64,000 nucleotides of DNA, taken from assembly GCA_013314755.1 (NCBI GenBank), contig JABUFA010000001.1, positions 23,594 through 87,593 on the forward strand. The letters are read 5' to 3'. The notes below the pieces were generated by a model. That model did no database searches, had not been told where the DNA came from, and saw nothing but the letters and a program-made list of their open reading frames with translations. Source of the stretch: Chthonomonadia bacterium. GTDB lineage: Bacteria > Armatimonadota > HRBIN16. Below are positions 1 through 64,000 of the stretch, piece by piece (the first letter of the stretch is position 1; each line of letters begins with the position of its first letter). The position numbers and the translations under genes are program-made.

Positions 1-292
1 ACCTTTAGCAACAGCCAGCCGAGCACCATTGTCGCATAGTTCGCGAACGTCATCAACACCAGTCCGCGCGAGTAGGGCAGGCGAAAGGCGATTCGCAACG
101 TGAGCGACTCCACCGCGCCGATGAGGAAGTTGCCGACCGTCGCCTGCAGGAACCCAGCCCACACCAGCGGCGTGCCCATGTTCGCCCACGCTGGAGGTGC
201 GAGCGCGAGTATCAACAGCGCTGACCATCGCCCCAGCCGCCAGCGGTCTGGTGGTGGCATGGTTCTCGTCCTCCTGATATAATAACCTTAAG

Positions 293-1255
293 ATGATAGA
301 GGTAGCCCGAGAAGTACTTCACATTGAGGCGCAGAGTATCCTGCGACTGGTAGACCGCCTGGACGAGCGTTTCGAGAAGGCGGTGCAGGTGATTCTGTCC
401 TGCAAGGGCAGAGTGGTGACAACCGGCATGGGCAAATCGGGGGCTATCGCCCGCAAGGTCTCCGCCACCTTCGCCAGCACAGGCACACCTGCCTTTTTCC
501 TGCACCCCGCAGAAGGTGTTCACGGCGACCTGGGCATGGTCACCGCCGAGGACGTGGTGCTTGCGCTTTCCACCAGCGGCGAGACGGATGAACTGCTGGC
601 GATTCTGCCCGCGCTCAAGCGGATTGGCGTTCGGCTGATTGCGATGGTGGGGCGCGTGGAGTCCACTCTGGCGCAGGCGGCGGATGTGGTGCTGGACGTG
701 TCGGTGGAGCGCGAAGCCTGTCCCTATAACCTTGCCCCCACCGCCAGCACGACCGCCATGTTAGCCATGGGCGACGCACTTGCCATCACGGTGATGCAGG
801 AGCGACGTTTCACCCCCGAAGACTTCGCAGTGTTCCACCCAGCAGGCACACTTGGCAGACGATTGCTCCTGCGCGTACACGACGTGATGCGCACCGGCGA
901 CAGCGTGGCGATAGTGCATCAGGGGCAGCCGCTTCGCGACGTGCTGTTTGCGATAACGCGGGCGAACGCGGGCGCGGCGTGCATCGTGGATGACAGGGGC
1001 GTGCTGGTGGGCATCATCACCGACGGCGACATCCGACGCCACCTCCTGCGCGACGTTGCGAACCTCGACCGCCCTGCCGAAGCATTGATGACGCGCACGC
1101 CGCATGTGGTTCGGGGCAACCCGCTGGCGGTTGAAGCCCTGCACCTCTTTGAAAGCCTGCCCCAGAAAATCGGCGAGATGCCCGTGCTGGACGAGGAGGG
1201 CAAACCTGTTGGAATGCTGATGCTGAAAGACCTTCTGCGCACGGGGATTGTGTAG
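293..1255 (+). CDS. kdsD: Arabinose-5-phosphate isomerase (KdsD/KpsF; SIS domain + tandem CBS domains)
   Basis: 320-aa ORF. SIS motif GMGKSGAIARK and a C-terminal CBS pair match the KpsF/GutQ family. kdsC follows immediately. Confidence 0.85.
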   Translation: MIEVAREVLHIEAQSILRLVDRLDERFEKAVQVILSCKGRVVTTGMGKSGAIARKVSATFASTGTPAFFLHPAEGVHGDLGMVTAEDVVLALSTSGETDELLAILPALKRIGVRLIAMVGRVESTLAQAADVVLDVSVEREACPYNLAPTASTTAMLAMGDALAITVMQERRFTPEDFAVFHPAGTLGRRLLLRVHDVMRTGDSVAIVHQGQPLRDVLFAITRANAGAACIVDDRGVLVGIITDGDIRRHLLRDVANLDRPAEALMTRTPHVVRGNPLAVEALHLFESLPQKIGEMPVLDEEGKPVGMLMLKDLLRTGIV

Positions 1256-1257
1256 GT

Positions 1258-1818
1258 ATGCTGGAACATCAGATGAGCGATGAAAGGCTGAAAGCGGTCA
1301 AAGCCGTTCTGCTGGATGTGGACGGCGTGCTGACCGACGGCGGAATCTATTACGACCCCACCGGGCGCGAAATCAAGCGGTTCCACGTCGCCGACGGACT
1401 CGGCATCGAACTGCTCAGGCACGCCGGCGTTCGAGTGGCTATTCTTTCCGGGCGGGCGTCCGAGGCGCTCACCCGCAGGGCGGCGGAGCTGAAGATTCTG
1501 GAGTGCTACCAGGGAGTGCGCGACAAGAAGGCACAGATAGAACGCCTGCGCCAGCAGTGGCAGATGAAGAAGGAGGAACTGCTCTACGTCGGCGATGACC
1601 TGAACGACCTGCCCGCGTTCGAGGCGGTTGGCGTGCGCGTGGCGGTGGCGAACGCCGCGCCGGAGCTGAAAGCACAGGCAGATTTCATCACCCGCGCTCC
1701 CGGAGGCAACGGCGCAGTGCGCGAGGTGTGCGAGTGGATTTTGAAGGCGCAGGGGGCATGGGAGCAGGCGATAGAGGCATACCTGCGGGGCAGGCGGGAG
1801 GCTGGCAGCGAGGCGTGA
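1258..1818 (+). CDS. kdsC: 3-deoxy-D-manno-octulosonate 8-phosphate phosphatase (HAD superfamily)
   Basis: 186 aa with HAD motif LLDVDGVLTDG and a C-terminal GDDLNDL motif. Starts 3 nt after the kdsD stop. Confidence 0.8.
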   Translation: MLEHQMSDERLKAVKAVLLDVDGVLTDGGIYYDPTGREIKRFHVADGLGIELLRHAGVRVAILSGRASEALTRRAAELKILECYQGVRDKKAQIERLRQQWQMKKEELLYVGDDLNDLPAFEAVGVRVAVANAAPELKAQADFITRAPGGNGAVREVCEWILKAQGAWEQAIEAYLRGRREAGSEA

Positions 1819-2546
1819 GCGGGCTGGTCATCCTGCACACCAACGATATGCACAACCGCCTGCGCGAGGAGAGGGCGGAGCGCCTGCGCCAGATTGTAGA
1901 GGAAGAACGCGCTCGATACCCGTGCCTCCTGCTGGACGCCGGCGATGCGGTCGGAGCAGGAAACGTTACCTTCAACCCCGCCGGCGAGCCTATCCTGGAC
2001 CTCATGTCCGACATCGGCTATACCGCGATGACCGTCGGCAACCGCGAGTTTCACCTGACCGAGGTGGGCTTCCATACGAAGCTGAACCGGGCACGCTTTC
2101 CGGTGCTCTGCGCCAACGTACGCCCGCGTAACGGAGCACGCCTGCCCGTCCAGCCCTATCTGCTTCTGGAGGTCGGTGAACGGCGTGTGGGCATAATCGG
2201 CTTGACCGTGCCCATGATTACCGAGCGGATGCTGAGTCGACACGTCAGCGCGTACGTCTTTGACGACCCCGTTCAGCGCGGATGCGAGCTGGCGGAGGAA
2301 CTGCGCCCACAGGTTGACCTTCTAATAGCCCTCACGCATATCGGGCTGAAACGGGACATGGAGCTGGCGCAGGCAACCGACCGAATAGACCTGATTATCG
2401 GGGGGCACAGCCACACCCTGCTGGAGGAACCCCTGCGCGAAGGTAACGCCGTCATCGTGCAGACAGGTGCACATGCGCGTTACGTAGGGCGTGTGCTGGT
2501 GGCTCCTGACAGCATAGAAGGTAGCCTGCTACCCCTTACCGTCTGA
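1816..2546 (+). CDS. Calcineurin-like metallophosphoesterase / 5'-nucleotidase-like protein
   Basis: Motifs LHTNDMHN, DAGD and GNREF typical of UshA-type metallophosphatases. The ORF-track start (1728) overlaps kdsC, so the start is probably the GTG near 1816. Start uncertain. Confidence 0.55.
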
Positions 2547-3959
2547 AGCCAGAACGCCCTTCCATATCCGGGCGGAACGGGCTGGAAGGCTAATCCTCTC
2601 TGTTCGCCCACCACTCACGGCACAGATGGCTCCCGTCCCGACCTCCTCCAGCCTGCTGACGCGGGGCACGGCGCGTTTGCGAAGCGGAATCTCTCCCTGC
2701 CACCCCTTTGCGCCGCCGTTGACGGTCACCATCCACACCTCTTCGCCCTGCCAGCGGGCGTATGCCAGCACATCTCCTTCCGCGTACAGCACATCGGTCT
2801 CGCCCGTCCGCCAGGCAGGGCTGGAATGGCGCAGGGCAATCATGGCGCGTACATGCCGGTACAGACGGCGGTTCCAGCGTCGCCTATCCCACTCGAAACA
2901 TGCCCGGCAATGAGGGTCGGCTTCGCCCGTCATGCCAATCTCGTCGCCGTAGTAGATGCACGGTGCGCCCGGCAGGGTGAACAACAGGGTATATCCCAGC
3001 ATCGCTCGGCGCACATCGCCCTCGCACACGGTCAGCCAGCGTGGGGTATCGTGGCTCCCCAGCAGGTTGATCTGCGCGTAAACCGCCTCGCGCGGATAGC
3101 GGCGCAGGAGGCGCATCAGTCCTGTTGCAAAGGCGGGGGCATCGGCAGAACCCTTCGCTACGAAGTCCATCAGCAGGTCGCGCAGAGGGTAGTTCATCAC
3201 GCCGTCAAACTGGTCGCCTTTTAGCCACCGCCTCGCGTCCTTCCAGATTTCGCCCACAATGTACGCCTCGGGGTTGGCGCTCTTGACCGTCTGCCGAAAC
3301 GCCTGCCAGAAGGTATCATCGTCGATTTCATTGGGCACGTCCAGCCGCCAACCATCCGCGCCCTGCTCTATCCAGTAGCGTGCCACGCTCAGCAGAAACT
3401 GCCGCACCTGTGGGTTGTCGGTGTTGAGCTTGGGCAGGGAACGAATGCCCCACCAGCAGGCATAGTTTGGACGCCTGCGCCCATCGTAGGGGTGGATGGG
3501 AAACTTGCGGATATGAAACCATCCGACGTACGGCGAGTGCGAACCGTTCTCCACAACGTCATGGAAGGGATAAAACCCTCGCCCACAGTGATTGAACACC
3601 CCGTCCAGAATGAAGCGTATCCCGTAAGCGTGCAGGTTGTTGCGCAGATTAACGAAGTCCTCCATCGTGCCCAACTTCGGGTCGATGCGGAAGTAGTCGT
3701 AGGTGTTATAGCGATGGTTGGATGGAGATTGAAAGATAGGGTTCAGGTAGATGGCGGTAATTCCCAGTTCCCGAAGGTAAGACAGATTCTGGCGAATGCC
3801 CTCCAGGTCGCCGCCCATGAAGTTATGTGGAGTAGGCGGAGTTCCCCAGGGCTGAACATTGGCGGGGTCGTTGGAGGGGGCGCCGTTGGCGAAACGGTCA
3901 GGAAAAATCTGATAGAAGACGGCGTGCTTCACCCAGTTGGGCGTGCAAAAGTCATTCAC
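2529..3959 (-). CDS. GH13 alpha-amylase family enzyme (neopullulanase/cyclomaltodextrinase-like)
   Basis: N-terminus WVKHAVFYQIFPDRF, then GGDL.GI...L.YL..LGITAIYLNPIF, DGVFNH and GWRLDV catalytic regions. Probable GTG start at 3959 preceded by GGAGG. Overlaps the HEPN ORF by 8 nt. Confidence 0.8.
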   Translation of the reverse strand: MNDFCTPNWVKHAVFYQIFPDRFANGAPSNDPANVQPWGTPPTPHNFMGGDLEGIRQNLSYLRELGITAIYLNPIFQSPSNHRYNTYDYFRIDPKLGTMEDFVNLRNNLHAYGIRFILDGVFNHCGRGFYPFHDVVENGSHSPYVGWFHIRKFPIHPYDGRRRPNYACWWGIRSLPKLNTDNPQVRQFLLSVARYWIEQGADGWRLDVPNEIDDDTFWQAFRQTVKSANPEAYIVGEIWKDARRWLKGDQFDGVMNYPLRDLLMDFVAKGSADAPAFATGLMRLLRRYPREAVYAQINLLGSHDTPRWLTVCEGDVRRAMLGYTLLFTLPGAPCIYYGDEIGMTGEADPHCRACFEWDRRRWNRRLYRHVRAMIALRHSSPAWRTGETDVLYAEGDVLAYARWQGEEVWMVTVNGGAKGWQGEIPLRKRAVPRVSRLEEVGTGAICAVSGGRTERISLPARSARIWKGVLASDGKG

Positions 3960-4449
3960 CCTGCGCCTCCGTACTCCACTGCTCCAGCATCTGGGCGAAC
4001 TGGTGGAGCTGCGTGCTGACCTTCTCGAACAGGGGGCGTATCCCCTCAACCAGCTGGGTCACTCGCTGTGGGTTCAAACGGAACGAATAGACATTGCGCA
4101 CCACATGACGAAAGCGCAAATATTCGTCCAGTTCCAGCACGGTACTGCTGTCCAGCACGGGTGGGCGCACCCCAGGCACGGAGATGCCCATCTGCTCCAG
4201 CAGGTCGCGGTGCCATCGTTCCCCGTCGGGCGTCGACTGGTCAACAACTCTGGCAATCTGCAGAAAGGCTCGCTCCAGCGCGGTGTAAAAGTCATGCAGG
4301 TTGTGCGCTGCAGCGTCCAGGTACACATCCTCGTCGGGGTGCTGTTCCATCAGCAGGCGCGCACGCTCTGCCCTGTCGACCACTCGTGCGACATCCTGCA
4401 GTTCGGCGCGAATGCGGGCAGCGAGCACGCGGTAGTCATCGTAGCTCAT
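3952..4449 (-). CDS. HEPN-domain protein (HepT-like toxin partner of the adjacent nucleotidyltransferase)
   Basis: 165-aa all-helical ORF with an R-x-R-H-x-x-R-N-x-Y segment resembling the HEPN Rx4-6H region. Its start overlaps the stop of the upstream MNT gene (ATGA-type coupling). Confidence 0.5.
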   Translation of the reverse strand: MSYDDYRVLAARIRAELQDVARVVDRAERARLLMEQHPDEDVYLDAAAHNLHDFYTALERAFLQIARVVDQSTPDGERWHRDLLEQMGISVPGVRPPVLDSSTVLELDEYLRFRHVVRNVYSFRLNPQRVTQLVEGIRPLFEKVSTQLHQFAQMLEQWSTEAQGE

Positions 4450-4808
4450 ACATCCACTCCCTCACGTTCAATTGCGTGCAGAATGCCCGGCTGGCACGTG
4501 TTGACATCCACCAGGTTAACCTCAATCTGGTCGTCCAGATAAGCCACCGCGCTCATCGCCCGCAGTGTATCCTGTGGCTGGATACCCCAGGCGGCAATGT
4601 CCACATCGGAGCGGTCGTCGAACATGCTGGGGCGGAGCAGAGAACCGAATACGACAACGCGCGTCGCCCCGTACTCGCGGCGCAGTAGTTCCGCTGCCTC
4701 ACGGGCGAGTTGCCACGCACGCTGATAACGCGCCTCTCTCTGCTGTTGGGCTTTGCGGCGACGCTGGCGCAGCGTTTGGATATATGGCCGCCACTCCGGT
4801 TTGCTCAT
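4446..4808 (-). CDS. Minimal nucleotidyltransferase (MNT, Pol-beta superfamily; MntA-like antitoxin)
   Basis: GS-x9-DxD nucleotidyltransferase signature VFGSLLRPSMFDDRSDVDIA. Probable ATG at 4808 with a GAGGTGG RBS. Confidence 0.65.
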   Translation of the reverse strand: MSKPEWRPYIQTLRQRRRKAQQQREARYQRAWQLAREAAELLRREYGATRVVVFGSLLRPSMFDDRSDVDIAAWGIQPQDTLRAMSAVAYLDDQIEVNLVDVNTCQPGILHAIEREGVDV

Positions 4809-4880
4809 GAGAACCGCCACCTCGCCTCTATTATAGCACACGGGGCAGGAATCTCTGGAGCGCAGGGGAAGTAATCTTAC

Positions 4881-6383
4881 ATGAAGTGGAAAGACGCACG
4901 GATGGCGGGGGTGCTGTTACACCCCACCTCTCTGCCTGGCGCATTTGGCATCGGGGAACTGGGCGGGGAAGCATACCGCTTCGTGGACTGGCTGGTGCGG
5001 GCAGGACAGAAGGTCTGGCAGGTGCTGCCGCTGGGACCGACTGGCTTTGCAGACTCGCCCTATTCCGCCTTCTCCGCCTTTGCGGGCAATCCCCTGCTCA
5101 TCAGTCTTCAGCGACTGCAGGACGAAGGCTTGCTGACGTGGGACGATTTTGTTGATTACCCATTCCTTCCCGAAGACAGGGTAGATTACGGCGCGGTTAT
5201 CCCTGCGAAGATGGGCGTCCTGCGCCTCGCCTACGAGCGGTGGAAGTCGCAGGGCGACGAAGAGGCGAAACGAGGGCTGGAACACTTCCGAGAACAACAT
5301 ACCTTCTGGCTGGAAGACTTCGCGCTGTTCATGGCGCTGAAGGAGGCATACGGGGGCAGAGCGTGGACCGAATGGGATAGAGACCTTGCCCACCGCAATC
5401 CTGATGCCCTGAACCGCGCCCGAAGGGAGCTGGCGGACGAGGTGCAGTTTCATCGCTTTGTGCAGTACTGCTTTGCCAGGCAGTGGTCCGACCTCAAACG
5501 CTACGCCAACGCGCAGGGTGTGTTGATTATGGGCGATATGCCCATCTTCGTGGCGCACGATAGCACGGATGTGTGGGCGAAACCGGAGATGTTCTATCTG
5601 GATGAGGACGGCAATCCGACCTTCGTTGCCGGCGTCCCGCCAGACTACTTCAGCCCCACCGGTCAGCGATGGGGAAATCCCGTGTATCGGTGGGAGGTGA
5701 TGAAGGAGCAGGGTTACCGGTGGTGGATAGAGCGTTTTCGGTGGACTCTGCAGATGATGGACATCGTGCGCGTCGACCATTTTCGTGGCTTCTCTGCCTA
5801 CTGGCAGGTCCCCGCCTCCGAGCCAACCGCAGTGAAGGGAAGGTGGGTGAAGGTGCCGGGCAGGGAGCTGTTCCGCACTCTGCAAAGGGAACTTGGCGAA
5901 CTGCCCATCGTGGCAGAGGACCTGGGCACCATCACGCCCGACGTCACGCGCCTGCGCAAGGGGCTGGGCTTTCCGGGTATGCGGGTTCTGCAATTCGCCT
6001 TTGACGGCGACCCGAATAACCTCTACCTGCCCTACAACTACGAGCCGGACACTGTGGTGTACACCGGCACCCACGACAACGACACGCTGGTCGGCTGGTT
6101 CAACGGGTTGAGCGAGGAGGAGAAGCGGCGTGTCTACGACTACGTCGGGCGTGAGGACATCAGCGTTCACTGGGAGATGATTCGGCTGGCTTACGCATCG
6201 GTGGCGCGATTAGCCATCGTGCCCCTGCAGGATTGGCTGGGACTGGGCAGTGGGGCACGCATGAACCAGCCGGGGCGCGAAGCGGGCAACTGGCAGTGGC
6301 GCTGTCGAAGAGAACATCTGAATGAAGGACTGGCGCAAGCCATCGCGAAAATGTGTGCTGTTTATGGACGAGACAGGTATTGA
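4881..6383 (+). CDS. malQ: 4-alpha-glucanotransferase (amylomaltase, GH77)
   Basis: 500 aa. N-terminus AGVLLHPTSLPG...GIGELG and internal GH77 motifs (DMPIFVAHDSTDVW, VYTGTHDNDT) match MalQ. Confidence 0.9.
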   Translation: MKWKDARMAGVLLHPTSLPGAFGIGELGGEAYRFVDWLVRAGQKVWQVLPLGPTGFADSPYSAFSAFAGNPLLISLQRLQDEGLLTWDDFVDYPFLPEDRVDYGAVIPAKMGVLRLAYERWKSQGDEEAKRGLEHFREQHTFWLEDFALFMALKEAYGGRAWTEWDRDLAHRNPDALNRARRELADEVQFHRFVQYCFARQWSDLKRYANAQGVLIMGDMPIFVAHDSTDVWAKPEMFYLDEDGNPTFVAGVPPDYFSPTGQRWGNPVYRWEVMKEQGYRWWIERFRWTLQMMDIVRVDHFRGFSAYWQVPASEPTAVKGRWVKVPGRELFRTLQRELGELPIVAEDLGTITPDVTRLRKGLGFPGMRVLQFAFDGDPNNLYLPYNYEPDTVVYTGTHDNDTLVGWFNGLSEEEKRRVYDYVGREDISVHWEMIRLAYASVARLAIVPLQDWLGLGSGARMNQPGREAGNWQWRCRREHLNEGLAQAIAKMCAVYGRDRY

Positions 6384-6461
6384 CACATCTGTATCAAGTG
6401 TGCTAACGTGTAGACAGGGTGATGTCACCCTGAAAAGGACGGAAAGGGGGTAATACTTTCG

Positions 6462-6701
6462 GTGTCCAGCTGGAAACAAAAAGAGGTGTCGCCGGTGGTG
6501 GCATGGGTTATCATCATCGTGATAGTGGTGATAGCGGCTGCTGCTATCTGGCGATACACGGGGGGACCCGGGCGTTCACGGGGACTGACCGAGGAACAGC
6601 GCAAGCAACTGGAGCAGATGTTCGGCGGAGGCAAGGCACCCGGACCCGGCGGGGCTCCTAGACAGGGTGCTCCTGCACCAGCTCCTCCTGCACCAAGATA
6701 G
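6462..6701 (+). CDS. Small single-pass membrane protein with Gly/Pro-rich C-terminal tail (hypothetical)
   Basis: A hydrophobic VAWVIIIVIVVIAAAAIW helix is followed by a GGPG / PAPAPPAP low-complexity tail. A GAGGTG RBS-like sequence precedes an internal GTG. No homology recognised. Confidence 0.25.
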   Translation: MSSWKQKEVSPVVAWVIIIVIVVIAAAAIWRYTGGPGRSRGLTEEQRKQLEQMFGGGKAPGPGGAPRQGAPAPAPPAPR

Positions 6702-6743
6702 GGGCGCTTTCACAACGAGAATCTATCAAGGAGGGATTTTCTG

Positions 6744-7562
6744 ATGAAACGACATGGCTTTACGCTCATTGAGCTGCTTGTTGTTATCGCGATTATCGCG
6801 ATACTGGCAGCCATCCTGTTCCCGGTGTTTGCGCAGGCGAGAGCCTCTGCGCGCAAGTCCGCCTGCCTGTCCAACATGAAGCAGCTGACGCTGGGCATGT
6901 TGCAGTACCTGCAGGATTACGATGAGAGGTTCCCCGGGTGGAACTGGGAGTTCTTCTGCAACGGTGGCAACAACGGTTTGCCCCGCGACTCGGCTGCGTT
7001 CTGGACGATGGCAATCTACCCCTACGTCAAGAACGACGGCGTGTATCAGTGCCAGGATGACCCCCTTCAGTGGAACGATGTATGGGCGGGCTGCAGTGAC
7101 GATGGTGGACGTAACGACCGCTTCGCCCCCATCAACCCGAACACCGGACAGCCGTGCGAGTTCTGGGATGCATGCAACCCCAAATACGTCTCGTACGGTC
7201 TTAACGAGACACTGACCGGAAGCTACCCAACCAACAAGCTGGGCGGCATCTCCACACCCGCCAACTGGGCGATGTTCTTTGATAGCAGCGCGCAGCTGGT
7301 AGACATCTATGTGTGGCAGCGACCCGATTCAGGCAACTTCAACTGGATAGCTTCACGCACGGCGTTCGCGACAGAGGGTTGCTGTAAAATCTGGGAGTGC
7401 TGTCGCACTGCCGATTCCTGGATCCAGCAGTACGGCAAGGGAGAATTGGACAAACTACCGCGCCACGCCGGTGGTGAGAACGTGAGCTTCGTGGACGGTC
7501 ACGCCAAGTTCTACCGCTGGACCGAACTGACCTGGGGCAACATGACCACAGGCGGTCAGTAG
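6744..7562 (+). CDS. Prepilin-type N-terminal cleavage/methylation domain protein, H-X9-DG (DUF1559) family
   Basis: N-terminus [33 protein letters not shown] is a class III signal (G-FTLIE). C-terminal H-x9-DG motif ([13 protein letters not shown]). Confidence 0.8.
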
Positions 7563-7633
7563 TGTATAGTACCGACCACTGCGCCGGGCGAGCAACTTGC
7601 TCGCCCGGTAGATCTTTTAGAGGTGGAGCCGCC

Positions 7634-9925
7634 ATGTCTTTCCTCAAATCTGGTATACTTATTCCCGCACTGTTAGTACTGCTACCCAATCTTCTGACAC
7701 AGGGAGGCAACATGCCTGATCCAAGCGAAGAGGCATTATCCTATCTGCAGCGCTGTAATGTGGTGTGGGATACACCCTCAAAAGACAGCTCCGGCTCCAT
7801 GCCTCTCGGCAACGGCGATATCGGGGTAAATATGTGGGTGGAACCGAACGGCGACCTCGTGTTCTACCTGAGCAAGACCGATGCCTGGAGCGAAAACAAC
7901 CGCCTGCTGAAACTGGGCAGGGTACGGGTGTCGTTAGAACCTTCTCTCCTGAGTGGGGGCGACTTCTTCCGTCAGGAACTGCGCCTGAGTGGTGGCGAAG
8001 TCATCGTACAGGCGGGTAGCCGCTCAAGCCCGACAAATCTGCGGGTGTGGGTGGACGCCAACCGCCCGGTAGTATGGGTGGACGTGGATAGCCCCCAGCC
8101 CGTGCAGATACGGGTGCAGCTGGAGGTCTGGAGGCAGAGCGACCGCACGCTCGAGGGCAAAGAGCTGTTCAGCGCGTACGGCATGATGGGTTCGCCCCAT
8201 CCCGTAGTGGAACATGCCGATACGGTGCTGGATGGGCAGAAGGACTGCATTATCTGGTATCACCGCAACCCGACCTCTATCTATGAGCTCACCCTGCGCC
8301 ACCAGGGGCTGGAGAGCCTGATTGGCAAACTACCTGACCCGCTACTGCATCGCACCTTCGGGGGGCTGATTCGCGGCAGAGACCTGGTGCGTACGGACAA
8401 ATACACCCTCGCCAGCGTCTCACCCGCAAAACAGTTTTCGGTCGCGGTGCATGTGTTGACTGCTCAGACCGAAACGGCAGAGGAGTGGGTGAGCCGTATC
8501 CGGGCGCAGGCGAAGCGGGTGGAGGCAGTGGGACGCACGCAGGCACGCGCCGCCCATCAGCGATGGTGGCTTAACTTCTGGCGACGCAGCTGGATTGTGG
8601 TCAGCGGTAGTCCGGAAGCGGAAGTGGTTACCCAGGGTTACGCGCTCCAGCGTTTCATCAACGCCTGTGCCGGGCGAGGAGCCTACCCGATTAAGTTCAA
8701 CGGCTCCATCTTCACGGTAGACTCGCGTGAGCCAGATGAGCACTTCGACGCCGACTATCGCCGCTGGGGCGGGGAGTACTGGTTCCAGAACACACGCCTG
8801 CCCTACTGGACAATGCTCCCCACAGGCGATTATGACATGATGCGCCCGCTGTTTGAGATGTATCTGAAGGCTCTGCCACTGGCGAAGGCGCGTACGCAAA
8901 TCTATTTCGGGCATGAAGGGGCATACTTCCCTGAAACCATCACCTCCTGGGGCACATACGCGAACTCGAACTACGGGTGGGACCGGCAGGGTAAGCCTGT
9001 TTCGTATATTGATAACCCGTATATCCGCTACTACTACTCGTGCAACCTGGAACTGCTGGCGATGGCGCTGGAACACTTCTTCCACACAGGTGACAGGCGG
9101 TTCCTGAGCGAGACACTTTTGCCCTTTGCGGACGCATTCATCACCTTTTACGACCGCCATTTCGGGCGCGACGGCGACGGGAAACTTCTGCTGAAGCCCT
9201 CGCAGTCTCTAGAGACCTATCCTGAGACGGTGAACCCTCTGCCGGATATTGCCGGTTTGCGCTGGGTTCTGCAGGAGCTGCTTCGAGTGCCTCTCAGCAG
9301 GCAGGATTTACACCGGCGCAACCTGTGGCGGCGACTGCTGGAACAGCTTCCTCCCCTGCCCATGAAGACGGAAGGGGGACAGACTTTCCTTCTGCCCGCT
9401 CAGGAAATCCTCGCCCCGCCGATTAACTCCGAAGACCCCGAACTGTACGCCGTGTTCCCCTATCGGCTGTATGGAGTGGGCAAGCCCGACCTGCAGGTGG
9501 CGCGCAATACCTACGCCCGACGACCATACAAAGGCAACGAAGGCTGGCGGCAGGACCCCATCTGGGCGGCTCTGCTGGGGCTGGCAGATGAGGCGAAGAC
9601 GATGGTTGCTCAGCGGTTCGCCACCAAACACGCGGGCAGTCGGTTCCCCGCCTTCTGGGGACCCAATTACGACTGGATACCCGACCAGGACCACGGTTGC
9701 GGGGGAATGATTGCCCTGCAGGCGATGCTGATGCAGACCGATGGTGAGAAGATACTGCTCTTCCCCGCCTGGCACAAAGAGTGGGACGTCTCCTTCCGCC
9801 TGCACGCCCCGGGCAAAACGGTGGTGGAAGCCGTCTGGCGCAACGGCAGGGTGCACTCCCTGAAGGTAACGCCCAGCTGGAGGGAGAAAGATGTGATGAT
9901 TATAGGCGCAGACAAAAGCGAGTAG
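7634..9925 (+). CDS. Secreted large protein, putative (alpha/alpha)6-barrel-type glycoside hydrolase (DUF5703-like)
   Basis: About 760 aa. Signal peptide MSFLKSGILIPALLVLLPNLL. The family assignment is from memory of similar PVC/Bacteroidetes proteins and is not verified. Confidence 0.4.
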   Translation: MSFLKSGILIPALLVLLPNLLTQGGNMPDPSEEALSYLQRCNVVWDTPSKDSSGSMPLGNGDIGVNMWVEPNGDLVFYLSKTDAWSENNRLLKLGRVRVSLEPSLLSGGDFFRQELRLSGGEVIVQAGSRSSPTNLRVWVDANRPVVWVDVDSPQPVQIRVQLEVWRQSDRTLEGKELFSAYGMMGSPHPVVEHADTVLDGQKDCIIWYHRNPTSIYELTLRHQGLESLIGKLPDPLLHRTFGGLIRGRDLVRTDKYTLASVSPAKQFSVAVHVLTAQTETAEEWVSRIRAQAKRVEAVGRTQARAAHQRWWLNFWRRSWIVVSGSPEAEVVTQGYALQRFINACAGRGAYPIKFNGSIFTVDSREPDEHFDADYRRWGGEYWFQNTRLPYWTMLPTGDYDMMRPLFEMYLKALPLAKARTQIYFGHEGAYFPETITSWGTYANSNYGWDRQGKPVSYIDNPYIRYYYSCNLELLAMALEHFFHTGDRRFLSETLLPFADAFITFYDRHFGRDGDGKLLLKPSQSLETYPETVNPLPDIAGLRWVLQELLRVPLSRQDLHRRNLWRRLLEQLPPLPMKTEGGQTFLLPAQEILAPPINSEDPELYAVFPYRLYGVGKPDLQVARNTYARRPYKGNEGWRQDPIWAALLGLADEAKTMVAQRFATKHAGSRFPAFWGPNYDWIPDQDHGCGGMIALQAMLMQTDGEKILLFPAWHKEWDVSFRLHAPGKTVVEAVWRNGRVHSLKVTPSWREKDVMIIGADKSE

Positions 9926-9937
9926 GAGAGTACAGCC

Positions 9938-10885
9938 TTGCCTCGTGCGGTGGTGACAGGAGGAGCGGGGTTTCTGGGGTCGCATCTGGTAGACCGACTG
10001 CTGGCGGAAGGCTATGAAGTCATCGTGCTGGATAACCTGATCACCGGCAGTGTGCAGAATATCGCGCATCTCGCCGGTAACGAACGCTTCCGCTTCATCA
10101 AACAGGATGTGACCGAATATCTCTATATCGACGGCGCGGTGGATATCGTCTTCCATTTCGCCTCGCCTGCCAGCCCGGTGGACTTCGCCACCAAGCCCAT
10201 CCAGATACTGAAGGTCAATGCACTGGGCACGCACAAAACGCTGGGGCTGGCGAAGGCAAAGGGCGCGCGCTACGTGCTGGCATCCACCTCGGAGGTATAC
10301 GGCGACCCCCTGATACACCCCCAAACAGAAGACTACACGGGCAATGTGAACCCGGTGGGCGTGCGAGGCGCATACGATGAAGGCAAACGCTTCGCCGAGG
10401 CGATGACCATGGCATACCACCGTCATCACGGACTGGACACGCGCATCGTGCGAATCTTCAATACCTTCGGCGAGCGCATGCGCCCGGATGACGGCAGGAT
10501 GATCCCCAACTTCATCGGGCAGGCACTGCGCGGCGAACCGATAACCGTGTACGGCGATGGACAGCAGACGCGCAGCTTCTGCTACGTCTCTGACCTGATA
10601 GAGGGCATCTGGAGGCTATCGCAACTGCCCGACTATCATGAACCGGTCAACATCGGCAACCCCGACGAGCGTACGGTGCTGGAGGTCGCTACCTTGATCC
10701 GGGAGATTGCCAACAGCAGGAGCGAGATAGTATTCCGCCCCCTCTTTTCGCCCGATGAGCCGCGCCGACGCAAGCCGGACATCACCCGGGCACGCCAACT
10801 GCTGGGCTGGGAGCCGCAGGTCAGCCTGGAAGAGGGACTGAGGCGCACCATTGAGTACTTTCGCCAGCGGATGGCACGTCCCTGA
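9938..10885 (+). CDS. uxs: UDP-glucuronate decarboxylase (UDP-xylose synthase; SDR family)
   Basis: Rossmann motif [10 protein letters not shown], a catalytic S..YxxxK region (ASTSEVYG...YDEGKR) and overall similarity to UXS1/ArnA-type decarboxylases. Confidence 0.85.
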
Positions 10886-10891
10886 GCTATT

Positions 10892-11269
10892 CTAACCCGC
10901 CTTCGCCTTCCAGATGGGCACGTCGCGTTTGAGCGACTCCAGCAGGAACTGGCATCCCGCGAAAGCCTCTGCCCGGTGCGGGGCGTGCACGCCGATAATC
11001 ACTGCAATCTCGCCCACGCCCACCCTGCCGAGCCGATGGCGAAAATACACCCTGCTCAGCCCAAACTGCTCACGTGCCTGCTGAATGTACTGTTCCAGCA
11101 TCTGCTCTGCCATCGGCTCGTACGCCTCATACTCCAGATACTGGATGGGCACGCCGTTTTCCAGCCGACGCACCACCCCCAGAAACTCCACCGATGCGCC
11201 CGAATGCTCACTCATCGCTTCACGATGCCATTCCTCTGGAGACAGCGGTTCACGGGTCAAATAGCGCAT
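10892..11269 (-). CDS. moaE: Molybdopterin synthase catalytic subunit
   Basis: 125 aa; the internal segment GxxxVFxGxxR...E...Y..YxxMA (VEFLGVVRRLENG...YLEYEAYEPMA) is typical of MoaE. Last gene of the Moco operon. Confidence 0.8.
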   Translation of the reverse strand: MRYLTREPLSPEEWHREAMSEHSGASVEFLGVVRRLENGVPIQYLEYEAYEPMAEQMLEQYIQQAREQFGLSRVYFRHRLGRVGVGEIAVIIGVHAPHRAEAFAGCQFLLESLKRDVPIWKAKAG

Positions 11270-11272
11270 GGC

Positions 11273-11524
11273 TCAGCCTCCACTCACAGGGGGTATCAGC
11301 GCAACTTCATCACCGTCATGCAGGACGGCGTCTGGCTCCACGTACTCACAGTTCACCGCCACGCGCGTGGACTTCATCCACTGTATCAGCTCAGGACAGG
11401 TTTCCTGCAGGTGGCAAATCAAGTCGCGCACGGTGGCGCCATCGGTCAGGCTGACGGACACGGTTTCCGCACCCAGTACCGTTTTCAGATGAGCAAAAGC
11501 CAGAACCGAAACGGTCATACGCAT
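11273..11524 (-). CDS. moaD: Molybdopterin synthase sulfur-carrier subunit
   Basis: About 83 aa ending in the diagnostic C-terminal Gly-Gly (…IPPVSGG). Its ATG overlaps the moeA stop (ATGA). Confidence 0.7.
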   Translation of the reverse strand: MRMTVSVLAFAHLKTVLGAETVSVSLTDGATVRDLICHLQETCPELIQWMKSTRVAVNCEYVEPDAVLHDGDEVALIPPVSGG

Positions 11525-12759
11525 CCCTCCATCGGGGCGATAGGCAGTGCTTTGACGAGCGTACCCTCGGCATAAGTGTTCTCGCCCGGCGGCAGGTAGA
11601 TAAAGGCGTTCGCCTGCGCCAGACTGCCCAGCAGAGAAGAACCCTGCGCAGTGGTCGGAGTGACACTCAGAATGCCGTCCGGCATCACACACAGCTGTGC
11701 GGTCTGGAATTCGGCGCGCGATTCCTTCTTGTGGACGGACGTCCCCAGGCGAGCGGTCACATAACGCGGCAGAGGTTGCGTCTCACCCTCCAGAGCGTTC
11801 AGATAGGGCAGGACAAACACCAGCAGTCCCACCACCACCGCCAGCGGGTTGCCCGGCAGACCGAATATCGTGCGACCATAGTGCTTTGCGAACAGGATGG
11901 GCTTACCCGGCTTCATGTTCACCCGCCAGAAGACGGTCTCCACACCCAGCTCCTTCAGGGCGGGCTTGACCAGGTCTCGCTCGCCGACGGACACACCACC
12001 TGTTAGAATAAGCACATCTGCCTCGCAAAGCGCCCGCTCCAGCCATCTGGTTATCAAAGACAGGTCATCTGCAACGGTGTCGGCAAAGATACACCCGACG
12101 CCTCGCGATTCGAGCCACAACCGCAGTATCAGACTGTTGGAGTCACGGATGGCATCGGGGCGAAGGGGCGCGTTGTAGGGAAGCAGTTCACTGCCCGTAG
12201 CCAGTAAAGCCACGCGCGGGCGCCGATACACCTGCAGGGGAGACAGCCCCAGCGCAGCAAGCAGTCCGATATGCTGTAACCCCAGCCGCGTGCCCGCCTC
12301 TAACAGAGGTGTGCCTGTGGCGATATCCTGCCCTTTAGGACGAACGTGCATGCCGGGCTTTATCGGCGCATCGATTCGCAGATAGTCCCCCTCGATCTGC
12401 GCCTGCTCGACGGGCAGGACCGTGTTTGCGCCTGCAGGCATCGGTGCGCCCGTGTTGATGACCACTGCCTCCATCGGCTGAAGCCCGGCGGAATAACCCC
12501 TTCCCGCCGCCGATTCGCCCACGATTCGCAGGTGTACCGGAGCGTCGGGCGTTGCGGAAACGGTATCCTCTGCACGCAGGGCGTAGCCGTCCATCGCCGA
12601 GTTGTCGAAAGGCGGGAGGTCATGCGGTGCCACCAGATTCTGGGCAAGTACGCGCCCCACGCACTCCGCCAGGTCTGCCGTTTCCACCCCCAGCGGATTC
12701 ACCCCCTCCAGCACCTTCGCCTGGGCTTCCTCCACGCTTATCATCGTTTTTGCCGTCAT
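11515..12759 (-). CDS. moeA: Molybdopterin molybdotransferase
   Basis: 414 aa. MoeA N-terminal region (LPPFDNSAMDGYALRAED) and a central MoCF-binding domain (GGVSVGERD). Confidence 0.9.
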   Translation of the reverse strand: MTAKTMISVEEAQAKVLEGVNPLGVETADLAECVGRVLAQNLVAPHDLPPFDNSAMDGYALRAEDTVSATPDAPVHLRIVGESAAGRGYSAGLQPMEAVVINTGAPMPAGANTVLPVEQAQIEGDYLRIDAPIKPGMHVRPKGQDIATGTPLLEAGTRLGLQHIGLLAALGLSPLQVYRRPRVALLATGSELLPYNAPLRPDAIRDSNSLILRLWLESRGVGCIFADTVADDLSLITRWLERALCEADVLILTGGVSVGERDLVKPALKELGVETVFWRVNMKPGKPILFAKHYGRTIFGLPGNPLAVVVGLLVFVLPYLNALEGETQPLPRYVTARLGTSVHKKESRAEFQTAQLCVMPDGILSVTPTTAQGSSLLGSLAQANAFIYLPPGENTYAEGTLVKALPIAPMEGCV

Positions 12760-12772
12760 CCGCTCTTCTCCC

Positions 12773-13528
12773 TCAGAGAAGCGTTAGCATGAGCTTACCA
12801 CATGCAATCGCCAGCACCACAGCCAGCACCCGGTTCAGGGCGCTCGGTACCAGGCGTCTCGCGCCGAAGTAGGAACCTACCAGCCCACCCACTATCGCCA
12901 CCGCCATCGGCAACCACAGCGACCCGACCACCAGTTTATCCGTGCTCACCCGCGCCAGCAGTCCCGCCAGCGAGTTCAACAGCACAAAAGAGGCTGCTAC
13001 CCCTGCGGTATCGCGCGGCGTCGCCCATTTCAGCAGAATAAGCAGAGGGCTGAGAAACACCCCGCCTCCAATGCCCACAATGCCCGAAATCAAGCCCACT
13101 CCTGCGCCCACGCCCAGCGCGGTCGGCAAAGCAGGCGATTTGACACCATCCGCACCTGCCGAAGCGGTCCCACCCTGGAACAACAGCAGTCGTAACGCTG
13201 CCATCGCCAGCCCAACCGTCAGCAACAGATGGAACAGCCACAGGGGAACCTTCACCAGGCCACCGATGAACGCCGCCGGAATGGAGGCAACCAGAAACGA
13301 ACCCGCCAGCCGCGCCGGAAAGTGCCCCGCCAGCGCGAACTGCACCAGCGCTAGCCCCGAAACCACGGTGTTCAGGATCAGCGCGGTCGTAGATGCCTCC
13401 TGCGGGGGAACAGAGGAAGCCATCAGCGTCAGTAATGCCAGATAGCCTGTGGCGCCGCCATGCCCTACCGAAGCGTAGAGCATCGCAACCACAAAAAAGC
13501 CTATCAGCAGGTAGTACGCCTCATGCAT
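12773..13528 (-). CDS. TauE/SafE (DUF81) family anion exporter-like permease
   Basis: Polytopic membrane protein with the characteristic VGHGGATGYLALL start region and an internal repeat. Probable start at the internal MHEAYYLL. Embedded in the Moco operon. Confidence 0.7.
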   Translation of the reverse strand: MHEAYYLLIGFFVVAMLYASVGHGGATGYLALLTLMASSVPPQEASTTALILNTVVSGLALVQFALAGHFPARLAGSFLVASIPAAFIGGLVKVPLWLFHLLLTVGLAMAALRLLLFQGGTASAGADGVKSPALPTALGVGAGVGLISGIVGIGGGVFLSPLLILLKWATPRDTAGVAASFVLLNSLAGLLARVSTDKLVVGSLWLPMAVAIVGGLVGSYFGARRLVPSALNRVLAVVLAIACGKLMLTLL

Positions 13529-14495
13529 CCCCACAACCCTTTGGCGTATGGTCGCCACCCTGCACCATCTGAATGGCATGGCGAAGCAGGGGGCGCAGGG
13601 CATCGAGGTGTTCCTGCACAGCGCGAGGACTGCCCGGAAGGTTAACGATTAGAGTGCGCCCGCGCACACCTGCCGTCGCCCGCGACAGGTAGGCAAAGGG
13701 CGTATGGATTGCCGTCTGCAGGCGCAACCAGTCGGTAATACTGGATAGTTCGCGGTCAATCGCCGACCGGGTGGCTTCAGGCGTAACGTCGCGCGGGGAG
13801 GGACCTGTTCCGCCCGTGGTCAGGATAAGCTCTGGCTGAAGGCTGTCACTCAGACGGATGAGCTCGTTGCGGATTGCGTCGCGGTCGTCGGGAACAAGCG
13901 TGTAGGAGACCACCTCTGCTCCCTGCTCTTCCAGCCAGCGTTGAACCAGAGCGCCGCTCTCGTCGGTGTACACGCCCGAGCTGGCGCGGTCGCTGATGGT
14001 CAGCACGGCGGCGCGAACACCTTCCAGCAGGCGAGATTCGGAAGGCTGGGGAGCGGTCTCCCTCTCCCACACGCCCGACTTGCCCCCCGACTTGCGAATC
14101 AGGCGTACGGAGAACTCCATCCCTGGGTCCTGTGACTTTGCCCAGTCATAAAGACACAGCGCGGCGACGCTGGCAGCGGTCAGCGCTTCCATCTCCACGC
14201 CGGTGCGGTCGTGGGTGCGCGCCCGAGCACGAATGATGATTTGCCCCTCCTCCAGACTCATGCTCAGTTCCACGCTATCCAGGCGGATGGGATGGCACAT
14301 GGGAAGAAGCTCGGGCGTGCGTTTGGCGGCAAACGTGCCAGCAACCTGCGCGGCGGGTATCGCCTGTCCTTTCGGCAGTTTGCCTTCCCAGAGCGCACGC
14401 AGCACCAGCGGGTCACCGCGCAGGATAGCCTCCGCTTCCGCCTCGCGCCGCGTCTCCGCCTTCTCGCCGACGTCAACCATGCGTACCTCGCCCAT
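13521..14495 (-). CDS. moaC: Bifunctional cyclic pyranopterin monophosphate synthase MoaC fused to MogA/MoaB-type molybdopterin adenylyltransferase domain
   Basis: The N-terminal half has MoaC signatures (MVDVGEK, PMCHPI). The C-terminal half has a MogA/MoaB domain (AAVLTISDRAS, TTGGTGPSPRDVTPEA). Confidence 0.8.
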   Translation of the reverse strand: MGEVRMVDVGEKAETRREAEAEAILRGDPLVLRALWEGKLPKGQAIPAAQVAGTFAAKRTPELLPMCHPIRLDSVELSMSLEEGQIIIRARARTHDRTGVEMEALTAASVAALCLYDWAKSQDPGMEFSVRLIRKSGGKSGVWERETAPQPSESRLLEGVRAAVLTISDRASSGVYTDESGALVQRWLEEQGAEVVSYTLVPDDRDAIRNELIRLSDSLQPELILTTGGTGPSPRDVTPEATRSAIDRELSSITDWLRLQTAIHTPFAYLSRATAGVRGRTLIVNLPGSPRAVQEHLDALRPLLRHAIQMVQGGDHTPKGCGDA

Positions 14496-14499
14496 CTGC

Positions 14500-15498
14500 T
14501 TATCCTCCTATCACCCGCATGGTTCGGAAGGTTGGGTGCGGCGCCAGCGTGACAAACTGATGCCCCTCGGGTTTGCTGAGCAGAGCCTGCTCTATGCCTT
14601 CCATGATTGCCTGTTCGCGCTGGTCTGGTGACAGCTTCAGCGCAGGCTTCATGTCCACGTGCACTCCATGTCCCAGACACGGGTAAAGCAATCCATCGGA
14701 GCTGAGGCGCATCCGGTTACAGCGATGGCAGAAGTTCGCAGTACACGCGCCGATGAATCCAAGCGTGCCCTGTGCACCGGGCAGACGAAACACACTCGCG
14801 GGACCACCGCCAACCGCCTCGCCCTCGGTCACCGGGATGAGTTCGCCCAGCTGGGCACAGCGCGCCTTCGCCTCGCCGATGGGGAACAGATGCCCCCGCC
14901 GATAGAAGCCGATGTTGCCGATGGGCATCAGCTCAATGAAGCGCACATGCAGAGGATATTCCAGCGTCAGCCGCGCGAAGTCCACCACCTCATCGTCGTT
15001 AATGCCCTTCATCAGCACGCAGTTGATTTTGACCGGCTTCAGCCCGACGGCGAGCGCTGTCTGGATACCTGCCCACACCTCTTCCCATTGCCCAGCAGGG
15101 GAAACGCGGTGGAACTTCTGAGGTTGAAGGGTGTCCAGAGAGATGTTCACCCGTTTCAATCCGTTGCGCTTGAGGGCATCGGCGTAGCGGGGAAGCAGGA
15201 TGCCGTTTGTGCTGAGAGAAATGTCGGTGATGCCCGGAATCTGCGCCAGCAGGCGCACCAGTTCGGGAACATGCGGGCGCACCAGAGGCTCGCCCCCGGT
15301 GATGCGCACCCGGCGCAGTCCATGTCGCGCCAGCACACGCACAATCTCGGCAATCTCTTCAAAGGTGAGCAGATGCTCGCGCGGTTCGTAGCCACGGTTC
15401 TCAGGTGCGACGCAGTACACACAGCACATGTTGCACCGTTCCGTGACTGAAATCCGCAGGTATTCAATTACCCGCCCGAACCGGTCCCGCAGGAGCAT
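14500..15498 (-). CDS. moaA: GTP 3',8-cyclase (radical SAM)
   Basis: CxxxCxxC radical-SAM motif (ERCNMCCVYC), a second auxiliary Fe-S cysteine cluster and a C-terminal GG. The real start is the ATG at 15498, not the ORF-track start 15708. Confidence 0.9.
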   Translation of the reverse strand: MLLRDRFGRVIEYLRISVTERCNMCCVYCVAPENRGYEPREHLLTFEEIAEIVRVLARHGLRRVRITGGEPLVRPHVPELVRLLAQIPGITDISLSTNGILLPRYADALKRNGLKRVNISLDTLQPQKFHRVSPAGQWEEVWAGIQTALAVGLKPVKINCVLMKGINDDEVVDFARLTLEYPLHVRFIELMPIGNIGFYRRGHLFPIGEAKARCAQLGELIPVTEGEAVGGGPASVFRLPGAQGTLGFIGACTANFCHRCNRMRLSSDGLLYPCLGHGVHVDMKPALKLSPDQREQAIMEGIEQALLSKPEGHQFVTLAPHPTFRTMRVIGG

Positions 15499-15589
15499 AC
15501 TCACCCTCACTTTACTTTTGCTAAATAACAGAATACCCTGCCTGCTGCGGGAAATCAAGAGAAGGGCAAAGCTATCCCGTACACAGGGA

Positions 15590-16057
15590 TTACTGTGCGC
15601 TCTGTGCCTCCTGCTCCTCCGCCAGCGCCTCGAGGAAGGCGTCCACGCCAGCCTGCGCCACGATACGGTCCTGCTCGATCGTGCCGGAGCTGACCCCAAC
15701 CGCGCCAATCACCTGACCGTCCACGACAATCGGCAAGCCGCCGCCGAATATCATGAACCGCCCCTGGTTGCTCACATGGATGCCAAACGCCGCACCGCCC
15801 TGTGGGGACGCGATGGTGGCGTATTCGTGGGTGCCGCGCCTTGTGCCGGCTGCGGTGAACGCCTTATTGATGGCGATGTCGATGCTGGTGATGCGTGCAT
15901 TGTCCATGCGGCAGAAAGCGATGAGGTTTCCTCCATCGTCCACAACGGCAATATCCATATCCTGTCCCAGTTCGCGCGACTTCGCCTCACACGCCTGAAT
16001 AATCAGCTTTGCGCCTTCCAGTGTCAGTTTAATTCGGTTCCTCTGTACCAGTGCCAT
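15590..16057 (-). CDS. GlcG/HbpS-like (DUF336) heme-binding family protein
   Basis: About 156 aa from the internal MALVQRN start. Pattern AxxKA..A...G..........GG........A (AINKAFTAA, FGGGLPIVVDGQVIGAVGVSG) is typical of DUF336. Confidence 0.65.
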   Translation of the reverse strand: MALVQRNRIKLTLEGAKLIIQACEAKSRELGQDMDIAVVDDGGNLIAFCRMDNARITSIDIAINKAFTAAGTRRGTHEYATIASPQGGAAFGIHVSNQGRFMIFGGGLPIVVDGQVIGAVGVSSGTIEQDRIVAQAGVDAFLEALAEEQEAQSAQ

Positions 16058-16182
16058 GCCTTTATGCCTCCCCTGTGAAAGAACGCTCATGCGTGCCTTT
16101 GCACTCAGTATACCACTTCGCACAGGGTAAGGCAACAGACATGGCAGGAAACGCGCCACCTTCGGCGAACTTATCTGCCGAG

Positions 16183-17199
16183 ATGAGTCGCTCACTGGGT
16201 GCACTTGTCTGTATCGTGCTGGGTTGCGTAACAGCATGGTGTGCAGAATGTCAGTCGGACGGCTGGCGCGCCCCCTTCGCCGTGCGCAACGCGGAACCGT
16301 TGAATGTCCTTTTCCTGCAGGCGACCCCCGAGTCAGCGCAGGTTCTGCCCAGAGGCGAGAGCCGGATCAGCCTCCATTTGGACGTTATCAACCACCTGCT
16401 GTTCGACAGAGCGGGAGACAACCGCTTCGAGCAGGATTTCGAAGTACAGCGGCTGACGATGGCATACACCACCGGTCTTGGCAACGGGTGGGATGTGGCG
16501 CTCTATCTGCCGGTGCTTGCGCGGAACGGCGGCTTTTTGGACGAGCTGATCAACGTCTGGCACCGGTGGTTCGGATTCAAGGGCGGCGGCAGGGCAAGCT
16601 ATCGGAACTATCAGATTCACGAACGCATCACGCAGGGCGGGCACAACCTTGTTTCACTGAGCAAACCAGCGGCAGGGACGGGTGACACCGTGCTGGAGCT
16701 GCGCCGGTCCCTGGGGCAATCGGGCAGGAGCTTCTGGGCGCTACGGGCTATACTCAAACTGCCCACAGGCAACCCCGCCCAGCAATTTGGAAGTGGGGCA
16801 GTAGATGCCGGATTGGGAGTGCTGTTCAGCTACCAGAGCGGTAAGAACCTCATCTGGCATGTAAACCTGAGCAGGGTGTGGGTGGGCAAACCCACCCATC
16901 TGGGCGCATCCGCACGCGACATGGTGCAGTGGCTGATAGCGGTGGAATATCTGCCCGACGCCCACACCTCGCTGGTTCTGCAGATTGACGATAATCGCAC
17001 CCCGGTGGTGGTCGGCGTGCCGTATGCAGATGGTGCCCGGCGTTCGCTGACGGTGGGCGTTTCGCGTGATATACGTCCCGGAATGCGCGCCGAGCTATCC
17101 ATCACCCAAAACCAGTTCGGCTGGCCGGCGCGAATTGCCCCCGATTTTCATCTTCACGCTGGCATCACCTGGGAATATGGAGGCTTAAAATCCCCTTAA
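16183..17199 (+). CDS. Putative lipoprotein / outer-membrane beta-rich protein (hypothetical)
   Basis: Signal peptide with lipobox VLGC (MSRSLGALVCIVLGCVTAWC). The rest has alternating-polarity, beta-barrel-like segments. No confident family. Confidence 0.4.
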   Translation: MSRSLGALVCIVLGCVTAWCAECQSDGWRAPFAVRNAEPLNVLFLQATPESAQVLPRGESRISLHLDVINHLLFDRAGDNRFEQDFEVQRLTMAYTTGLGNGWDVALYLPVLARNGGFLDELINVWHRWFGFKGGGRASYRNYQIHERITQGGHNLVSLSKPAAGTGDTVLELRRSLGQSGRSFWALRAILKLPTGNPAQQFGSGAVDAGLGVLFSYQSGKNLIWHVNLSRVWVGKPTHLGASARDMVQWLIAVEYLPDAHTSLVLQIDDNRTPVVVGVPYADGARRSLTVGVSRDIRPGMRAELSITQNQFGWPARIAPDFHLHAGITWEYGGLKSP

Positions 17200-17249
17200 C
17201 AATAGCGCGATATGATAACATTCGAGAACATCGTAGCGAGGAGGCAAGG

Positions 17250-18305
17250 ATGTTTCCGAACTCAAGACTGCTCTTGGCGGTGATAGCAGTCAGTGTGGTA
17301 ATTATCGCGGGCTGTGCGCCGAAAAAGAGCCCGAATACGACGGGCGCGACCGGGGCGAAGGTGCAAATCACGGGGGCGGGTTCTACATTTGTGTACCCCC
17401 TCATGTCGCGCTGGTCGGCGGAGTATGAAAAGAACAGCGGAGTGCAGGTGAATTACCAGAGCATTGGAAGCGGTGGAGGCATTCAGCAGTTCAAGGAAGG
17501 CACGATCGATTTTGGTGCTACCGATGTGGCGGTTTCGTTAGAGGAAGAGAAGACCTTCACCCGTCCGTTTGTGCAGATACCGGTAGTGGCAGGCACTGTA
17601 GCGGTGGTGTACAACCTGCCTGGCATCACCACCAACCTCAAACTCACCCCATCCGTGCTGGCAGACATCTTCCTGGGCAAGATAAAGAAGTGGAACGACG
17701 TCCGTATCGCGCAGCTGAACCCGGACGTTAAACTTCCGGACATGGACATCGTCGTGGTGCACCGCTCGGACGGCAGCGGCACCACCTACATCTTCACCGA
17801 CTACCTTTCTACCGTCAGTTCCGAATGGGAGCAGAAGATAGGCCGTGGCAAATCGGTGAGCTGGCCCACGGGCGTTGGCGGCAAGGGCAACGAAGGGGTC
17901 ACCGGTCAGGTGAAGCAGTTGCCGGGCGCCATCGGCTACGTGGAACTGAGCTACGCGAGGCACAACAACCTGCCCTTTGCGGCCATTCAAAACGCATCAG
18001 GTAATTTCGTCCTGCCTTCCGAAGAAACAGGTATGGAGGCAACTGCCGCAGCGGTGGAGCGACTGAAGCAGGATATCCGAAGCAGTGCGGTCAACATGCC
18101 CGGTGAAAACAGCTACCCGATTACCGGTTTCGTGTACGTGCTGCTGGACACCCAGCCGAAGGACAAGACAAAAGCGGCGGAGATTAAAAAGTTCTTCGAG
18201 TGGGTGCTGAAGGAGGGGCAGAAGATGGCTTCTGAACTGGACTACGTTCCGTTAGCCAGCGAAGTGGTGGAGATGTCGCTCCAGAAGCTTGCTGAGGTAC
18301 AGTAG
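17250..18305 (+). CDS. pstS: Phosphate ABC transporter substrate-binding protein
   Basis: Signal peptide plus TGAGSTFVYP / SIGSGGG / FGATD PstS motifs. First gene of the pstSCAB block. Confidence 0.9.
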   Translation: MFPNSRLLLAVIAVSVVIIAGCAPKKSPNTTGATGAKVQITGAGSTFVYPLMSRWSAEYEKNSGVQVNYQSIGSGGGIQQFKEGTIDFGATDVAVSLEEEKTFTRPFVQIPVVAGTVAVVYNLPGITTNLKLTPSVLADIFLGKIKKWNDVRIAQLNPDVKLPDMDIVVVHRSDGSGTTYIFTDYLSTVSSEWEQKIGRGKSVSWPTGVGGKGNEGVTGQVKQLPGAIGYVELSYARHNNLPFAAIQNASGNFVLPSEETGMEATAAAVERLKQDIRSSAVNMPGENSYPITGFVYVLLDTQPKDKTKAAEIKKFFEWVLKEGQKMASELDYVPLASEVVEMSLQKLAEVQ

Positions 18306-18310
18306 GCTGA

Positions 18311-19285
18311 ATGAACGAAACGACAACAGGCGACCCGACAGCACCAAAAGTGCGCACGCATAATCGGGCAGCGACCTTCTGGTCCGACCGGCTGTTCCGG
18401 GCGGCAGCGGTGGCGTGTGCCTCGGTGGTGGTACTGCTGGTGCTGTTCTTCGCGTACGAGCTGTGGCGTTCCTCAGAGCTGAGTATTCGCACCTTTGGGT
18501 GGCGTTTTTGGATATCGCGCGATTGGGACCCGGTGCGCGAGCGCTTCGGTGCGCTACCCTTCATCTGGGGAACGCTGGTTACTTCGGTCGCTGCGCTGAT
18601 TATCGCTGTGCCCTTAAGCCTGGGCACGGCTATCTTCATCGCCGAAGTTGCCCCACGCTGGTTGAGGCAGCCGGTGTCGTTCGTGGTAGAACTGCTGGCT
18701 GCGATTCCCTCGGTGGTATATGGCTTGTGGGGCGTGTTCGTGATGGTACCCTGGCTTCGCGAACACGTGCAGGTGCCGCTATCCCAGCGATTCGGACACA
18801 TTCCCCTGTTCGCAGGACCCGCTTTTGGCGTCAGCATGATGGCGGCGATACTTGTCCTGTCGGTGATGATTATCCCGTATATCACTGCGGTGTCGCGTGA
18901 GGTCATCCTGGCGGTACCGCAGGCGCAACGGGAAGCCTCTTACGGTCTCGGTGCCACCAAATGGGAAACCATTCGTCGGGTGGTGCTTCGCTATGCACGG
19001 GTGGGCATTCTGGGTGCGATTATCCTGGGCTACGGACGTGCCGTCGGCGAGACAATGGCGGTAACCATGGTGATCGGTAACCGCCCGGAAATTACCACCT
19101 CGCTATTACAGCCCGGCTATACTCTGGCAAGCGTTATCGCCAACGAGTTCACCGAGGCGACCTCGCCGCTGTATCTTTCCTCGCTGACGGAGCTGGGGCT
19201 ACTGCTGTTCATCATTACCCTGGTTATCAATGCACTGGCTCGCCTGCTGGTATGGCAGGTGAGCCGGGGGGAGGTCCAGCGTTGA
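18311..19285 (+). CDS. pstC: Phosphate ABC transporter permease
   Basis: Polytopic permease with an EAA-like loop (EASYGLGATKWETIRRVVL). Follows pstS. Confidence 0.9.
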   Translation: MNETTTGDPTAPKVRTHNRAATFWSDRLFRAAAVACASVVVLLVLFFAYELWRSSELSIRTFGWRFWISRDWDPVRERFGALPFIWGTLVTSVAALIIAVPLSLGTAIFIAEVAPRWLRQPVSFVVELLAAIPSVVYGLWGVFVMVPWLREHVQVPLSQRFGHIPLFAGPAFGVSMMAAILVLSVMIIPYITAVSREVILAVPQAQREASYGLGATKWETIRRVVLRYARVGILGAIILGYGRAVGETMAVTMVIGNRPEITTSLLQPGYTLASVIANEFTEATSPLYLSSLTELGLLLFIITLVINALARLLVWQVSRGEVQR

Positions 19286-20142
19286 TACGCCTTTCGCGGA
19301 CGCATGAGTGGTGGCGTCGTGTGCTGAACGTGCTCGCTCTGACGCTTACGGGCGTGTGCGCACTGCTGGTGATGGCGCCGGTGTTCATCATCCTCATCTA
19401 CCTGGTGACAAATGGCATCCGCTCGGTGAACTTAGAGTTTCTGACTAGCCTGCCCAAACCTCCGGGTGAGCCGGGCGGAGGGCTGGCGAACGCCATCGTG
19501 GGCAGTTTCTACATGGTGGGGCTGGCGCTGGTGTTGTCGCTGCCGATAGGAGTAGGAGCAGGGGTATACCTGGCGGAGTTCGGACAGAGCCGGTATGCTC
19601 ACCTGATCCGCTTTGTGGCGGACGTGCTGAACGGCATGCCCAGCATCGTGATAGGCGTCTCGGTGTGGGCACTGCTGGTGGTACCCATGCGTACCTTCTC
19701 GGCGCTTGCCGGGGGCGTGGCGCTGGCGTTTATCATGATACCGATGATTACCCGCACCACCGAAGAGATGGTACGCGCCGTGCCGAACGCCCTGCGTGAA
19801 GCCTCGCTGGGGCTGGGCGCCACCTACGCCCGCACCATGTGGAGCGTTGTCCTGCCCGCAGCGCGAGGCGGCATCGTTACGGGGGTGATGCTGGCTCTGG
19901 CGCGAGTTTTCGGCGAGGCGGCACCCCTGCTGTTCACCGCGCTGGGCAACCGATTCTGGAACCTGTATCTCGACCGCCCGATGGCGAGCCTACCCACCCA
20001 GATTTACGAGTACGCCAAGTCCCCTTACGAGGACTGGCATCGCCAGGCGTGGGCGGCGGCTCTGCTTTTGATTGTGGTGGTGCTGATACTGAACATCGTT
20101 GCGCGAGTATCTACCCGTGAACGCTTCCGGGCATTGAGGTGA
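19252..20142 (+). CDS. pstA: Phosphate ABC transporter permease
   Basis: Second permease with EAA loop [20 protein letters not shown]. Confidence 0.85.
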
Positions 20143-21011
20143 CGGACGTGGAAGGAGGTTTTTCGGCAGTGGTTGTCCAACCTGAAGTGTCGATGCAGGA
20201 GGATGCATCTATGGCAACCGTTATGTTCCGGCGGCAGGAGGAGGTCACAGCACCACCTCAGCCGAAAATCAGCACGCGCAACCTGAACGTCTATTACGGC
20301 AGTTTCCATGCCATCAAGGATGTGAACCTGGACATCCTGCCCAATCATATCACCGCACTCATCGGTCCATCAGGCTGTGGAAAATCCACCTTCCTGCGCT
20401 GTCTCAACCGAATGAACGACCTGATTGAGGGAGCGCGTGTGGAAGGCTCAGTCACGCTGGACGGGGAAGAGGTGAACTCTCCGCGCACGGATGTGGTGGC
20501 ACTGCGGCGGCGCGTGGGAATGGTCTTCCAGCGTCCCAACCCGTTCCCCATGTCCATTTACGATAACGTAGCCTACGGTCCGCGCATCCACGGCATCCGC
20601 CGACGCTCGGTGCTGAACGAGATTGTGGAGCGCAGCCTCCGACAGGCAGCACTGTGGGACGAGGTGAAGGACAAGCTGAGGCAATCCGCGCTGGCGCTGT
20701 CGGGCGGACAACAGCAACGACTGTGCATCGCGCGCGTGCTGGCGGTGGAACCGGAAGTGCTGTTGATGGACGAACCTGCTTCGGCACTGGACCCAACCGC
20801 CACCTTCCGTATTGAAGAGCTGATGCAGGAGTTGAAGAGCCGCTATACCATCGTTATCGTCACGCACAACATGCAGCAGGCGGCGCGCGTCAGCCAGTTT
20901 ACCGGTTTCTTCTACAAAGGGGAACTGTATGAGTTTGGCGAAACTGCCAAGATATTCACCAACCCCGACCGACGCGAGACGGAAGACTACATCCGCGGAA
21001 GATTCGGCTAA
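20139..21011 (+). CDS. pstB: Phosphate ABC transporter ATP-binding protein
   Basis: Walker [13 protein letters not shown] signature LSGGQQQRL and Walker B LLMDEP. The N-terminal ~25 aa of the ORF-track model may be upstream extension. Confidence 0.9.
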
Positions 21012-21034
21012 GCACCACGGGAGGTACCACGACG

Positions 21035-22597
21035 ATGACCAAACGCACGTTCCAGTTACTCACCCTGGCAGCATGGCTGATGCTGGCGATTACCCTGCAC
21101 GCCCAGCAGGTAGCCACCGGAGTCGTTTTCCACGACCAAAACCGCAACGGCGTGCGCGACCCAGCGGAGCCCGGTATCGCCAACGTGCTGGTTTCCAACC
21201 AGACCGAGGTCGTACGCACCGATAAGCAGGGGCGATACCGCCTGCCCGTCGGCGACGATACCATCCTGTTCGTCATCAAGCCGCGCGGCTGGCAGGTGAT
21301 GCTGAACGAAAACAATCTCCCTCAGCACTACTACATCCACAAACCGAACGGCTCACCGAAACTGCGCTTCCCTGGCGTGCCTCCAACGGGCGCACTGCCC
21401 GAATCGGTGGATTTCGCCCTCGTGCCTCAGCGTGAATCCGAGCGCTTCACCGCTGCCATCATGGGCGATACTCAGGCTCGAAACGTGCAGGAGGTATGGT
21501 ATCTTGCACATGACGTGATTCGGGAACTGATACCCAACCGGCAGATAGCCTTCGCCGCGGTACTGGGCGATATTGCCTTTGATGACCTCAGCGTCTACGA
21601 GCCGCTGAACGGCGTAATGGCGCAGATTGGCAGACCCTGGTACCCGGTGCTGGGCAACCACGACATGAACTACGACTCGCCGGATGACCAGTACAGCAAC
21701 GAGACCTTTGAGCGGACGTACGGACCCTCCTATTACGCCTTCGAGTGGGGCAGGGTGAGCTTTATCGTGCTGGACGATGTACAGTGGCAGGGTCAGCGCG
21801 ACGGTCAACCCGGGCGCTACACTGCCGGACTGGGCACGCAACAGCTGACCTTCATCCGCAACTACCTGCGCCACGTGCCCCGAAGCAACCTGGTGGTGCT
21901 GATGATGCATATTCCTCTGTGGGAACTGCCCGAGTCGGAGCGACAGCAGCTGTTTGAAGCGCTCGCGCCGTTCCGCAATACTCTTTCCTTCTCGGCGCAC
22001 ACGCATATCCAGACCCACCGCTTCTTCACGCGCGAGCAGGGCTGGAAAGGTGAACGCCCCCACCACCATGTGAACGCCGTCACCGCCTGCGGCAGCTGGT
22101 GGACCGGTGTGCCCGACCCAGTGGGCATCCCCCACACGACGATGCGTGACGGTGTACCCAACGGCTATCTGCTGGTGGAGTTCAGAGGCAATCAGTATAC
22201 CATCCGCTATAAACCGGCTCGCTATCCCGATGATTACCAGATGAACATCTACGTTCCCGACAGTGTACCCGCCGGCGAACTGGCAAACACGCGCGTGCTG
22301 GTAAACGTCTTCTTCGGTTCCGAGAGGTCGGTCGTGGAGATGCGAGTCGGCGAGAAGGGGGAGTGGATACCGCTGAAGCCCGTTCAGGAACCCGACCCCG
22401 CATACGCCGAAATGAAGAAGCTGGAGGAGCAGTACACCCTGCCCGGACGGCGGTTGCCCGGGCTGATGAACTCGCCGCACCTGTGGGCAGGCAACCTGCC
22501 TGCTAACCTGCCACGTGGAACGCATGTGCTGACTGTGCGCACGCGAGACATGTTCGGGCAGGAGTGGCATGACCGCCGGGTCTTTACCGTAAAATAA
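21035..22597 (+). CDS. Secreted calcineurin-like metallophosphoesterase with N-terminal SdrD-B/Cna-B-like domain (probable Pho-regulon phosphatase)
   Basis: Signal peptide, then GDTQ, LGDIAFDD and GNHD metallophosphatase motifs. Lies between pstB and phoU. Confidence 0.7.
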   Translation: MTKRTFQLLTLAAWLMLAITLHAQQVATGVVFHDQNRNGVRDPAEPGIANVLVSNQTEVVRTDKQGRYRLPVGDDTILFVIKPRGWQVMLNENNLPQHYYIHKPNGSPKLRFPGVPPTGALPESVDFALVPQRESERFTAAIMGDTQARNVQEVWYLAHDVIRELIPNRQIAFAAVLGDIAFDDLSVYEPLNGVMAQIGRPWYPVLGNHDMNYDSPDDQYSNETFERTYGPSYYAFEWGRVSFIVLDDVQWQGQRDGQPGRYTAGLGTQQLTFIRNYLRHVPRSNLVVLMMHIPLWELPESERQQLFEALAPFRNTLSFSAHTHIQTHRFFTREQGWKGERPHHHVNAVTACGSWWTGVPDPVGIPHTTMRDGVPNGYLLVEFRGNQYTIRYKPARYPDDYQMNIYVPDSVPAGELANTRVLVNVFFGSERSVVEMRVGEKGEWIPLKPVQEPDPAYAEMKKLEEQYTLPGRRLPGLMNSPHLWAGNLPANLPRGTHVLTVRTRDMFGQEWHDRRVFTVK

Positions 22598-22706
22598 ACC
22601 GAAAATCGCATTTGTTGCAACTTTGGGAGCTCCTGAACCTGTATGGAATAATGTATAATGATACCAATAATGCAAAAGCGAAGCAGGAAGGAGCAATCTG
22701 TCTGCG

Positions 22707-23426
22707 ATGACCGTCGTACGCCATGCTTTTGATGAAGAGCTTCAGCTGCTCCAGGACGAACTGCTTGCGATGGGCAGTTACGTGGAGCAGATGCTGGACC
22801 ATGCCGTGCAGTCACTGTGTAATCGCGATGAAGAGCTGGCTAAGGAGATAGTGCGTCGGGACGACGTGGTGGACGAGATGGACGTGAACATCGAAATGCA
22901 CTGTCTGCGCCTGCTGGCTCTTCAGCAACCGATGGCACGCGACCTGCGCCTGATCGGCACCGTGCTGAAAACCATTACCGACCTCGAACGTATCGGCGAC
23001 CACTCGGTGGACATCGCCAAAGCGGCTATCCAGCTCAAGGACTATCCGAACATCATCCAGCTGGTGGACGTGCCCCTGATGAAAGAGAAGGTGTGTGCGA
23101 TGATACGCGGGGGGCTGGACTCGTTCACCAAACACGACCTGGAGATGGCGTACGACGTGTGCGATATGGACAACGAAGTGGACAAGCTCTATCGGCGGAT
23201 GCGCCGCGCCATCATCGCTGCCATGCAGATAAACCCCACCAATCTGGAAGCCTCCACGCTGATGCTGCTGGTCATCTACTATCTGGAACGGTGCGCCGAC
23301 CATGCGGTGAACGTGGCGGAGCGGGTGGTGTTTGTGGAGACCGGCGTTTTGCGCCAGCTCGCCGCCAGCCACAGCGGCACCTGGACCCCCGAAGAGAACG
23401 GGGATAACAACTCCTCTGAGCCATGA
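22707..23426 (+). CDS. phoU: Phosphate signalling complex protein PhoU
   Basis: 239 aa with two PhoU repeats (E..VD..E and D..D motifs). Confidence 0.9.
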   Translation: MTVVRHAFDEELQLLQDELLAMGSYVEQMLDHAVQSLCNRDEELAKEIVRRDDVVDEMDVNIEMHCLRLLALQQPMARDLRLIGTVLKTITDLERIGDHSVDIAKAAIQLKDYPNIIQLVDVPLMKEKVCAMIRGGLDSFTKHDLEMAYDVCDMDNEVDKLYRRMRRAIIAAMQINPTNLEASTLMLLVIYYLERCADHAVNVAERVVFVETGVLRQLAASHSGTWTPEENGDNNSSEP

Positions 23427-24100
23427 GTGTGGACATCGCGCACAACGTTGCAGAAGTGCGTGAGCGAATCGCCCGCGCATGTGCCCGCGCCGGGCGCAAC
23501 CCTGAGGAGATTATTCTTATCGCGGTGTCGAAAACGGTGGACGTCGCACGCATCGAACAGGCTATCCTTGCAGGAATCAACCATTTTGGGGAGAATTACT
23601 ATCAAGAAGCGCGCGAGAAAATCCCTGCTATCCACGCTCCGGTACACTGGCATTTCATTGGGCATCTGCAGAAGAACAAAGCGCGAGGGGTGGTGCCGCT
23701 TTTCGAGTGGATACATACGGTGGACGACCTCGAGCTGGCACAGGAGATTGACCGACGGGCGCAGGCAGCAGGCAAGCAACAGCGGGTGCTGATTGAGGTC
23801 AACATCGCCCGGGAGCCTCAGAAGTACGGGGTTCCTCCGGAAGAGGCGTTATCGCTGGCGGAGCGGATAGCACAGTTGCCGAACGTGCGACTGGAGGGCT
23901 TCATGGGCATGGCGCCGATAGTGGAACAGGCAGAGCAGGCACGCCCCTATTTTGCCGAACTGCGTCGCCTGTTCGAGCAGTTGCCCAGAGCCAACCGGGT
24001 GCATCTTTCTATGGGCATGACGCAGGATTTTGAGGTGGCGATTGAAGAGGGCGCCACAATGGTGAGAATCGGCACGGCGATTTTCGGTGCGCGTGTGTGA
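23423..24100 (+). CDS. yggS: YggS/PLPHP family pyridoxal-phosphate homeostasis protein
   Basis: AVSKT lysine region, HFIGHLQ.NK and GMT.D motifs. Classic partner of sepF. Confidence 0.85.
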   Translation: MSVDIAHNVAEVRERIARACARAGRNPEEIILIAVSKTVDVARIEQAILAGINHFGENYYQEAREKIPAIHAPVHWHFIGHLQKNKARGVVPLFEWIHTVDDLELAQEIDRRAQAAGKQQRVLIEVNIAREPQKYGVPPEEALSLAERIAQLPNVRLEGFMGMAPIVEQAEQARPYFAELRRLFEQLPRANRVHLSMGMTQDFEVAIEEGATMVRIGTAIFGARV

Positions 24101-24113
24101 GGAGGGTGAAACG

Positions 24114-24521
24114 GTGCAGAGTGCGTTTGAGGAAGAGGAAGGTCGTTCGTGGTGGTCCCGGCTGCGCGAGAGGCTGTTTGGAGCAGGTGAAGACGAAGAG
24201 GAAGACGGCGGCACGGTTATTCGCCTGCACGCGCGGGCAGCACACCATGTCAACGTACTGTACGCGCGCACGATGGAGGACGCCAAACGCGCGGCGGATG
24301 GCTTGAAGGCGGGGCATCAACAGGTGGTAAACTTCCAGTATGCCGAGGGGCGTGTGCGCGAGCGCATTATTGACTTCCTGATGGGCGTGGTGTACGCGCT
24401 GGAGGGCACGGTGGAACGTGTGCATGAGCAGGTGTTCTTGTTTGCGCCCGCCAGTGTGCAGGTTGAGACCACCCACATCGACGATTTTCACAACGGGTCA
24501 TGGAGTGAGCGCGAACGGTGA
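24114..24521 (+). CDS. sepF: Cell division protein SepF
   Basis: C-terminal SepF domain (VNVLYARTMEDAKRAADGLKAGHQQVVNF). An N-terminal amphipathic WWSRLRERLFG helix implies a GTG start near 24114 with GGAGGG RBS, rather than the ORF-track 24087. Confidence 0.75.
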   Translation: MQSAFEEEEGRSWWSRLRERLFGAGEDEEEDGGTVIRLHARAAHHVNVLYARTMEDAKRAADGLKAGHQQVVNFQYAEGRVRERIIDFLMGVVYALEGTVERVHEQVFLFAPASVQVETTHIDDFHNGSWSERER

Positions 24522-25330
24522 GTCTGCAGGGCAAAGTCATTGCTGTCATTGGCACGGGGGCGATGGGTTCCGCCACCTGTCGCGGGCTGTTGAAGGCGAA
24601 CGCGGTGGAGCCTGAGCAACTCATCGCCACCGATGTGCATCACGAAAAGGTGGAGGCGCTGGTCAGAGAACTGGGCATCCGCTCGGCGGGGTCGAACGTG
24701 GAAGCGGCTCGGCAGGCGGATATCGTGATGCTGTGCGTGAAACCGTATCTGATTCACGATGTGGTGGAGGAGATTGCCCCCGCTATCACACCTGAAAAGC
24801 TGATTATCTCCATCGCGGCGGGCATTCCCATCGCGCGGATTGAAGACCTGCTACCTCCCGGCACGCCGGTGATTCGCGCCATGCCGAACACCTGCGCCAT
24901 TGTCGGGGCAGGCGCCGCCGCCTATTCGCGGGGACGTTATGCTACCGAACAACACGCCGCCGCCGCGCACGAGATTTTCACCTCTTTTGGCGAAGCGGTG
25001 GAGGTGGAGGAGCACCTGCTGAACGCCGTCACCGCCATCAGCGGCAGCGGTCCCGCCTACGCTTACCTGATGATTGAGGCGCTGTCTGACGGTGGCGTTC
25101 GTGCAGGACTTCCGCGCGACATCGCCACGTTTCTGGCAGCGCAGACCCTGCTGGGCGCGGCGAAGATGGTGCTGGAGACGGGGATGCATCCCGCCCAGCT
25201 GAAAGACATGGTGACCACCCCTGCGGGCACTACCATCGCCGCGCTGGTGGTGATGGAGCGGGCGGGAGTGCGCTCGGCGTTAATTGAAGCCGTCGCTGCG
25301 GCCATCGAACGGGCGAACGAGCTTTCGTAA
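24518..25330 (+). CDS. proC: Pyrroline-5-carboxylate reductase
   Basis: Rossmann IAVIGTGAMG and a C-terminal P5CR dimerisation domain (AISGSGPAY...PAGTTIAAL). Confidence 0.9.
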   Translation: MSLQGKVIAVIGTGAMGSATCRGLLKANAVEPEQLIATDVHHEKVEALVRELGIRSAGSNVEAARQADIVMLCVKPYLIHDVVEEIAPAITPEKLIISIAAGIPIARIEDLLPPGTPVIRAMPNTCAIVGAGAAAYSRGRYATEQHAAAAHEIFTSFGEAVEVEEHLLNAVTAISGSGPAYAYLMIEALSDGGVRAGLPRDIATFLAAQTLLGAAKMVLETGMHPAQLKDMVTTPAGTTIAALVVMERAGVRSALIEAVAAAIERANELS

Positions 25331-25355
25331 AGGACACCCAGTCAGAGAGGAGTGG

Positions 25356-26051
25356 CTATCCGTCACCTGCTCTCTGCCTGATGTCCTCCTCGCGACAGGG
25401 TCGCCAGTTCGTACAGAAGTCGGAATGAAAGCTGGGCAAACAGAATTGGTCTGTGAAAAGTAACCAGAAAGCCTCCCCAAATCCGACTCGCTTGCCCTCG
25501 GAGTCGTAGCGGCAGATGGGGTAATAACTTGCCGGATGCACGGAGCCGTCCAGATGGACGCGCAAAAGGGCACGACGTCCCCAACAGATAATTCCCTCTG
25601 GAGAGCCATTGATATAAGGGTTCCTACAGTTTTCATGCAACGTGCAGGCGAACAGTCCTGGGTTACTATCTACTTTGAGGATATCTTCGGCAATCGTGCG
25701 CTTGAGATAAAAATAACTGGTTGGGTATTGCATATCTTCCTGAAAGACCCCATCTTCGGCTGGATCCAGAGGACATATCCACACAGAGCGGTTTTTGACA
25801 TATGGGGCAAGGTTCTCCGTTCTGGGCGCCCAGGTGGCCAAATCGCCTGACGAGCCGTTGTAATCGCCCAGGTAAAGCGACCACGCCACATGCAGCTGCC
25901 GCAATTGAGAGGCGCATACCGATTTTTTCGCAGCGCGACGTGCGCTGGATACCACCGGCATCAGCAGGGCTGCCAGCAAAGAAATAATCAGGATCACGAT
26001 CAGTATCTCCAAAAGTGTCCACCCACGTGCCCGTTCCCGCATCGGAATCAT
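25356..26051 (-). CDS. Prepilin-type N-terminal cleavage/methylation domain protein (divergent H-X9-DG family)
   Basis: N-terminus RGWTLLEILIVILIISLLAALLMPV is a canonical G-WTLLE prepilin peptidase site. The C-terminal motif has degenerated. Confidence 0.7.
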   Translation of the reverse strand: MIPMRERARGWTLLEILIVILIISLLAALLMPVVSSARRAAKKSVCASQLRQLHVAWSLYLGDYNGSSGDLATWAPRTENLAPYVKNRSVWICPLDPAEDGVFQEDMQYPTSYFYLKRTIAEDILKVDSNPGLFACTLHENCRNPYINGSPEGIICWGRRALLRVHLDGSVHPASYYPICRYDSEGKRVGFGEAFWLLFTDQFCLPSFHSDFCTNWRPCREEDIRQRAGDG

Positions 26052-26055
26052 CTCC

Positions 26056-26493
26056 TTACAGGTCTTTGATGTTGTTCAGCCCTATGGCAACAAAGTAAGT
26101 AGCGACCACATATATACCCATCCCAACCAACTGCGCCAACATTAGAACAGAATCCATCACCAGCTTCTGCGGATGAATGAGCCTGTCGAGATTGGGAAAC
26201 AGAAATGCAAACAGAAAATATATCACCAGAAACGTGGTCAATTTCTTCTGTCTCACAGTGTCTGTTGTTGTAAGGAGGAGATAGATGCCTGCTGAGAGCG
26301 GTACAGCCAGTATCCATATCAGCAACCACTCATACCAGTGGGCAGGCAGGCGGGTATATTCTCCTATTGGCGTGCCAAGTACCAGCGAGAACAAGAGCAT
26401 GGATAACGCGACACACGCCCAGAGTAGCAGAGGCGGAAGCACCGCCAGCACCACCCAAATGGACACTTCTCGCTGTCGTTGCATGCTGTTCAC
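26056..26493 (-). CDS. Polytopic membrane protein (hypothetical)
   Basis: Four predicted TM helices and no recognisable motif. 5-nt gap to the pilin-like gene downstream on the same strand. Confidence 0.4.
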   Translation of the reverse strand: MNSMQRQREVSIWVVLAVLPPLLLWACVALSMLLFSLVLGTPIGEYTRLPAHWYEWLLIWILAVPLSAGIYLLLTTTDTVRQKKLTTFLVIYFLFAFLFPNLDRLIHPQKLVMDSVLMLAQLVGMGIYVVATYFVAIGLNNIKDL

Positions 26494-26629
26494 CTCGTGG
26501 CGGGGAGGTGTTCCTGATTTTGGGCTTCAGTCTTTGTTAGAAAGCTTAGTTACTATTGAAGACGATTCCTGCCTAAAAACGAGACTATGCATCTTTCTTG
26601 CGCCAGTCGGTGCTAAACGAATATCAGGC

Positions 26630-26830
26630 GGTTTTTGAACGACGGCTCGGCGGGAGCCTCGCCCTTCAGGGATGAAGAACCCCTCTCCCGACCTCTCCCC
26701 GACGCGGGGAGAGGTGAATCTCCCCTTCCCTCGCAGGGAATGGGCTGGGGGATAGGTCCCGTCCTTGAACCCCTCTCCCGACCTCTCCCCGACGCGGGGA
26801 GAGGTGATGCGCCCTGCGAGTTAGACTTCC
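26630..26830. repeat. Mosaic REP-like hairpin repeat cluster (two identical 41-bp units at 26677-26717 and 26767-26807, each containing palindrome CCTCTCCCCgacgcGGGGAGAGG)
   Basis: Direct read. Same units recur at 49.9-50.05 kb and 56.37-56.47 kb. Also contains CCTTCCCTcgcAGGGAAtGG, which is shared with 52.05 kb. Confidence 0.85.
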
Positions 26831-26893
26831 CTTAAACTCCGTTCCTCCTGCACATCGGGTATACTAGTACCAACCTACCTGAAGGAGAGCGCT

Positions 26894-27148
26894 ATGTGTC
26901 TGGCGATACCGGGACAGATATTGAGCATATCCGGCGATGACCCCCTTACCCGCACGGGCAGGGTGAGCTTTGGAGGCATCGTGAAAGAGGTCAACCTGGC
27001 TTATGTGCCCGAAGCGAAGGTGGGTGACTACGTGATTGTGCACGTGGGGTTTGCCATCAGCATTGTGGACGAGAAGGAAGCACAGGAGGTCTTCGAATAC
27101 CTGCGCCAGATGGAAGAACTGGGCGAACTGCAGGAGCAGGCAACATGA
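26894..27148 (+). CDS. hypC: [NiFe]-hydrogenase maturation factor HypC
   Basis: 84 aa beginning MCLAIP, the invariant HypC N-terminus. Confidence 0.9.
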
Positions 27149-28245
27149 GGTTTATCGAGGAGTACCGCGACCCCGAATCCGCCAAACGCCTTGCGGAAGC
27201 CATCCACAAAACCGTCACCCGCCCATGGACAATCATGGAAATCTGCGGTGGGCAGACGCACGCCATCATGAAGTTCGGCATCGATGAGCTCCTGCCGCCC
27301 CAGATAACGCTGTTACACGGTCCGGGCTGTCCGGTGTGTGTAACTCCCGTGGAGCTGATTGATAAAGCAGTGGAGCTGGCGTCGCGCCCGGAGGTCATTT
27401 TCTGTTCCTTTGGGGACATGCTGCGCGTGCCGGGCACGAGCAAGGACCTGCTTTCCGTGAAGGCAGAGGGTGGGGATGTGCGCATCGTGTACTCGCCCTT
27501 GGACGCCCTGCAGCTGGCAATCAAAAACCCCGACCGACAGGTGGTCTTCTTTGCGGTGGGCTTCGAGACGACTGCGCCCGCCAACGCGATGGCGGTCTAT
27601 CAGGCGAAGCAGAAAGGGGTGCAGAACTTCTCTATTCTGGTCTCGCATGTGCTGGTTCCCCCTGCGATTGAAGCCATCCTGCGTTCCCCCACCTGCCGTG
27701 TACAGGGCTTTCTGGCAGCAGGGCATGTCTGCACCGTCATGGGCTACACCGAGTACGAGCCGATTGCGCAACGGTATCATGTGCCCATCGTGGTCACGGG
27801 TTTTGAACCGCTGGACATCCTGCAGGGCGTGTACATGTGCGTGAGGCAGCTGGAGGAGGGGCGAGCGGAGGTGGAAAATCAGTATGTGCGCTCCGTACGG
27901 CGTGAGGGTAACCGCCCGGCGCAGGAGCTGATTCGCGAGGTGTTCGAGGTCGTTCCGCGCAAGTGGCGAGGCATCGGCGAGATACCGCAAAGCGGGCTGG
28001 GCTTGCGCGAGCCGTATCAGCAGTTCGACGCCGAAAGACGCTTTGCCCTGAGCACAGGCAGTGTGGAAGAGGCTTCAGAGTGCATCAGCGGCCTGGTTCT
28101 TCAAGGAGTCAAAAAGCCACCCGAGTGTCCCGCTTTCGGCACGCGCTGCACCCCCGAACACCCGTTAGGCGCAACGATGGTCTCTTCGGAAGGCGCGTGC
28201 GCCGCCTACTTCAAATACCGGCGAGGCGTTCAGGCAGCGCGTTGA
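27145..28245 (+). CDS. hypD: [NiFe]-hydrogenase maturation factor HypD
   Basis: CGxH, GPGCPVC and FxPxH-type HypD motifs ([24 protein letters not shown]). Confidence 0.9.
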
Positions 28246-29969
28246 ACCCCTGCCAGATGGTCGTCAAACGTCCGCACGAACTCTCGCCCGCAAGCCATCA
28301 GCTGATGCAGTAGCTGGGGTTCTGGCTGGCTGTGCAGCTGTTCGCACAGCGCATGGAACCGCGCATGACACTCTGCAGATGTCTCAAGATACGGGCACGC
28401 CGGCACGGCGCTTTGCTGAGCCTGTTCCAGCCACACGCGAAACCGACAACCCTCTTCCGTCGGCACGTCCAGCGGCGTACGTCCCGCCACAAACGCTTTC
28501 GCCCGCCGCGTCATCTGCAGGTGGTCGTAAACAATCTGGCTGATGACCTGCTGGATAGCGTAGCCGCCGTGGTCGTGTATGGCGTTCTGCACACGCTCCT
28601 GCCACACTTCCGGGGCGATTTCGGTAATCAGCACGCCTGCCTCCTGCGCGTGGGTAGCACGGTTCCGCCCGTTGCGCTTGGAAACATACAGCGACTGGTC
28701 CGCCTCTTCCACCAGCGACTCGGGGTTCAGGGTGTGCAGGGCAACGCTGGCAACTCCAAGGCTGACCGTAATCGGTTGATAACAGCAGGGGGTGCTTTCC
28801 ACCGCCCGCCGGACCTGCTCGGCAAAGCCCATCGCCTGTGTGGCGTCCAGACCGGGTAAGATGACCGTGAACTCCTCGCCGCCATAACGTGCGCAGAAAA
28901 ACTCCTCGCCGCACTGCTCAAGCAGGACATGCGCCACTTTGCGAAGCACCTCGTCGCCCGCCTGGTGACCGAAGGTATCGTTGAACCGCTTGAAATGGTC
29001 AACGTCCAGCAGGATAAGGGAGAGGGGTGCATCCTGCTCCAGCGACCAGAGGAACTCGCGCCACAGTCGCTGGCGAAAAACCCGATGGTTTGGCAGTCCG
29101 GTCATCGCATCGGTCGCTGCCATCATCTCCAGCTCGGCGTTAACCTGCGCCAGCCGCTGGGTGAGCTGCTGAAGGTTTTCGTTTTGCGCCTCCAGCTCCT
29201 CGCGCTGTGCCTCGATAATTTCCTCCTGCTGTTTCCGAGCGGTGATGTCCACATTCGCGCTGATCGCTCTCCAAACCGCTCCACTGGGGTCGACAAGCGG
29301 AAAGGTGCTGCACAGCACCCATCTCTCCTCGCCGTCTCTGGTGCGGTCTTTCCACTCGATATTGCGCACAGCACGCCCCGAAAAGACCTCTTCAATTACC
29401 TGCCGGGTGCGCGGGGCATCTTCGGGGCGGCAGATGAGATCGTAAACACTGCGTCCGATGGCTTCTTCGGCGCGGTAACCGTAAAGGCGCTCCGCCTCCC
29501 GGTTCCACTCGTGCACCACGCCGTCGCGGTCGTAGGTGAAGCAGGCGACGGACATCTCCTGGAACAGCTGCGTCATGTAGCTGAGGGCTCGCTCCTGCTC
29601 GCGCAGGGCGGTCTGTAACTGCTCCGTGCGCTCCGCGACCAGGTCCTCCAGGTGCTGGCTGTAGCGGCGCAGCTTCGCGGTTGTGTTCTGAGCCAGCCAC
29701 ACCGTCAACACCACGAACACACTGCCGAACAGAAACACCTGCGAGACTATCGCCTGCAGCCAGTTGATATGGTCTGCCAGTATCGCCCAGATGCTGAACA
29801 GATACCCCAGCAGGAAAAAGGTCATCAGCACCATCAGAATCCTCAACAGGGTGCAATACCCGGCTGCTTGCACCGCCTGGCGCATCCCCCAGGCGCGGCG
29901 GATGGAAACAAACATCAGCCCTGCGCCAATGCTGATACCGATAACGTCTATGAGCTCTTTAAAAGACAT
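28230..29969 (-). CDS. Membrane-anchored sensor diguanylate cyclase: TM - coiled coil - PAS - GGDEF (GGEEF) - C-terminal CZB-like zinc-binding domain
   Basis: GGDEF domain with RYGGEEF and the DxLTGL-like motif [11 protein letters not shown] segment ([32 protein letters not shown]). The C-terminal YDHLQM...[12 protein letters not shown]...C...H...H..C resembles the chemoreceptor zinc-binding (CZB) motif; this is a domain call from memory. Confidence 0.75.
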
Positions 29970-30128
29970 ACTGTATGCACCTCTTCCGGACCGGCAGGAG
30001 ATATATCTTGCGTTCTATAGCACAACACCTCGTTAATAATAATCGGTATCACATAGTGGAGGCTGAAGGGCAGGATAAGGGCGAGACGGCGCGGAAATAG
30101 CATATACGTAAATCTGGGAGGCACACGG

Positions 30129-31193
30129 GTGGACCAGCAGATGGCGTCCGATAGTTTTGCTCTTTCCTGTCCCATCCCCATCCAGCAATATCCAGCAATC
30201 GTGATGGCTCATGGCGGGGGCGGCAGGCTGATGCATCAGCTGATTGAAAAGATGTTTGTTGCCACCTTTGCCAGCAGTGCCCTGAGCCAGCGACACGACA
30301 GCGCACAGATGGAACTGCCCGCGGGACGCCTCGCCTTCACCACCGACTCCTATGTGGTGCGTCCGCTCTTCTTTCCGGGCGGAGACATTGGCAAGCTGGC
30401 GGTATACGGCACGGTCAACGACCTCGCGATGAGCGGCGCACGTCCCCTGTACCTCAGCCTAGGCATGATTCTGGAAGAGGGTCTGCCGATGGAGACGCTG
30501 TGGCAGGTGGTGCTCTCTATCGCGCAGGCGGTGCGGAAAACGGGCGTGCAGATTGTCACCGGCGATACGAAGGTGGTGGACCGGGGCAAAGGTGATGGCA
30601 TCTTCCTGAACACGTCGGGCGTGGGCGTGATAGAACACGACCTGACCATCGCACCACAGGCGGTGCGGGCGGGCGATGCGGTCATCCTCAGCGGCGACAT
30701 CGGGCGCCACGGCATCGCGGTGATGGCGGTGCGTGAAGGGCTGGAGTTTGAAAGCGCCATTGAAAGCGACTGCGCGCCTCTGGCGGAGCCGGTGCTGGCG
30801 CTGATTGGGGAAGGCATAGAGGTACGCTGTCTGCGCGACCTCACGCGCGGCGGTCTGGCAAGTGCGGTCGTTGAGATTGCCGAGGCGGCGAGGGTGCAGA
30901 TACTGCTGGAAGAGGCGCGCATCCCCGTGCGCGAAGACGTGCGCGGCGCCTGCGAGATACTCGGTTTTGACCCCCTCTATGTCGCCAACGAGGGGCGATT
31001 CGTGGCGTTCGTGCCGGCGGAACAGGCAGAACGGGCGGTGCAAACACTGAGGCGGTTCCCTGCGTGCGAGGGGGCGACGGTGGTGGGGGAGGTCAGCCGC
31101 GCCGACGAAGGGACGGTTATCCTGCGCAGCGTCATCGGCACGTCGCGCGTGGTGGACATGCTCAGCGGCGAACAGTTACCCCGGATATGTTGA
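30129..31193 (+). CDS. hypE: [NiFe]-hydrogenase maturation factor HypE (carbamoyl dehydratase)
   Basis: PurM-like fold motifs, an N-terminal CPIP motif and the C-terminal invariant …PRIC cysteine tail. Confidence 0.9.
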
Positions 31194-31219
31194 GGCAACA
31201 ACACAAAAGGAGGAACGCG

Positions 31220-32827
31220 ATGGAACAACGCTTTAGGGATTTTTTAGAAAATCATGTGAACGAAGTGCGCCCGCTGGCGCGAGAGACCGCGCTGGCGTGG
31301 TGGGAAGCGAACGTGACGGGTAGCGAAGAGGCGTTTGAACGCGCTGCGCTACTGCAGGCGCAGATGATGAAAATATACGCCCGCGAACACGAGTACCGTT
31401 TCCTGCAGGAAATCCCAAACGACAGCCTGTCCGACCCCCTGCTCCGCCGACAGCACAAGCTTCTGCTGGATGAATATCGCGGTCACCAGATGTCCGAAAA
31501 GACCATCGACGAAATCGTCCAGCGTGAGAAGGAGATTGAGAAGGAGTACAACACCTATCGCGCCCTGTTCCGCGGCCAGCGCGTCAGCGACAACGCCCTG
31601 CGTGACATCCTGCAAAAGAGCACTGACAGCGAAGAACGACGCGAGGCATGGGAAGCCAGCAAACAGATTGGCGAGCGGGTAGCAGACGCGGTGCGCGAAC
31701 TGGTGCGCATTCGCAACCGCGAGGCGCGACGGCTGGGCTTTCGCGACTACTACGCCATGCAGCTGGAACTGCAGGAGCTGGACGAAATGCGCCTGTTCAA
31801 CCTGCTGGAAGAACTGCATCAGCTGAGCAACGCCCCCTTCCAGCGGTACAAGCAAAAGCTGGACGCACGCCTTGCGGAGCGATTTGGCATCGCGGTAGAT
31901 GACCTGCGCCCCTGGCACTACACCGACCCCTTCTTCCAAAGCCCTCCGCCGGGCGAGGTGGACCTGAACCCGCTGTTTGAGGACAAGGACATCGAGGCGA
32001 TTTCCCGGCAGTTCTACGCAGCCGTCGGGCTACCAGTAGAGCCGATTCTGGAGCGGAGTGACCTCTACGAGCGCGAAGGCAAGAGTCAGCACGCCTTCTG
32101 CATCGATATCGACCGCGAGGGCGACGTACGCATCCTGTGTAACCTGCGCCCCAGCGAGCGCTGGATGGGCACGATGCTCCATGAACTGGGACATGCGGTG
32201 TACGACTACTACATCGACCGTTCCCTGCCGTATCTGCTTCGCACGCCGGCGCACACCCTCAGCACCGAAGCCATCGCGATGCTGTTCGGCAGGATGCACC
32301 GCAACGCCTCGTGGCTCCAGCGATACGCAGGCGTCCCCGCCGAGCAGGCGCAGGCGGTCGCACGCCCCGCTATCGAGGAGATGCAGGCATCGCTCATCGT
32401 CTTCACCCGATGGGTGCTGGTGATGACGCACTTCGAAAGAGCCATGTACGCCGACCCCGACAGCGACCTGAACAGCCTGTGGTGGCAGCTCGTGGAGAAG
32501 TACCAGTGGCTGACCAAACCCGAAGGGCGCAATGCCCCAGACTGGTGCGCGAAGGTACACATTGCGCTGGCGCCCGTGTACTACCAGAACTACATCCTGG
32601 GCGAGATGGAAGCGTCGCAGCTGGTGCATGTCCTGCGCACGAAGGTGCTGGCGGGAGAGCCGAGGGACGCCATCGTGTACAGCCCAAAGGTAGGCGAGTT
32701 TCTGAAGGAGAAGGTGTTCTCCACCGGAGCCACGCTCCCGTGGGAGGAGGCTCTGCAATATGCCACCGGCGAAAGGCTGAACCCGGCGTACTTTGTGGCG
32801 CAGATGGAAGCAGAAGAGCCGATTTAG
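31220..32827 (+). CDS. Zinc metallopeptidase, M2/M32-like (ACE-like / carboxypeptidase Taq-like) HEXXH enzyme
   Basis: HEXXH in GTMLHELGHAVYDYY. The N-terminal region ALAWWEANVTGSEEAFERAA resembles the M2/M32 N-terminal helices. AAGGAGG RBS before ATG 31220. Exact family not resolved. Confidence 0.55.
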   Translation: MEQRFRDFLENHVNEVRPLARETALAWWEANVTGSEEAFERAALLQAQMMKIYAREHEYRFLQEIPNDSLSDPLLRRQHKLLLDEYRGHQMSEKTIDEIVQREKEIEKEYNTYRALFRGQRVSDNALRDILQKSTDSEERREAWEASKQIGERVADAVRELVRIRNREARRLGFRDYYAMQLELQELDEMRLFNLLEELHQLSNAPFQRYKQKLDARLAERFGIAVDDLRPWHYTDPFFQSPPPGEVDLNPLFEDKDIEAISRQFYAAVGLPVEPILERSDLYEREGKSQHAFCIDIDREGDVRILCNLRPSERWMGTMLHELGHAVYDYYIDRSLPYLLRTPAHTLSTEAIAMLFGRMHRNASWLQRYAGVPAEQAQAVARPAIEEMQASLIVFTRWVLVMTHFERAMYADPDSDLNSLWWQLVEKYQWLTKPEGRNAPDWCAKVHIALAPVYYQNYILGEMEASQLVHVLRTKVLAGEPRDAIVYSPKVGEFLKEKVFSTGATLPWEEALQYATGERLNPAYFVAQMEAEEPI

Positions 32828-32971
32828 TACCCCACCTATTCCATATCTCTGGAGGGCGAGCGGAGAATGGTCTGGGTATCCACCTCGTCCTCCAGAAGCA
32901 CAGTGGTTTGCAGGTATCTTCCCGTACCTCGGCGAATACGAAAGGTGACTTCACACATCAGTGACCTGACC

Positions 32972-34297
32972 ATGCAACCCATTCTCTGGGCGCTGGCTTT
33001 CGTGCTGACATATCCGGCGGTCGCTTATGCGCTGACCGCAACCTATTCTCTAGCCACCCGGCGAGGCAGGGGAACGCTGGCGCTGTCGCTGGTGCTGCTG
33101 TTAGCGCTGGGGGGCGTGCTGGCGTGGGCAATCACGCGCATTATCCCGGCGCCCCCGGGCTGGCTGGTGTGGGACCTCATCGTATGGCTGCCATCGCTGG
33201 CGGTGGTGCGCACCCGTATCCGAAACGCCCGGGAGGCAGGAGAAGGACAGACCGCTCGCGCTATCCAGCAGGCACTGCGCCACTCCGTCCTGCATACCGT
33301 CCTGCTGAGCGGAGCGATACTGTTCTGTATCCCCTTCGCGTGGTTGGTGGTAACTTCGCTCAAGGAAGATGAGGACATGAGCAAGTTTCCCCCCGTATGG
33401 GTGCCGCGCCAGCAGGTGAAGGTCACCATCCATGGCAAAGAATGCGGCGTCAGCATTCTAAACCGCAACGGACAGAAGCTGAAGGTCGCCACCCTGGAGG
33501 AGTTGGAAACGGGCGAGCATCGCGTGCAGGTGCTGGAACCGGCAAGCCGACGCGGCGAGGTGTTCCTGGTTCCCGGTTCGCGGCTGCAGAAGGTGCGCGT
33601 GTTCGCTCCCAAATGGGAGAACTACTGGGATGCCCTGCGCTTCCTGCCCCCCGAGACGAACTACGGATTGGTGTTTCTGTGGAACACGCTGTTCCTGTCC
33701 ATCCTCAGCATCATCGGCACGGTGTTGAGCAGTTCGCTGGTGGCGTTCGCGTTCAGCCGGTTGCGCTGGCCCGGCAGGGACATCTGGTTCGTGGTGCTTC
33801 TGGCAACCATGATGGTGCCCGGCGCGGTGACCATGCTTCCGGTGTTTGTCATTTTCCGTGCGCTGGGGTGGGTGGATACCCTGCGCCCGCTGTGGGTTCC
33901 CGCCTTCTTCGGCAGTGCGTTCAATATCTTCCTGCTTCGCCAGTTCTTCATGACCATCCCGATGGACCTGGAAGACGCCGCCAAAATAGACGGTTGCAGC
34001 TACTTCGGCATCTACTGGCGCATTATGCTCCCGCTGATTAAGCCTGCGCTGGCAGCGGTCACCATCTGGACGTTCATGGGCGCGTGGAATAACTTCATGG
34101 GTCCGCTCATCTATATCTCCAGCCCCGAAAAGATGCCTCTGGCGTATGCTCTGCAGCTGTTCCAGTCCCAGCATGGTGGCGAGCCAGGTATGCTGATGGC
34201 GGCGGCAACGATGGTGATGCTGCCCGTGCTGGTGCTGTTCTTCTTCACGCAGAGATACTTTATCGAGGGCGTAACGCTGACCGGTATCAAAGGCTAG
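32972..34297 (+). CDS. Carbohydrate-type ABC transporter permease (MalG/CUT1-like) with ~170-aa N-terminal membrane + periplasmic extension
   Basis: The C-terminal 270 aa is a typical CUT1 permease including the EAA loop (DLEDAAKIDGCSYFGIYWRIMLPL). The N-terminal four TM helices and a periplasmic beta-rich segment are unusual. No cognate ATPase or binding protein is adjacent. Confidence 0.6.
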   Translation: MQPILWALAFVLTYPAVAYALTATYSLATRRGRGTLALSLVLLLALGGVLAWAITRIIPAPPGWLVWDLIVWLPSLAVVRTRIRNAREAGEGQTARAIQQALRHSVLHTVLLSGAILFCIPFAWLVVTSLKEDEDMSKFPPVWVPRQQVKVTIHGKECGVSILNRNGQKLKVATLEELETGEHRVQVLEPASRRGEVFLVPGSRLQKVRVFAPKWENYWDALRFLPPETNYGLVFLWNTLFLSILSIIGTVLSSSLVAFAFSRLRWPGRDIWFVVLLATMMVPGAVTMLPVFVIFRALGWVDTLRPLWVPAFFGSAFNIFLLRQFFMTIPMDLEDAAKIDGCSYFGIYWRIMLPLIKPALAAVTIWTFMGAWNNFMGPLIYISSPEKMPLAYALQLFQSQHGGEPGMLMAAATMVMLPVLVLFFFTQRYFIEGVTLTGIKG

Positions 34298-34318
34298 GGA
34301 GAAGGCGGTGACTATTGA

Positions 34319-35104
34319 ATGCGCTTCGGCGAGGAGCTGGTGCATGAGGAAATCTACCGCCTGCTCACGCGCGAGTACAGCCAGGCGAGCTGTGTCTCGC
34401 TGGCAGTGCTTCTGGCAGCGGCGGGCGGAGCCGTTCTCGGGGGCTGGATCTCCACGTTCTCTCCAGGTACCGCCGAGCCGGGCGCCGTCATCGTGATCAC
34501 TATGGGCGTCTCCGCGCTGATTGCCTACGCCTACACCGTCGCGCGCCGCAAGCCCGAACTGAGCACCGACGACATCCGCCGCGTATTGCCCCTGCTCAAC
34601 CTCGATGAGGGCGAGCAGGCGTACGTGGACTCACTCCTCGCCATCGGGGATAATCCATATCTGAGCGACGAGACCGCCGTGCAGATTGTGACAGAGATGA
34701 GGCGCCTGCTGAACACCTACTATCAGGTGCAAAACCATTTGGAGCAACTGCGCGAAGCGATGGGGACCGCCAGCGAAGAAGAGCGTGAGAAACTGCGCCA
34801 GCGGTTAGAACAGGCACAGGACGCCGAAGCACGAAGCGCCCTGCAAGAGAGCCTGCAGCTGCTGGAAGGGCGACTGAAAAGCCGTCAGACGCTGTCAACC
34901 TACGCCCAGCGAATGGAGGCGCACCTGGAGCTGATACTGCAAACGCTCAAAAGCCTGCGCGACTCCCTTGCTCGCCTGAAAATAGCCCCCGAAGGGCCGG
35001 GCGAGTTCGACATCGAACACCTGCGCCAGCGACTGCTGGAGATTCAGCAGGAGACCTCCGCTATTGAAAGCGCCGTGCAGGAAGTGCTCGGCGGTGCGTT
35101 ATGA
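34319..35104 (+). CDS. Membrane-anchored coiled-coil protein (hypothetical)
   Basis: Two N-terminal TM helices followed by ~150 aa of heptad-like, E/Q/L/R-rich sequence. No motif recognised. Confidence 0.4.
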   Translation: MRFGEELVHEEIYRLLTREYSQASCVSLAVLLAAAGGAVLGGWISTFSPGTAEPGAVIVITMGVSALIAYAYTVARRKPELSTDDIRRVLPLLNLDEGEQAYVDSLLAIGDNPYLSDETAVQIVTEMRRLLNTYYQVQNHLEQLREAMGTASEEEREKLRQRLEQAQDAEARSALQESLQLLEGRLKSRQTLSTYAQRMEAHLELILQTLKSLRDSLARLKIAPEGPGEFDIEHLRQRLLEIQQETSAIESAVQEVLGGAL

Positions 35105-35163
35105 AAACCCCTCTCCCAGCGGACTGAGAGAGGGGCAGAGGGTGAGTGGCTGAGGACAATCGT

Positions 35164-35957
35164 TCAGTCTTTCCACAGCAGGGCGCCGCGATAGCCACCC
35201 TGGCAGTATACCGGATACGATTCATCCGCCCAGAAGTTGCGATCGGACTTGGCGTGGCCGTCGGCGAACACGAAGTTAATCGCGCCCACAGGCTTTTCGG
35301 CAGGTCCCGTCACGTGGTGCACCGGGCGCCCGTACAGCCATCCACTGTTTGGCAACGAAACGCACCAGAATGGACCCTCGCCATTGACCGTGATGCCGTA
35401 GAACGATGCCCACATTTGGGTGACGGTGTCCGCAAAAATAGCGACGGACGCAGGTGAGCCGATTGCCCCAAGCGTGCGCGGCGTGCACTGGTTGCCGATG
35501 ATGTACTCATTGAAGCCGTAGGTGATGCAGTAGTCCGGCAGCTGTCCGTTAGCCTCCACGTAGTTTGCCATGTAGTATCGGCAGTTGCCAGCCATCGGGC
35601 ACCAGGGACACGCACTCTCGGTTACTCCCGCGCCGATGCTGGGACACTGGAACAGCCCCTTGCTCTTCACGTAGGGCATCAGCAGTGCCGTCCACAGCAC
35701 GTTGGGCTGGTCGGGATTACTGCACCAGGGCGCGCCTCCCGGACCGCCGGGCCAGGGGTTCCACACGAAGGTCTCGTCGTAGTCCTGGATGTACATGTTG
35801 TGCGCCAGACCTATCTGCTTGGTGTTGGACAGACAACCGGTCATGCGCGCCTTCTCCCGTGCCTGAGCGAACACGGGGAACAGAATCGCCGCCAGGATAG
35901 CAATTATCGCTATCACGACGAGCAACTCGATAAGCGTAAAGCCGTTGCGTTTCATGA
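35164..35957 (-). CDS. Prepilin-type N-terminal cleavage/methylation domain protein, H-X9-DG (DUF1559) family
   Basis: Internal start [37 protein letters not shown] with GGAGGG RBS, and a C-terminal [10 protein letters not shown]9-DG motif. The ORF-track N-terminal extension (TTG at 36096) is unlikely. Start coordinate approximate. Confidence 0.75.
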
Positions 35958-35968
35958 TGTTACCCTCC

Positions 35969-37087
35969 TCATGATTTTGTATGCGTCTCACCCGCGGCAT
36001 GGTCACATGAATCGCGTACGACCAGTTCCACGGGCAGATACTCCACACTACTCTGCTCTTCAGTGGATGAGCGCATGGTCGAAAGCAATCGTTCAATCGC
36101 CCGCTCTCCCATGCGGTACAGCGGTTGGCGCACCACCGTTAGCGGTGGCTGTAGATGCGCTGCCGAAGGCGGGTCATCAAAGCTCACGATGCTCACATCC
36201 TGGGGCACACGCAGACGCAGGGTGCGTATCAGCCCCAGCACATCCAGGGTCAGGTAGTAGCCCGCGCAAAAGATGGCGGTAATCGGCTCGCGGCGCAACA
36301 GCAGGGAGGTTAGATGCCGGCGTGACGCCTCGTCCATTTGCCAGTTTGAGCGTGCCCGAACAACCCAGTCGTCCTCCACCGGGATACCATGCTCGTCCAT
36401 CGCCTGCAGATAGCCGTGCAGACGGTCACGGCAGTTGGTGGCAGAGTCTTTGCCGTTCACATAGGCGATGCGCCGATGTCCCAGCCGGAAAAGGTAGCTG
36501 ACCGCCATCCGCGCCCCGCCGATATTGTCGCTGTCCACACAGGCGAAAGGCGCTTCCTTCCACGACGCGCCCAGCACCACAAAAGGAACGCCCCTGGCAA
36601 ACAGACGATACAGCGTATCATACCCCTGCTCGTCCGGGATCAGAAAGAGAAAGCCCGCGTCGGGATATGCCTGAACCAGATGCTCGTAGCCGTCATAGTG
36701 GGCGGCTTCCACTACCAGCGCGAAGCCGTTCGCGCTTGCCCGGTCACGAAATGCATGGAAGGGCCAGCGCAGGTAGGTATCTTCCTCTAGATGGTCAGCA
36801 AATGGAGGCACCATCACCACCGTCGGGCGAGCGACCGTATGTGTCGACGGCTTTCTGTGCTGTACATAAGTGCCCGACCCCACCCGCCGTACCAGCACGC
36901 CTGCCCGCACCAGCTCCTGAATGGCGCGGTTGACCGTCATCTGGCTCACGCCGAACTGGCGGGCGATGGCGCGCTCGCTAGGGATGCGTTCTCCTTCGCG
37001 CACCTTGCGCTGGGCGATGAGCTGTTCGATATGTCTCTGGATGCGCTGATAGCGCGGTTCGGATACGGGCATGAGAACCCTCGCCAT
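35969..37087 (-). CDS. AraR-like hybrid transcriptional regulator (GntR-type wHTH N-terminus + LacI/PBP-type sugar-binding C-terminus)
   Basis: N-terminal [12 protein letters not shown]...[28 protein letters not shown] is a GntR HTH. The remaining ~290 aa resembles a LacI-family periplasmic-binding-fold effector domain. Divergent from the GH116 gene. Confidence 0.65.
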
Positions 37088-37236
37088 TTGTTCTATAACA
37101 TTTGAGTTTATTCTATATCATTCTGCAGAGAATGTCAAGGGCGTGTTTGACGACGTGGCCTTCGTCACAGGTAACAGCGATGAGATGGGCGAAGTAAAAA
37201 ATACGAAACCCTATCTGAACATGAGAGGATTGCGCT

Positions 37237-39864
37237 ATGCCGTTGATTCACTCGACCGTTCAACATACATCCGGTATCCCGCTTGGGGGGATTGGCACCG
37301 GCTCGGTGGAGATACGCCCGGACGGGCTGTTTGGCGAGTGGCAGATATTCAACATGGGCGCGTGGTCGCCCGGTACGCCCGGTGGGGTACGCACCGAAGA
37401 CCTGGTACAGCCCGAAGACCTCGTATTCGTTCTGCGCGTTGCCACGCCGGACGGAGATGTGCAGATACGCTACCTTGCCCTGCGCGAAAGCCTGCACGAC
37501 CTGTATTCGGCGGGGTGGGCGCGCTCGGTCAGGGCAATTCAGTTCGAGGGCATGTTTCCTGTTGCCCGCCTGCATTACGTGGACGAAACACTGCCCGTCA
37601 GTGTGAGCGCGGAGGTCTTCTCGCCGTTCATCCCGCTGGACAGTCGCGCCTCGGGCACACCGGGCTTTTACGTGCGCTTTCTTGTTCGGAACGAAGCGGG
37701 GGATCCCGTTGACGTGTCCATTGCCGGCGTCCTGCGCAACATGGCTGGTATTGGGCAGGACAGCAGGAAGGCTCGCAACCTGCTTCAACTGCTGGACAGG
37801 GGGATGGCGATACAGTTGACGGCAGAGAATATACAGCCTAACCACCCCTCTACCGGCGACATGTGCTTCGCGGTGACAGGCGGCGAGGTGAGTTATATCA
37901 CCGGCGGCTACCGCGAGGAGTACCGTTCCATGCTGTTCTGGCGGAATCGCTTCGGGCTGAAGCCGGTATCTGTTCTGCGCCGCTTCCGCGAGGAAGGCAG
38001 TTTGCCCAATCTTGCCCCGGAAACCGCTCCCGAACTTCCGGCGGACTTCAGCGCGTCCCGGCTCTCTCAGCAGGAGCGCGAGGCGGTGCTCCAGCAGCTT
38101 CTGCAACACCCCTTTGTTTACGACAAATACCATCGCCTTGCACAGATTGACCCCCAGCTGGCGGCATCGGCTGAGTTTCTGGAGGAGGTCGCGATGAACC
38201 TTCAGGAACTGCGGGAGCGCAGCACCGAATGGGGCTACGCAGGGCTTTGCAGTCGCCAGCAGGTGGAACCTGAATGCGAGCGCGAAGCGCTGTTCGTCGT
38301 CGGCTGGTTCTTCCCCAACCACATCAGCCCCACCGGCGCCCGCATCGGGCATCAGTACGAGCACTGGTTCGGCAGCTCGCTGGACGTGGTGAACTACCTG
38401 GTGCACAACGCCCCATCCCTGCGCGAGCGCACGCTGGACTTCGTGGAGTCCATCTACGACTCCAGCCTGCCCGCCGAAGCCGCCGATGCCATCAGCGGAC
38501 AGCTTTCCACCCTGACAAAGTGCACCTGGTGGACAAAAGAGGGGCATTTTGGGGTGTGGGAAGGGCTGGGATGCTGTGGATTCCACACCACCGACATCAC
38601 CTATCAGGGGTCGTTCCCCATCCTTGCGCTGTTCCCCGACCTGCAGAAAACGCAGATGAGACATGGTGCGAAGTTCCAGCGTGAGGACGGGCGCGTGCAC
38701 CACTTCTTCACTCCAGATTTCAGTGCGGTGGACAACGATTTTGCCCGCGTGGACATGAACCCGCAGTTTGTGATGCTGACGGCGCGTGATTACCTGTGGA
38801 CAGGCGACAGGGACTATCTGCAGAGCCTCTATCCGCACGTGGTGCGTGCGATGGACAACACCCTTCTGCTGGACACGGACGGCGACGCCCTGCCCGACAC
38901 CGATACCCGTCGCAATACGTACGACGTGTGGGATTTTCAGGGCAGTCCCTCCTATATCTGCAGTCTGTGGCTGGGCGCACTCAAAAGCGCGGTCCGGCTG
39001 GCGGAGGAGATGGGCGACGTCGAGAACGCGCAAAGGTGGCAGTCGCTGTACGAGCGGGGCGTGCAGAGCTTCATCGCGAAGCTGTGGAACGGCGAGTACT
39101 TCGTGCTTTGGCGCGACAGAGACCTGGTCGACGAGTGCTGTATGAGCGACCAGCTCAGCGCGGAGTGGTTCTTTGCTGTCAGCGGCTGGAAGCCCACTCT
39201 TCCCGAGGAGTATATCGACCGCGCGCTGGATGCCATCCTGCGCTATAACTTCCGACAGGGAGAGGGTCTGCGCAACGCTTCGTATCCTCCGGGCAAAGCA
39301 CACCGCCTTGCGGCATCGAGTAATCTGCAGGCAGAGGGGTTGTGGACGGGCATTGAATATACCGTCGCCGCTCTGCTTATCGCGCGGGGCAGGTTGACCG
39401 AAGGCATGGCAATCGTGCGCGACATTCACGACCGTCACCTGCGGGCAGGCAGATTCTGGAACCACGTGGAGTGCGGCAATCACTACTACCGGGCGATGTC
39501 GGCATGGACCCTGCTGAATGCGCTCACCGGTTTCGGCTGGGACGCCACAAAGGGCGAGCTGACTATTGCGCCGTCCATCCGGGCGACCGAAAGCAGTTAC
39601 CCCTTCTTTACCCCTGTAGCGTGGGGCGTCTATTCGGAGAGCGCGGGAACGGCAGGGAACAGGGCACAAATTGCCGTGGTGGAAGGTGATCTGCGCCTAT
39701 GCACCCTGCGTCTGCCGCGCTGGCGGGGAGGTAAGGAGGTCAGGGTCACTGTGGACATACAGCCGCTCAATGCGGAGGCGGTCCCGGATGGCGAGGGTAT
39801 TGCCCTTCGGTTTGCGGTACCGGTTGTGCTGAGCGCCGGTCAGCAGATGACGGTCACGGTGTAA
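37237..39864 (+). CDS. GH116 family glycosyl hydrolase (GBA2-type beta-glucosidase/glucosylceramidase-like)
   Basis: N-terminus SGIPLGGIGTGSVEIRPDGLFGEWQIFN matches the GBA2 N-terminal domain signature. 875 aa with a C-terminal (alpha/alpha)6 catalytic region. Confidence 0.7.
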   Translation: MPLIHSTVQHTSGIPLGGIGTGSVEIRPDGLFGEWQIFNMGAWSPGTPGGVRTEDLVQPEDLVFVLRVATPDGDVQIRYLALRESLHDLYSAGWARSVRAIQFEGMFPVARLHYVDETLPVSVSAEVFSPFIPLDSRASGTPGFYVRFLVRNEAGDPVDVSIAGVLRNMAGIGQDSRKARNLLQLLDRGMAIQLTAENIQPNHPSTGDMCFAVTGGEVSYITGGYREEYRSMLFWRNRFGLKPVSVLRRFREEGSLPNLAPETAPELPADFSASRLSQQEREAVLQQLLQHPFVYDKYHRLAQIDPQLAASAEFLEEVAMNLQELRERSTEWGYAGLCSRQQVEPECEREALFVVGWFFPNHISPTGARIGHQYEHWFGSSLDVVNYLVHNAPSLRERTLDFVESIYDSSLPAEAADAISGQLSTLTKCTWWTKEGHFGVWEGLGCCGFHTTDITYQGSFPILALFPDLQKTQMRHGAKFQREDGRVHHFFTPDFSAVDNDFARVDMNPQFVMLTARDYLWTGDRDYLQSLYPHVVRAMDNTLLLDTDGDALPDTDTRRNTYDVWDFQGSPSYICSLWLGALKSAVRLAEEMGDVENAQRWQSLYERGVQSFIAKLWNGEYFVLWRDRDLVDECCMSDQLSAEWFFAVSGWKPTLPEEYIDRALDAILRYNFRQGEGLRNASYPPGKAHRLAASSNLQAEGLWTGIEYTVAALLIARGRLTEGMAIVRDIHDRHLRAGRFWNHVECGNHYYRAMSAWTLLNALTGFGWDATKGELTIAPSIRATESSYPFFTPVAWGVYSESAGTAGNRAQIAVVEGDLRLCTLRLPRWRGGKEVRVTVDIQPLNAEAVPDGEGIALRFAVPVVLSAGQQMTVTV

Positions 39865-39879
39865 TCTTTCCCCCTTTCA

Positions 39880-39911
39880 ATAAAAAATGGGCTGGGGGAA
39901 ATCCCCAGCCC
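39880..39911 (-). terminator. Rho-independent terminator (GGGCTGGGG-gaaat-CCCCAGCCC + T-run on minus strand)
   Basis: Perfect 9-bp GC stem immediately followed on the minus strand by ATTTTTTATT. Lies downstream of the CHRD/PEP-CTERM gene and also at the 3' end of GH116. Confidence 0.7.
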
Positions 39912-39923
39912 ACTGCGTGTGGT

Positions 39924-40457
39924 CTACCTGCGTCTGCGTCGCAGAGCCAGCAGACCCACACCAATACCCAACCCTGCCATTGTTGCAGGCTCCGGCACAA
40001 CCGGCAAAGCGGTAATCTGTCCGCGGATTTCGCCGCCCGGGTAGGCGGTGGTGTGGACGTTAATGTAGGTGTTACCACTGAGCAGGTTTGCTTCTTCCGC
40101 CGCGGGGAACGGTGCACCGATTATCACCTTGATCAGCTGACCACTCAGCGCGGCGTAGCTGCTGCCGTTGCCGATGTTGAAGATGACCGGACCGTTCACC
40201 CCGATGGGAGCGCGGTGGATATGCGAGCCGGTAATATCGCCCTGCGACAACCCGGTGATGGAGATAGCCAGGTTGATGGTCTTCGTCACGTCATCATAGC
40301 TGCCGAAGAGCACCCCGCTCGCATTGGTAGAAACTGGCGGTACCTCCTGCGAACCTGTCAGAGTCGCCTGCAGGTACCACAACCCTGCGCTCGACGGCAG
40401 AGCGATCAAGCTCAACAATGCCATCAGCACAGCGAACCGAATGCTGAACTTCTTCAA
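39924..40457 (-). CDS. CHRD-domain protein with PEP-CTERM sorting signal
   Basis: Signal peptide, a CHRD-like core (SHIHRAPIGVNGPVIF) and a C-terminal VPEPATMAGLGIGVGLLALRRRRR (PEP + TM + Arg cluster). TTG start. Confidence 0.75.
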   Translation of the reverse strand: MKKFSIRFAVLMALLSLIALPSSAGLWYLQATLTGSQEVPPVSTNASGVLFGSYDDVTKTINLAISITGLSQGDITGSHIHRAPIGVNGPVIFNIGNGSSYAALSGQLIKVIIGAPFPAAEEANLLSGNTYINVHTTAYPGGEIRGQITALPVVPEPATMAGLGIGVGLLALRRRRR

Positions 40458-40536
40458 ACGATCTCCCCTCCTTTCATATGTTGGGTTTTGCGCATACCCT
40501 CCCCATTTCTGGTATACCAGAGAAATATGCCCTTTT

Positions 40537-40569
40537 TATGACAAACAGCCTGCCCAACTTGGGCAGGCT
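40537..40569 (-). terminator. Rho-independent terminator-like hairpin between the two PEP-CTERM genes
   Basis: Stem AGCCTGCCCA/TGGGCAGGCT (10 bp) followed on the minus strand by TTTGTCATAAAAA. Confidence 0.5.
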
Positions 40570-40584
40570 TATCTCTCCCATCTG

Positions 40585-41106
40585 TTAAGCGCGTCGCCGT
40601 CGCAGGAACAGCAAGCCAAGCCCTGTCGACAGCCCAACCAGCGTGACCGGCTCGGGCACAGGAATCAGCTGTCCCCGAATATCCTTCGTGCCGCTGGGGG
40701 TCTGGATCTGGATGTAGGTGTTGCCTGCCAGCAGGTCGGCTTCATAGGCAGACGGGAACAATCCACCGGTGATGAATCGCGAGAATACTGTGCCATTACC
40801 TGACCAGGATGCTCCACCGTCCATGTCATAAATCGCAGGTCCGTTCGTGCCTGGCGCGCCTACGTGAATCTTAGCACCAACTATCTCGCTCTGGGTAAGC
40901 CCCACTTCGTACACTGCGATATTGAACAGTTTGGACACGTCGTCGTAGCTCATGATAGCTTGCCCAAATGCGGTGGTGCTTGTGGGTGGCACGACCTGAC
41001 TGCCGGAGAGGTTTGCGGTGAGCACCCATACGGTGGCGCTGGATGGCAATGCCACCACCGCAAGCAACGTCATGAGCACTCCTAACCGCGTGCATAAGCG
41101 AAGCAT
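40585..41106 (-). CDS. CHRD-domain protein with PEP-CTERM sorting signal (tandem paralog)
   Basis: Same architecture as the downstream gene (AKIHVGAPGTNGPAIY; …VPEPVTLVGLSTGLGLLFLRRRRA). Start at the internal MLRLCT. Confidence 0.75.
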   Translation of the reverse strand: MLRLCTRLGVLMTLLAVVALPSSATVWVLTANLSGSQVVPPTSTTAFGQAIMSYDDVSKLFNIAVYEVGLTQSEIVGAKIHVGAPGTNGPAIYDMDGGASWSGNGTVFSRFITGGLFPSAYEADLLAGNTYIQIQTPSGTKDIRGQLIPVPEPVTLVGLSTGLGLLFLRRRRA

Positions 41107-41277
41107 ATTTGCTCCTCCTTTCGTATCATCATGGACCCGTGAACACCAACCCGGTGCGAGCTGAACTCCCACCTTAATTGTAGTATACACCCTGTACAAA
41201 ATGCTGTCAAGCATTTTTCGCAGTTGCCAGGAAAAAATTGTTGGGATTTACGCACCGGACTGAAATGGCGCAGTGCT

Positions 41278-42159
41278 CTATCCCTTCACCGCCCCCAGCT
41301 GGATACCGCGCACCAGGAACCGCTGGGAGACCACAAACAGTATCACCAGCGGAATGATGTTCATCACGCTTGCCGCCATAATCAGGTTGGTCTGGCGTCC
41401 GTAGTTGGTGTCGAAATACAGCATCCCGATGGGCAGGGTGCGCAGGTGGTCGCTCTTGATAAGAATAAGGGGCCAGAAGAACGAGCCATAGTTGCCCATG
41501 AAGGTGAAAATGGCAAGCGTAATCAGCCCGGCACGCGAGAGGGGCATGATGATGTCCCAGAATATCTGCCAGTGCGACGCGCCGTCTATCTTCGCCGCCT
41601 CGTCCAGCGAGGGCGGGATGGTGAGCATGAACTGACGCAGGAGGAACGTGCCGAACGCGCTGAACGCCGCGGGCACAATCAGACCGATGTACGAGTCCAG
41701 CAGATGCAGCCATACCATCAGCGTATAGTTGGGAATCATGGTCACCACGCCCGGTATCATCAGCGTGGCAAGGTAGAGGCGGAAGATGGTGTCGCGTCCT
41801 TTCCACCGAAGGCGGGCGAATGCATAAGCTGCCATCGCGCTGGTGAGGCACTGCAGAAAGGTCACCCAGGCAGCGATGAACACGCTGTTGAAGTAGTACC
41901 GCGCGAAGGGAATCTGCTCGAACACCCGCGCGTAGTTTTCGGGATGCCAAACGGTGGGTAGAGGATTAATCTGCTCGACCTCTTCCAGCGGCTTGAAGCT
42001 GGCAAGCACCATCCACACAAAGGGCGCGAGCGAGGTCAGCGCCATCAGCGTCAGCGCGAGGTGGCTGAGCACCCCCTTCACCAGCGAACGTCGCCCCCGC
42101 CCGCCGACCGGTGCCGTCTGTGCTCTGCCAAAGACTGTTCCCTGTGCCTCCTCTACCAT
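41278..42159 (-). CDS. Sugar ABC transporter permease (MalG-like, CUT1)
   Basis: Six TM helices and EAA loop DEAAKIDGASHWQIFWDIIMPL. Confidence 0.85.
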   Translation of the reverse strand: MVEEAQGTVFGRAQTAPVGGRGRRSLVKGVLSHLALTLMALTSLAPFVWMVLASFKPLEEVEQINPLPTVWHPENYARVFEQIPFARYYFNSVFIAAWVTFLQCLTSAMAAYAFARLRWKGRDTIFRLYLATLMIPGVVTMIPNYTLMVWLHLLDSYIGLIVPAAFSAFGTFLLRQFMLTIPPSLDEAAKIDGASHWQIFWDIIMPLSRAGLITLAIFTFMGNYGSFFWPLILIKSDHLRTLPIGMLYFDTNYGRQTNLIMAASVMNIIPLVILFVVSQRFLVRGIQLGAVKG

Positions 42160-42166
42160 CGCAGGC

Positions 42167-43138
42167 TTAATAGCTGACCTCCTTCGCGCCGAACTTCCAG
42201 TTAATCAACGTAACCACGAAGATAATCGCGAACAGAATCCACGAGATAGCGGAAGCGTAGCCAATCTGGAACTCCTCGAAGGCTTTGGTGTAGATGTAGT
42301 AGGTCAGGGTAGTGGTGGTGCCAGCAGGTCCGCCGCCGGTCATGACCCTTGCCTGTTCAAAACCGCCCTGCAATCCGCCGATGAAGCTCATCACCACGAT
42401 GAAGAAGGTGGTGGGCGCCAGCTGGGGCCAGGTGACGTTGCGGAAGACCGCCCATTTGCCCGCGCCGTCCAGCTGTGCGGCTTCAATCAGCTCCTGGGGC
42501 ACGTTGGTCAGCGCCGCCAGATACAGAAGCATATTGTTGCCGCCGATGGCAATCCAGATGCCCATGATGATGAGCGCGTCGCGGGCGCCCAGCCCGAACT
42601 GTTTCATGCTCACGCGCACCTGTTCCACCTCCAGCCCCAGCAGATTGGCGGTGGAAAGCAGCCATTCGGGCGCCTTCACCTTCAGCCCCAGCGCTTCGCT
42701 CACCGCGTTAATCATGGCGTTAATCGGACCGAAGTCGGGGTTATACAGCGCCTTCCACAGAATCATCAGCGCCACTCCGCTGGTGATGCTGGGCAGATAG
42801 AACAGCGTGCGGTACACCACAATGCCGCGCAAACGCTGACTGAGCAGAATCGCCAGCGCCAGTGAGCCGGCAATCGCCACCGGCATACCCAGCATCAGGT
42901 AGAGGGTGTTGATGAAATAAAGCCAGAACTGGGTGTCGTGCATCAGTTCGACGTAGTTGCCGAAGCCTATCCACTGGAAGGGCACAGTGCGCTGGAGGTT
43001 CCAGTTCGAGAAGCTGACCACCAGCGAGAACAGCACGGGTCCCGCCGTGAACACCCCGAAGCCGACGAAGTTCGGCAGGAGGAACAGCCACGCGATGGCG
43101 CGTTCATCTCCTGCTTTGCGGGCGGGTAGAACGCTCAT
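42167..43138 (-). CDS. Sugar ABC transporter permease (MalF-like, CUT1)
   Basis: EAA loop [23 protein letters not shown]. Precedes the MalG-like gene. Confidence 0.85.
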
Positions 43139-43617
43139 AGTTTATAACCGAACCGGCGCAGGAGCTGCTTGCGTTCCTGAATGTCCTGCTCGGTCTCCAC
43201 GCCTTTGGTCTTGATGCCATCAATAACGCCCAGCACGCCTCGTCCCTGTTCGGTTTCAGCGACGATGACCTGCAGAGGGTTGGCGGTGGCGCAGAAGATG
43301 CGGCACACCTCAGGCACTGCCTTCACCGCGTTAAGCACGTTAATCGGGAAGCCGTCCTTCAGGAAGATGATAAACACATGCCCCGCCGACAAAAGCAGCG
43401 CGTTCTTCTTGGCGAGCTCTATCAGCTCCGCATCGTTGCCGCTGTAGCGCACCAACGCAGGTCCCGACGACTCGCAGAAGGCAAGCCCGAACTTCAAAGA
43501 AGGCGAGGAACCTGCCAGCACCTCATGCAGGTCTTCCACCGTCTTGATAAAGTGCGACTGCCCCAGAATCAGGTTGTAGGCGTTGGGGTTTTCAATCTGT
43601 ACGACATGGAGCTCCAT
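43135..43617 (-). CDS. Conserved hypothetical protein (possibly DUF355/adenosine-specific-kinase-like), embedded in sugar ABC operon
   Basis: 160-aa soluble ORF whose stop overlaps the MalF-like permease start. The family assignment is a weak recollection, not a motif match. Confidence 0.4.
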
Positions 43618-43691
43618 CTCTCAACCCTCCCGCGGTATGGATTCAGCCATCCGATTCGCGCAGGGGATGCAGACTCCTGCTGAGTATCAGC

Positions 43692-45053
43692 TCACCGCTG
43701 AGTCTGCGCCTGCACCAGCGCGAGGTAGCGTTTGCGCAGTTCGGGGTCGCGCTGAATTGTCTTCTGGATCTCCTCGTTAATCTGGCGCGCGGCGGTGCGC
43801 AGGGCGTCCGCTGCCGATTTCTGATTGCTCTTCACTAGGTCTAACTGCTTGTTCAGGATGCGCATGGCGGTCTGCCCGTTGACGAAGGGGCTGATTTCAT
43901 CGGGCACGGCGTAGTTCATCGCATCGCGCCACACGGCGTTAAAATCCTCCTCCGGGTAGGCGGGGTCATGCAGGTATTTTTCGGTATACGAGTACTTCTT
44001 CACCGGCGCGAGGGCGTCCGCCTGATGGTTAATCAGCTCGTTATACTCCTTGCTGGCGAGGTACAGCACGAACTTCAGCGCGTGTTGTCGGCGTGGGCTG
44101 TTGCGGTTGATCAGCGAGGCACGCCCGTAGCCGCGAAAGATGCGGTATGGTCCATGTGGCGACTCCACCGCGCCCAGCTTTAGCCCCCGATAGCTGCGCA
44201 GGGTACACAGCCACCATCGCCCGCCCAGCGCCATCGCGCCCTTCTTCGCGCCAAACCAGGTAATCGTGCCCGAACCCCAGCCTCCCTGTGTCGCCATCGC
44301 CGCCTCCTCCACCGGGCTGGGCATCACGCGGTACTTATAGATAAGGTCCTGCATGAACTGCACCGCCGCAATCGCCTGCGGACTGTCGATGATACAGCGT
44401 GTGCCGTCGGGTGTGTACAGCCGTCCACCCCATTGCAGCACGAAATGATACCAGTTCCACCAGTCCATCAGGAAGCCGAATTGCACCGGTCTGCCGCTCC
44501 GGTCGCGGATAGTGAGCTTCTGGGCGACCTCCAGAAACTGTTCCCATGTCCAGGGTCCTTTGGGATAGGGCACGCCGTATCGGTCGAAGATGTCCTTGTG
44601 GAACCAGATGGCGTTAACCGCCGCGTTGGTGGGAAAGCCGTAGACGCGCCCTTCGTGGATGATGTTGGGGTGCACCGCCCGCCACACGTCGTTTTCCACG
44701 TCGATGCCCGCCTTTTTGAGTTCGTCGGTGATGTCCCACGCGATGCCCGAGCGCACGTAGGCGGAGAGCTGAAAACCGTCGTAACAGTCGAAGATGTCGG
44801 GTCCGACGCCTGCCAGCGACTGCACAATGACCTTCTCCATGCCGGTGTTGCTGGGGTCCAGGCGCAGGTCATATTCGGGGTGCAGTTTGTTGAACAAGGC
44901 AATCTGCTCACGGCGGGCAGGGTTATCATCGCTGACCCACACCAGGGGGATTTTGCCCTGGGCGGTGTCGCGCGGCTGGATACGCCACGCAACCAGCGAG
45001 AGCAGAACCAGTACGACAAACGCCCCAGCGAAGAAGTATTTCATGGGAACCAC
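43692..45053 (-). CDS. ABC transporter extracellular solute-binding protein (family 1, sugar)
   Basis: Signal/anchor helix followed by a ~430-aa SBP-type fold. First gene of the SBP-x-MalF-MalG block. Confidence 0.85.
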   Translation of the reverse strand: MVPMKYFFAGAFVVLVLLSLVAWRIQPRDTAQGKIPLVWVSDDNPARREQIALFNKLHPEYDLRLDPSNTGMEKVIVQSLAGVGPDIFDCYDGFQLSAYVRSGIAWDITDELKKAGIDVENDVWRAVHPNIIHEGRVYGFPTNAAVNAIWFHKDIFDRYGVPYPKGPWTWEQFLEVAQKLTIRDRSGRPVQFGFLMDWWNWYHFVLQWGGRLYTPDGTRCIIDSPQAIAAVQFMQDLIYKYRVMPSPVEEAAMATQGGWGSGTITWFGAKKGAMALGGRWWLCTLRSYRGLKLGAVESPHGPYRIFRGYGRASLINRNSPRRQHALKFVLYLASKEYNELINHQADALAPVKKYSYTEKYLHDPAYPEEDFNAVWRDAMNYAVPDEISPFVNGQTAMRILNKQLDLVKSNQKSAADALRTAARQINEEIQKTIQRDPELRKRYLALVQAQTQR

Positions 45054-45093
45054 CCTTACTTCCTATCTTTCTATTTCTCATATCTTTCTCCTC

Positions 45094-46752
45094 TTACCCC
45101 AACGTGCGCTGGAATAACCACTCCACAAAGTGAACGAGCGCAGGAGTCTTTTTGTGCCGAAGCCATAGGAAGGCAAGCGGAAAGCCAATCACTGCTCGCT
45201 TTTCTCGATGAGCAATGAGGCGTGTGCTGCCGAGGGTGGCCAGGTATGTCCACTGCTTGCCTAGAGAAGAGATATCTATGGGCAAAATGGGTAGATCGTT
45301 GTGTGTCACGGGGATTTCACCGCTTGGGGTCTGTACGGTATACCCCCTGTCGTTCCTTGCATGAGGCGTGTTGACCACCTCTACCACGCTGGGAAGGATA
45401 GCTGCCACTTCTTCCAATCGCTTCCTGTCTTCAAGAGGTAAGGTTTCCATTGGCGAAAACGCTACGTAGATTCCTTTATAGTCGCGCAGATTTTCCTGCA
45501 GATTATCTTCACAGACGACTCGCACAGGATATCCGTGCTGTGTTAACATATGCCACGCTCCAAATTGAGCATCATGTAACCACTCGGTTTGTTCTCGGTA
45601 GCAATAATTCGTCCACTTGGAAACGAACAGCAAGACCGTGTTTGCGGAGTCCGTACGCCGAGAGGTCGTAACGTTTTGGGCAATTTTAGCGGCCTCCGTA
45701 ACTAGCCGATGCTCAGAGGGCAGCTTATCGCTGTAGGAATAGTTGGCGATTTTGAGGTGTGCTCCTTCAGCAAGAGCAGCGCCGAGCACACGCAAAATCT
45801 GAGCATCGGTATAGCCAAACTTTTCCTGCAAAATGGGACCATCTATCTCGAAGCTAACTGGTAATCCCGTGATACCCTGCAGAGCAGCCACCGAAGCGGC
45901 GGCATGCCAAGCGGGGTCCTTTGCGTGCCAGAAGAAGTCGTAGCTATGTACGATGTGATTTGCCCCTCTCGACAGGCCGAAGTAGTCCGAGTTAGACATT
46001 GTGGCACTGGCACTGCGGTACCCTTCTCCCAGAGGAACGCTGATAAAAGCACGTGGATTACCTTCTCGGATTGCCTGTACAAAGCGATATACAGCACCAC
46101 GCCAGCTATGTTCACGGAATGCAATAAAAGCACGATGAGATGGGCTCAGGTCAGGTTCTCCGTTGGTGTGGTTGGGAAGAACAGGAGGCTGTTGAGGCAG
46201 ATTTGCGTTGCCTGCAATACGCTTCAGCCAGGCAGGGCGGGGGATGGAAATAGATTGACGCCACTTATTTACACTGGCAGGGTCGTAGCTCCACCAGTCT
46301 GACCATTTGAGTTCTCCATGTACCCCGATAAATGGGCTAAACTGTACAGGCTCATTGTGAAATTGTCGAGCGAGCATCGTACAGAGAGGAAGGAAGCACT
46401 CCCAGAAGCGGTCGTCGTTAATGGAGGGAATAGGCATTACCACTTTGCCCGTGTGGTCGCACCAGAGGTTGCACTTCAACCATGCTGGCATAGCACTAGC
46501 ATAATAGGTATTGATACGCACTCGAAGATACATTCCCAGCTTCTTAGTGATGGCGAGCCGTTGTGAGACAAAGGAGAAATCGTACTGGTGCGGTCTCGGC
46601 TCTAGTTTGCTCCACGGAGCAGTAATTTCCATAACATTAAAGCCAGCACGCTTCAAATCCTTGCTCCACTGTTGGAAGAGGGACAGTTGTTGACAGGGTA
46701 GAGTCCAGTCCCATATGTCGAAAGCCAGTTCACGTTCGTGGTTTTGACCCAT
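45094..46752 (-). CDS. Putative glycoside hydrolase, GH42-like TIM-barrel plus trimerisation-like domain
   Basis: N-terminal FNVMEITAPWSKLEPRPHQYDF resembles the GH42/GH35 barrel start. The central Rossmann-like segment resembles the GH42 middle domain. Region has visibly lower GC. Confidence 0.45.
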   Translation of the reverse strand: MGQNHERELAFDIWDWTLPCQQLSLFQQWSKDLKRAGFNVMEITAPWSKLEPRPHQYDFSFVSQRLAITKKLGMYLRVRINTYYASAMPAWLKCNLWCDHTGKVVMPIPSINDDRFWECFLPLCTMLARQFHNEPVQFSPFIGVHGELKWSDWWSYDPASVNKWRQSISIPRPAWLKRIAGNANLPQQPPVLPNHTNGEPDLSPSHRAFIAFREHSWRGAVYRFVQAIREGNPRAFISVPLGEGYRSASATMSNSDYFGLSRGANHIVHSYDFFWHAKDPAWHAAASVAALQGITGLPVSFEIDGPILQEKFGYTDAQILRVLGAALAEGAHLKIANYSYSDKLPSEHRLVTEAAKIAQNVTTSRRTDSANTVLLFVSKWTNYCYREQTEWLHDAQFGAWHMLTQHGYPVRVVCEDNLQENLRDYKGIYVAFSPMETLPLEDRKRLEEVAAILPSVVEVVNTPHARNDRGYTVQTPSGEIPVTHNDLPILPIDISSLGKQWTYLATLGSTRLIAHREKRAVIGFPLAFLWLRHKKTPALVHFVEWLFQRTLG

Positions 46753-46847
46753 TTTCTTCCTCCGATAGGAAGAGCCTCCACGAATCGGGATGTAAAGGGA
46801 GTCCCCGTACCGGCAACAAGATACGAGGACTCCTCTTCCGCCTGCCG

Positions 46848-47648
46848 TTACATATCAGGACTCAGGAGGTGGGTAGAGACGTAATCCTGAGCCTCTGCTT
46901 CAGAGTTCGCCATGTACCAGTTATCCCAGGGGTTGACCAATAACGGATAGTTATCCGTTAGGTTCCACATCAGGCGAGGGCGTACGGTCTGGCTGGACCT
47001 CAATGCTTTTGCGTGTCCATCTACGAATGTCCAGTTGATGGTCCCGCCGTGTGTTCGCAGAGGATACCAGGTGTATCCGATGTACCACAGCCCAGCATCG
47101 AAGAGCTCGAAGGGCAGCTCTACGATGATTATCTTAGACGCAGGCTCTTGGATACCGGCAAGGGCGAAGGCGTTTTGTCCACTACCGTATGTCCAGCCGA
47201 ACACGTACGCGTTCATCGCGTAGCCTTTGGGGCGGGTGACTGTGCCCCAACCTCCGGTACGTCCAACAGCCTCGTCTGGACGGGAAGGACAGACAAAGAT
47301 CTGGTGGTTTTTCACATAGGGCATCAACAGGTCGTACCAAATGATGAGGTCGACGCCCCAGTCACTTCGTCGTCCAACCCAGCGGTCATAGTTGGGCATA
47401 GGCAACATTTCGTCGTAGTCCTGCGTGTACATCACCATGCCAAGCCCAAGCTGCTTCATGTTCGAGAGACAAGCGGACTTTCTGGCTTGTTCGCGTGCAC
47501 GTGCGAACACCGGGAACAGAATCGCTGCCAGTATCGCGATTATCGCGATAACCACCAGCAATTCGATCAGGGTAAAAGCTGTGGCCGTGCGTCTCACTGG
47601 TTTTTTCCCTCCTTCGTTCGTCCGAGTTTTTGAGCGTTTCTGCCACAC
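46848..47648 (-). CDS. Prepilin-type N-terminal cleavage/methylation domain protein, H-X9-DG (DUF1559) family
   Basis: [35 protein letters not shown]-terminus and C-terminal FVDGHAKAL. Exact start uncertain. Confidence 0.7.
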
Positions 47649-47829
47649 CTATTTGTGGTCGGGATGTGGCATTGTTGCCTGCGAAGGCAACGGTGGTAGC
47701 CACGGTGGCTTTTCTGGCTCGTACAGGATGGTCTTGCGCCACACTATTACCGCGATAGCGAGCAACACGATAATCAGGGCAAGCCCTATTCCGACGAACC
47801 TCTTTTGCTGCATGTGTTTATCACCTCCC

Positions 47830-48840
47830 TCAGAGACGGGGTGCTGGACCTGTGCTTTTCCTAATTACGAGGCTTGTTTGGAACCGACAGATCTGGGTTG
47901 GTTCAACAGGAGACCGACGCAATGCCAAAACCATCTCAGCCGCCTTTTGTCCCAGTCCAAAAGCATCTATTCGTACAGTAGTAAGCGGTGGTTCCATCAT
48001 ACTTGCCATTGGCACATCATCATGCCCTACAATCGAGACCTGTTCTGGCACGCGTAGTCCTAGGCTAACAGCGCTAAACATCGCACCAATTGCAAGGTCG
48101 TCTTTTCGGGCAAAGATTGCCGTAGGGGGGTTAGGCTGGGTGAACAAATGCCGAGCCGCCGCAGCACCCTCTGCCACAGTGAAGCCGGCAGTTACTATGT
48201 TACGTTCCTCGAGAGAGACTCCGTACTTCTGCAACGCTTCCCGGAACCACGTTGGGAAAAGATCGTCTTCCCGGATGCCAATAAAACCGATGCGTCGATG
48301 CCCCAAAGAGACCAGCAAATCCGCTACTTCCTCCACTCCGTGTTTCATATCCGTTGTAATACATCCTACATAAGGTAAATCGGCTTCGGTGGGTGCTCCG
48401 TAAATCACAAAGGGCGTAGCAGGGTTAGCGAGCTGTTTGATATGCTCACGCACAGGACTCCAGCCTTTTATCAGGATCACCCCGTCTACTGCTGCCGAGC
48501 GCACCCATCTAAGCAAGGGGGAATCTGCGCTATCTAGACGAAACACGTTATCCAACAGTAAGCCATAACCATGCATATGCAGGGTAGACTGAACGCCTCG
48601 TGCAAAGTCCGTGAGAAACAGGTCTGAAAGGATTTCCTGGTCGGTGTGGTGGAGGGCAATGATGTGGCTTTGTCCCGTGACGAGCTGCTGAGCGTGGGGG
48701 TTTGGAATATACCCCAGTTCTCTCATGCGCCGAAGCACCATCTCGCGTGTTTTGGCGCTAACTCGCCCTCTACCACTCAACACGTGCGACACGGTGGTCG
48801 GAGAAACTCCTATTAGTTTGGCGAACTCTTTGATGCGCAT
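47830..48840 (-). CDS. LacI family transcriptional regulator
   Basis: N-terminal HTH MRIKEFAKLIGVSPTTVSHVLSG and a C-terminal PBP-fold effector domain. Confidence 0.85.
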   Translation of the reverse strand: MRIKEFAKLIGVSPTTVSHVLSGRGRVSAKTREMVLRRMRELGYIPNPHAQQLVTGQSHIIALHHTDQEILSDLFLTDFARGVQSTLHMHGYGLLLDNVFRLDSADSPLLRWVRSAAVDGVILIKGWSPVREHIKQLANPATPFVIYGAPTEADLPYVGCITTDMKHGVEEVADLLVSLGHRRIGFIGIREDDLFPTWFREALQKYGVSLEERNIVTAGFTVAEGAAAARHLFTQPNPPTAIFARKDDLAIGAMFSAVSLGLRVPEQVSIVGHDDVPMASMMEPPLTTVRIDAFGLGQKAAEMVLALRRSPVEPTQICRFQTSLVIRKSTGPAPRL

Positions 48841-49269
48841 ATTGTATTGGAAAATACAACGACTTATAGGAAAATCGTTTTGGCAAATTCAATTGTATCC
48901 TAAACTCTTCTCTATGTCAAGGGATTAGTGTGATGTTTTCCCAAAAAATCAGTAAAAGGCTTGGTGGAAATCGACCGGAATGCTCGGTTAGTAATCTCAG
49001 GTATACTTTGTGGGCTAATTTCGATGTATGCCGAGAACGCTGGTAATGACTAAGCTCGACCGTTTTCGGTGTGGACTGGTCGGAGAATGCATCCGCCGAT
49101 TTGAAAAACAGGGTTTGCAGTGGATGCAGCGTTTCGTCTCCTTTGGCTGGTTGACGCCTCTTTCCAAGCGTGGTTATCGGCTATGTGTGATGCTGGGGTG
49201 TCTGGCGGCGTTTTCGGCGCGTGCTTCGCGTGCACCTGCGAGGAGCCGTCGTTCGAAGGTAGAGGCGGC

Positions 49270-49680
49270 GTTAGACGGGATAGTGGCGGTTCATGCGAAG
49301 ATGGATGCTCAGGGGCATGAGGATAGGTTGCTGGTGGTATTGGGTGTTAGGTTTGAGTGGCCGGCGTGTGTGAGGTGTGGGGAGAAGTGTTCGTTTGGTG
49401 TCATGTTGGTGGAGTGGGAGTGTTCGTTGGCAGACTGGGGATCGGTGTCGTGTTCTGGGCATGCAGGTATGGAATGCGTTTGGTGAGGGATTTGGCACGG
49501 TTTGTGTGCGTGAAGGGGCGAGTTGGGTAGAAATGGCTGAAGGATTAGTGGCTTGGCTGGTGGAGGCTAAAGAGGGGATTGCGGTGTTCTTGGGTAGATT
49601 TCTGGGGGTTTGAATGGTTATGATAGATGATGAAGCAAGGCTTTGGGGGGATCGTGGGGGCGGTGTTCAGCTAAAAGTTC
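49270..49680. other. Strongly GT-skewed, C-depleted non-coding tract (~400 bp)
   Basis: The plus strand is almost devoid of C over ~400 nt in an otherwise ~60% GC genome. Overlapping ORFs encode improbable W/G/V-rich or P/H/T-rich peptides. Confidence 0.6.
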
Positions 49681-49689
49681 AAAAGTCGG

Positions 49690-50095
49690 GACATCTCCCG
49701 CGAGGAGAGGGAAAAACAGATCGGCGGAAGCCTTGCCCTCCAAGGGATGCTGTAGGGGCAACCCTCTGTGGTTGCCCTCTCCAATGCCGAACAGCCCCAC
49801 CTGAACTCACCGAAGGCGGAAAGGGACTGTCCCCCTGCTTGCGAGGGGACAACACGGGGGCTTACCATACCGCAAGAAAGCCCCTCCTAACCTCCCCGCA
49901 GGCAGGGAGGAACCCCTCTCCCGCCCTCTCCCCGACGCGGGGAGAGGAGTGTCGAAAGAAGCCCTCACCCTGACCCTCTCCCACGAGGAGAGGGCAACAC
50001 GGGGTAAAACCCCTCTCCCAGCCTCTCCCCGACGCGGGGAGAGGTGATGCGCCCCTGAACGGAAAGATTTTTCCGAGAAATCTCTCCCGAACACC
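49690..50095. repeat. Dense array of REP-like hairpin repeats (at least 5 distinct palindromic units)
   Basis: Contains GGGCAACCctctgtGGTTGCCC, GTCCCCctgcttgcgaGGGGAC, CCTCCCcgcaggcaGGGAGG, CCCTCTCCCacgagGAGAGGG and two CCTCTCCCCgacgcGGGGAGAGG units. A 95-bp composite (49950-50045) is repeated inverted at 56372-56465. Confidence 0.85.
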
Positions 50096-50211
50096 CCAAA
50101 ATCTATTGACTCTGATAAACATACCTGCTATACCATATCTGAAACAGGTAGCACAGCTCCCGCAGTCGGTTTGGGAGAGCCAAAACACTTGCTGATTGAG
50201 GGTGCTGAAAA

Positions 50212-51111
50212 GTGTGGCATTGCCTCTCTGTCAGCGCAGATTCCATATCTCTTGCAGTCTCTTCCACGAAGGACGGGGCAAGAGCAGCCCCTGTCACTCC
50301 CTTCGTTGACCATAACCCCTCTCTTGTCTGGTCGGTTGTTTCGGCTGAAATCCTTGCTGAGGGCAACGTGCAGATAGCGTATGAGTATGGGTATGGGTTT
50401 GACGGCGGTCGTCGCTGGCGGAAGGACTACCTGAATGGGGTGTGGACTCGGTATCCGTGCGGTGTGGCGTGCGGTGCTGGGGAGCTGGTGGAGCAGCAGA
50501 AGCCGCTGGAGGGAGGCAGCTGGACAACGAGTGCGCTGTATTTGCAGGGCATTTCGCTGGTTCGGCGAAACAGTGAGTGGCATCACTTTGACCCGTTCGG
50601 CACAGCTGGAGTGATAACCAACGGGAGTGGTCAGGTGGTGAGCAACAACCTGTATGACCTGTTTGGTGTCATCAGATATGAGCAGGGCAGCGCGCAGACG
50701 CCGTGGAGGTGGATATGGTTTCGTACCAGTGAGGAAGACCTGCTGACAGTAAGTAGAGTTCTCACTCAGCCGGAACGTGACCTTGCTCTTTCGAGGCCGG
50801 CGCTCGTACCGCTAGGAGCGGGTGGAATAATAGGAGGGATGCTTTGCCTGCTGGCGTGTGCGTGGGTTGGGACTGGTGTTCATGAGTACTGGAACGACTG
50901 TCAACGCGAGTGCAGCAGCATGGATAATCCTGTTCGGTGCATGCCTAATTGCTTGATAACAAAAACATGCCAGAGTGCAATTGACACAGTGGCATGTATT
51001 GGATGCGGTGCATGTATCTGTTTGGTTCCTGTAGTCCGTCCTCTGTGTGTAAAGGTGGGCAGAGCAGCTATACGCATATGGGTGAAGCTTAGGGATATTC
51101 TACGAGAATGA
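50212..51111 (+). CDS. N-terminally truncated Rhs/YD-repeat C-terminal fragment with degenerate core end and Cys-rich hydrophobic tip
   Basis: Contains EWHHFDPFGTAGVITNGSGQVVSNNLYDLFGV, which matches the Rhs core signature YYHxDHLGSxxLLTDxxGxxVWxxxYDPFGE at most positions. A degraded RYYDP…DPIGLAGG-like segment follows (RVLTQPERDLALSRPALVPLGAGGI). The tip is C-rich with a TM stretch. There is no N-terminal Rhs body upstream. Lower GC than surroundings. Confidence 0.5.
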   Translation: MWHCLSVSADSISLAVSSTKDGARAAPVTPFVDHNPSLVWSVVSAEILAEGNVQIAYEYGYGFDGGRRWRKDYLNGVWTRYPCGVACGAGELVEQQKPLEGGSWTTSALYLQGISLVRRNSEWHHFDPFGTAGVITNGSGQVVSNNLYDLFGVIRYEQGSAQTPWRWIWFRTSEEDLLTVSRVLTQPERDLALSRPALVPLGAGGIIGGMLCLLACAWVGTGVHEYWNDCQRECSSMDNPVRCMPNCLITKTCQSAIDTVACIGCGACICLVPVVRPLCVKVGRAAIRIWVKLRDILRE

Positions 51112-51118
51112 GGGGGGC

Positions 51119-51688
51119 TTGATGATGCTTCGCCTAGGATGGAGGGATACCTTTGCAGCAGTGTGCTTTGTGCTAATATACGTGTTGTCCCCGCCGTCCA
51201 AGCAGCTGTATTCTCGGCTCGGAACGTGGCCTGTATCGGAGTATTTCTCTATCGCCTTCGCTTTGGCGGTCGGGTTCACCTTTCGTTACTTCCACACGCG
51301 CTGGTCGCCAGAATGGCAAAGCAAAGTGGGAATGGGGCTATTAGTGCTCGCAGGCTTGGGAGCAGCAGGTGGCGACTTTGTCATCTCGGCTGCTATAGCT
51401 TGGTCGGCTTCGCTGGTCTTACTTTTTCGAGCAGTCTTTCGCGACGACAGCGAGGCGCGGTGGGCGGCGCCTATCATGTTTTTCGGTTTTTGGGCAGTGA
51501 TACTGTGTGCGATACTTGTGCACCTCGGTGGAATGAATGCGCTGGGCAGTGCGTTCGCAGTCGCATGGGCGCTGTTTATCATTGGTCTCTACATGCAAGC
51601 AGGTAATGGCGGGGACAAATTGCAAGAACCGCAGGGGCATCCTGTGCTGTTAGCGTTTCATGGGCTTCTGTTTATTGCCGCATTGTGA
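51119..51688 (+). CDS. Polytopic membrane protein (hypothetical; candidate immunity protein of the adjacent Rhs-like tip)
   Basis: 189 aa with 5-6 predicted TM helices. Starts 8 nt after the Rhs-fragment stop. No motif recognised. Confidence 0.45.
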   Translation: MMMLRLGWRDTFAAVCFVLIYVLSPPSKQLYSRLGTWPVSEYFSIAFALAVGFTFRYFHTRWSPEWQSKVGMGLLVLAGLGAAGGDFVISAAIAWSASLVLLFRAVFRDDSEARWAAPIMFFGFWAVILCAILVHLGGMNALGSAFAVAWALFIIGLYMQAGNGGDKLQEPQGHPVLLAFHGLLFIAAL

Positions 51689-52050
51689 TGGACAGGTACA
51701 GGGCTTTATGAAGCTTTGCGGTCTTGCGCTCGTGAAGCGGTATGCCAGACATTGCCCAACGCTCTGGAGGGCGCGCGCTGCGAATTGCGTTGCTTCCTTC
51801 AGCAGTTTTTCCAGTACTTTCTTTTAGATGTTATAGCCCTGCTCATTGTAGTGGGGTATGTTGTAGCGTTGGCTTCTTCTGTGCGGCGTCGCTGGGTTTC
51901 TGGGGCTTCGCAAGGCAATTCACTATAGCTCCGTCAAGCCTGAATCTTGGTGGTATAGATACTCCACGCAACGGTATTTGCGGTTCATTATCTTTCACCT
52001 CTAACAGTAAGCATAACACAAAGATGAAAAGTTCCACACCCTAGGCATCG

Positions 52051-52121
52051 CTCTCCTTCCCTCGCAGGGAAGGGGCTGGGGGTTAGGTTCAAACGGCTCG
52101 GCAGGAGCCTTGCCCTCCATC
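52051..52121. repeat. REP-like repeat copy (CCTTCCCTcgcAGGGAAGG + GGCTCGGCAGGAGCCTTGCCCTCC modules)
   Basis: Modules shared with 26.64-26.76 kb and 49.72 kb, in a different order. Confidence 0.8.
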
Positions 52122-52325
52122 AAATGTTGACAGTTACAACTCTTTCTTGCGATAATAAGACATCCTGATAGTATCGGAAAACCTGCCATGTCGCGCCGGG
52201 AGCGGATATATCGCTTCTTCCTTCACCATGGGTGCACACCGCAGCGATGGTGCTGACGACGAGTATACACAAACGACGCCCCGAACGGGGATGTGGAGGT
52301 TGCACAGGGTGTGGAGGTGATTGAG

Positions 52326-52904
52326 ATGCGAAGACCGCTGGCTTTTACACTGGTGGAGATACTGGTGGTGCTGGCGATTATCGCTGTGCTGGCGGCGCTA
52401 ACCATCAGCGGGGTGCAGTATGCCACTAAATACGCGCATCGTAGCACATGTATCAGCAATCTGCGCCAGCTGGTGACCGCGCTGAAGATGTATGACCAGA
52501 ACTGGGGAGGACCGCCGCCGTTATTGGTGGCGCACAACACTTGGGACAAGGTTCAGCCGGAGATTAAACCGGTCCTGCTCTGTCCTGCCGATTTCTCCAA
52601 GGGGGAGTTGCTTCCCGGCACTCTTAAACCCAAGCATGGTAAGTGGGTGCACAGTTCTTACAGTCCGTTCTACTTCATGAACGAGCTGGACTGTTCGGGC
52701 AGGCTTGACCAGCCCAGTTGGGCGCCGCTTCCTGATGCGGAGCGGATTTGGTTCATCTGTCGCTGGCATGCCCCTCATCCCTGGCTGTACGCCTATGCGG
52801 ACGGGCATGTGGAGTGGGCGAACGAGTTTTTACCCGGTCAGTCCGAGGGAAGAACTGCGCAGTATATCAGGCGACTAAAAGAGGTATGCCCGAACAAGCC
52901 ATGA
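52326..52904 (+). CDS. Short prepilin-type N-terminal cleavage/methylation domain protein
   Basis: MRRPLAFTLVEILVVLAIIAVLAAL class III signal and a degenerate C-terminal ADGHVEW motif. Confidence 0.6.
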   Translation: MRRPLAFTLVEILVVLAIIAVLAALTISGVQYATKYAHRSTCISNLRQLVTALKMYDQNWGGPPPLLVAHNTWDKVQPEIKPVLLCPADFSKGELLPGTLKPKHGKWVHSSYSPFYFMNELDCSGRLDQPSWAPLPDAERIWFICRWHAPHPWLYAYADGHVEWANEFLPGQSEGRTAQYIRRLKEVCPNKP

Positions 52905-52950
52905 TAGGTTCCTTTACCCCAACAATCTACCGGAGAAGGAGGGAGGCAAA

Positions 52951-53433
52951 ATGACTTCCAGAGTTCACAGACTGGTCGCAGTGTGGGTTGTGCTTGCCGG
53001 GCTGGCAGTCTGGGTTACTGCCACCAATGCCGGGCAGGGAGGAGGTCCAAGCTGGGGCACGTTGGCGCCGCAATATTTTGGCGACGCCTGTCAAAGCACC
53101 TGCCCACCCCCGGACGAGTGTTCGCTTCGCTGGATTAGAACGCGTTCTCAGAACTGTTGCATCTGGGACTGGGGATGCTGGCTCAATCCGTCGGAGCCGA
53201 ACTATCAAATCAAGCCATGCCAGCGGGATGAGTGGGAGTGCGTCTGGCTACCTGCTCCTCTTCCGCCTGCGCCGCCCAGCGGTGGGAGGTCATCAAACGC
53301 GAGCGTTGCCAACAACGATTCTGCGCTGGTTCCTCAGACACCCCCCGTTATTCGCTGCTGTCAGGAGGCTTACCAATGCCAGGAGGTAGACGGAAATCCC
53401 TGTTGCGACCCGGTAAATGCGCTGTGTCCATGA
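52951..53433 (+). CDS. Cysteine-rich small secreted protein (hypothetical)
   Basis: Signal peptide (cleavage near TATNA). The ~135-aa mature region has 14 Cys including CC and CxxC pairs. AGGAGGGAGG RBS. Ends at a hairpin/T-tract terminator. Confidence 0.5.
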   Translation: MTSRVHRLVAVWVVLAGLAVWVTATNAGQGGGPSWGTLAPQYFGDACQSTCPPPDECSLRWIRTRSQNCCIWDWGCWLNPSEPNYQIKPCQRDEWECVWLPAPLPPAPPSGGRSSNASVANNDSALVPQTPPVIRCCQEAYQCQEVDGNPCCDPVNALCP

Positions 53434-53486
53434 GAGCCATGGGTCGGTAAGTGAACCTAAGGTTTTCCATCTTTGCTGTTTGGGAA

Positions 53487-53527
53487 GGGCGGTTCTGTGC
53501 AAGAGCAGGACCGCCCCTCATTTTGTC
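53487..53527 (+). terminator. Bidirectional terminator hairpin between Cys-rich gene (+) and clpB (-)
   Basis: Stem GGGCGGTTCTG / CAGGACCGCCC (one mismatch) followed on the plus strand by CTCATTTTGTCT. Confidence 0.55.
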
Positions 53528-53616
53528 TAAACTCGAGTTCTCTCGTTTCTTCCCATATCTTTTTGAGCTTTTGCAGTATGGTTGCCCCCTGTGTTCCGAT
53601 GGCGGTTATCCGCGTG

Positions 53617-56223
53617 TTACCCCACCACTTCTGCCTGCACGCGCCTGGTGAACACCAGCTCACCGTTCTGGGCGTCCACCACGATATGGTCGCCCTCGGC
53701 GAACTCGCCAGCCAGCAGTTTGGTGGCGATGGTGTCCATCACGCGCTTCTGCAGGACGCGCTTCAGCGGTCGCGCACCATACACGGGGTCAAAGCCCTCC
53801 GCCGCCAGCACTTCCTTCGCTGCGTCGGTGACCGTCAGCTGGATGTGTTTGTCCTCCAGTCGCTTCTGCAGGAGGCGAATCTGGATGTCCACAATCTGCT
53901 TAATCTCGTTCACCGACAGCGGATTGAACACGATAATCTCGTCGATGCGGTTCAGGAACTCGGGGCGGAAGTGTGCCCGCACCGCGTCCATCACCTGCAT
54001 CCGCGCCTCCTGCATGTCCAGGAAGGCGTTCTCGGCAAGGAAGTGCGAACCGATGTTGGAGGTCATAATCAACACGGTGTTCTTGAAGTCCACCGTGCGA
54101 CCTTTGCCATCGGTCAGGCGACCGTCGTCCAGCACCTGCAGGAGCACGTTGAACACCTCCGGGTGCGCCTTTTCAATCTCGTCCAGCAGGATGACGCTGT
54201 ACGGACGCCGGCGCACCGCTTCGGTAAGCTGTCCGCCCTCTTCGTAGCCCACATAGCCGGGCGGGGCGCCAATCAGCCGTGCCACCGAGTGCTTCTCCAT
54301 GTACTCCGACATGTCGATGCGGATCATCGCCCGCTCGTCGTCGAACAGGAACTCGGCTAAGGCGCGCGCCAGCTCGGTCTTACCGACGCCGGTCGGTCCC
54401 AGGAACATGAACGAGCCGATGGGTCGGTTCGGGTCCTGCAAGCCGGCACGTGCCCGACGCACGGCGTTCGCCACCGCCTGAATCGCGTGGTCCTGTCCAA
54501 CCACGCGCTGGCGCAACCGCTCCTCCATGTGCAGGAGCTTCTGCATCTCGCCTTCCATCAGGCGCGAGACGGGAATGCCCGTCCACTTGCTGACCACCTC
54601 AGCGATGTCGTCGGCGTCGACCTCCTCTTTCAGCAGTTTCATGTGCTTCTGCAGTTCCTCCAGACGCTTCGTTTCGGCGTCCAGCTGCTTCTGTAGGGAG
54701 AGGATGACGCCGTAGCGCAGTTCCGCCGCTCTGGCGAGGTCGCCTTCACGCTCCGCAGCCTGCTCCTGCAGGCGCGCCTGCTCGATCTGCTCCTTGATAC
54801 TGCGGATGCGCGAGATAATCTCCTTCTCCTGCTGCCAGTGTGCCTTCAGGCGGTTGCTCTCCTCGCGCAGGTTGGCGATTTCCGCCTCCAGCTTCTCCAG
54901 TCGCTCCTTGCTGGCAGGGTCATCCTCCTTGCGCAGAGCCTCGCGCTCGATCTCCAACTGGCGGATGCGCCGCTCGATTTCGTCGATTTCGGTGGGCATG
55001 GAGTCGATCTCCATGCGCAGGCGCGATGCCGCCTCGTCAATCAGGTCAATCGCCTTGTCGGGTAGGAAGCGGTCGGCAATGTAACGATGCGAAAGAGTCG
55101 CCGCTGCCACGATGGCGCTGTCGGTGATGCGCACGCCGTGGTGCACCTCGTATCGCTCCTTCAGCCCGCGCAGGATGGCGATGGTGTCCTCCACATCAGG
55201 CTCACTGACCAGAATGGGCTGGAAGCGTCGCTCCAGCGCAGGGTCCTTCTCAATATGTTTGCGATACTCGTCCAGCGTGGTGGCGCCCACACAGCGCAGC
55301 TCACCTCGCGCCAGCATCGGCTTCAGCATGTTCGCGGCGTCAATGGCGCCTTCCGCTGCGCCCGCGCCCACCAGCGTGTGCAGTTCGTCAATGAAGACGA
55401 TAATCTGCCCCTCGGCGGACTGAATCTCGCGCAGAACCGCCTTCAGACGGTCTTCGAACTCGCCGCGATACTTGGTGCCTGCCACCAGCGCGCCCAGGTC
55501 CAGCTGCCAGACGCGCTTGTTCTTGAGACCTTCGGGCACGTCGCCCGCCACGATGCGCTGTGCCAGCCCTTCTACGATGGCGGTCTTGCCGACGCCCGGT
55601 TCGCCGATAAGCACCGGGTTGTTCTTGGTTCGCCGCGACAGCACCTGTATCACGCGCCGGATTTCGTCGTCGCGCCCGATGACGGGGTCCAGCTTGCCTT
55701 TGCGGGCGAGGTCGGTCAGGTCGCGTCCGTACCGCTCCAGCGCCTGGTATTTCTCTTCCGGGTTCTGGTCGGTGACGCGATGCCCGCCGCGAATCTCCAT
55801 CAACGCCTGATACAGGCTATCCGGCGTCACGCCTGCCTGTTTCAGCAGTCGACCCGCCGCGCCCTGCGTGTCCTGCACCAGCGCCATCAGCAGGTGCTCG
55901 GTGCTGACGTACTCGTCCTTCAGGCGCTCTGCCTCTTCAAAGGCTTTGTCCATCACCTGCTTGAAGCGCGGCGTGATGTACGACGCGACCGATGCGCCGT
56001 GTACCTGTGGCAGTTTCTTCAGTTCCGCCTCCACATACCGGCGCAGAACGGGCAGTTGCACGCCCAGCTTCTGCAGAACGGTCGGCACGATGCTTTCGGT
56101 CTGGTCAATGAGTGCCAGCAAGAGATGTTCGGCGTCGATGTTTTGATGATTCATGCGCTCAGCGATGCTTTGTGCGTTCTGCACCGCCTCCTGAGCGCGG
56201 ATGGTCAATTTATCCAATCGCAT
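53617..56223 (-). CDS. clpB: Chaperone ClpB (Hsp104-type AAA+ disaggregase)
   Basis: 868 aa with two AAA+ modules ([15 protein letters not shown]; [15 protein letters not shown]) and a long coiled-coil middle domain. Confidence 0.95.
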
Positions 56224-56265
56224 GGTCTACCCTCCTGCGTATGATATTCTCGTTTTCTCACCTGT

Positions 56266-56295
56266 ATTATACCACTTGATATTACTATTATCAAG
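56266..56295 (-). promoter_or_regulatory. Consensus sigma70-type promoter of clpB (TTGATA-17-TATAAT) overlapped by HAIR-like inverted repeat CTTGATA-N7-TATCAAG (candidate HspR operator)
   Basis: Read directly: -10 at 56266-56271, -35 at 56289-56294, 17-bp spacer. The palindrome 56275-56295 differs from the HAIR consensus CTTGAGT-N7-ACTCAAG at 2 positions per half-site. Confidence 0.6.
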
Positions 56296-56371
56296 TCTTT
56301 TGCGCACTATATTAGAAAATATTTGATAGTGAAAGGCGGCTAATATCCAGCCTTTCCCTGCAAGGGAACGA

Positions 56372-56465
56372 GAGCCTCACCTCTCCCCGCGTCGGGGAGA
56401 GGCCGGGAGAGGGGTTTTCCGTGTTTCCCTCTCCTTGTGGGAGAGGGTCAGGGTGAGGGCTTCTC
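56372..56465. repeat. REP-like composite repeat, inverted copy of 49950-50045
   Basis: The reverse complement matches GCCCTCACCCTGACCCTCTCCCAC(G/A)AGGAGAGGG…CCCCTCTCCC.GCCTCTCCCCGACGCGGGGAGAGGTGA with few substitutions. Confidence 0.85.
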
Positions 56466-56549
56466 CTGCAGGTAGGGCTGTTCCACAAAGGACTCCCCCT
56501 GCAAACCGCGTATACGAATGTAAAACGCGCTATCGTGAAGGAGGCTCCG

Positions 56550-57734
56550 ATGTCTCAGCCGGATATTTGCAAGCGGTTCATGCTGTCCTTCTGGTGTGCT
56601 CCACCACCGGAAGAGACCACTCTGCAGCGCTATCACGAAATCGCGGAGTGCGGTTTCAACGTGGTGCTGCCGCCGTGTGGTGCATGGAGCAGGGAGCTGA
56701 ATCATCAGATTCTCGACCTGTGCCAGAAGACGGGGCTGAAAGCGATTGTTGGGGACAGCAGGGTAATTGCAAAACAGCCGGACGACCCCGATTTCGAGAA
56801 GAACCTCGACGCGGTGATTGCCGACTACGCGAAGCACCCTGCGCTGGCGGGCTACTTTCTGGTGGACGAACCGAACGCCTCCGCTTTTGCCCTTCTGGGG
56901 GCGGTGAACCGATACCTGCTGAAGAAAGACCCAAAGCACCTGCCCTATGTCAACCTCTTTCCCAACTACGCGAACGAACAGCAGCTGGGCACCAAAACCT
57001 ACGACGAACACGTCGCACGCTACATCGAGGAGGTTCAGCCCGCCCTGGTCAGCTGGGACCACTATGCGCTGTTCGAAAACGGCGAACGCGGCATCTACTT
57101 CGAGAATCTAGAGATTGTGCGCAGGCACTGCCTGCAGGCAAAACTGCCCTTTGTGCAGATCGTGCTGACCGTGCCTCACGGTCCCTATCGCGACCCCGAT
57201 GAGGCGGACCTGCGCTGGCAGGCGTACACCACTCTGGCTTATGGCGCGAAAGGTATCCTGTGGTTCACCTACTGGACGCCGCCGTTTGACCCTCAGTGGC
57301 GATTCCGCAACGCCATCATTAACGAGAAGGGCACGCCGTCGGCGAAGTACACCATCCTGAAAGACCTCCACCAGCGTATCCAGGCGGTAGCCGGGGTGCA
57401 GATGCGCCTGCGCAGTATGGGAGTGTATCATACGCCGCCCCTGCCTGCAGGAACGATAGGCTTGGACGCAAAGTCGCCCGTATCGGAGTGCGATAGCCCG
57501 GAGGTGCTGATTGGCTGGCTGAGGGATGGACGCCGCAGGGACTATCTGTGGGTGGTCAACCGTTCGTTCAAGGAGAGCCGCCGGGTGGTGCTTCGCCTGC
57601 GTGCGACCGTGCGCGAGGTGGGCGAGCTCAGCCAGTACGACGGACAGGTACGCCCTGCCCGGTATGAGGAGGCGGGGCGCATCCTGCGAACGGATTTACT
57701 GCCCGGCGAGGGCGGGTTGTTTGTGCTGGCATAA
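56550..57734 (+). CDS. Hypothetical TIM-barrel glycoside-hydrolase-like protein
   Basis: About 395 aa. Pattern of alternating beta/alpha segments with conserved acidic/aromatic residues (GYFLVDEPN…, VSWDHYALF, ILWFTYWTPP) resembles GH42/GH113-type barrels. No confident family. Confidence 0.35.
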   Translation: MSQPDICKRFMLSFWCAPPPEETTLQRYHEIAECGFNVVLPPCGAWSRELNHQILDLCQKTGLKAIVGDSRVIAKQPDDPDFEKNLDAVIADYAKHPALAGYFLVDEPNASAFALLGAVNRYLLKKDPKHLPYVNLFPNYANEQQLGTKTYDEHVARYIEEVQPALVSWDHYALFENGERGIYFENLEIVRRHCLQAKLPFVQIVLTVPHGPYRDPDEADLRWQAYTTLAYGAKGILWFTYWTPPFDPQWRFRNAIINEKGTPSAKYTILKDLHQRIQAVAGVQMRLRSMGVYHTPPLPAGTIGLDAKSPVSECDSPEVLIGWLRDGRRRDYLWVVNRSFKESRRVVLRLRATVREVGELSQYDGQVRPARYEEAGRILRTDLLPGEGGLFVLA

Positions 57735-57786
57735 CCCGCCGATGGATGCGGTATAATGGAAAACCAGTAACGCTGTGGAGGTACGC

Positions 57787-60621
57787 ATGGAGGCTTTCCT
57801 AGGGCTATCGGCGGAATGTGTTGGGCTGTCGCCGCCGATGTGTGAAGACGTCGCTTTCGTGGACCGCCTGCTGGGCGAGGTGCTGAGCACGCAGGAGGGA
57901 GAACGCCTGGTGCACATCGCCCGCCAGCTCTATGAGGAATCGGAGACGGCGGACCCCCTGAGCCTGATGGAACGCATTCCGGATCTGCGCGACCCGCTGT
58001 TTGTGCATCGGCTGTTGCGGGCGTATGCGGTGCTGTTTCAGCTGCTGAACATCGTGGAGCAGAAAGAGATTGTCCGGGTGAACCGCGAGCGGCAGGTACG
58101 GGCAACAGGTGTGCCTCGCCCGGAGTCGATACGTGAGGCGATACTGCGTTTGAAAGAGAGCGGGGTGAGCGCGGAAGAGATGCAGAACCTGCTGTACCGG
58201 CTGGATATCTGCCCCACCATCACCGCGCACCCGACCGAAGCCCGGCGACGCTCGATACTGGATAAGATTTATCGCATCGCCGAGCACATGGCTCAACGCG
58301 CCCTGCCCCCGGACGCTCCACGTCTTGACCTATCCCTGAACGCTATGGGCATCGCCGATAGGGAAATCCGCCGCACACTCACCGCTCTGTGGCAGACCGA
58401 CGAGTTTGGTTCCGCAGCGGTCACCCCGCAGGACGAAGTGCGCAACGCCCTCTATTTCTTCCAGCACACCATCCTGGATGTGGTCGCCTGGCTGGTAGAT
58501 GACCTGCGTGCCGCGTTGAGGGAAGCCTACCCGGGCGCCGATTTCGACATACCACCCTTCATCCGCTATCGGTCGTGGGTGGGCGGCGACCGCGACGGCA
58601 ACCCGAGCGTCACCCCGGAGGTTACGTGGTGGACGCTGTTGATGCACAAGCGGCTGATTCTGCACCACTATCTGCGCCGGGTGCGCGACCTGCGGCGCGA
58701 GCTCACCCAGAGCACCCGACTGGTCCCTGCCAGCGAGGAGCTGCTTCTTGCCCTGCAGGAGTACCAAGAGCAGATTGCGCTCCCTGCACACATCCTGCGC
58801 CGGCACGTCCACGAGCCTTACGCGCTTCAGCTGTGTTATATTGAGGTGCGCCTGAAAGCCACCCTACAGCACCTGAGCGCACTGACCGACTTCCATGCCG
58901 AAGGTCCCTCCTTCGTAGCGCATTTTCCGGCATACCAGCACAGCCGGGAACTGATAACCGACCTCTGCCTGATGCAGCGAAGCCTGCGCGAAAACCGGGC
59001 TGGCGACCTGGCAGACGAGGGCGTCCTGGCGAATCTGGTCACGCAAGCGCAGGTGTTCGGATTTCATCTGGCGACGCTGGACATCCGCCAGCACAGCGAC
59101 GAGCACGCAAAGGCGGTCGACGAGATTCTTTCCGCCGCGCAGGCACTGCCACGTGGCAAACGCTATGAAGACCTGTCGGAAGAGGAGAAGGTGCGCCTGC
59201 TGACCCGCGAACTGTGCAACGCCCGTCCGCTGCTTCCGCGCGAGTGGAACTGCTCGGCGCATACGCAGTCAGTTCTGCAGGTCTTCGAGGTGGTGAAACA
59301 TGCCCTGCGCTATATCTCCCCTGAATCGGTGAGGGCATACGTTATCTCCATGACGCACGGCATCAGCGATGTGCTGGAGGTGCTGCTTCTGGCGAAAGAG
59401 GCGGGGCTGGTTCGCTGGCGCGACGGTCAGATGGAGAGCGACCTGGATGTGGTGCCGCTGTTTGAAACCATCCATGACCTGAGCACCTGCCATACATTGA
59501 TGAAGCAGTTGTTTGCCAATCGCGCCTATCGGCATCACCTGCAGGCTCGGGGCAGGTTCCAGGAGATTATGCTGGGCTACTCCGACAGCAGTAAGGACGG
59601 CGGCTATCTGGCGGCGAACTGGTGGCTCCATCAGACGCAGGCTCGGCTGGCGCAAACCTGCCAGCGGGCAGGAGTGGAGTTTCGCCTGTTCCACGGCAGA
59701 GGCGGCACCGTTGGTCGGGGCGGAGGACGAGCGAATCTGGCTATTCTCTCTCAGCCGCCGGGCAGTATGAACGGGCGTATCCGCTTCACCGAACAGGGCG
59801 AGGTGGTCTCCTTCCGCTACGGTCTGGCGCCCATCGCACACCGCCACCTCGAACAGATTGCCAACGCCGTTCTGCTCGCCACCGTCGGGCACGGTCGAAA
59901 ACGCATCCCAGAAGAGTGGCAATCGGTGCTGAGCAGTCTGGCGCAGCGATCTCTACAGGTGTACCGCGCGCTGGTGTACGAAGACCCCGACTTCTGGACG
60001 TTTTACACGCAGGCAACCCCTATCTCCCACATCAGCCGCCTGCCCATCGCCTCGCGCCCCGTGTTCCGACCACGTGGGGACATGGTGGGACTGGAAAGCC
60101 TGCGTGCCATCCCGTGGGTGTTCGCATGGGTGCAGAGCCGGTATGTGATACCGGGCTGGTATGGCGTGGGCAGTGCGCTGGAATGGTTCGGCTCGCAGTC
60201 GCCCGAGAACGTGGCACTGCTGCAGGAGATGTACCGGCGATGGTCTTTCTTCCGCATGGTGATTGATAACGCCCAGCTGGAGCTGGTGCGCGCCCACCTG
60301 CCTACGGCGCGACTCTACGCCTCCCGCGTCCAACCGCACGAGGTCGGACAGCGATTACATGCCCTGATCGAGCAGGAGTACCGGCGTACGGTAGAGTGGA
60401 TACTGCGCGTGACCGGGCAGGCGGAGCTGATACAGAACGCGCCGGTCGTTCGCCGTACAGTGCAACTGCGTAACCCGGCGGTCATGCCTTTGAGCAAGCT
60501 TCAGTTAGCCCTGCTGCACCGGTGGGATAAGCGATCAGGCGGCGAGGAGCAGGACCTCTGGCATGATGCCATTCTACTGAGCATTGCGGGTATCGCCGCG
60601 GCAATGCAAAGCACGGGATAG
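57787..60621 (+). CDS. ppc: Phosphoenolpyruvate carboxylase
   Basis: ITAHPTEARR, GYSDSSKDGGYLAANW and FHGRGGTVGRGGG PEPC signatures. ATG at 57787 with GGAGG RBS. Confidence 0.9.
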   Translation: MEAFLGLSAECVGLSPPMCEDVAFVDRLLGEVLSTQEGERLVHIARQLYEESETADPLSLMERIPDLRDPLFVHRLLRAYAVLFQLLNIVEQKEIVRVNRERQVRATGVPRPESIREAILRLKESGVSAEEMQNLLYRLDICPTITAHPTEARRRSILDKIYRIAEHMAQRALPPDAPRLDLSLNAMGIADREIRRTLTALWQTDEFGSAAVTPQDEVRNALYFFQHTILDVVAWLVDDLRAALREAYPGADFDIPPFIRYRSWVGGDRDGNPSVTPEVTWWTLLMHKRLILHHYLRRVRDLRRELTQSTRLVPASEELLLALQEYQEQIALPAHILRRHVHEPYALQLCYIEVRLKATLQHLSALTDFHAEGPSFVAHFPAYQHSRELITDLCLMQRSLRENRAGDLADEGVLANLVTQAQVFGFHLATLDIRQHSDEHAKAVDEILSAAQALPRGKRYEDLSEEEKVRLLTRELCNARPLLPREWNCSAHTQSVLQVFEVVKHALRYISPESVRAYVISMTHGISDVLEVLLLAKEAGLVRWRDGQMESDLDVVPLFETIHDLSTCHTLMKQLFANRAYRHHLQARGRFQEIMLGYSDSSKDGGYLAANWWLHQTQARLAQTCQRAGVEFRLFHGRGGTVGRGGGRANLAILSQPPGSMNGRIRFTEQGEVVSFRYGLAPIAHRHLEQIANAVLLATVGHGRKRIPEEWQSVLSSLAQRSLQVYRALVYEDPDFWTFYTQATPISHISRLPIASRPVFRPRGDMVGLESLRAIPWVFAWVQSRYVIPGWYGVGSALEWFGSQSPENVALLQEMYRRWSFFRMVIDNAQLELVRAHLPTARLYASRVQPHEVGQRLHALIEQEYRRTVEWILRVTGQAELIQNAPVVRRTVQLRNPAVMPLSKLQLALLHRWDKRSGGEEQDLWHDAILLSIAGIAAAMQSTG

Positions 60622-60632
60622 AGAGCAAAAGA

Positions 60633-60654
60633 GCGGCGCCCGGCAGGGCGCCGC
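60633..60654 (+). terminator. GC-rich hairpin downstream of ppc / convergent with cytochrome-like gene
   Basis: Perfect 9-bp stem GCGGCGCCC-ggcag-GGCGCCGC. No clear U-tract, so it may be a Rho-dependent or structural terminator. Confidence 0.4.
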
Positions 60655-60692
60655 AATCTGCAGGTCTATGAGGTGTTTTGCTGAAAAAGCTC

Positions 60693-61055
60693 CTACTCGG
60701 CAGGCTTGGTCTCCGCCGGCTTGCTCTTGGGGTCGCCCGGCAGGGCTCCCGCCTTGATCTCGTCGCCGTTGGATACGCCATCCTTGTCCGAGTCGAGCTT
60801 TTCGATAGACTTCAGGATTTCAGCGGTCAAATCCTTCGTCTTCTTCTCCTGCAACGCCTTCTGCAGGTCCTTGCCATAGACGTTCAACTCCTTGCCTTTC
60901 ACATGGCAAACGTTGCATTTCACTTTGGCAAGGTCGCTATCTTTGGAAGCAGGATAGGTCTTGTTGAACACCACCTGCATTTTGGGGGACGCCAGCACAC
61001 CGGCGATCAACCCCAGCGCCAGCAAGGTGCTTGTTAGCAGTCTGGTCACCTTCAT
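60693..61055 (-). CDS. Small secreted protein with CxxCH heme-binding motif and C-terminal EF-hand-like Ca-binding loop
   Basis: Signal peptide, then KCNVCHVKG (CxxCH), then DSDKDGVSNGDE (canonical 12-residue EF loop D-x-D-x-DG…E) and a K/P-rich tail. Confidence 0.55.
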   Translation of the reverse strand: MKVTRLLTSTLLALGLIAGVLASPKMQVVFNKTYPASKDSDLAKVKCNVCHVKGKELNVYGKDLQKALQEKKTKDLTAEILKSIEKLDSDKDGVSNGDEIKAGALPGDPKSKPAETKPAE

Positions 61056-61340
61056 CGGTTGTTCCTCCTGTTGTCTTGTTAGATACTCCACGGTTTGCTC
61101 TACTTGCCCGCCGGCTTGCTCTTGGGGTCACCCGGCAGGGTTCCCGCCTTGAGCTCGTCGCCGTTGGATACGCCATCCTTGTCCGAGTCGAGCTTTTCGA
61201 TAGACTTCAGGATTTCAGCGGTCAAATCCTTCGTCTTCTTCTCCTGCAACGCCTTCTGCAGGTCCTTGCCATAGACGTTCAACTCCTTGCCCTTCACGTG
61301 GCACACAGTGCATTTCGCCTTTGTCAGGTCACTTTCCGGT
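60720..61340. repeat. Tandem ~400-bp gene duplication (cytochrome-like paralogs) with ~95% nt identity over the 3' ~220 bp of each copy
   Basis: 60720-60940 versus 61120-61340 align with only scattered substitutions. The 5' parts (signal peptides) diverge. Confidence 0.8.
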
Positions 61341-61447
61341 GCGGCAGGGTACGTCTTTTTACTCACCACAAAGTACTTGGGCGTGGCAAGTGCACTCACC
61401 ATCAATCCCAGCGCCAGCAAGGTACTTACCAACCATCGGACCTTCAT
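61100..61447 (-). CDS. Small secreted CxxCH + EF-hand-like protein (tandem paralog)
   Basis: KCTVCHVKG and DSDKDGVSNGDE. The C-terminal ~80 codons are about 95% identical at nucleotide level to the downstream copy. Confidence 0.55.
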   Translation of the reverse strand: MKVRWLVSTLLALGLMVSALATPKYFVVSKKTYPAAPESDLTKAKCTVCHVKGKELNVYGKDLQKALQEKKTKDLTAEILKSIEKLDSDKDGVSNGDELKAGTLPGDPKSKPAGK

Positions 61448-61733
61448 TGGATATATCCCCCTTTATTTCGGTGAAATATTCACCCACTAATATTATATTA
61501 CAAATTTACCTGACTACATAGAGTAAGGGCGATTTTTTCTCTCAATTTCTATCGCCGCTTGCGCTTTCGTCCTGAGCCGCGCGTTCCCTTTGTTGCCCTG
61601 ACCTCCTATCGTTCCGGTTTCTCTTGCTATGCCGTTGATCCGATTCAGCCCCGAAGGCTGGCTCACAAAGGGGAACCCTTCCGTGCTTCACCCACGTAAC
61701 CTCCAAATTTTTCGTTTTTCCCGCGGAAAGATA

Positions 61734-61762
61734 TTGACGGGTTTGGTATGGTGTTTTATAAT
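61734..61762 (+). promoter_or_regulatory. Consensus sigma70-type promoter (TTGACG-17-TATAAT) for the pilin-like gene at 61820
   Basis: Read directly. Followed by a 5'UTR hairpin GTTAAGcccTTAAC and an AGGAGG RBS before GTG 61820. Confidence 0.55.
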
Positions 61763-61819
61763 TAAGAATAGGGTTAAGCCCTTAACTACATTCAAACAGA
61801 TCAAAGGAGGTGCACAGTC

Positions 61820-62770
61820 GTGAAGCGCGGTTTTACGCTCATTGAGCTGCTGGTGGTCATCGCGATTATCGCGATACTGGCAGCGATTTTGTTCCCCGTG
61901 TTCGCTCAGGCACGGGAGAAAGCCCGCCAGGCTTCCTGCCTCACCCACTTCAAGCAGGTGGGCACGGGCATCATGATGTACCTGCAGGATTACGACGAAA
62001 CCTTCCCCCACAACCGGACCTGGGGACCAACCGGGGCGGTGGTGCTCAACTGGAAGTACCGCATCCTGCCGTACATCAAGAACATGCAGATTTATGAGTG
62101 CCCGAACGCTCGCCCGCAAATATCGCGTATGCTCGGTGACACCCAGAATGCCTATCGTGGCTCACAGGCAGACGAAACATGGGCGCACTGCCATCCAAGC
62201 TCGCCGTGGTACCGCAACGACCCGTTCTGCAGTATCCTTCAGAGGGAGAACATTTGGTTCCCACGAGGATACACGGTGAACGGCGCAGTATTCCAGACAG
62301 GCGTTCAGCTCGACGCCAACGGCAACGCCGTTGCGGCAACCTATCAGCGGCAACTGTCTGACCTGGATGTGCCTGCGGAGACCATCTGGCTGCAGGATGC
62401 CCGCAACTACGAGTCCGATACCGGTCCATGGGCGCTGGTGCGGTGCTGGTGCGCTCCACCAGGCGACCCGTTGGGCGGGGATGTGCCAACAAGTGAGTCG
62501 CCCTGTGGCATCGTGCGCCAGTACGGCTGGCTGGTTAACCATCTCAAAGGTACGCACTTCGTGTTCGCTGACGGACACGTCAAGTGGACACGCATCCCCT
62601 CGGCAATTGGAAGTAACCTCTGGAAATGGCACTGCTTCCAGCGGCCAGGTGAGAAAACCTTTGCCGGTGGCGACAACGTAAAAGACTTCGATTCGAGCTA
62701 CTGTCGCCAGCCCAATCCGGATACCTGCCGCACGGTCGCTGGCATTCTGGTGGCGGCAGAGTACAAGTAG
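61820..62770 (+). CDS. Prepilin-type N-terminal cleavage/methylation domain protein, H-X9-DG (DUF1559) family
   Basis: [37 protein letters not shown]-terminus, C-terminal FADGHVKW. Consensus promoter and AGGAGG RBS upstream. Confidence 0.8.
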
Positions 62771-62823
62771 TCTCGTGTAGGGGGTATCAGATTGCTGCCC
62801 GCAGAGGCTTCTCTGCGGGCATT

Positions 62824-64000
62824 TTACTTCTGTCCACGCGCCCGTTTCTTGGCGTCCAGCAGGCGGCTTATCTGCTCGCCCGACGAGGCGGGAGGTGTAG
62901 CGGATTGAGGGACTGGCTTCTCGTCTGTTGCCGCCGGCGTGGATAACGGCTCGTTTGCTGGCTGAGGCGGCGTGTACTTTTCACGCAGGCGTTGTTTGCG
63001 CTGGAGCAGTCGCGAGGTTGCCTCAGCGGTCTGCCGGGCGGAAGGTATCCATCGGAAGCGTCCTGTCAGCCTCGCCCATGCCTCCTGCCATTCGGGAAGC
63101 GTGTCCACCTGCCACAGGATGCGTCGCAGGGCGATATCTATCGGCAGAAGGAACAGCACCACGAACAGCAGGGGAATGCTTGCTTCCGATGGCACGCGCA
63201 CCGGCACACGCTGTGAGCCGAAAATCTCCTGCGGCGGCGGCTGCTGTTTGCCGCCGGTGAGTCGGGCAATCTGCTCCAGCAGGTCGGGGTTACTCTTCAG
63301 GTCGCGATATTCGGGCGAGTAGGCGATGGTGTCCGTGCCGATACTGACGCCGATGGTGCCGTTCGGGCGGCGGTATTGCGTGGCGACAACGTAGGTTCCG
63401 TAGCCCCGTGCGTCAAAGGAGGCTTCGTAGCGGGTGGCGCCCGTCTGCGATAGCACCAGCGGCACCACCTGACCGGTGGGCGCGATGAGTTTGGCGGAGA
63501 GCGAGTGGTTGTTGTTGTCCGCCGGTGCACGCAGGAGGTCCACCGCCACGTAGCCCTTGCCTCCCGAGATGTTGACCTGTGTACGCACGTCTTCAGCGGG
63601 CAGACTGCGCAGCACTGTTCGCACCGCACGCGCGGCAAAGGCAGGAAACTCGCCCCATTTCACCCACTGCGCGCACCACTTCGCCCAACCATCCGAAGTA
63701 AAAGCCATACCGCGCCCAACGCCATACTGCCATACCGCAAAGATGGGGTCTTCTTTGTGCGACAGCAGACCCAGCCGCGCGCCCGGCTTGGCAGTGGTGG
63801 TGTTGTAGCCCAGCAGGGGCGGTGAACCTTCCCAGCCGATGCCCGTCACAATCTCGTCGCCGGTGTAGCGCACGTAGAAGGGTTCTTCAATGAACTGCGC
63901 TTTGCTGGCAATCATCGCCTCTTTGGTGAAAATCTGCGGCAGGTTCGCCATGCGGTCGGTGAAGTAATAGCGTCCGCCCCCCGCCTTCGCCAGCTGCTGG
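62824..64000 (-). CDS. C-terminal part of a larger membrane-anchored hypothetical protein (continues beyond window)
   Basis: The open frame continues without a stop through position 64000. The C-terminal region has a TM helix (IPLLFVVLFLLPIDIAL) followed by a basic, proline-rich tail. Confidence 0.4.
   Translation of the reverse strand, partial: QQLAKAGGGRYYFTDRMANLPQIFTKEAMIASKAQFIEEPFYVRYTGDEIVTGIGWEGSPPLLGYNTTTAKPGARLGLLSHKEDPIFAVWQYGVGRGMAFTSDGWAKWCAQWVKWGEFPAFAARAVRTVLRSLPAEDVRTQVNISGGKGYVAVDLLRAPADNNNHSLSAKLIAPTGQVVPLVLSQTGATRYEASFDARGYGTYVVATQYRRPNGTIGVSIGTDTIAYSPEYRDLKSNPDLLEQIARLTGGKQQPPPQEIFGSQRVPVRVPSEASIPLLFVVLFLLPIDIALRRILWQVDTLPEWQEAWARLTGRFRWIPSARQTAEATSRLLQRKQRLREKYTPPQPANEPLSTPAATDEKPVPQSATPPASSGEQISRLLDAKKRARGQK

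Follow-up and report, generated by a model that had tools for sequence, protein, structure and literature searches.

The locus studied here raises the question of what a small, cysteine-rich secreted protein does directly behind a pilin-like gene. It lies in a stretch of 64,000 nucleotides from a Chthonomonadia bacterium, called the window in the following. An earlier note on this DNA had described the protein as a secreted, disulfide-rich mini-protein with its own expression signals and had found its position behind a pilin-like gene and an Rhs-like cassette suggestive.

The cysteine-rich protein and its family

The features of the gene and its product are:
52932-52946, + strand: Shine-Dalgarno region GGAGAAGGAGGGAGG, 4 nt 5' of the ATG
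52951-53433, + strand: gene of the cysteine-rich exported protein, 160 aa with 14 Cys
52951-53031, + strand: putative signal peptide, a Sec-type leader (aa 1-27)
aa 42-99: predicted beta-hairpin core with 8 Cys
53248-53346, + strand: variable Pro-rich loop (aa 100-132)
aa 133-160: C-terminal segment with 6 Cys, terminal residues -CP
53487-53516, + strand: terminator-like hairpin (12-bp stem, 8 of its pairs GC; loop of 6 nt) with CTCATTTTGT behind it
53617-56223, - strand: clpB, convergent with the cysteine-rich gene, the terminator-like hairpin lying in between

The ORF and the Shine-Dalgarno region were read from the sequence. The strong ribosome binding site, the terminator, the signal peptide, the CC pairs and the proline-rich linker described by the earlier note could all be located, the hairpin having a weak T-run. 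In the putative leader, MTSRVHRLVAVWVVLAGLAVWVTATNA/GQ, the n-region is basic, the hydrophobic core is 15 residues long and T-N-A occupies the positions -3 to -1; the leader could also be an uncleaved anchor instead of a cleaved signal. The cysteines are found at positions 47, 51, 57, 69, 70, 76, 90, 97, 136, 137, 143, 151, 152 and 159 and include three CC pairs and one C-x3-C, which makes 14 cysteines in about 133-135 mature residues. The protein contains 20 prolines and has a proline-rich stretch, PAPLPPAPPSGG, at residues 101-112.

No match of the protein was found in Pfam, NCBIfam or PADLOC, and none of all 20 family members matched Pfam at E<=10. A sequence-profile search of the PDB with the protein returned nothing at E<=10, and a scan of viral contigs gave no relative. 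The protein is no orphan and belongs to a very small, unannotated family, nearly all of it from Armatimonadota. This family has 14 representatives among 1.84 billion proteins searched and 12 clusters among 5.8 billion; only four loci were found in a search of 185,579 species genomes, three of them in Armatimonadota, and a metagenome search gave 25 loci. All 14 cysteines are kept in 14 of the 20 aligned members, the remaining members being mostly N-domain-only or partial, and a CCxWDWGCWxNPxEPxYQ motif is conserved along with them. Chance falls far short of explaining this cysteine pattern. The earlier note had made its case depend on homologues in which the spacing of the cysteines is conserved; such homologues do exist, and the note's description of a real, conserved, small disulfide-rich protein with a Sec leader was borne out.

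Selection was estimated from the L001-L012 pair of loci, in which dN/dS is 0.25 for the cysteine-rich gene and 0.14 for the pilin-like gene. Since the 14 cysteines are kept across the family and dN/dS is low, both are real, constrained genes under purifying selection. The comparison of the window with L040, showing no difference in the pair and 75 in clpB, is uninformative on selection.

AF2 was run with 18 sequences, 3 having given a model of no use (pLDDT 40.6). The model from 18 sequences has a pLDDT of 79.7 (85-94 in the core) and predicts a helix at residues 2-28, a low-confidence or disordered mature N-terminus (residues 30-38) and a protein that is probably a disulfide-stapled beta-sheet unit. 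The predicted fold has no counterpart among the solved structures of the PDB. The knottin- or defensin-like fold for which the earlier note had proposed to look did not emerge, there being no recognisable match to a knottin-, hevein- or defensin-like fold or family. A high disulfide density, predicted here, is shared with the hevein- and knottin-type carbohydrate-binding mini-proteins. The CCIWDWGC of our protein and the CCSQWGWC of hevein presumably share a CC-x5-C spacing with aromatic and Gly residues, which is a lead only.

Disulfides are suggested by two paired cysteine losses: one relative (P0117) lacks exactly C90 and C143, and another (P0123) exactly C137 and C159. The same losses bear on the alternative that the protein is a periplasmic, metallothionein-like binder of Cu or Zn via reduced cysteines. 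CC and CxxxC motifs and 14 cysteines in 133 mature residues could be expected of such a protein, and TlpA-like Trx-fold proteins, to which a gene of the cassette described below may be compared, serve copper-protein maturation. However, the loss of cysteines in pairs points to disulfides and not to metal ligands, no His or Met that could act as a ligand is conserved, the sole His lying in the leader, and the location of the protein is extracytoplasmic. The conserved Trp, Pro and Gly residues together with the confident beta-sheet model indicate that the cysteines probably build a structural disulfide scaffold, and we consider metal binding highly improbable.

The pilin-like gene and the conserved cassette

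The gene upstream is:
52326-52904, + strand: gene of a prepilin-type, pseudopilin-like protein, 192 aa, class III leader MRRPLA/FTLVE

That this gene is pilin-like, as the earlier note had stated, agrees with scores above the cutoffs of PF07963 (26.2 bits, cutoff 21.2) and TIGR02532 (20.6 bits, cutoff 16.3), by which the protein is predicted to carry a type IV pilin-like class III signal peptide. The leader reads MRRPLA/FTLVEILVVLAIIAVLAAL, with Ala at -1, Phe at +1 and Glu at +5 ahead of a hydrophobic helix. Across 16 orthologues L9 and E11 never vary and T8 hardly does. C42 and C86 are likewise invariant in the orthologues, and C145 is nearly invariant. The full-length orthologues, with 41-77% identity, form a distinct group, and further matches drop to generic PF07596 proteins. 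Against DUF1559 (PF07596, SBP_bac_10) the protein scores 13.4 bits, below the cutoff of 23.3 and over residues 37-65 only; the best orthologue reaches 20.9 bits, and more distant phmmer relatives carry PF07596. By the curated threshold the protein is a peripheral DUF1559 relative and not a member, and it belongs to a short Armatimonadota subfamily at the edge of the DUF1559/H-X9-DG superfamily. For the H-X9-DG prepilin-associated C-terminal domain, which we take to be TIGR04294, no NCBIfam match was found at E<=1; in WHAPHPWLYAYADGHV the spacing is H-x7-DG or H-x10-DG, and D159, G160 and V162 are invariant in the orthologues. Four ordinary DUF1559 paralogues are encoded elsewhere in the window. 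Identity with GspG, the major pseudopilin of the T2SS, was rejected, the score against TIGR01710 (28.8 bits, from residues 7-58 of the N-terminal helix only) being far under the cutoff of 88.85.

About 40 related loci were compared, and in all of them with flanking sequence, except L031 and L032, the cysteine-rich gene adjoins a cognate pilin-like gene. A locus holds one to three such pairs in tandem: two in L006 and L020-23 and up to three in L036 and L039. The globular parts of the two proteins co-diverge (r=0.90, reached in 0 of 5000 permutations), and where one locus holds paralogous pairs, both genes of each pair find the same orthologous partner locus. Duplication of the block in tandem and a common phylogeny would also produce such co-divergence, with no physical interaction between the proteins.

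In its full form the cassette has a sigmaA-type promoter and the genes of an ECF-type sigma factor and of a putative Trx-fold protein, membrane-anchored and periplasmic, together with one to three pilin/cysteine-rich pairs. An ECF-superfamily sigma gene is linked in most loci, at the first or last cassette position. It scores 65.1 bits in L010 and 61.1 bits in L001 against TIGR02937 (cutoff 42.9), Sigma70_r2 and Sigma70_r4_2 of Pfam are above threshold, and the product is predicted to be an ECF-type sigma-70 factor. The putative Trx-fold assignment is drawn from three independent weak matches in three different loci, all sub-threshold (AhpC-TSA_2 with 21.1 bits, AhpC-TSA with 18.2 bits, Redoxin with 16.5 bits), and from a CxxC site, since distant cassettes show an RCT[DE]C/RCEGC motif at the canonical Trx active site. 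In the clade of the window this CxxC is absent and a C-terminal GGCxxGCGGCGG tail is present. Genes of a T2SS or type IV pilus machinery adjoin the cassette in none of the loci surveyed, and searches of the literature on DUF1559, H-X9-DG and pilin or cysteine-rich proteins of Armatimonadetes gave no description of this cassette.

The linked sigma gene suggests that the cassette could serve envelope signalling, the cysteine-rich, the inner-membrane-anchored pilin-like and the Trx-fold proteins forming an extracytoplasmic redox or envelope sensor that controls the ECF sigma factor in place of a classical anti-sigma factor. The gene right after sigma encodes a single-pass membrane protein, which is the usual position of an anti-sigma factor; a CxxC Trx-fold protein and a cysteine-rich periplasmic protein suggest thiol chemistry as the input; and a conserved motif 5' of the Trx-like gene could be the sigma factor's own target promoter. 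On the other hand, the Trx-fold protein barely reaches into the cytoplasm and so carries no anti-sigma domain. A sensor is difficult to reconcile with arrays of as many as three pairs, and the conserved prepilin leader is left without explanation. We regard this role as rather unlikely; the deletion described below also speaks against it.

Alternatively, the cysteine-rich protein could be a secreted, bacteriocin-like mini-protein, with the pilin-like protein as its cognate immunity protein and the Trx-fold protein as a dedicated disulfide catalyst like BdbA/BdbB. The sublancin operon sunA-sunT-bdbA-sunS-bdbB encodes such thiol-disulfide oxidoreductases together with a secreted disulfide peptide (PMC4336743, PMC6391423). 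As predicted here, a membrane-associated CxxC protein with a putative Trx fold is likewise co-encoded with a small secreted disulfide-containing product, the product is Sec-exported and disulfide-dense, and some of the relatives are true mini-proteins of about 55 mature residues with 10 cysteines. Tandem cognate pairs resemble toxin/immunity arrays, and Rhs-like or YD-like genes are found nearby in the window, L007 and L014. The proteins are, however, unrelated to those of the sublancin operon, the cassette is without ABC transporter, glycosyltransferase and immunity gene, the CxxC is lost in the clade of the window, and in the window the Trx-fold gene itself is deleted. Arms-race diversification is hard to reconcile with a dN/dS of 0.1-0.25 and with orthologous pair types that stay stable, and neither a dedicated transporter nor a conserved immunity-like multi-pass protein is encoded. 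An immunity role also fails to explain the conserved prepilin cleavage motif with E5, the PADLOC and viral-contig scans gave no defence or viral link, and the Rhs-like neighbour lacks HMM support. Because of the purifying selection and the missing immunity and transporter genes we hold the bacteriocin reading to be quite unlikely.

A probable deletion in the window and the Rhs-like neighbour

Upstream of the pair the window contains:
52127-52156, + strand: promoter-like site of the sigma-70 type (TTGACA-18 nt-GATAAT; TG preceding the -10 element), agreeing with the consensus at 11 of 12 positions
52188-52256, + strand: remnant of an ECF-type sigma gene, 22 codons and a stop, MSRRERIYRFFLHHGCTPQRWC
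52274-52324, + strand: 3' remnant of a Trx-fold gene, the last 16 codons (RRPERGCGGCTGCGGD) and the stop

The sigma remnant compares with the N-terminus of the L004 sigma factor, MSPRAQIRHFFTLQGCTAQEAEDLV. A block TGTTGACA...TCTTGCGATAATAA.ACATCC.GATA is shared by the promoter region of the window and the region 5' of the L004 sigma gene, and L028 has a similar TTGACG-17-TACAAT site 5' of its sigma gene. Ancestrally, the cassette was probably transcribed from the promoter-like site now found in the window. The junction of the putative deletion is at 52273/52274. From 52274 on, two contigs of a sibling strain (L041, L042) are 99.84% identical to the window, and upstream of the junction they carry an intact 200-aa Trx-like gene, ending in RLIRRPERGCGGCTGCGGD and a stop, as well as the 3' end of the sigma gene. 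A tblastn search of the window for the sigma and Trx-like genes of the cassette found nothing full-length. By this comparison the window appears to be a deletion derivative in which a loss of about 1.1-1.2 kb removed both genes. From these sequence relationships the cassette promoter is predicted to read straight into the pilin/cysteine-rich pair now.

The pair is intact in the window despite the loss of sigma, which is not what would be expected of a sensor for that sigma factor. A dedicated foldase appears to be dispensable, because the clade of the window has lost the CxxC and the window the whole Trx-fold gene. This apparent natural deletion variant allows strains with and without regulator and foldase to be compared.

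The position behind the Rhs-like cassette, which the earlier note had found suggestive, could mean that the cysteine-rich gene belongs to the neighbouring Rhs-like islet, with an accessory or effector role. The ORF in question (50212-51111) sits 1.2 kb 5' of the pilin-like gene and shows, by eye, Rhs-core-like motifs (HHFDPFG...YDLFG). However, it has no RHS match in Pfam or NCBIfam and no Rhs chain in the PDB, each at E<=1, and the canonical YxYDxxG[NR] motif is found nowhere in the window. None of the related loci shares the genes upstream of the pair in the window; the place ahead of the pair, where the window has the Rhs-like ORF, is taken by sigma and Trx-like genes both in the sibling strain and in L004. 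The Rhs link is contradicted by synteny and was rejected, an islet function being extremely improbable. What remains of the suggestive context is the pilin-like gene, treated as incidental in the earlier note, which proved to be the conserved partner; the wider context of the two genes is the sigma factor/Trx-fold/(pilin + cysteine-rich)n cassette.

A possible partner or cargo of the pseudopilin

The reading that we prefer, with a probability of roughly 35%, is that the cysteine-rich protein is exported by Sec, folds oxidatively and serves a dedicated pseudopilin as its partner or cargo. The pilin-like and cysteine-rich genes would be the surviving core of a conserved Armatimonadota cassette. 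Sec would export the cysteine-rich protein, its leader being cut after TNA27, and the 14 cysteines would form seven disulfides which, according to the AF2 model and the paired cysteine losses, staple the C-terminal segment onto a long beta-hairpin. The product would be one compact unit with a floppy Pro-rich loop, and the invariant Trp-rich loop CCxWDWGCWxNPxEPxYQ may be its ligand-binding face. In complete cassettes the Trx-fold protein would aid its oxidative folding. Once folded, the protein could act as cognate partner to the pseudopilin encoded next to it, in the role of cargo or of a tip or cap subunit. By analogy, a prepilin peptidase would process the pseudopilin at A/FTLVE, and a type IV filament or T2SS-like machinery whose genes lie elsewhere would make use of it, which would expose or release the mini-protein on the cell surface. 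What speaks against the model is that a genome holds dozens of DUF1559-like paralogues, which may never become part of a filament. The partner or cargo model also leaves the role of the sigma factor without explanation.

The analogy is with TcpB-TcpF of V. cholerae and CofB-CofJ of ETEC, in which a minor pilin has a cognate Sec-exported partner; the disordered mature N-terminus of the TcpF/CofJ-type exoprotein hooks the pilin, and the filament exports it (PMC9565799, PMC10120004, PMC6048534). Here, too, a pilin-family gene adjoins the gene of a putatively Sec-exported non-pilin protein, the pairing is 1:1, and the mature N-terminus of the cysteine-rich protein is of low confidence or disordered in the model. 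In contrast to TcpF and CofJ, to which it has no relation in sequence or fold, the partner is a disulfide-dense mini-protein of 55-135 residues. The pair is surrounded by no pilus assembly operon, and it occurs in tandem arrays with a sigma factor and a Trx-fold gene.

In Planctomycetes and their relatives few paralogue families are as large as that of the DUF1559-type prepilin-like proteins, which have no assigned function (PMC2754498, PMC10632474). With the DUF1559/H-X9-DG families of Planctomycetes, Verrucomicrobia and Armatimonadota the pilin-like protein has in common the class III leader, an RxxCxSNLRQL that follows in the N-terminal helix and the motif ...ADGHV in the C-terminal part, and its next-best relatives carry PF07596. 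It differs in being much shorter (about 190 aa), in its sub-threshold PF07596 score and in lacking an H-X9-DG match, and this branch alone has an obligate cysteine-rich neighbour. The Verru_Chthon cassette (TIGR02596-TIGR02600) is likewise a lineage-specific cassette with prepilin-leader proteins, but its gene content is different, and the pilin-like protein matches its proteins D and C at the N-terminus only and far below cutoff (22.1 vs 70 bits and 13.6 vs 256.5 bits).

Newly recognised here are the near-obligate 1:1 pairing of cysteine-rich protein and pseudopilin, the co-duplication of the pairs and the presence of an ECF sigma gene and a putative Trx-fold gene linked to them. A wider reading, which we regard as possible but doubtful, is that of a new carrier system, in which each short DUF1559-like pseudopilin is a dedicated adaptor displaying or exporting one disulfide-knotted mini-protein of a fold not seen before, with its own ECF sigma factor and periplasmic thiol-disulfide oxidoreductase. 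If true, the function of the large and enigmatic DUF1559/H-X9-DG superfamily of Planctomycetes, Verrucomicrobia and Armatimonadota could for the first time be approached through this system. With a small, defined and expressible partner for a DUF1559-type branch, a hypothesis of binding, secretion or display becomes directly testable. The relatives of about 55 mature residues, with five probable disulfides, could also interest work on stable mini-protein scaffolds. By our reading of the record names, these short relatives come in part from hot-spring-type MAGs.

The cysteine-rich protein and its family

The Cys-rich gene follows a pilin-like gene, and the two are referred to here as the pair.

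52326-52904, plus strand: pilin-like gene, 192 aa, leader MRRPLA/FTLVE
52932-52946: GGAGAAGGAGGGAGG, 4 nt 5' of the ATG of the Cys-rich gene
52951-53433, plus strand: Cys-rich gene, 160 aa, 14 Cys, 20 Pro
53487-53516: hairpin with a 12-bp stem, then a short T-run

The earlier note had described a signal peptide, 14 cysteines, a ribosome-binding site, a terminator and a neighboring pilin-like gene, and this agrees with the sequence. By its sequence the N-terminus (MTSRVHRLVAVWVVLAGLAVWVTATNA/GQ) resembles a Sec signal peptide, and residues 2-28 are helical in an AF2 model. The hairpin separates the Cys-rich gene from clpB, the convergent gene at 53617-56223 on the minus strand. The database annotation of the protein, in a Chthonomonadetes (Armatimonadota) MAG, is hypothetical protein.

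Pfam and NCBIfam scans of the Cys-rich protein gave no match, 20 family members matched no Pfam family even at E<=10, and in the PDB the family profile had no match at E<=10. Members are very few: exhaustive searching with HMMER through 1.84 billion representatives returned 14 proteins at E<=1e-3, and a word-indexed scan across 5.8 billion clusters gave 12. Only four loci were found in 185,579 species genomes (two Armatimonadota MAGs, one Fimbriimonadales MAG and a Bathyarchaeota-binned contig of 1.1 kb that is probably mis-binned), 25 in metagenomes and none in the viral contigs scanned.

Homologues with conserved cysteine spacing, on which the earlier note had made its proposal depend, were found; in the family alignments most members retain all 14 positions. 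The signature is CCxWDWGCWxNPxEPxYQ plus a C-terminal CxExDGxPCC...CP. The Pro-rich stretch is an insertion of variable length, long in the window and nearly absent in family member P0112 and in the protein of the related locus L006. Some relatives are true mini-proteins whose mature part has about 55 residues and 10 Cys. The dN/dS ratio is 0.25 for L001-L012, the pair of loci with the least saturation, and the gene is therefore under purifying selection. The earlier note was right in this respect: the protein, cystine-rich and predicted to be secreted, is real.

The cysteines are residues 47, 51, 57, 69, 70, 76, 90, 97, 136, 137, 143, 151, 152, and 159. With three sequences AF2 gave a failed model (pLDDT 40.6); with 18 sequences the pLDDT was 79.7 (core 85-94, Pro-rich loop about 57), with strands at 42-45, 57-72, 85-99, 133-137, and 151-155; the WDWG motif coincides with a short helix. 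In the alignments family member P0117 lacks exactly C90 and C143, and P0123 exactly C137 and C159. These paired losses suggest disulfides and imply a covalent attachment of the C-terminal segment to the N-terminal hairpin; the protein would then be a single unit with a loop and not two domains joined by a linker. They also contradict a role as metal binder, which we consider very improbable.

The pilin-like partner and its cassette

The pilin-like protein scores above the cutoffs of PF07963 (26.2 vs 21.2 bits) and TIGR02532 (20.6 vs 16.3 bits). Its full-length orthologues (41-77% identity, about 190 aa) form a distinct group, all from Armatimonadota, below which the matches are generic PF07596 (DUF1559) proteins. 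With 13.4 bits the window protein stays under the threshold of PF07596 (23.3 bits), and it matches no H-X9-DG family of NCBIfam; both the helix RxTCxSNLRQL and the motif ...ADGHV are retained. DUF1559 proteins form large paralogue families without known function (PMC2754498, PMC10632474). Four further paralogues with a prepilin leader are encoded in the 64 kb, none of which has a Cys-rich neighbor:

6744-7562, plus strand: prepilin-leader paralogue
35164-36096, minus strand: prepilin-leader paralogue
46848-47648, minus strand: prepilin-leader paralogue, DUF1559 above threshold
61820-62770, plus strand: prepilin-leader paralogue, DUF1559 above threshold

The Pfam scan covered the last two. The paralogue at 46848-47648 adjoins GH42-like, SBP_bac_1 and LacI genes.

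The pilin-like gene could have been an incidental neighbor. This is contradicted by the related loci: wherever enough flank is available, the Cys-rich gene adjoins a pilin-like gene belonging to this short subfamily, with L031 and L032 as the exceptions; the pilin-like gene is directly upstream in nearly all loci and downstream in L033. From an HMM survey of 39 loci and the window, a recurring order was obtained, namely an ECF-type sigma factor, a membrane-anchored protein with a putative thioredoxin fold (the Trx-fold protein) and one to three tandem pairs; in one clade the sigma gene is found at the 3' end instead. Cassette sigma factors reach 65.1 and 61.1 bits against TIGR02937 (cutoff 42.9). 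The Trx fold was assigned from three independent matches, all sub-threshold (AhpC-TSA_2, AhpC-TSA, Redoxin). More distant cassettes carry a CxxC (RCTDC, RCTEC or RCEGC) at the canonical position, which in the window's clade is lost, with a C-terminal GGCxxGCGGCGG tail in its place.

The globular parts of the two proteins of the pair co-diverge (r=0.90, reached by 0 of 5000 permutations). Paralogous pairs of one locus have the same partner locus for both genes (in L020, pair L020a with L019 and pair L020b with L025, L010 and L028). From both observations it follows that the pairs were duplicated and evolved as units, which is compatible with a physical partnership and does not prove it.

The best-supported reading, to which we give a probability of about one in three, is that the Cys-rich protein is a Sec-exported, oxidatively folded mini-protein and the cognate partner of its own pseudopilin. 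Beyond gene structure and conservation, we infer the following steps. The mini-protein would be exported via Sec and folded oxidatively in the periplasm, helped by the Trx-fold protein where its gene is present, and would then serve its pseudopilin as cargo or tip subunit; a type IV filament or T2SS machinery with genes elsewhere would employ the pseudopilin after its processing by prepilin peptidase. Such a scheme would account for why the prepilin leader is conserved, why pairing is 1:1, why the pairs are duplicated together and why there is a Sec leader. Precedents for a pilin with a cognate exported partner are TcpB-TcpF and CofB-CofJ (PMC9565799, PMC10120004, PMC6048534).

We considered two other roles for the cassette. 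First, the pair could belong to an extracytoplasmic module that acts as sensor for the ECF sigma factor, which seems doubtful. Second, the Cys-rich protein could be a bacteriocin; the pilin-like protein would then confer immunity and the Trx-fold protein would be its dedicated foldase, paralleling that of the sublancin operon (PMC4336743, PMC6391423); purifying selection and the absence of a transporter weaken this proposal and make it improbable. The partner hypothesis is sharply testable and could illuminate the DUF1559-type pseudopilin-like superfamily.

Both the family and the four-component cassette appear to be undescribed; no curated family, no solved relative and no mention in the literature within reach of our search were found. 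The components are of known general kinds (pilin-like protein, ECF sigma factor, Trx-fold protein, secreted disulfide-rich protein), and there is a real chance that the cassette as a whole is something more distinct.

Nearly all Cys-rich members end in -CP (alignment A3), as do, at or near the end, many paired pilin-like proteins (alignment A6). The number of cysteines in the pilin-like protein is odd (five in the window). An intermolecular disulfide is conceivable.

In both arrangements of the cassette, the DNA just 5' of the Trx-like gene contains a conserved motif, AAATG[TC]C...[GC]AATATATA, which is a candidate internal promoter and may be recognized by the sigma factor of the cassette:

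L001, 80-125
L012, 4785-4830
L016, 2290-2335
L006, 5375-5420
L004, 2130-2200
L041, 70-125

Frameshifts split the second Cys-rich gene of L006 (7771-8224), a gene of L003 (1293-1707, in a 454-read assembly) and the sigma gene of L004 (1627-2105, ORFs of 98 and 68 aa), reflecting either sequencing errors or cassette decay.

An apparent deletion in the window cassette

Upstream of the pair, remnants of the cassette were identified.

52127-52156: promoter-like site TTGACA-18-GATAAT, TG before the -10, 11/12 consensus positions

In L004, the homologous counterparts of the promoter block (52120-52185) and of the 22 codons after it (52188-52256, MSRRERIYRFFLHHGCTPQRWC*) are the sigma gene's promoter and start, and the codons up to 52324 (RRPERGCGGCTGCGGD*) are the 3' end of a Trx-like gene. 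The sibling-strain contigs L041 (1-734) and L042, from other samples, match the window at 99.84% identity from 52274 on and contain, after the 3' end of the sigma gene, an intact Trx-like gene of 200 aa. From the remnants and this intact gene we conclude that about 1.1-1.2 kb is missing in the window at the junction 52273/52274. Little is left of the sigma-factor and Trx-like genes, the internal promoter motif is lost, and the putative sigmaA-type cassette promoter now runs straight into the pair. The deletion could be strain-level variation or an assembly artefact.

Contig L040, compared with window 52299-56015, is 100% identical over the pair and both intergenic regions (about 1.3 kb); the 2.4 kb of clpB next to them contain 75 substitutions, 72 in synonymous codons. 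Either recombination produced a mosaic or the contig is chimeric.

The Rhs-like neighbor and the surrounding repeats

Two further ORFs precede the cassette.

50212-51111: Rhs-like ORF
51119-51688: multi-TM ORF, 189 aa

The earlier note had placed the Cys-rich gene at the edge of an Rhs islet. This link did not hold, as the Rhs-like ORF has no RHS match in Pfam, NCBIfam or PDB and is found in none of the related loci; synteny thus contradicts a function of the Cys-rich gene as an Rhs accessory gene, which is hardly to be expected. The likeness to the end of an Rhs core is at motif level only (HHFDPFG...YDLFG), and the C-terminus is hydrophobic and Cys-rich with a ferredoxin-like motif, CIGCGACIC. 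Together the two ORFs could be an orphan toxin-tip/immunity module, for which HMM and PDB searches gave no supporting match. L007 encodes an RHS_repeat protein (1-3167, minus strand) 3 kb from the pilin-like gene, and in L014 a YD-repeat-like ORF (6204-6443, DPLGRATEYQY) begins right after the Cys-rich gene. Counting the window, Rhs-like neighbors occur at three loci, which may be coincidence.

REP-like palindromic clusters (CCTCTCCCCGACGCGGGGAGAGG) at 49694-50050 and 56374-56464, inverted and 96-97% complementary, flank a 6.4-kb block comprising the Rhs-like and multi-TM ORFs, the pair and clpB, an arrangement that might favor inversions or rearrangements. Another short repeat (AAACGGCTCGGCAGGAGCCTTGCCCTCCA) is situated directly upstream of the cassette promoter (52091-52119) and also at 49714-49742 and 26644-26667; other Armatimonadota loci have it at the corresponding position (L001, 2-29; L016, about 2205-2235).

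Follow-up and report, generated by a model that had tools for sequence, protein, structure and literature searches.

Introduction

HspR is a heat-shock repressor of the MerR family, and in the systems studied its repression is relieved by titration of DnaK or CbpA. It binds the inverted repeat HAIR, for which the consensus CTTGAGT-N7-ACTCAAG is quoted, and HAIR-like repeats at clpB, dnaK and cbpA promoters; divergent arms are tolerated, and mutation of the arms abolishes binding (PMC6102357, PMC7464140). In M. tuberculosis, clpB, acr2 (a member of the hsp20 family) and hsp70/hsp40 are repressed by HspR (PMC7448276), and the HspR of D. radiodurans binds HAIR near promoters (PMC6888292).

Here we describe a HAIR-like palindrome at the clpB promoter of a 64-kb stretch of DNA, called the window below and meaning the whole stretch that was analysed. 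We propose that this palindrome, set in a near-consensus sigma-70 promoter, is probably an operator at which a MerR-family heat-shock repressor of the HspR type binds.

Results

A HAIR-like palindrome overlaps the clpB promoter

The window encodes no heat-shock gene besides clpB. Nine database ClpB clusters match its ClpB at 94-95% identity; the single one with a name comes from an Armatimonadota metagenome-assembled genome (MAG). Matches at 71-76%, where named, are called Armatimonadota, Chthonomonadaceae or bacterium HR15, with two exceptions (Actinomycetota and Chloroherpetonaceae), and among the matches listed in a contig scan with the same protein, relatives from other phyla appear at 69% identity or less. 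Relatives recovered via ClpB matches were treated as Armatimonadota, an assignment that is partly inferred. Several prepilin-type/DUF1559 proteins are also encoded in the window; a prepilin motif tried as a marker for Armatimonadota contigs proved too sparse. Between positions 45000 and 49000, where a LacI-like regulator and a prepilin-type protein are encoded, GC is 0.50-0.54 against about 0.60 elsewhere, and this segment may be acquired DNA.

The clpB leader, read 5' to 3' on the minus strand, is aaaagACTTGATAatagtaaTATCAAGTggTATAATacaggtgagaaaacgagaatatcatacgcAGGAGGGtagaccATG, and its features are collected in Table 1. The preliminary description of this DNA had read a TTGATA-17 bp-TATAAT promoter on the clpB strand and an AGGAGGG motif with a 6-nt spacer before the ATG, and both are there exactly as given. 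In a promoter scan, the two hexamers matched the sigma-70 consensus at 11 of 12 positions with a TG extension present, and this was the top promoter match in the 5 kb scanned. Counted from the predicted start, the leader would be about 35-40 nt long. The gene upstream of clpB is transcribed divergently.

The -35 element had further been placed inside a perfect inverted repeat, CTTGATA-N7-TATCAAG. This repeat is indeed perfect, and it extends one base further on each side, giving ACTTGATA-atagtaa-TATCAAGT, which spans the -35 and reaches the extended -10. Compared with HAIR, 10 of its 14 bases match; the CTTGA/TCAAG core is identical at 10 of 10 positions with equal spacing, and the two substitutions per arm noted earlier fall at arm positions 6-7 only.

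Table 1 Features of the clpB locus of the window, a CIRCE element of a relative, and exact copies of the palindrome upstream of heat-shock and hspR genes in metagenome stretches
Feature	Locus	Position	Strand	Remark
clpB coding sequence	window	53617..56223	minus	868 aa; gene controlled by candidate operator
Shine-Dalgarno AGGAGGG	window	56230..56236	minus	followed by 6-nt tagacc, then ATG
Predicted transcription start	window	56257..56261	minus	from promoter geometry, 5-9 nt past -10
-10 hexamer TATAAT	window	56266..56271	minus	17-bp spacer from -35
Extended -10 TGgTATAAT	window	56266..56274	minus	first T is the final base of the promoter-proximal arm
-35 hexamer TTGATA	window	56289..56294	minus	within promoter-distal palindrome arm
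14-base repeat CTTGATA-N7-TATCAAG	window	56275..56295	minus	perfect inverted repeat
23-bp operator, HAIR class (predicted)	window	56274..56296	minus	perfect inverted repeat, 8-bp arms, 7-bp spacer
CIRCE	L212	about 12980-13006		before groES (13047)
Exact palindrome, clpB	L131, L141, L185 (Thermaceae-like)			upstream of gene
Exact palindrome, dnaK	L090 (high-GC)			upstream of gene
Exact palindrome, cbpA/dnaJ then MerR gene (hspR)	L139, L096/L168			upstream of genes; hsp20 divergent in L139
Exact palindrome, MerR gene (hspR) directly	L100			upstream of gene
Exact palindrome, hsp20	L195			upstream of gene
Exact palindrome, htpG	L106, L107, L133, L162, L198			upstream of gene

The CTTGA-N11-TCAAG core occurs once in the window, against 0.03 copies expected from shuffles. 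With up to three mismatches allowed, the window holds no second copy of the 14-base palindrome pattern and no canonical HAIR, nor any match to CIRCE (TTAGCACTC-N9-GAGTGCTAA) or to the CtsR tandem heptad (RGTCAAA-NAN-RGTCAAA). About one perfect palindrome with 8-bp arms is expected per 64 kb, so that such a repeat is not rare in itself and the evidence lies in the position, sequence and conservation of the clpB palindrome.

Other elements were noted in the same intergenic region. Upstream of the operator, at 56306-56333 on the minus strand, a weak promoter-like TTCACT-16-TATAGT is accompanied by the inverted repeat CACTAT-N15-ATAGTG and by TATCAAA, an additional half-site; the related locus L081 conserves none of these, and L082 has just tCAAATATT, 10 bp nearer the operator. 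Between clpB and the divergent ORF at 56535, two perfect GC-rich stem-loops, CCTCTCCCCG-CGT-CGGGGAGAGG and CCCTCTCC-N5-GGAGAGGG, occupy positions 56380-56447, with no further copy in the window.

Both palindrome arms are retained upstream of clpB in relatives

Some ten Armatimonadota relatives have preserved both arms in front of clpB, and the spacer and flanks diverge. L081, L082 (= L141) and L131, whose ClpB proteins are 94-95% identical, retain ACTTGATA-N7-TATCAAGTggTATAAT, with unrelated upstream DNA and with spacers that differ (atattaa in L081, ttatcat in L082/L141 and atagtaa in L131). The module is also retained in relatives with 71-76% ClpB identity, where arm positions 6-7 vary. L083 and L084 carry ACTTGACA-N7-ACTCAAGT upstream of clpB, the right arm being the exact canonical HAIR arm ACTCAAG; at the same place, ACTAAAGT is found in the Chthonomonadaceae loci L085-L087 and CATCAAGT in L209, a 5.37-Mb genome. 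In L208 (bacterium HR15) and L212, the site is placed just downstream of the -10 instead.

An alignment of 11 such sequences (A1) leaves A.TTGA.A, T.AAGT and the -10 element invariant and the flanks unconserved. Sigma-70 imposes no sequence on the promoter spacer. The TCAAG arm, which lies in this spacer and is conserved as a mirror of the -35 arm, thus looks like the footprint of a dimeric DNA-binding protein. These comparisons support the view that the clpB palindrome is under selection.

HAIR-type and CIRCE sites occur at other heat-shock genes of relatives

Two relatives carry HAIR-type sites at other heat-shock genes. In L210, which has a dnaK-hsp20-clpB cluster and a ClpB that is 76% identical, ACTTGACAatatcagACTCAAGTggTATAAT stands 108 nt before dnaK; in L216, ACTTGACAacataagACTAAAGAgaTACGAT precedes hsp20, and clpB comes next after hsp20. 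In the Armatimonadota-like MAG L212 (GCA_964429225.1), a perfect CIRCE element, TTAGCACTC-N9-GAGTGCTAA, stands before groES-groEL, implying HrcA in Armatimonadota. In the related loci, which add up to about 0.2 Mb, copies of the core in an AT-rich context stand at heat-shock genes only. Taken together, the dnaK and hsp20 sites and the groES CIRCE element of these relatives point to the classic split between HspR-type and HrcA control. The recurrence at other heat-shock promoters that had been anticipated is borne out in relatives, at dnaK of L210 and hsp20 of L216; in the window, clpB is the one heat-shock gene and its palindrome has no second copy.

In L210 and L216, clpB lies behind hsp20 and has no operator of its own; in these lineages its transcription may come from read-through or from a promoter without regulation. 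A GC-rich hairpin separates hsp20 from the downstream clpB in both (L210:9884-10000 and L216:9788-10000), followed by a T-run in L210 only.

The same palindrome precedes hspR operons in other phyla

When metagenomes were scanned for exact matches to the 16-base palindrome, at least 120 stretches were found. Many of the listed matches are chance occurrences, in coding sequence, Bacteroides-like terminators, phage-like DNA or LysR boxes. In 14 of the 120 stretches listed, belonging to nine sequence families, the site nevertheless lies no more than 110 nt from the start of a heat-shock gene (Table 1). By a rough estimate, not a computed one, about one stretch near heat-shock genes would be expected by chance, since well under 1% of intergenic regions have a heat-shock gene beside them.

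Several of these copies stand before genes for recognizable HspR proteins. The L139 and L096 MerR proteins score 115 and 109 bits against the NCBIfam HspR equivalog NF047375 (cutoff 105 bits), and JGI and NCBI give the name HspR to homologues of both. The exact palindrome is also found at -156 of clpB in the Ktedonobacterales locus L036, and in L028, a Chloroflexia MAG, GTTGACA-N7-TATCAAGTtcTATAGT precedes a dnaJ-hspR-clpB operon with a promoter-operator architecture like that of the window clpB. Since the TA/TA arms also occur at hspR operons of other phyla, the variant is not peculiar to the window lineage; on this comparison, TA/TA is a HAIR variant of wide distribution that accompanies hspR.

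An hspR homologue lies just upstream of clpB on the same strand, often after dnaJ, in L028, L042, L052, L003, L018, L033, L056, L060 and L067, which come from Chloroflexia, several actinobacterial MAGs and one Nitrospirota MAG. Several MAG dnaK loci, mostly actinobacterial ones, lack a clear match to the core, indicating that the core pattern is not universal for HspR.

Some copies have contexts of their own. At the htpG promoters of L106 (2791-2880), L107, L133 and L162 (46-49% GC, some labelled human-gut), the palindrome is followed by TTGACA, one CIRCE arm (TTAGCACTC) and TATAAT in that order, an arrangement that suggests dual control of htpG by HspR and HrcA. In the high-GC contigs L103 (position 1362) and L153 (position 337), the 16-base palindrome separates LysR-family genes from the genes divergent to them and probably represents LysR T-N11-A boxes. 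In L093, L124, L138, L145, L156, L164, L165, L172 and others, which are gut Bacteroides-like contigs, it makes up the stem of hairpins of the form aaaag...ctttt, which are flanked by ...gtgacgggacttgaacccgtacgtcgtga, a repeated sequence that is possibly the end of a tRNA gene; this terminator-like hairpin repeat is unrelated to heat shock. Given the LysR, chance and terminator contexts, the palindrome sequence alone is not diagnostic for HspR sites.

The earlier proposal of HspR-type rather than CIRCE/HrcA or CtsR control of clpB is supported: the arms are conserved, copies precede hspR operons elsewhere, and the window contains neither CIRCE nor a CtsR box, the perfect CIRCE of L212 being at groES.

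Alternative readings of the palindrome

The competing reading that survives best, although we regard it as unlikely, is that the Armatimonadota have a real HAIR-like heat-shock operator at clpB, dnaK and hsp20 without a canonical hspR, the site being read by another MerR-like protein or an unrelated dimeric repressor that took it over or converged on it. In its favour, a tblastn search with two HspR proteins detected no hspR across the window and some ten related Armatimonadota loci, about 0.2 Mb in all. The linkage of hspR to clpB seen in other phyla is thus absent from the Armatimonadota loci examined. The best 120 homologues of the L139 HspR, most of them listed without an organism name, include names from Chloroflexi and Thermus and none from Armatimonadota. 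With no hspR in these 0.2 Mb, the identity of the binding protein rests on analogy. The MerR-family genes in the window and related loci are limited to a CueR-like one in L210 and one encoding a 228-aa protein in bacterium HR15 (L208:1132-1818), which has a weak MerR_1 match; the ACTTGATA 8-mer lies about 130 nt upstream of the latter gene. This protein was ruled out as HspR, which it does not resemble, and no NCBIfam model matched it; it has no homologue in the other related loci. A fused-type HspR locus (L215) was uninformative.

Against such a regulator, the sample from this phylum is only about 0.2 Mb, and hspR frequently lies away from clpB. No in-register palindrome is formed by the DNA in front of the HR15 gene. 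The clpB operator is a base-for-base match to sites before genuine hspR operons in other phyla, and the classic HspR regulon likewise has clpB, dnaK and hsp20 on one operator and groESL on CIRCE. A milder version, covered jointly by the same low estimate, holds that the symmetric change from GT/AC to TA/TA at arm positions 6-7 marks a distinct HspR specificity class; it would be common to the window lineage, Thermaceae-like bacteria and Chloroflexota, and possibly spread by regulator transfer.

We consider it very unlikely that the site binds a promoter-remodelling activator of the MerR type, or a LysR-type regulator at a T-N11-A box, instead of a repressor. MerR-family activators do bind between -35 and -10, and two of the listed metagenome copies, those of L103 and L153, adjoin LysR genes. 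However, MerR activators act at promoters with over-long spacers of 19-20 bp. The clpB promoter combines near-consensus hexamers with the optimal 17-bp spacer and the TG extension, and so can do without an activator; clpB has no adjoining LysR gene, either in the window or in relatives.

Two further readings are likewise very unlikely. The first, already largely refuted, takes the palindrome as an accident without regulatory role, the -35 of a strong sigma-70 promoter being mirrored by chance in the spacer: TTGA is part of any good -35, the last T of the right arm is part of the extended -10, and perfect repeats of this size are expected at the frequency given above, but the TCAAG arm is conserved across relatives amid variable neighbouring bases, the core has no second copy in the window, its AT-rich copies in related loci keep to heat-shock genes, and the palindrome is strongly enriched beside heat-shock genes among the metagenome matches listed. 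The second attributes heat control to nucleic-acid structure, either a leader that works as an RNA thermometer or a hairpin or terminator formed by the palindrome, such as it does seem to form in the gut Bacteroides-like contigs; but at clpB the palindrome lies upstream of the predicted start, has no T-run and faces a divergently transcribed neighbour, and the 42-nt leader has no significant RNA structure (-2.6 kcal/mol), folding no better than shuffled sequence (z = 0.58), which argues against an RNA thermometer.

Discussion

If the clpB palindrome is an HspR-type operator, a repressor dimer bound to it would cover about -37 to -15 and would keep RNA polymerase off an otherwise strong promoter by blocking sigma regions 4 and 3; we infer steric repression from this geometry. 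Heat or protein misfolding would then inactivate the repressor and allow clpB to be transcribed at full strength, either because a DnaK/CbpA partner is lost or because the repressor is intrinsically unstable, as in the systems studied. In Armatimonadota, the same module would also drive dnaK and hsp20, with groESL under HrcA/CIRCE.

The comparisons support an operator of the HspR/HAIR class in Armatimonadota, of which no published description was found in the literature searched. The HspR/HAIR heat-shock circuit would thereby be extended to a phylum that has been little studied and is represented mainly by metagenome-assembled genomes, in the form of a HAIR-like operator for clpB, dnaK and hsp20 and of CIRCE for groESL. 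The promoter and operator make up a compact, portable module, ACTTGAyA-N7-nnTCAAGT-nn-TATAAT, which could serve the prediction of heat-shock regulons in MAGs of several phyla. The switch is of a known kind and this example of it ordinary; it would not surprise a specialist, and it leaves the system understood as before.

Among the described systems, HrcA/CIRCE and CtsR likewise place repressor operators at heat-shock promoters, and neither motif is present at clpB or elsewhere in the window. The HspR sites of H. pylori and C. jejuni include HAIR-like repeats with divergent arms, bound at Pcbp, Pclp, Pgro and Phrc, and some promoters there combine HspR with HrcA (PMC6102357, PMC7464140), an arrangement comparable to the palindrome plus TTAGCACTC at htpG in the L106 group. 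HspR of these species protects 70-80 bp and needs flanking low-affinity sites, whereas A1 contains no conserved flanking sites.

The HspR/HAIR system of Streptomyces and Mycobacterium is like the window site in its 7-bp arms, 7-bp spacer, CTTGA/TCAAG core and overlap with a clpB promoter. Its regulon of clpB, dnaK and hsp20, with groESL on HrcA/CIRCE, is the same in the Armatimonadota relatives, and its HAIR arm ACTCAAG is found exactly in distant ones. The two differ at arm positions 6-7, which are GT/AC there and TA/TA at the window clpB. They differ also in the number of sites, the S. coelicolor dnaK promoter having three HAIR sites (PMC6102357) and the window clpB a single one, and in gene order, no hspR being linked to dnaK or clpB in the Armatimonadota loci seen.

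Arms like those of the window, ACTTGATA/TATCAAGT or GTTGACA/TATCAAGT, are found in the Chloroflexota- and Thermaceae-like loci L139, L028, L036 and L185. No experimental paper on these sites was found in the literature searched, and they are computational predictions. All four loci belong to other phyla than the window, and L139 and L028 encode HspR within the controlled operon. In L028 and L185, the left arm serves as the -35 and the right one adjoins the -10, as at the clpB promoter of the window.
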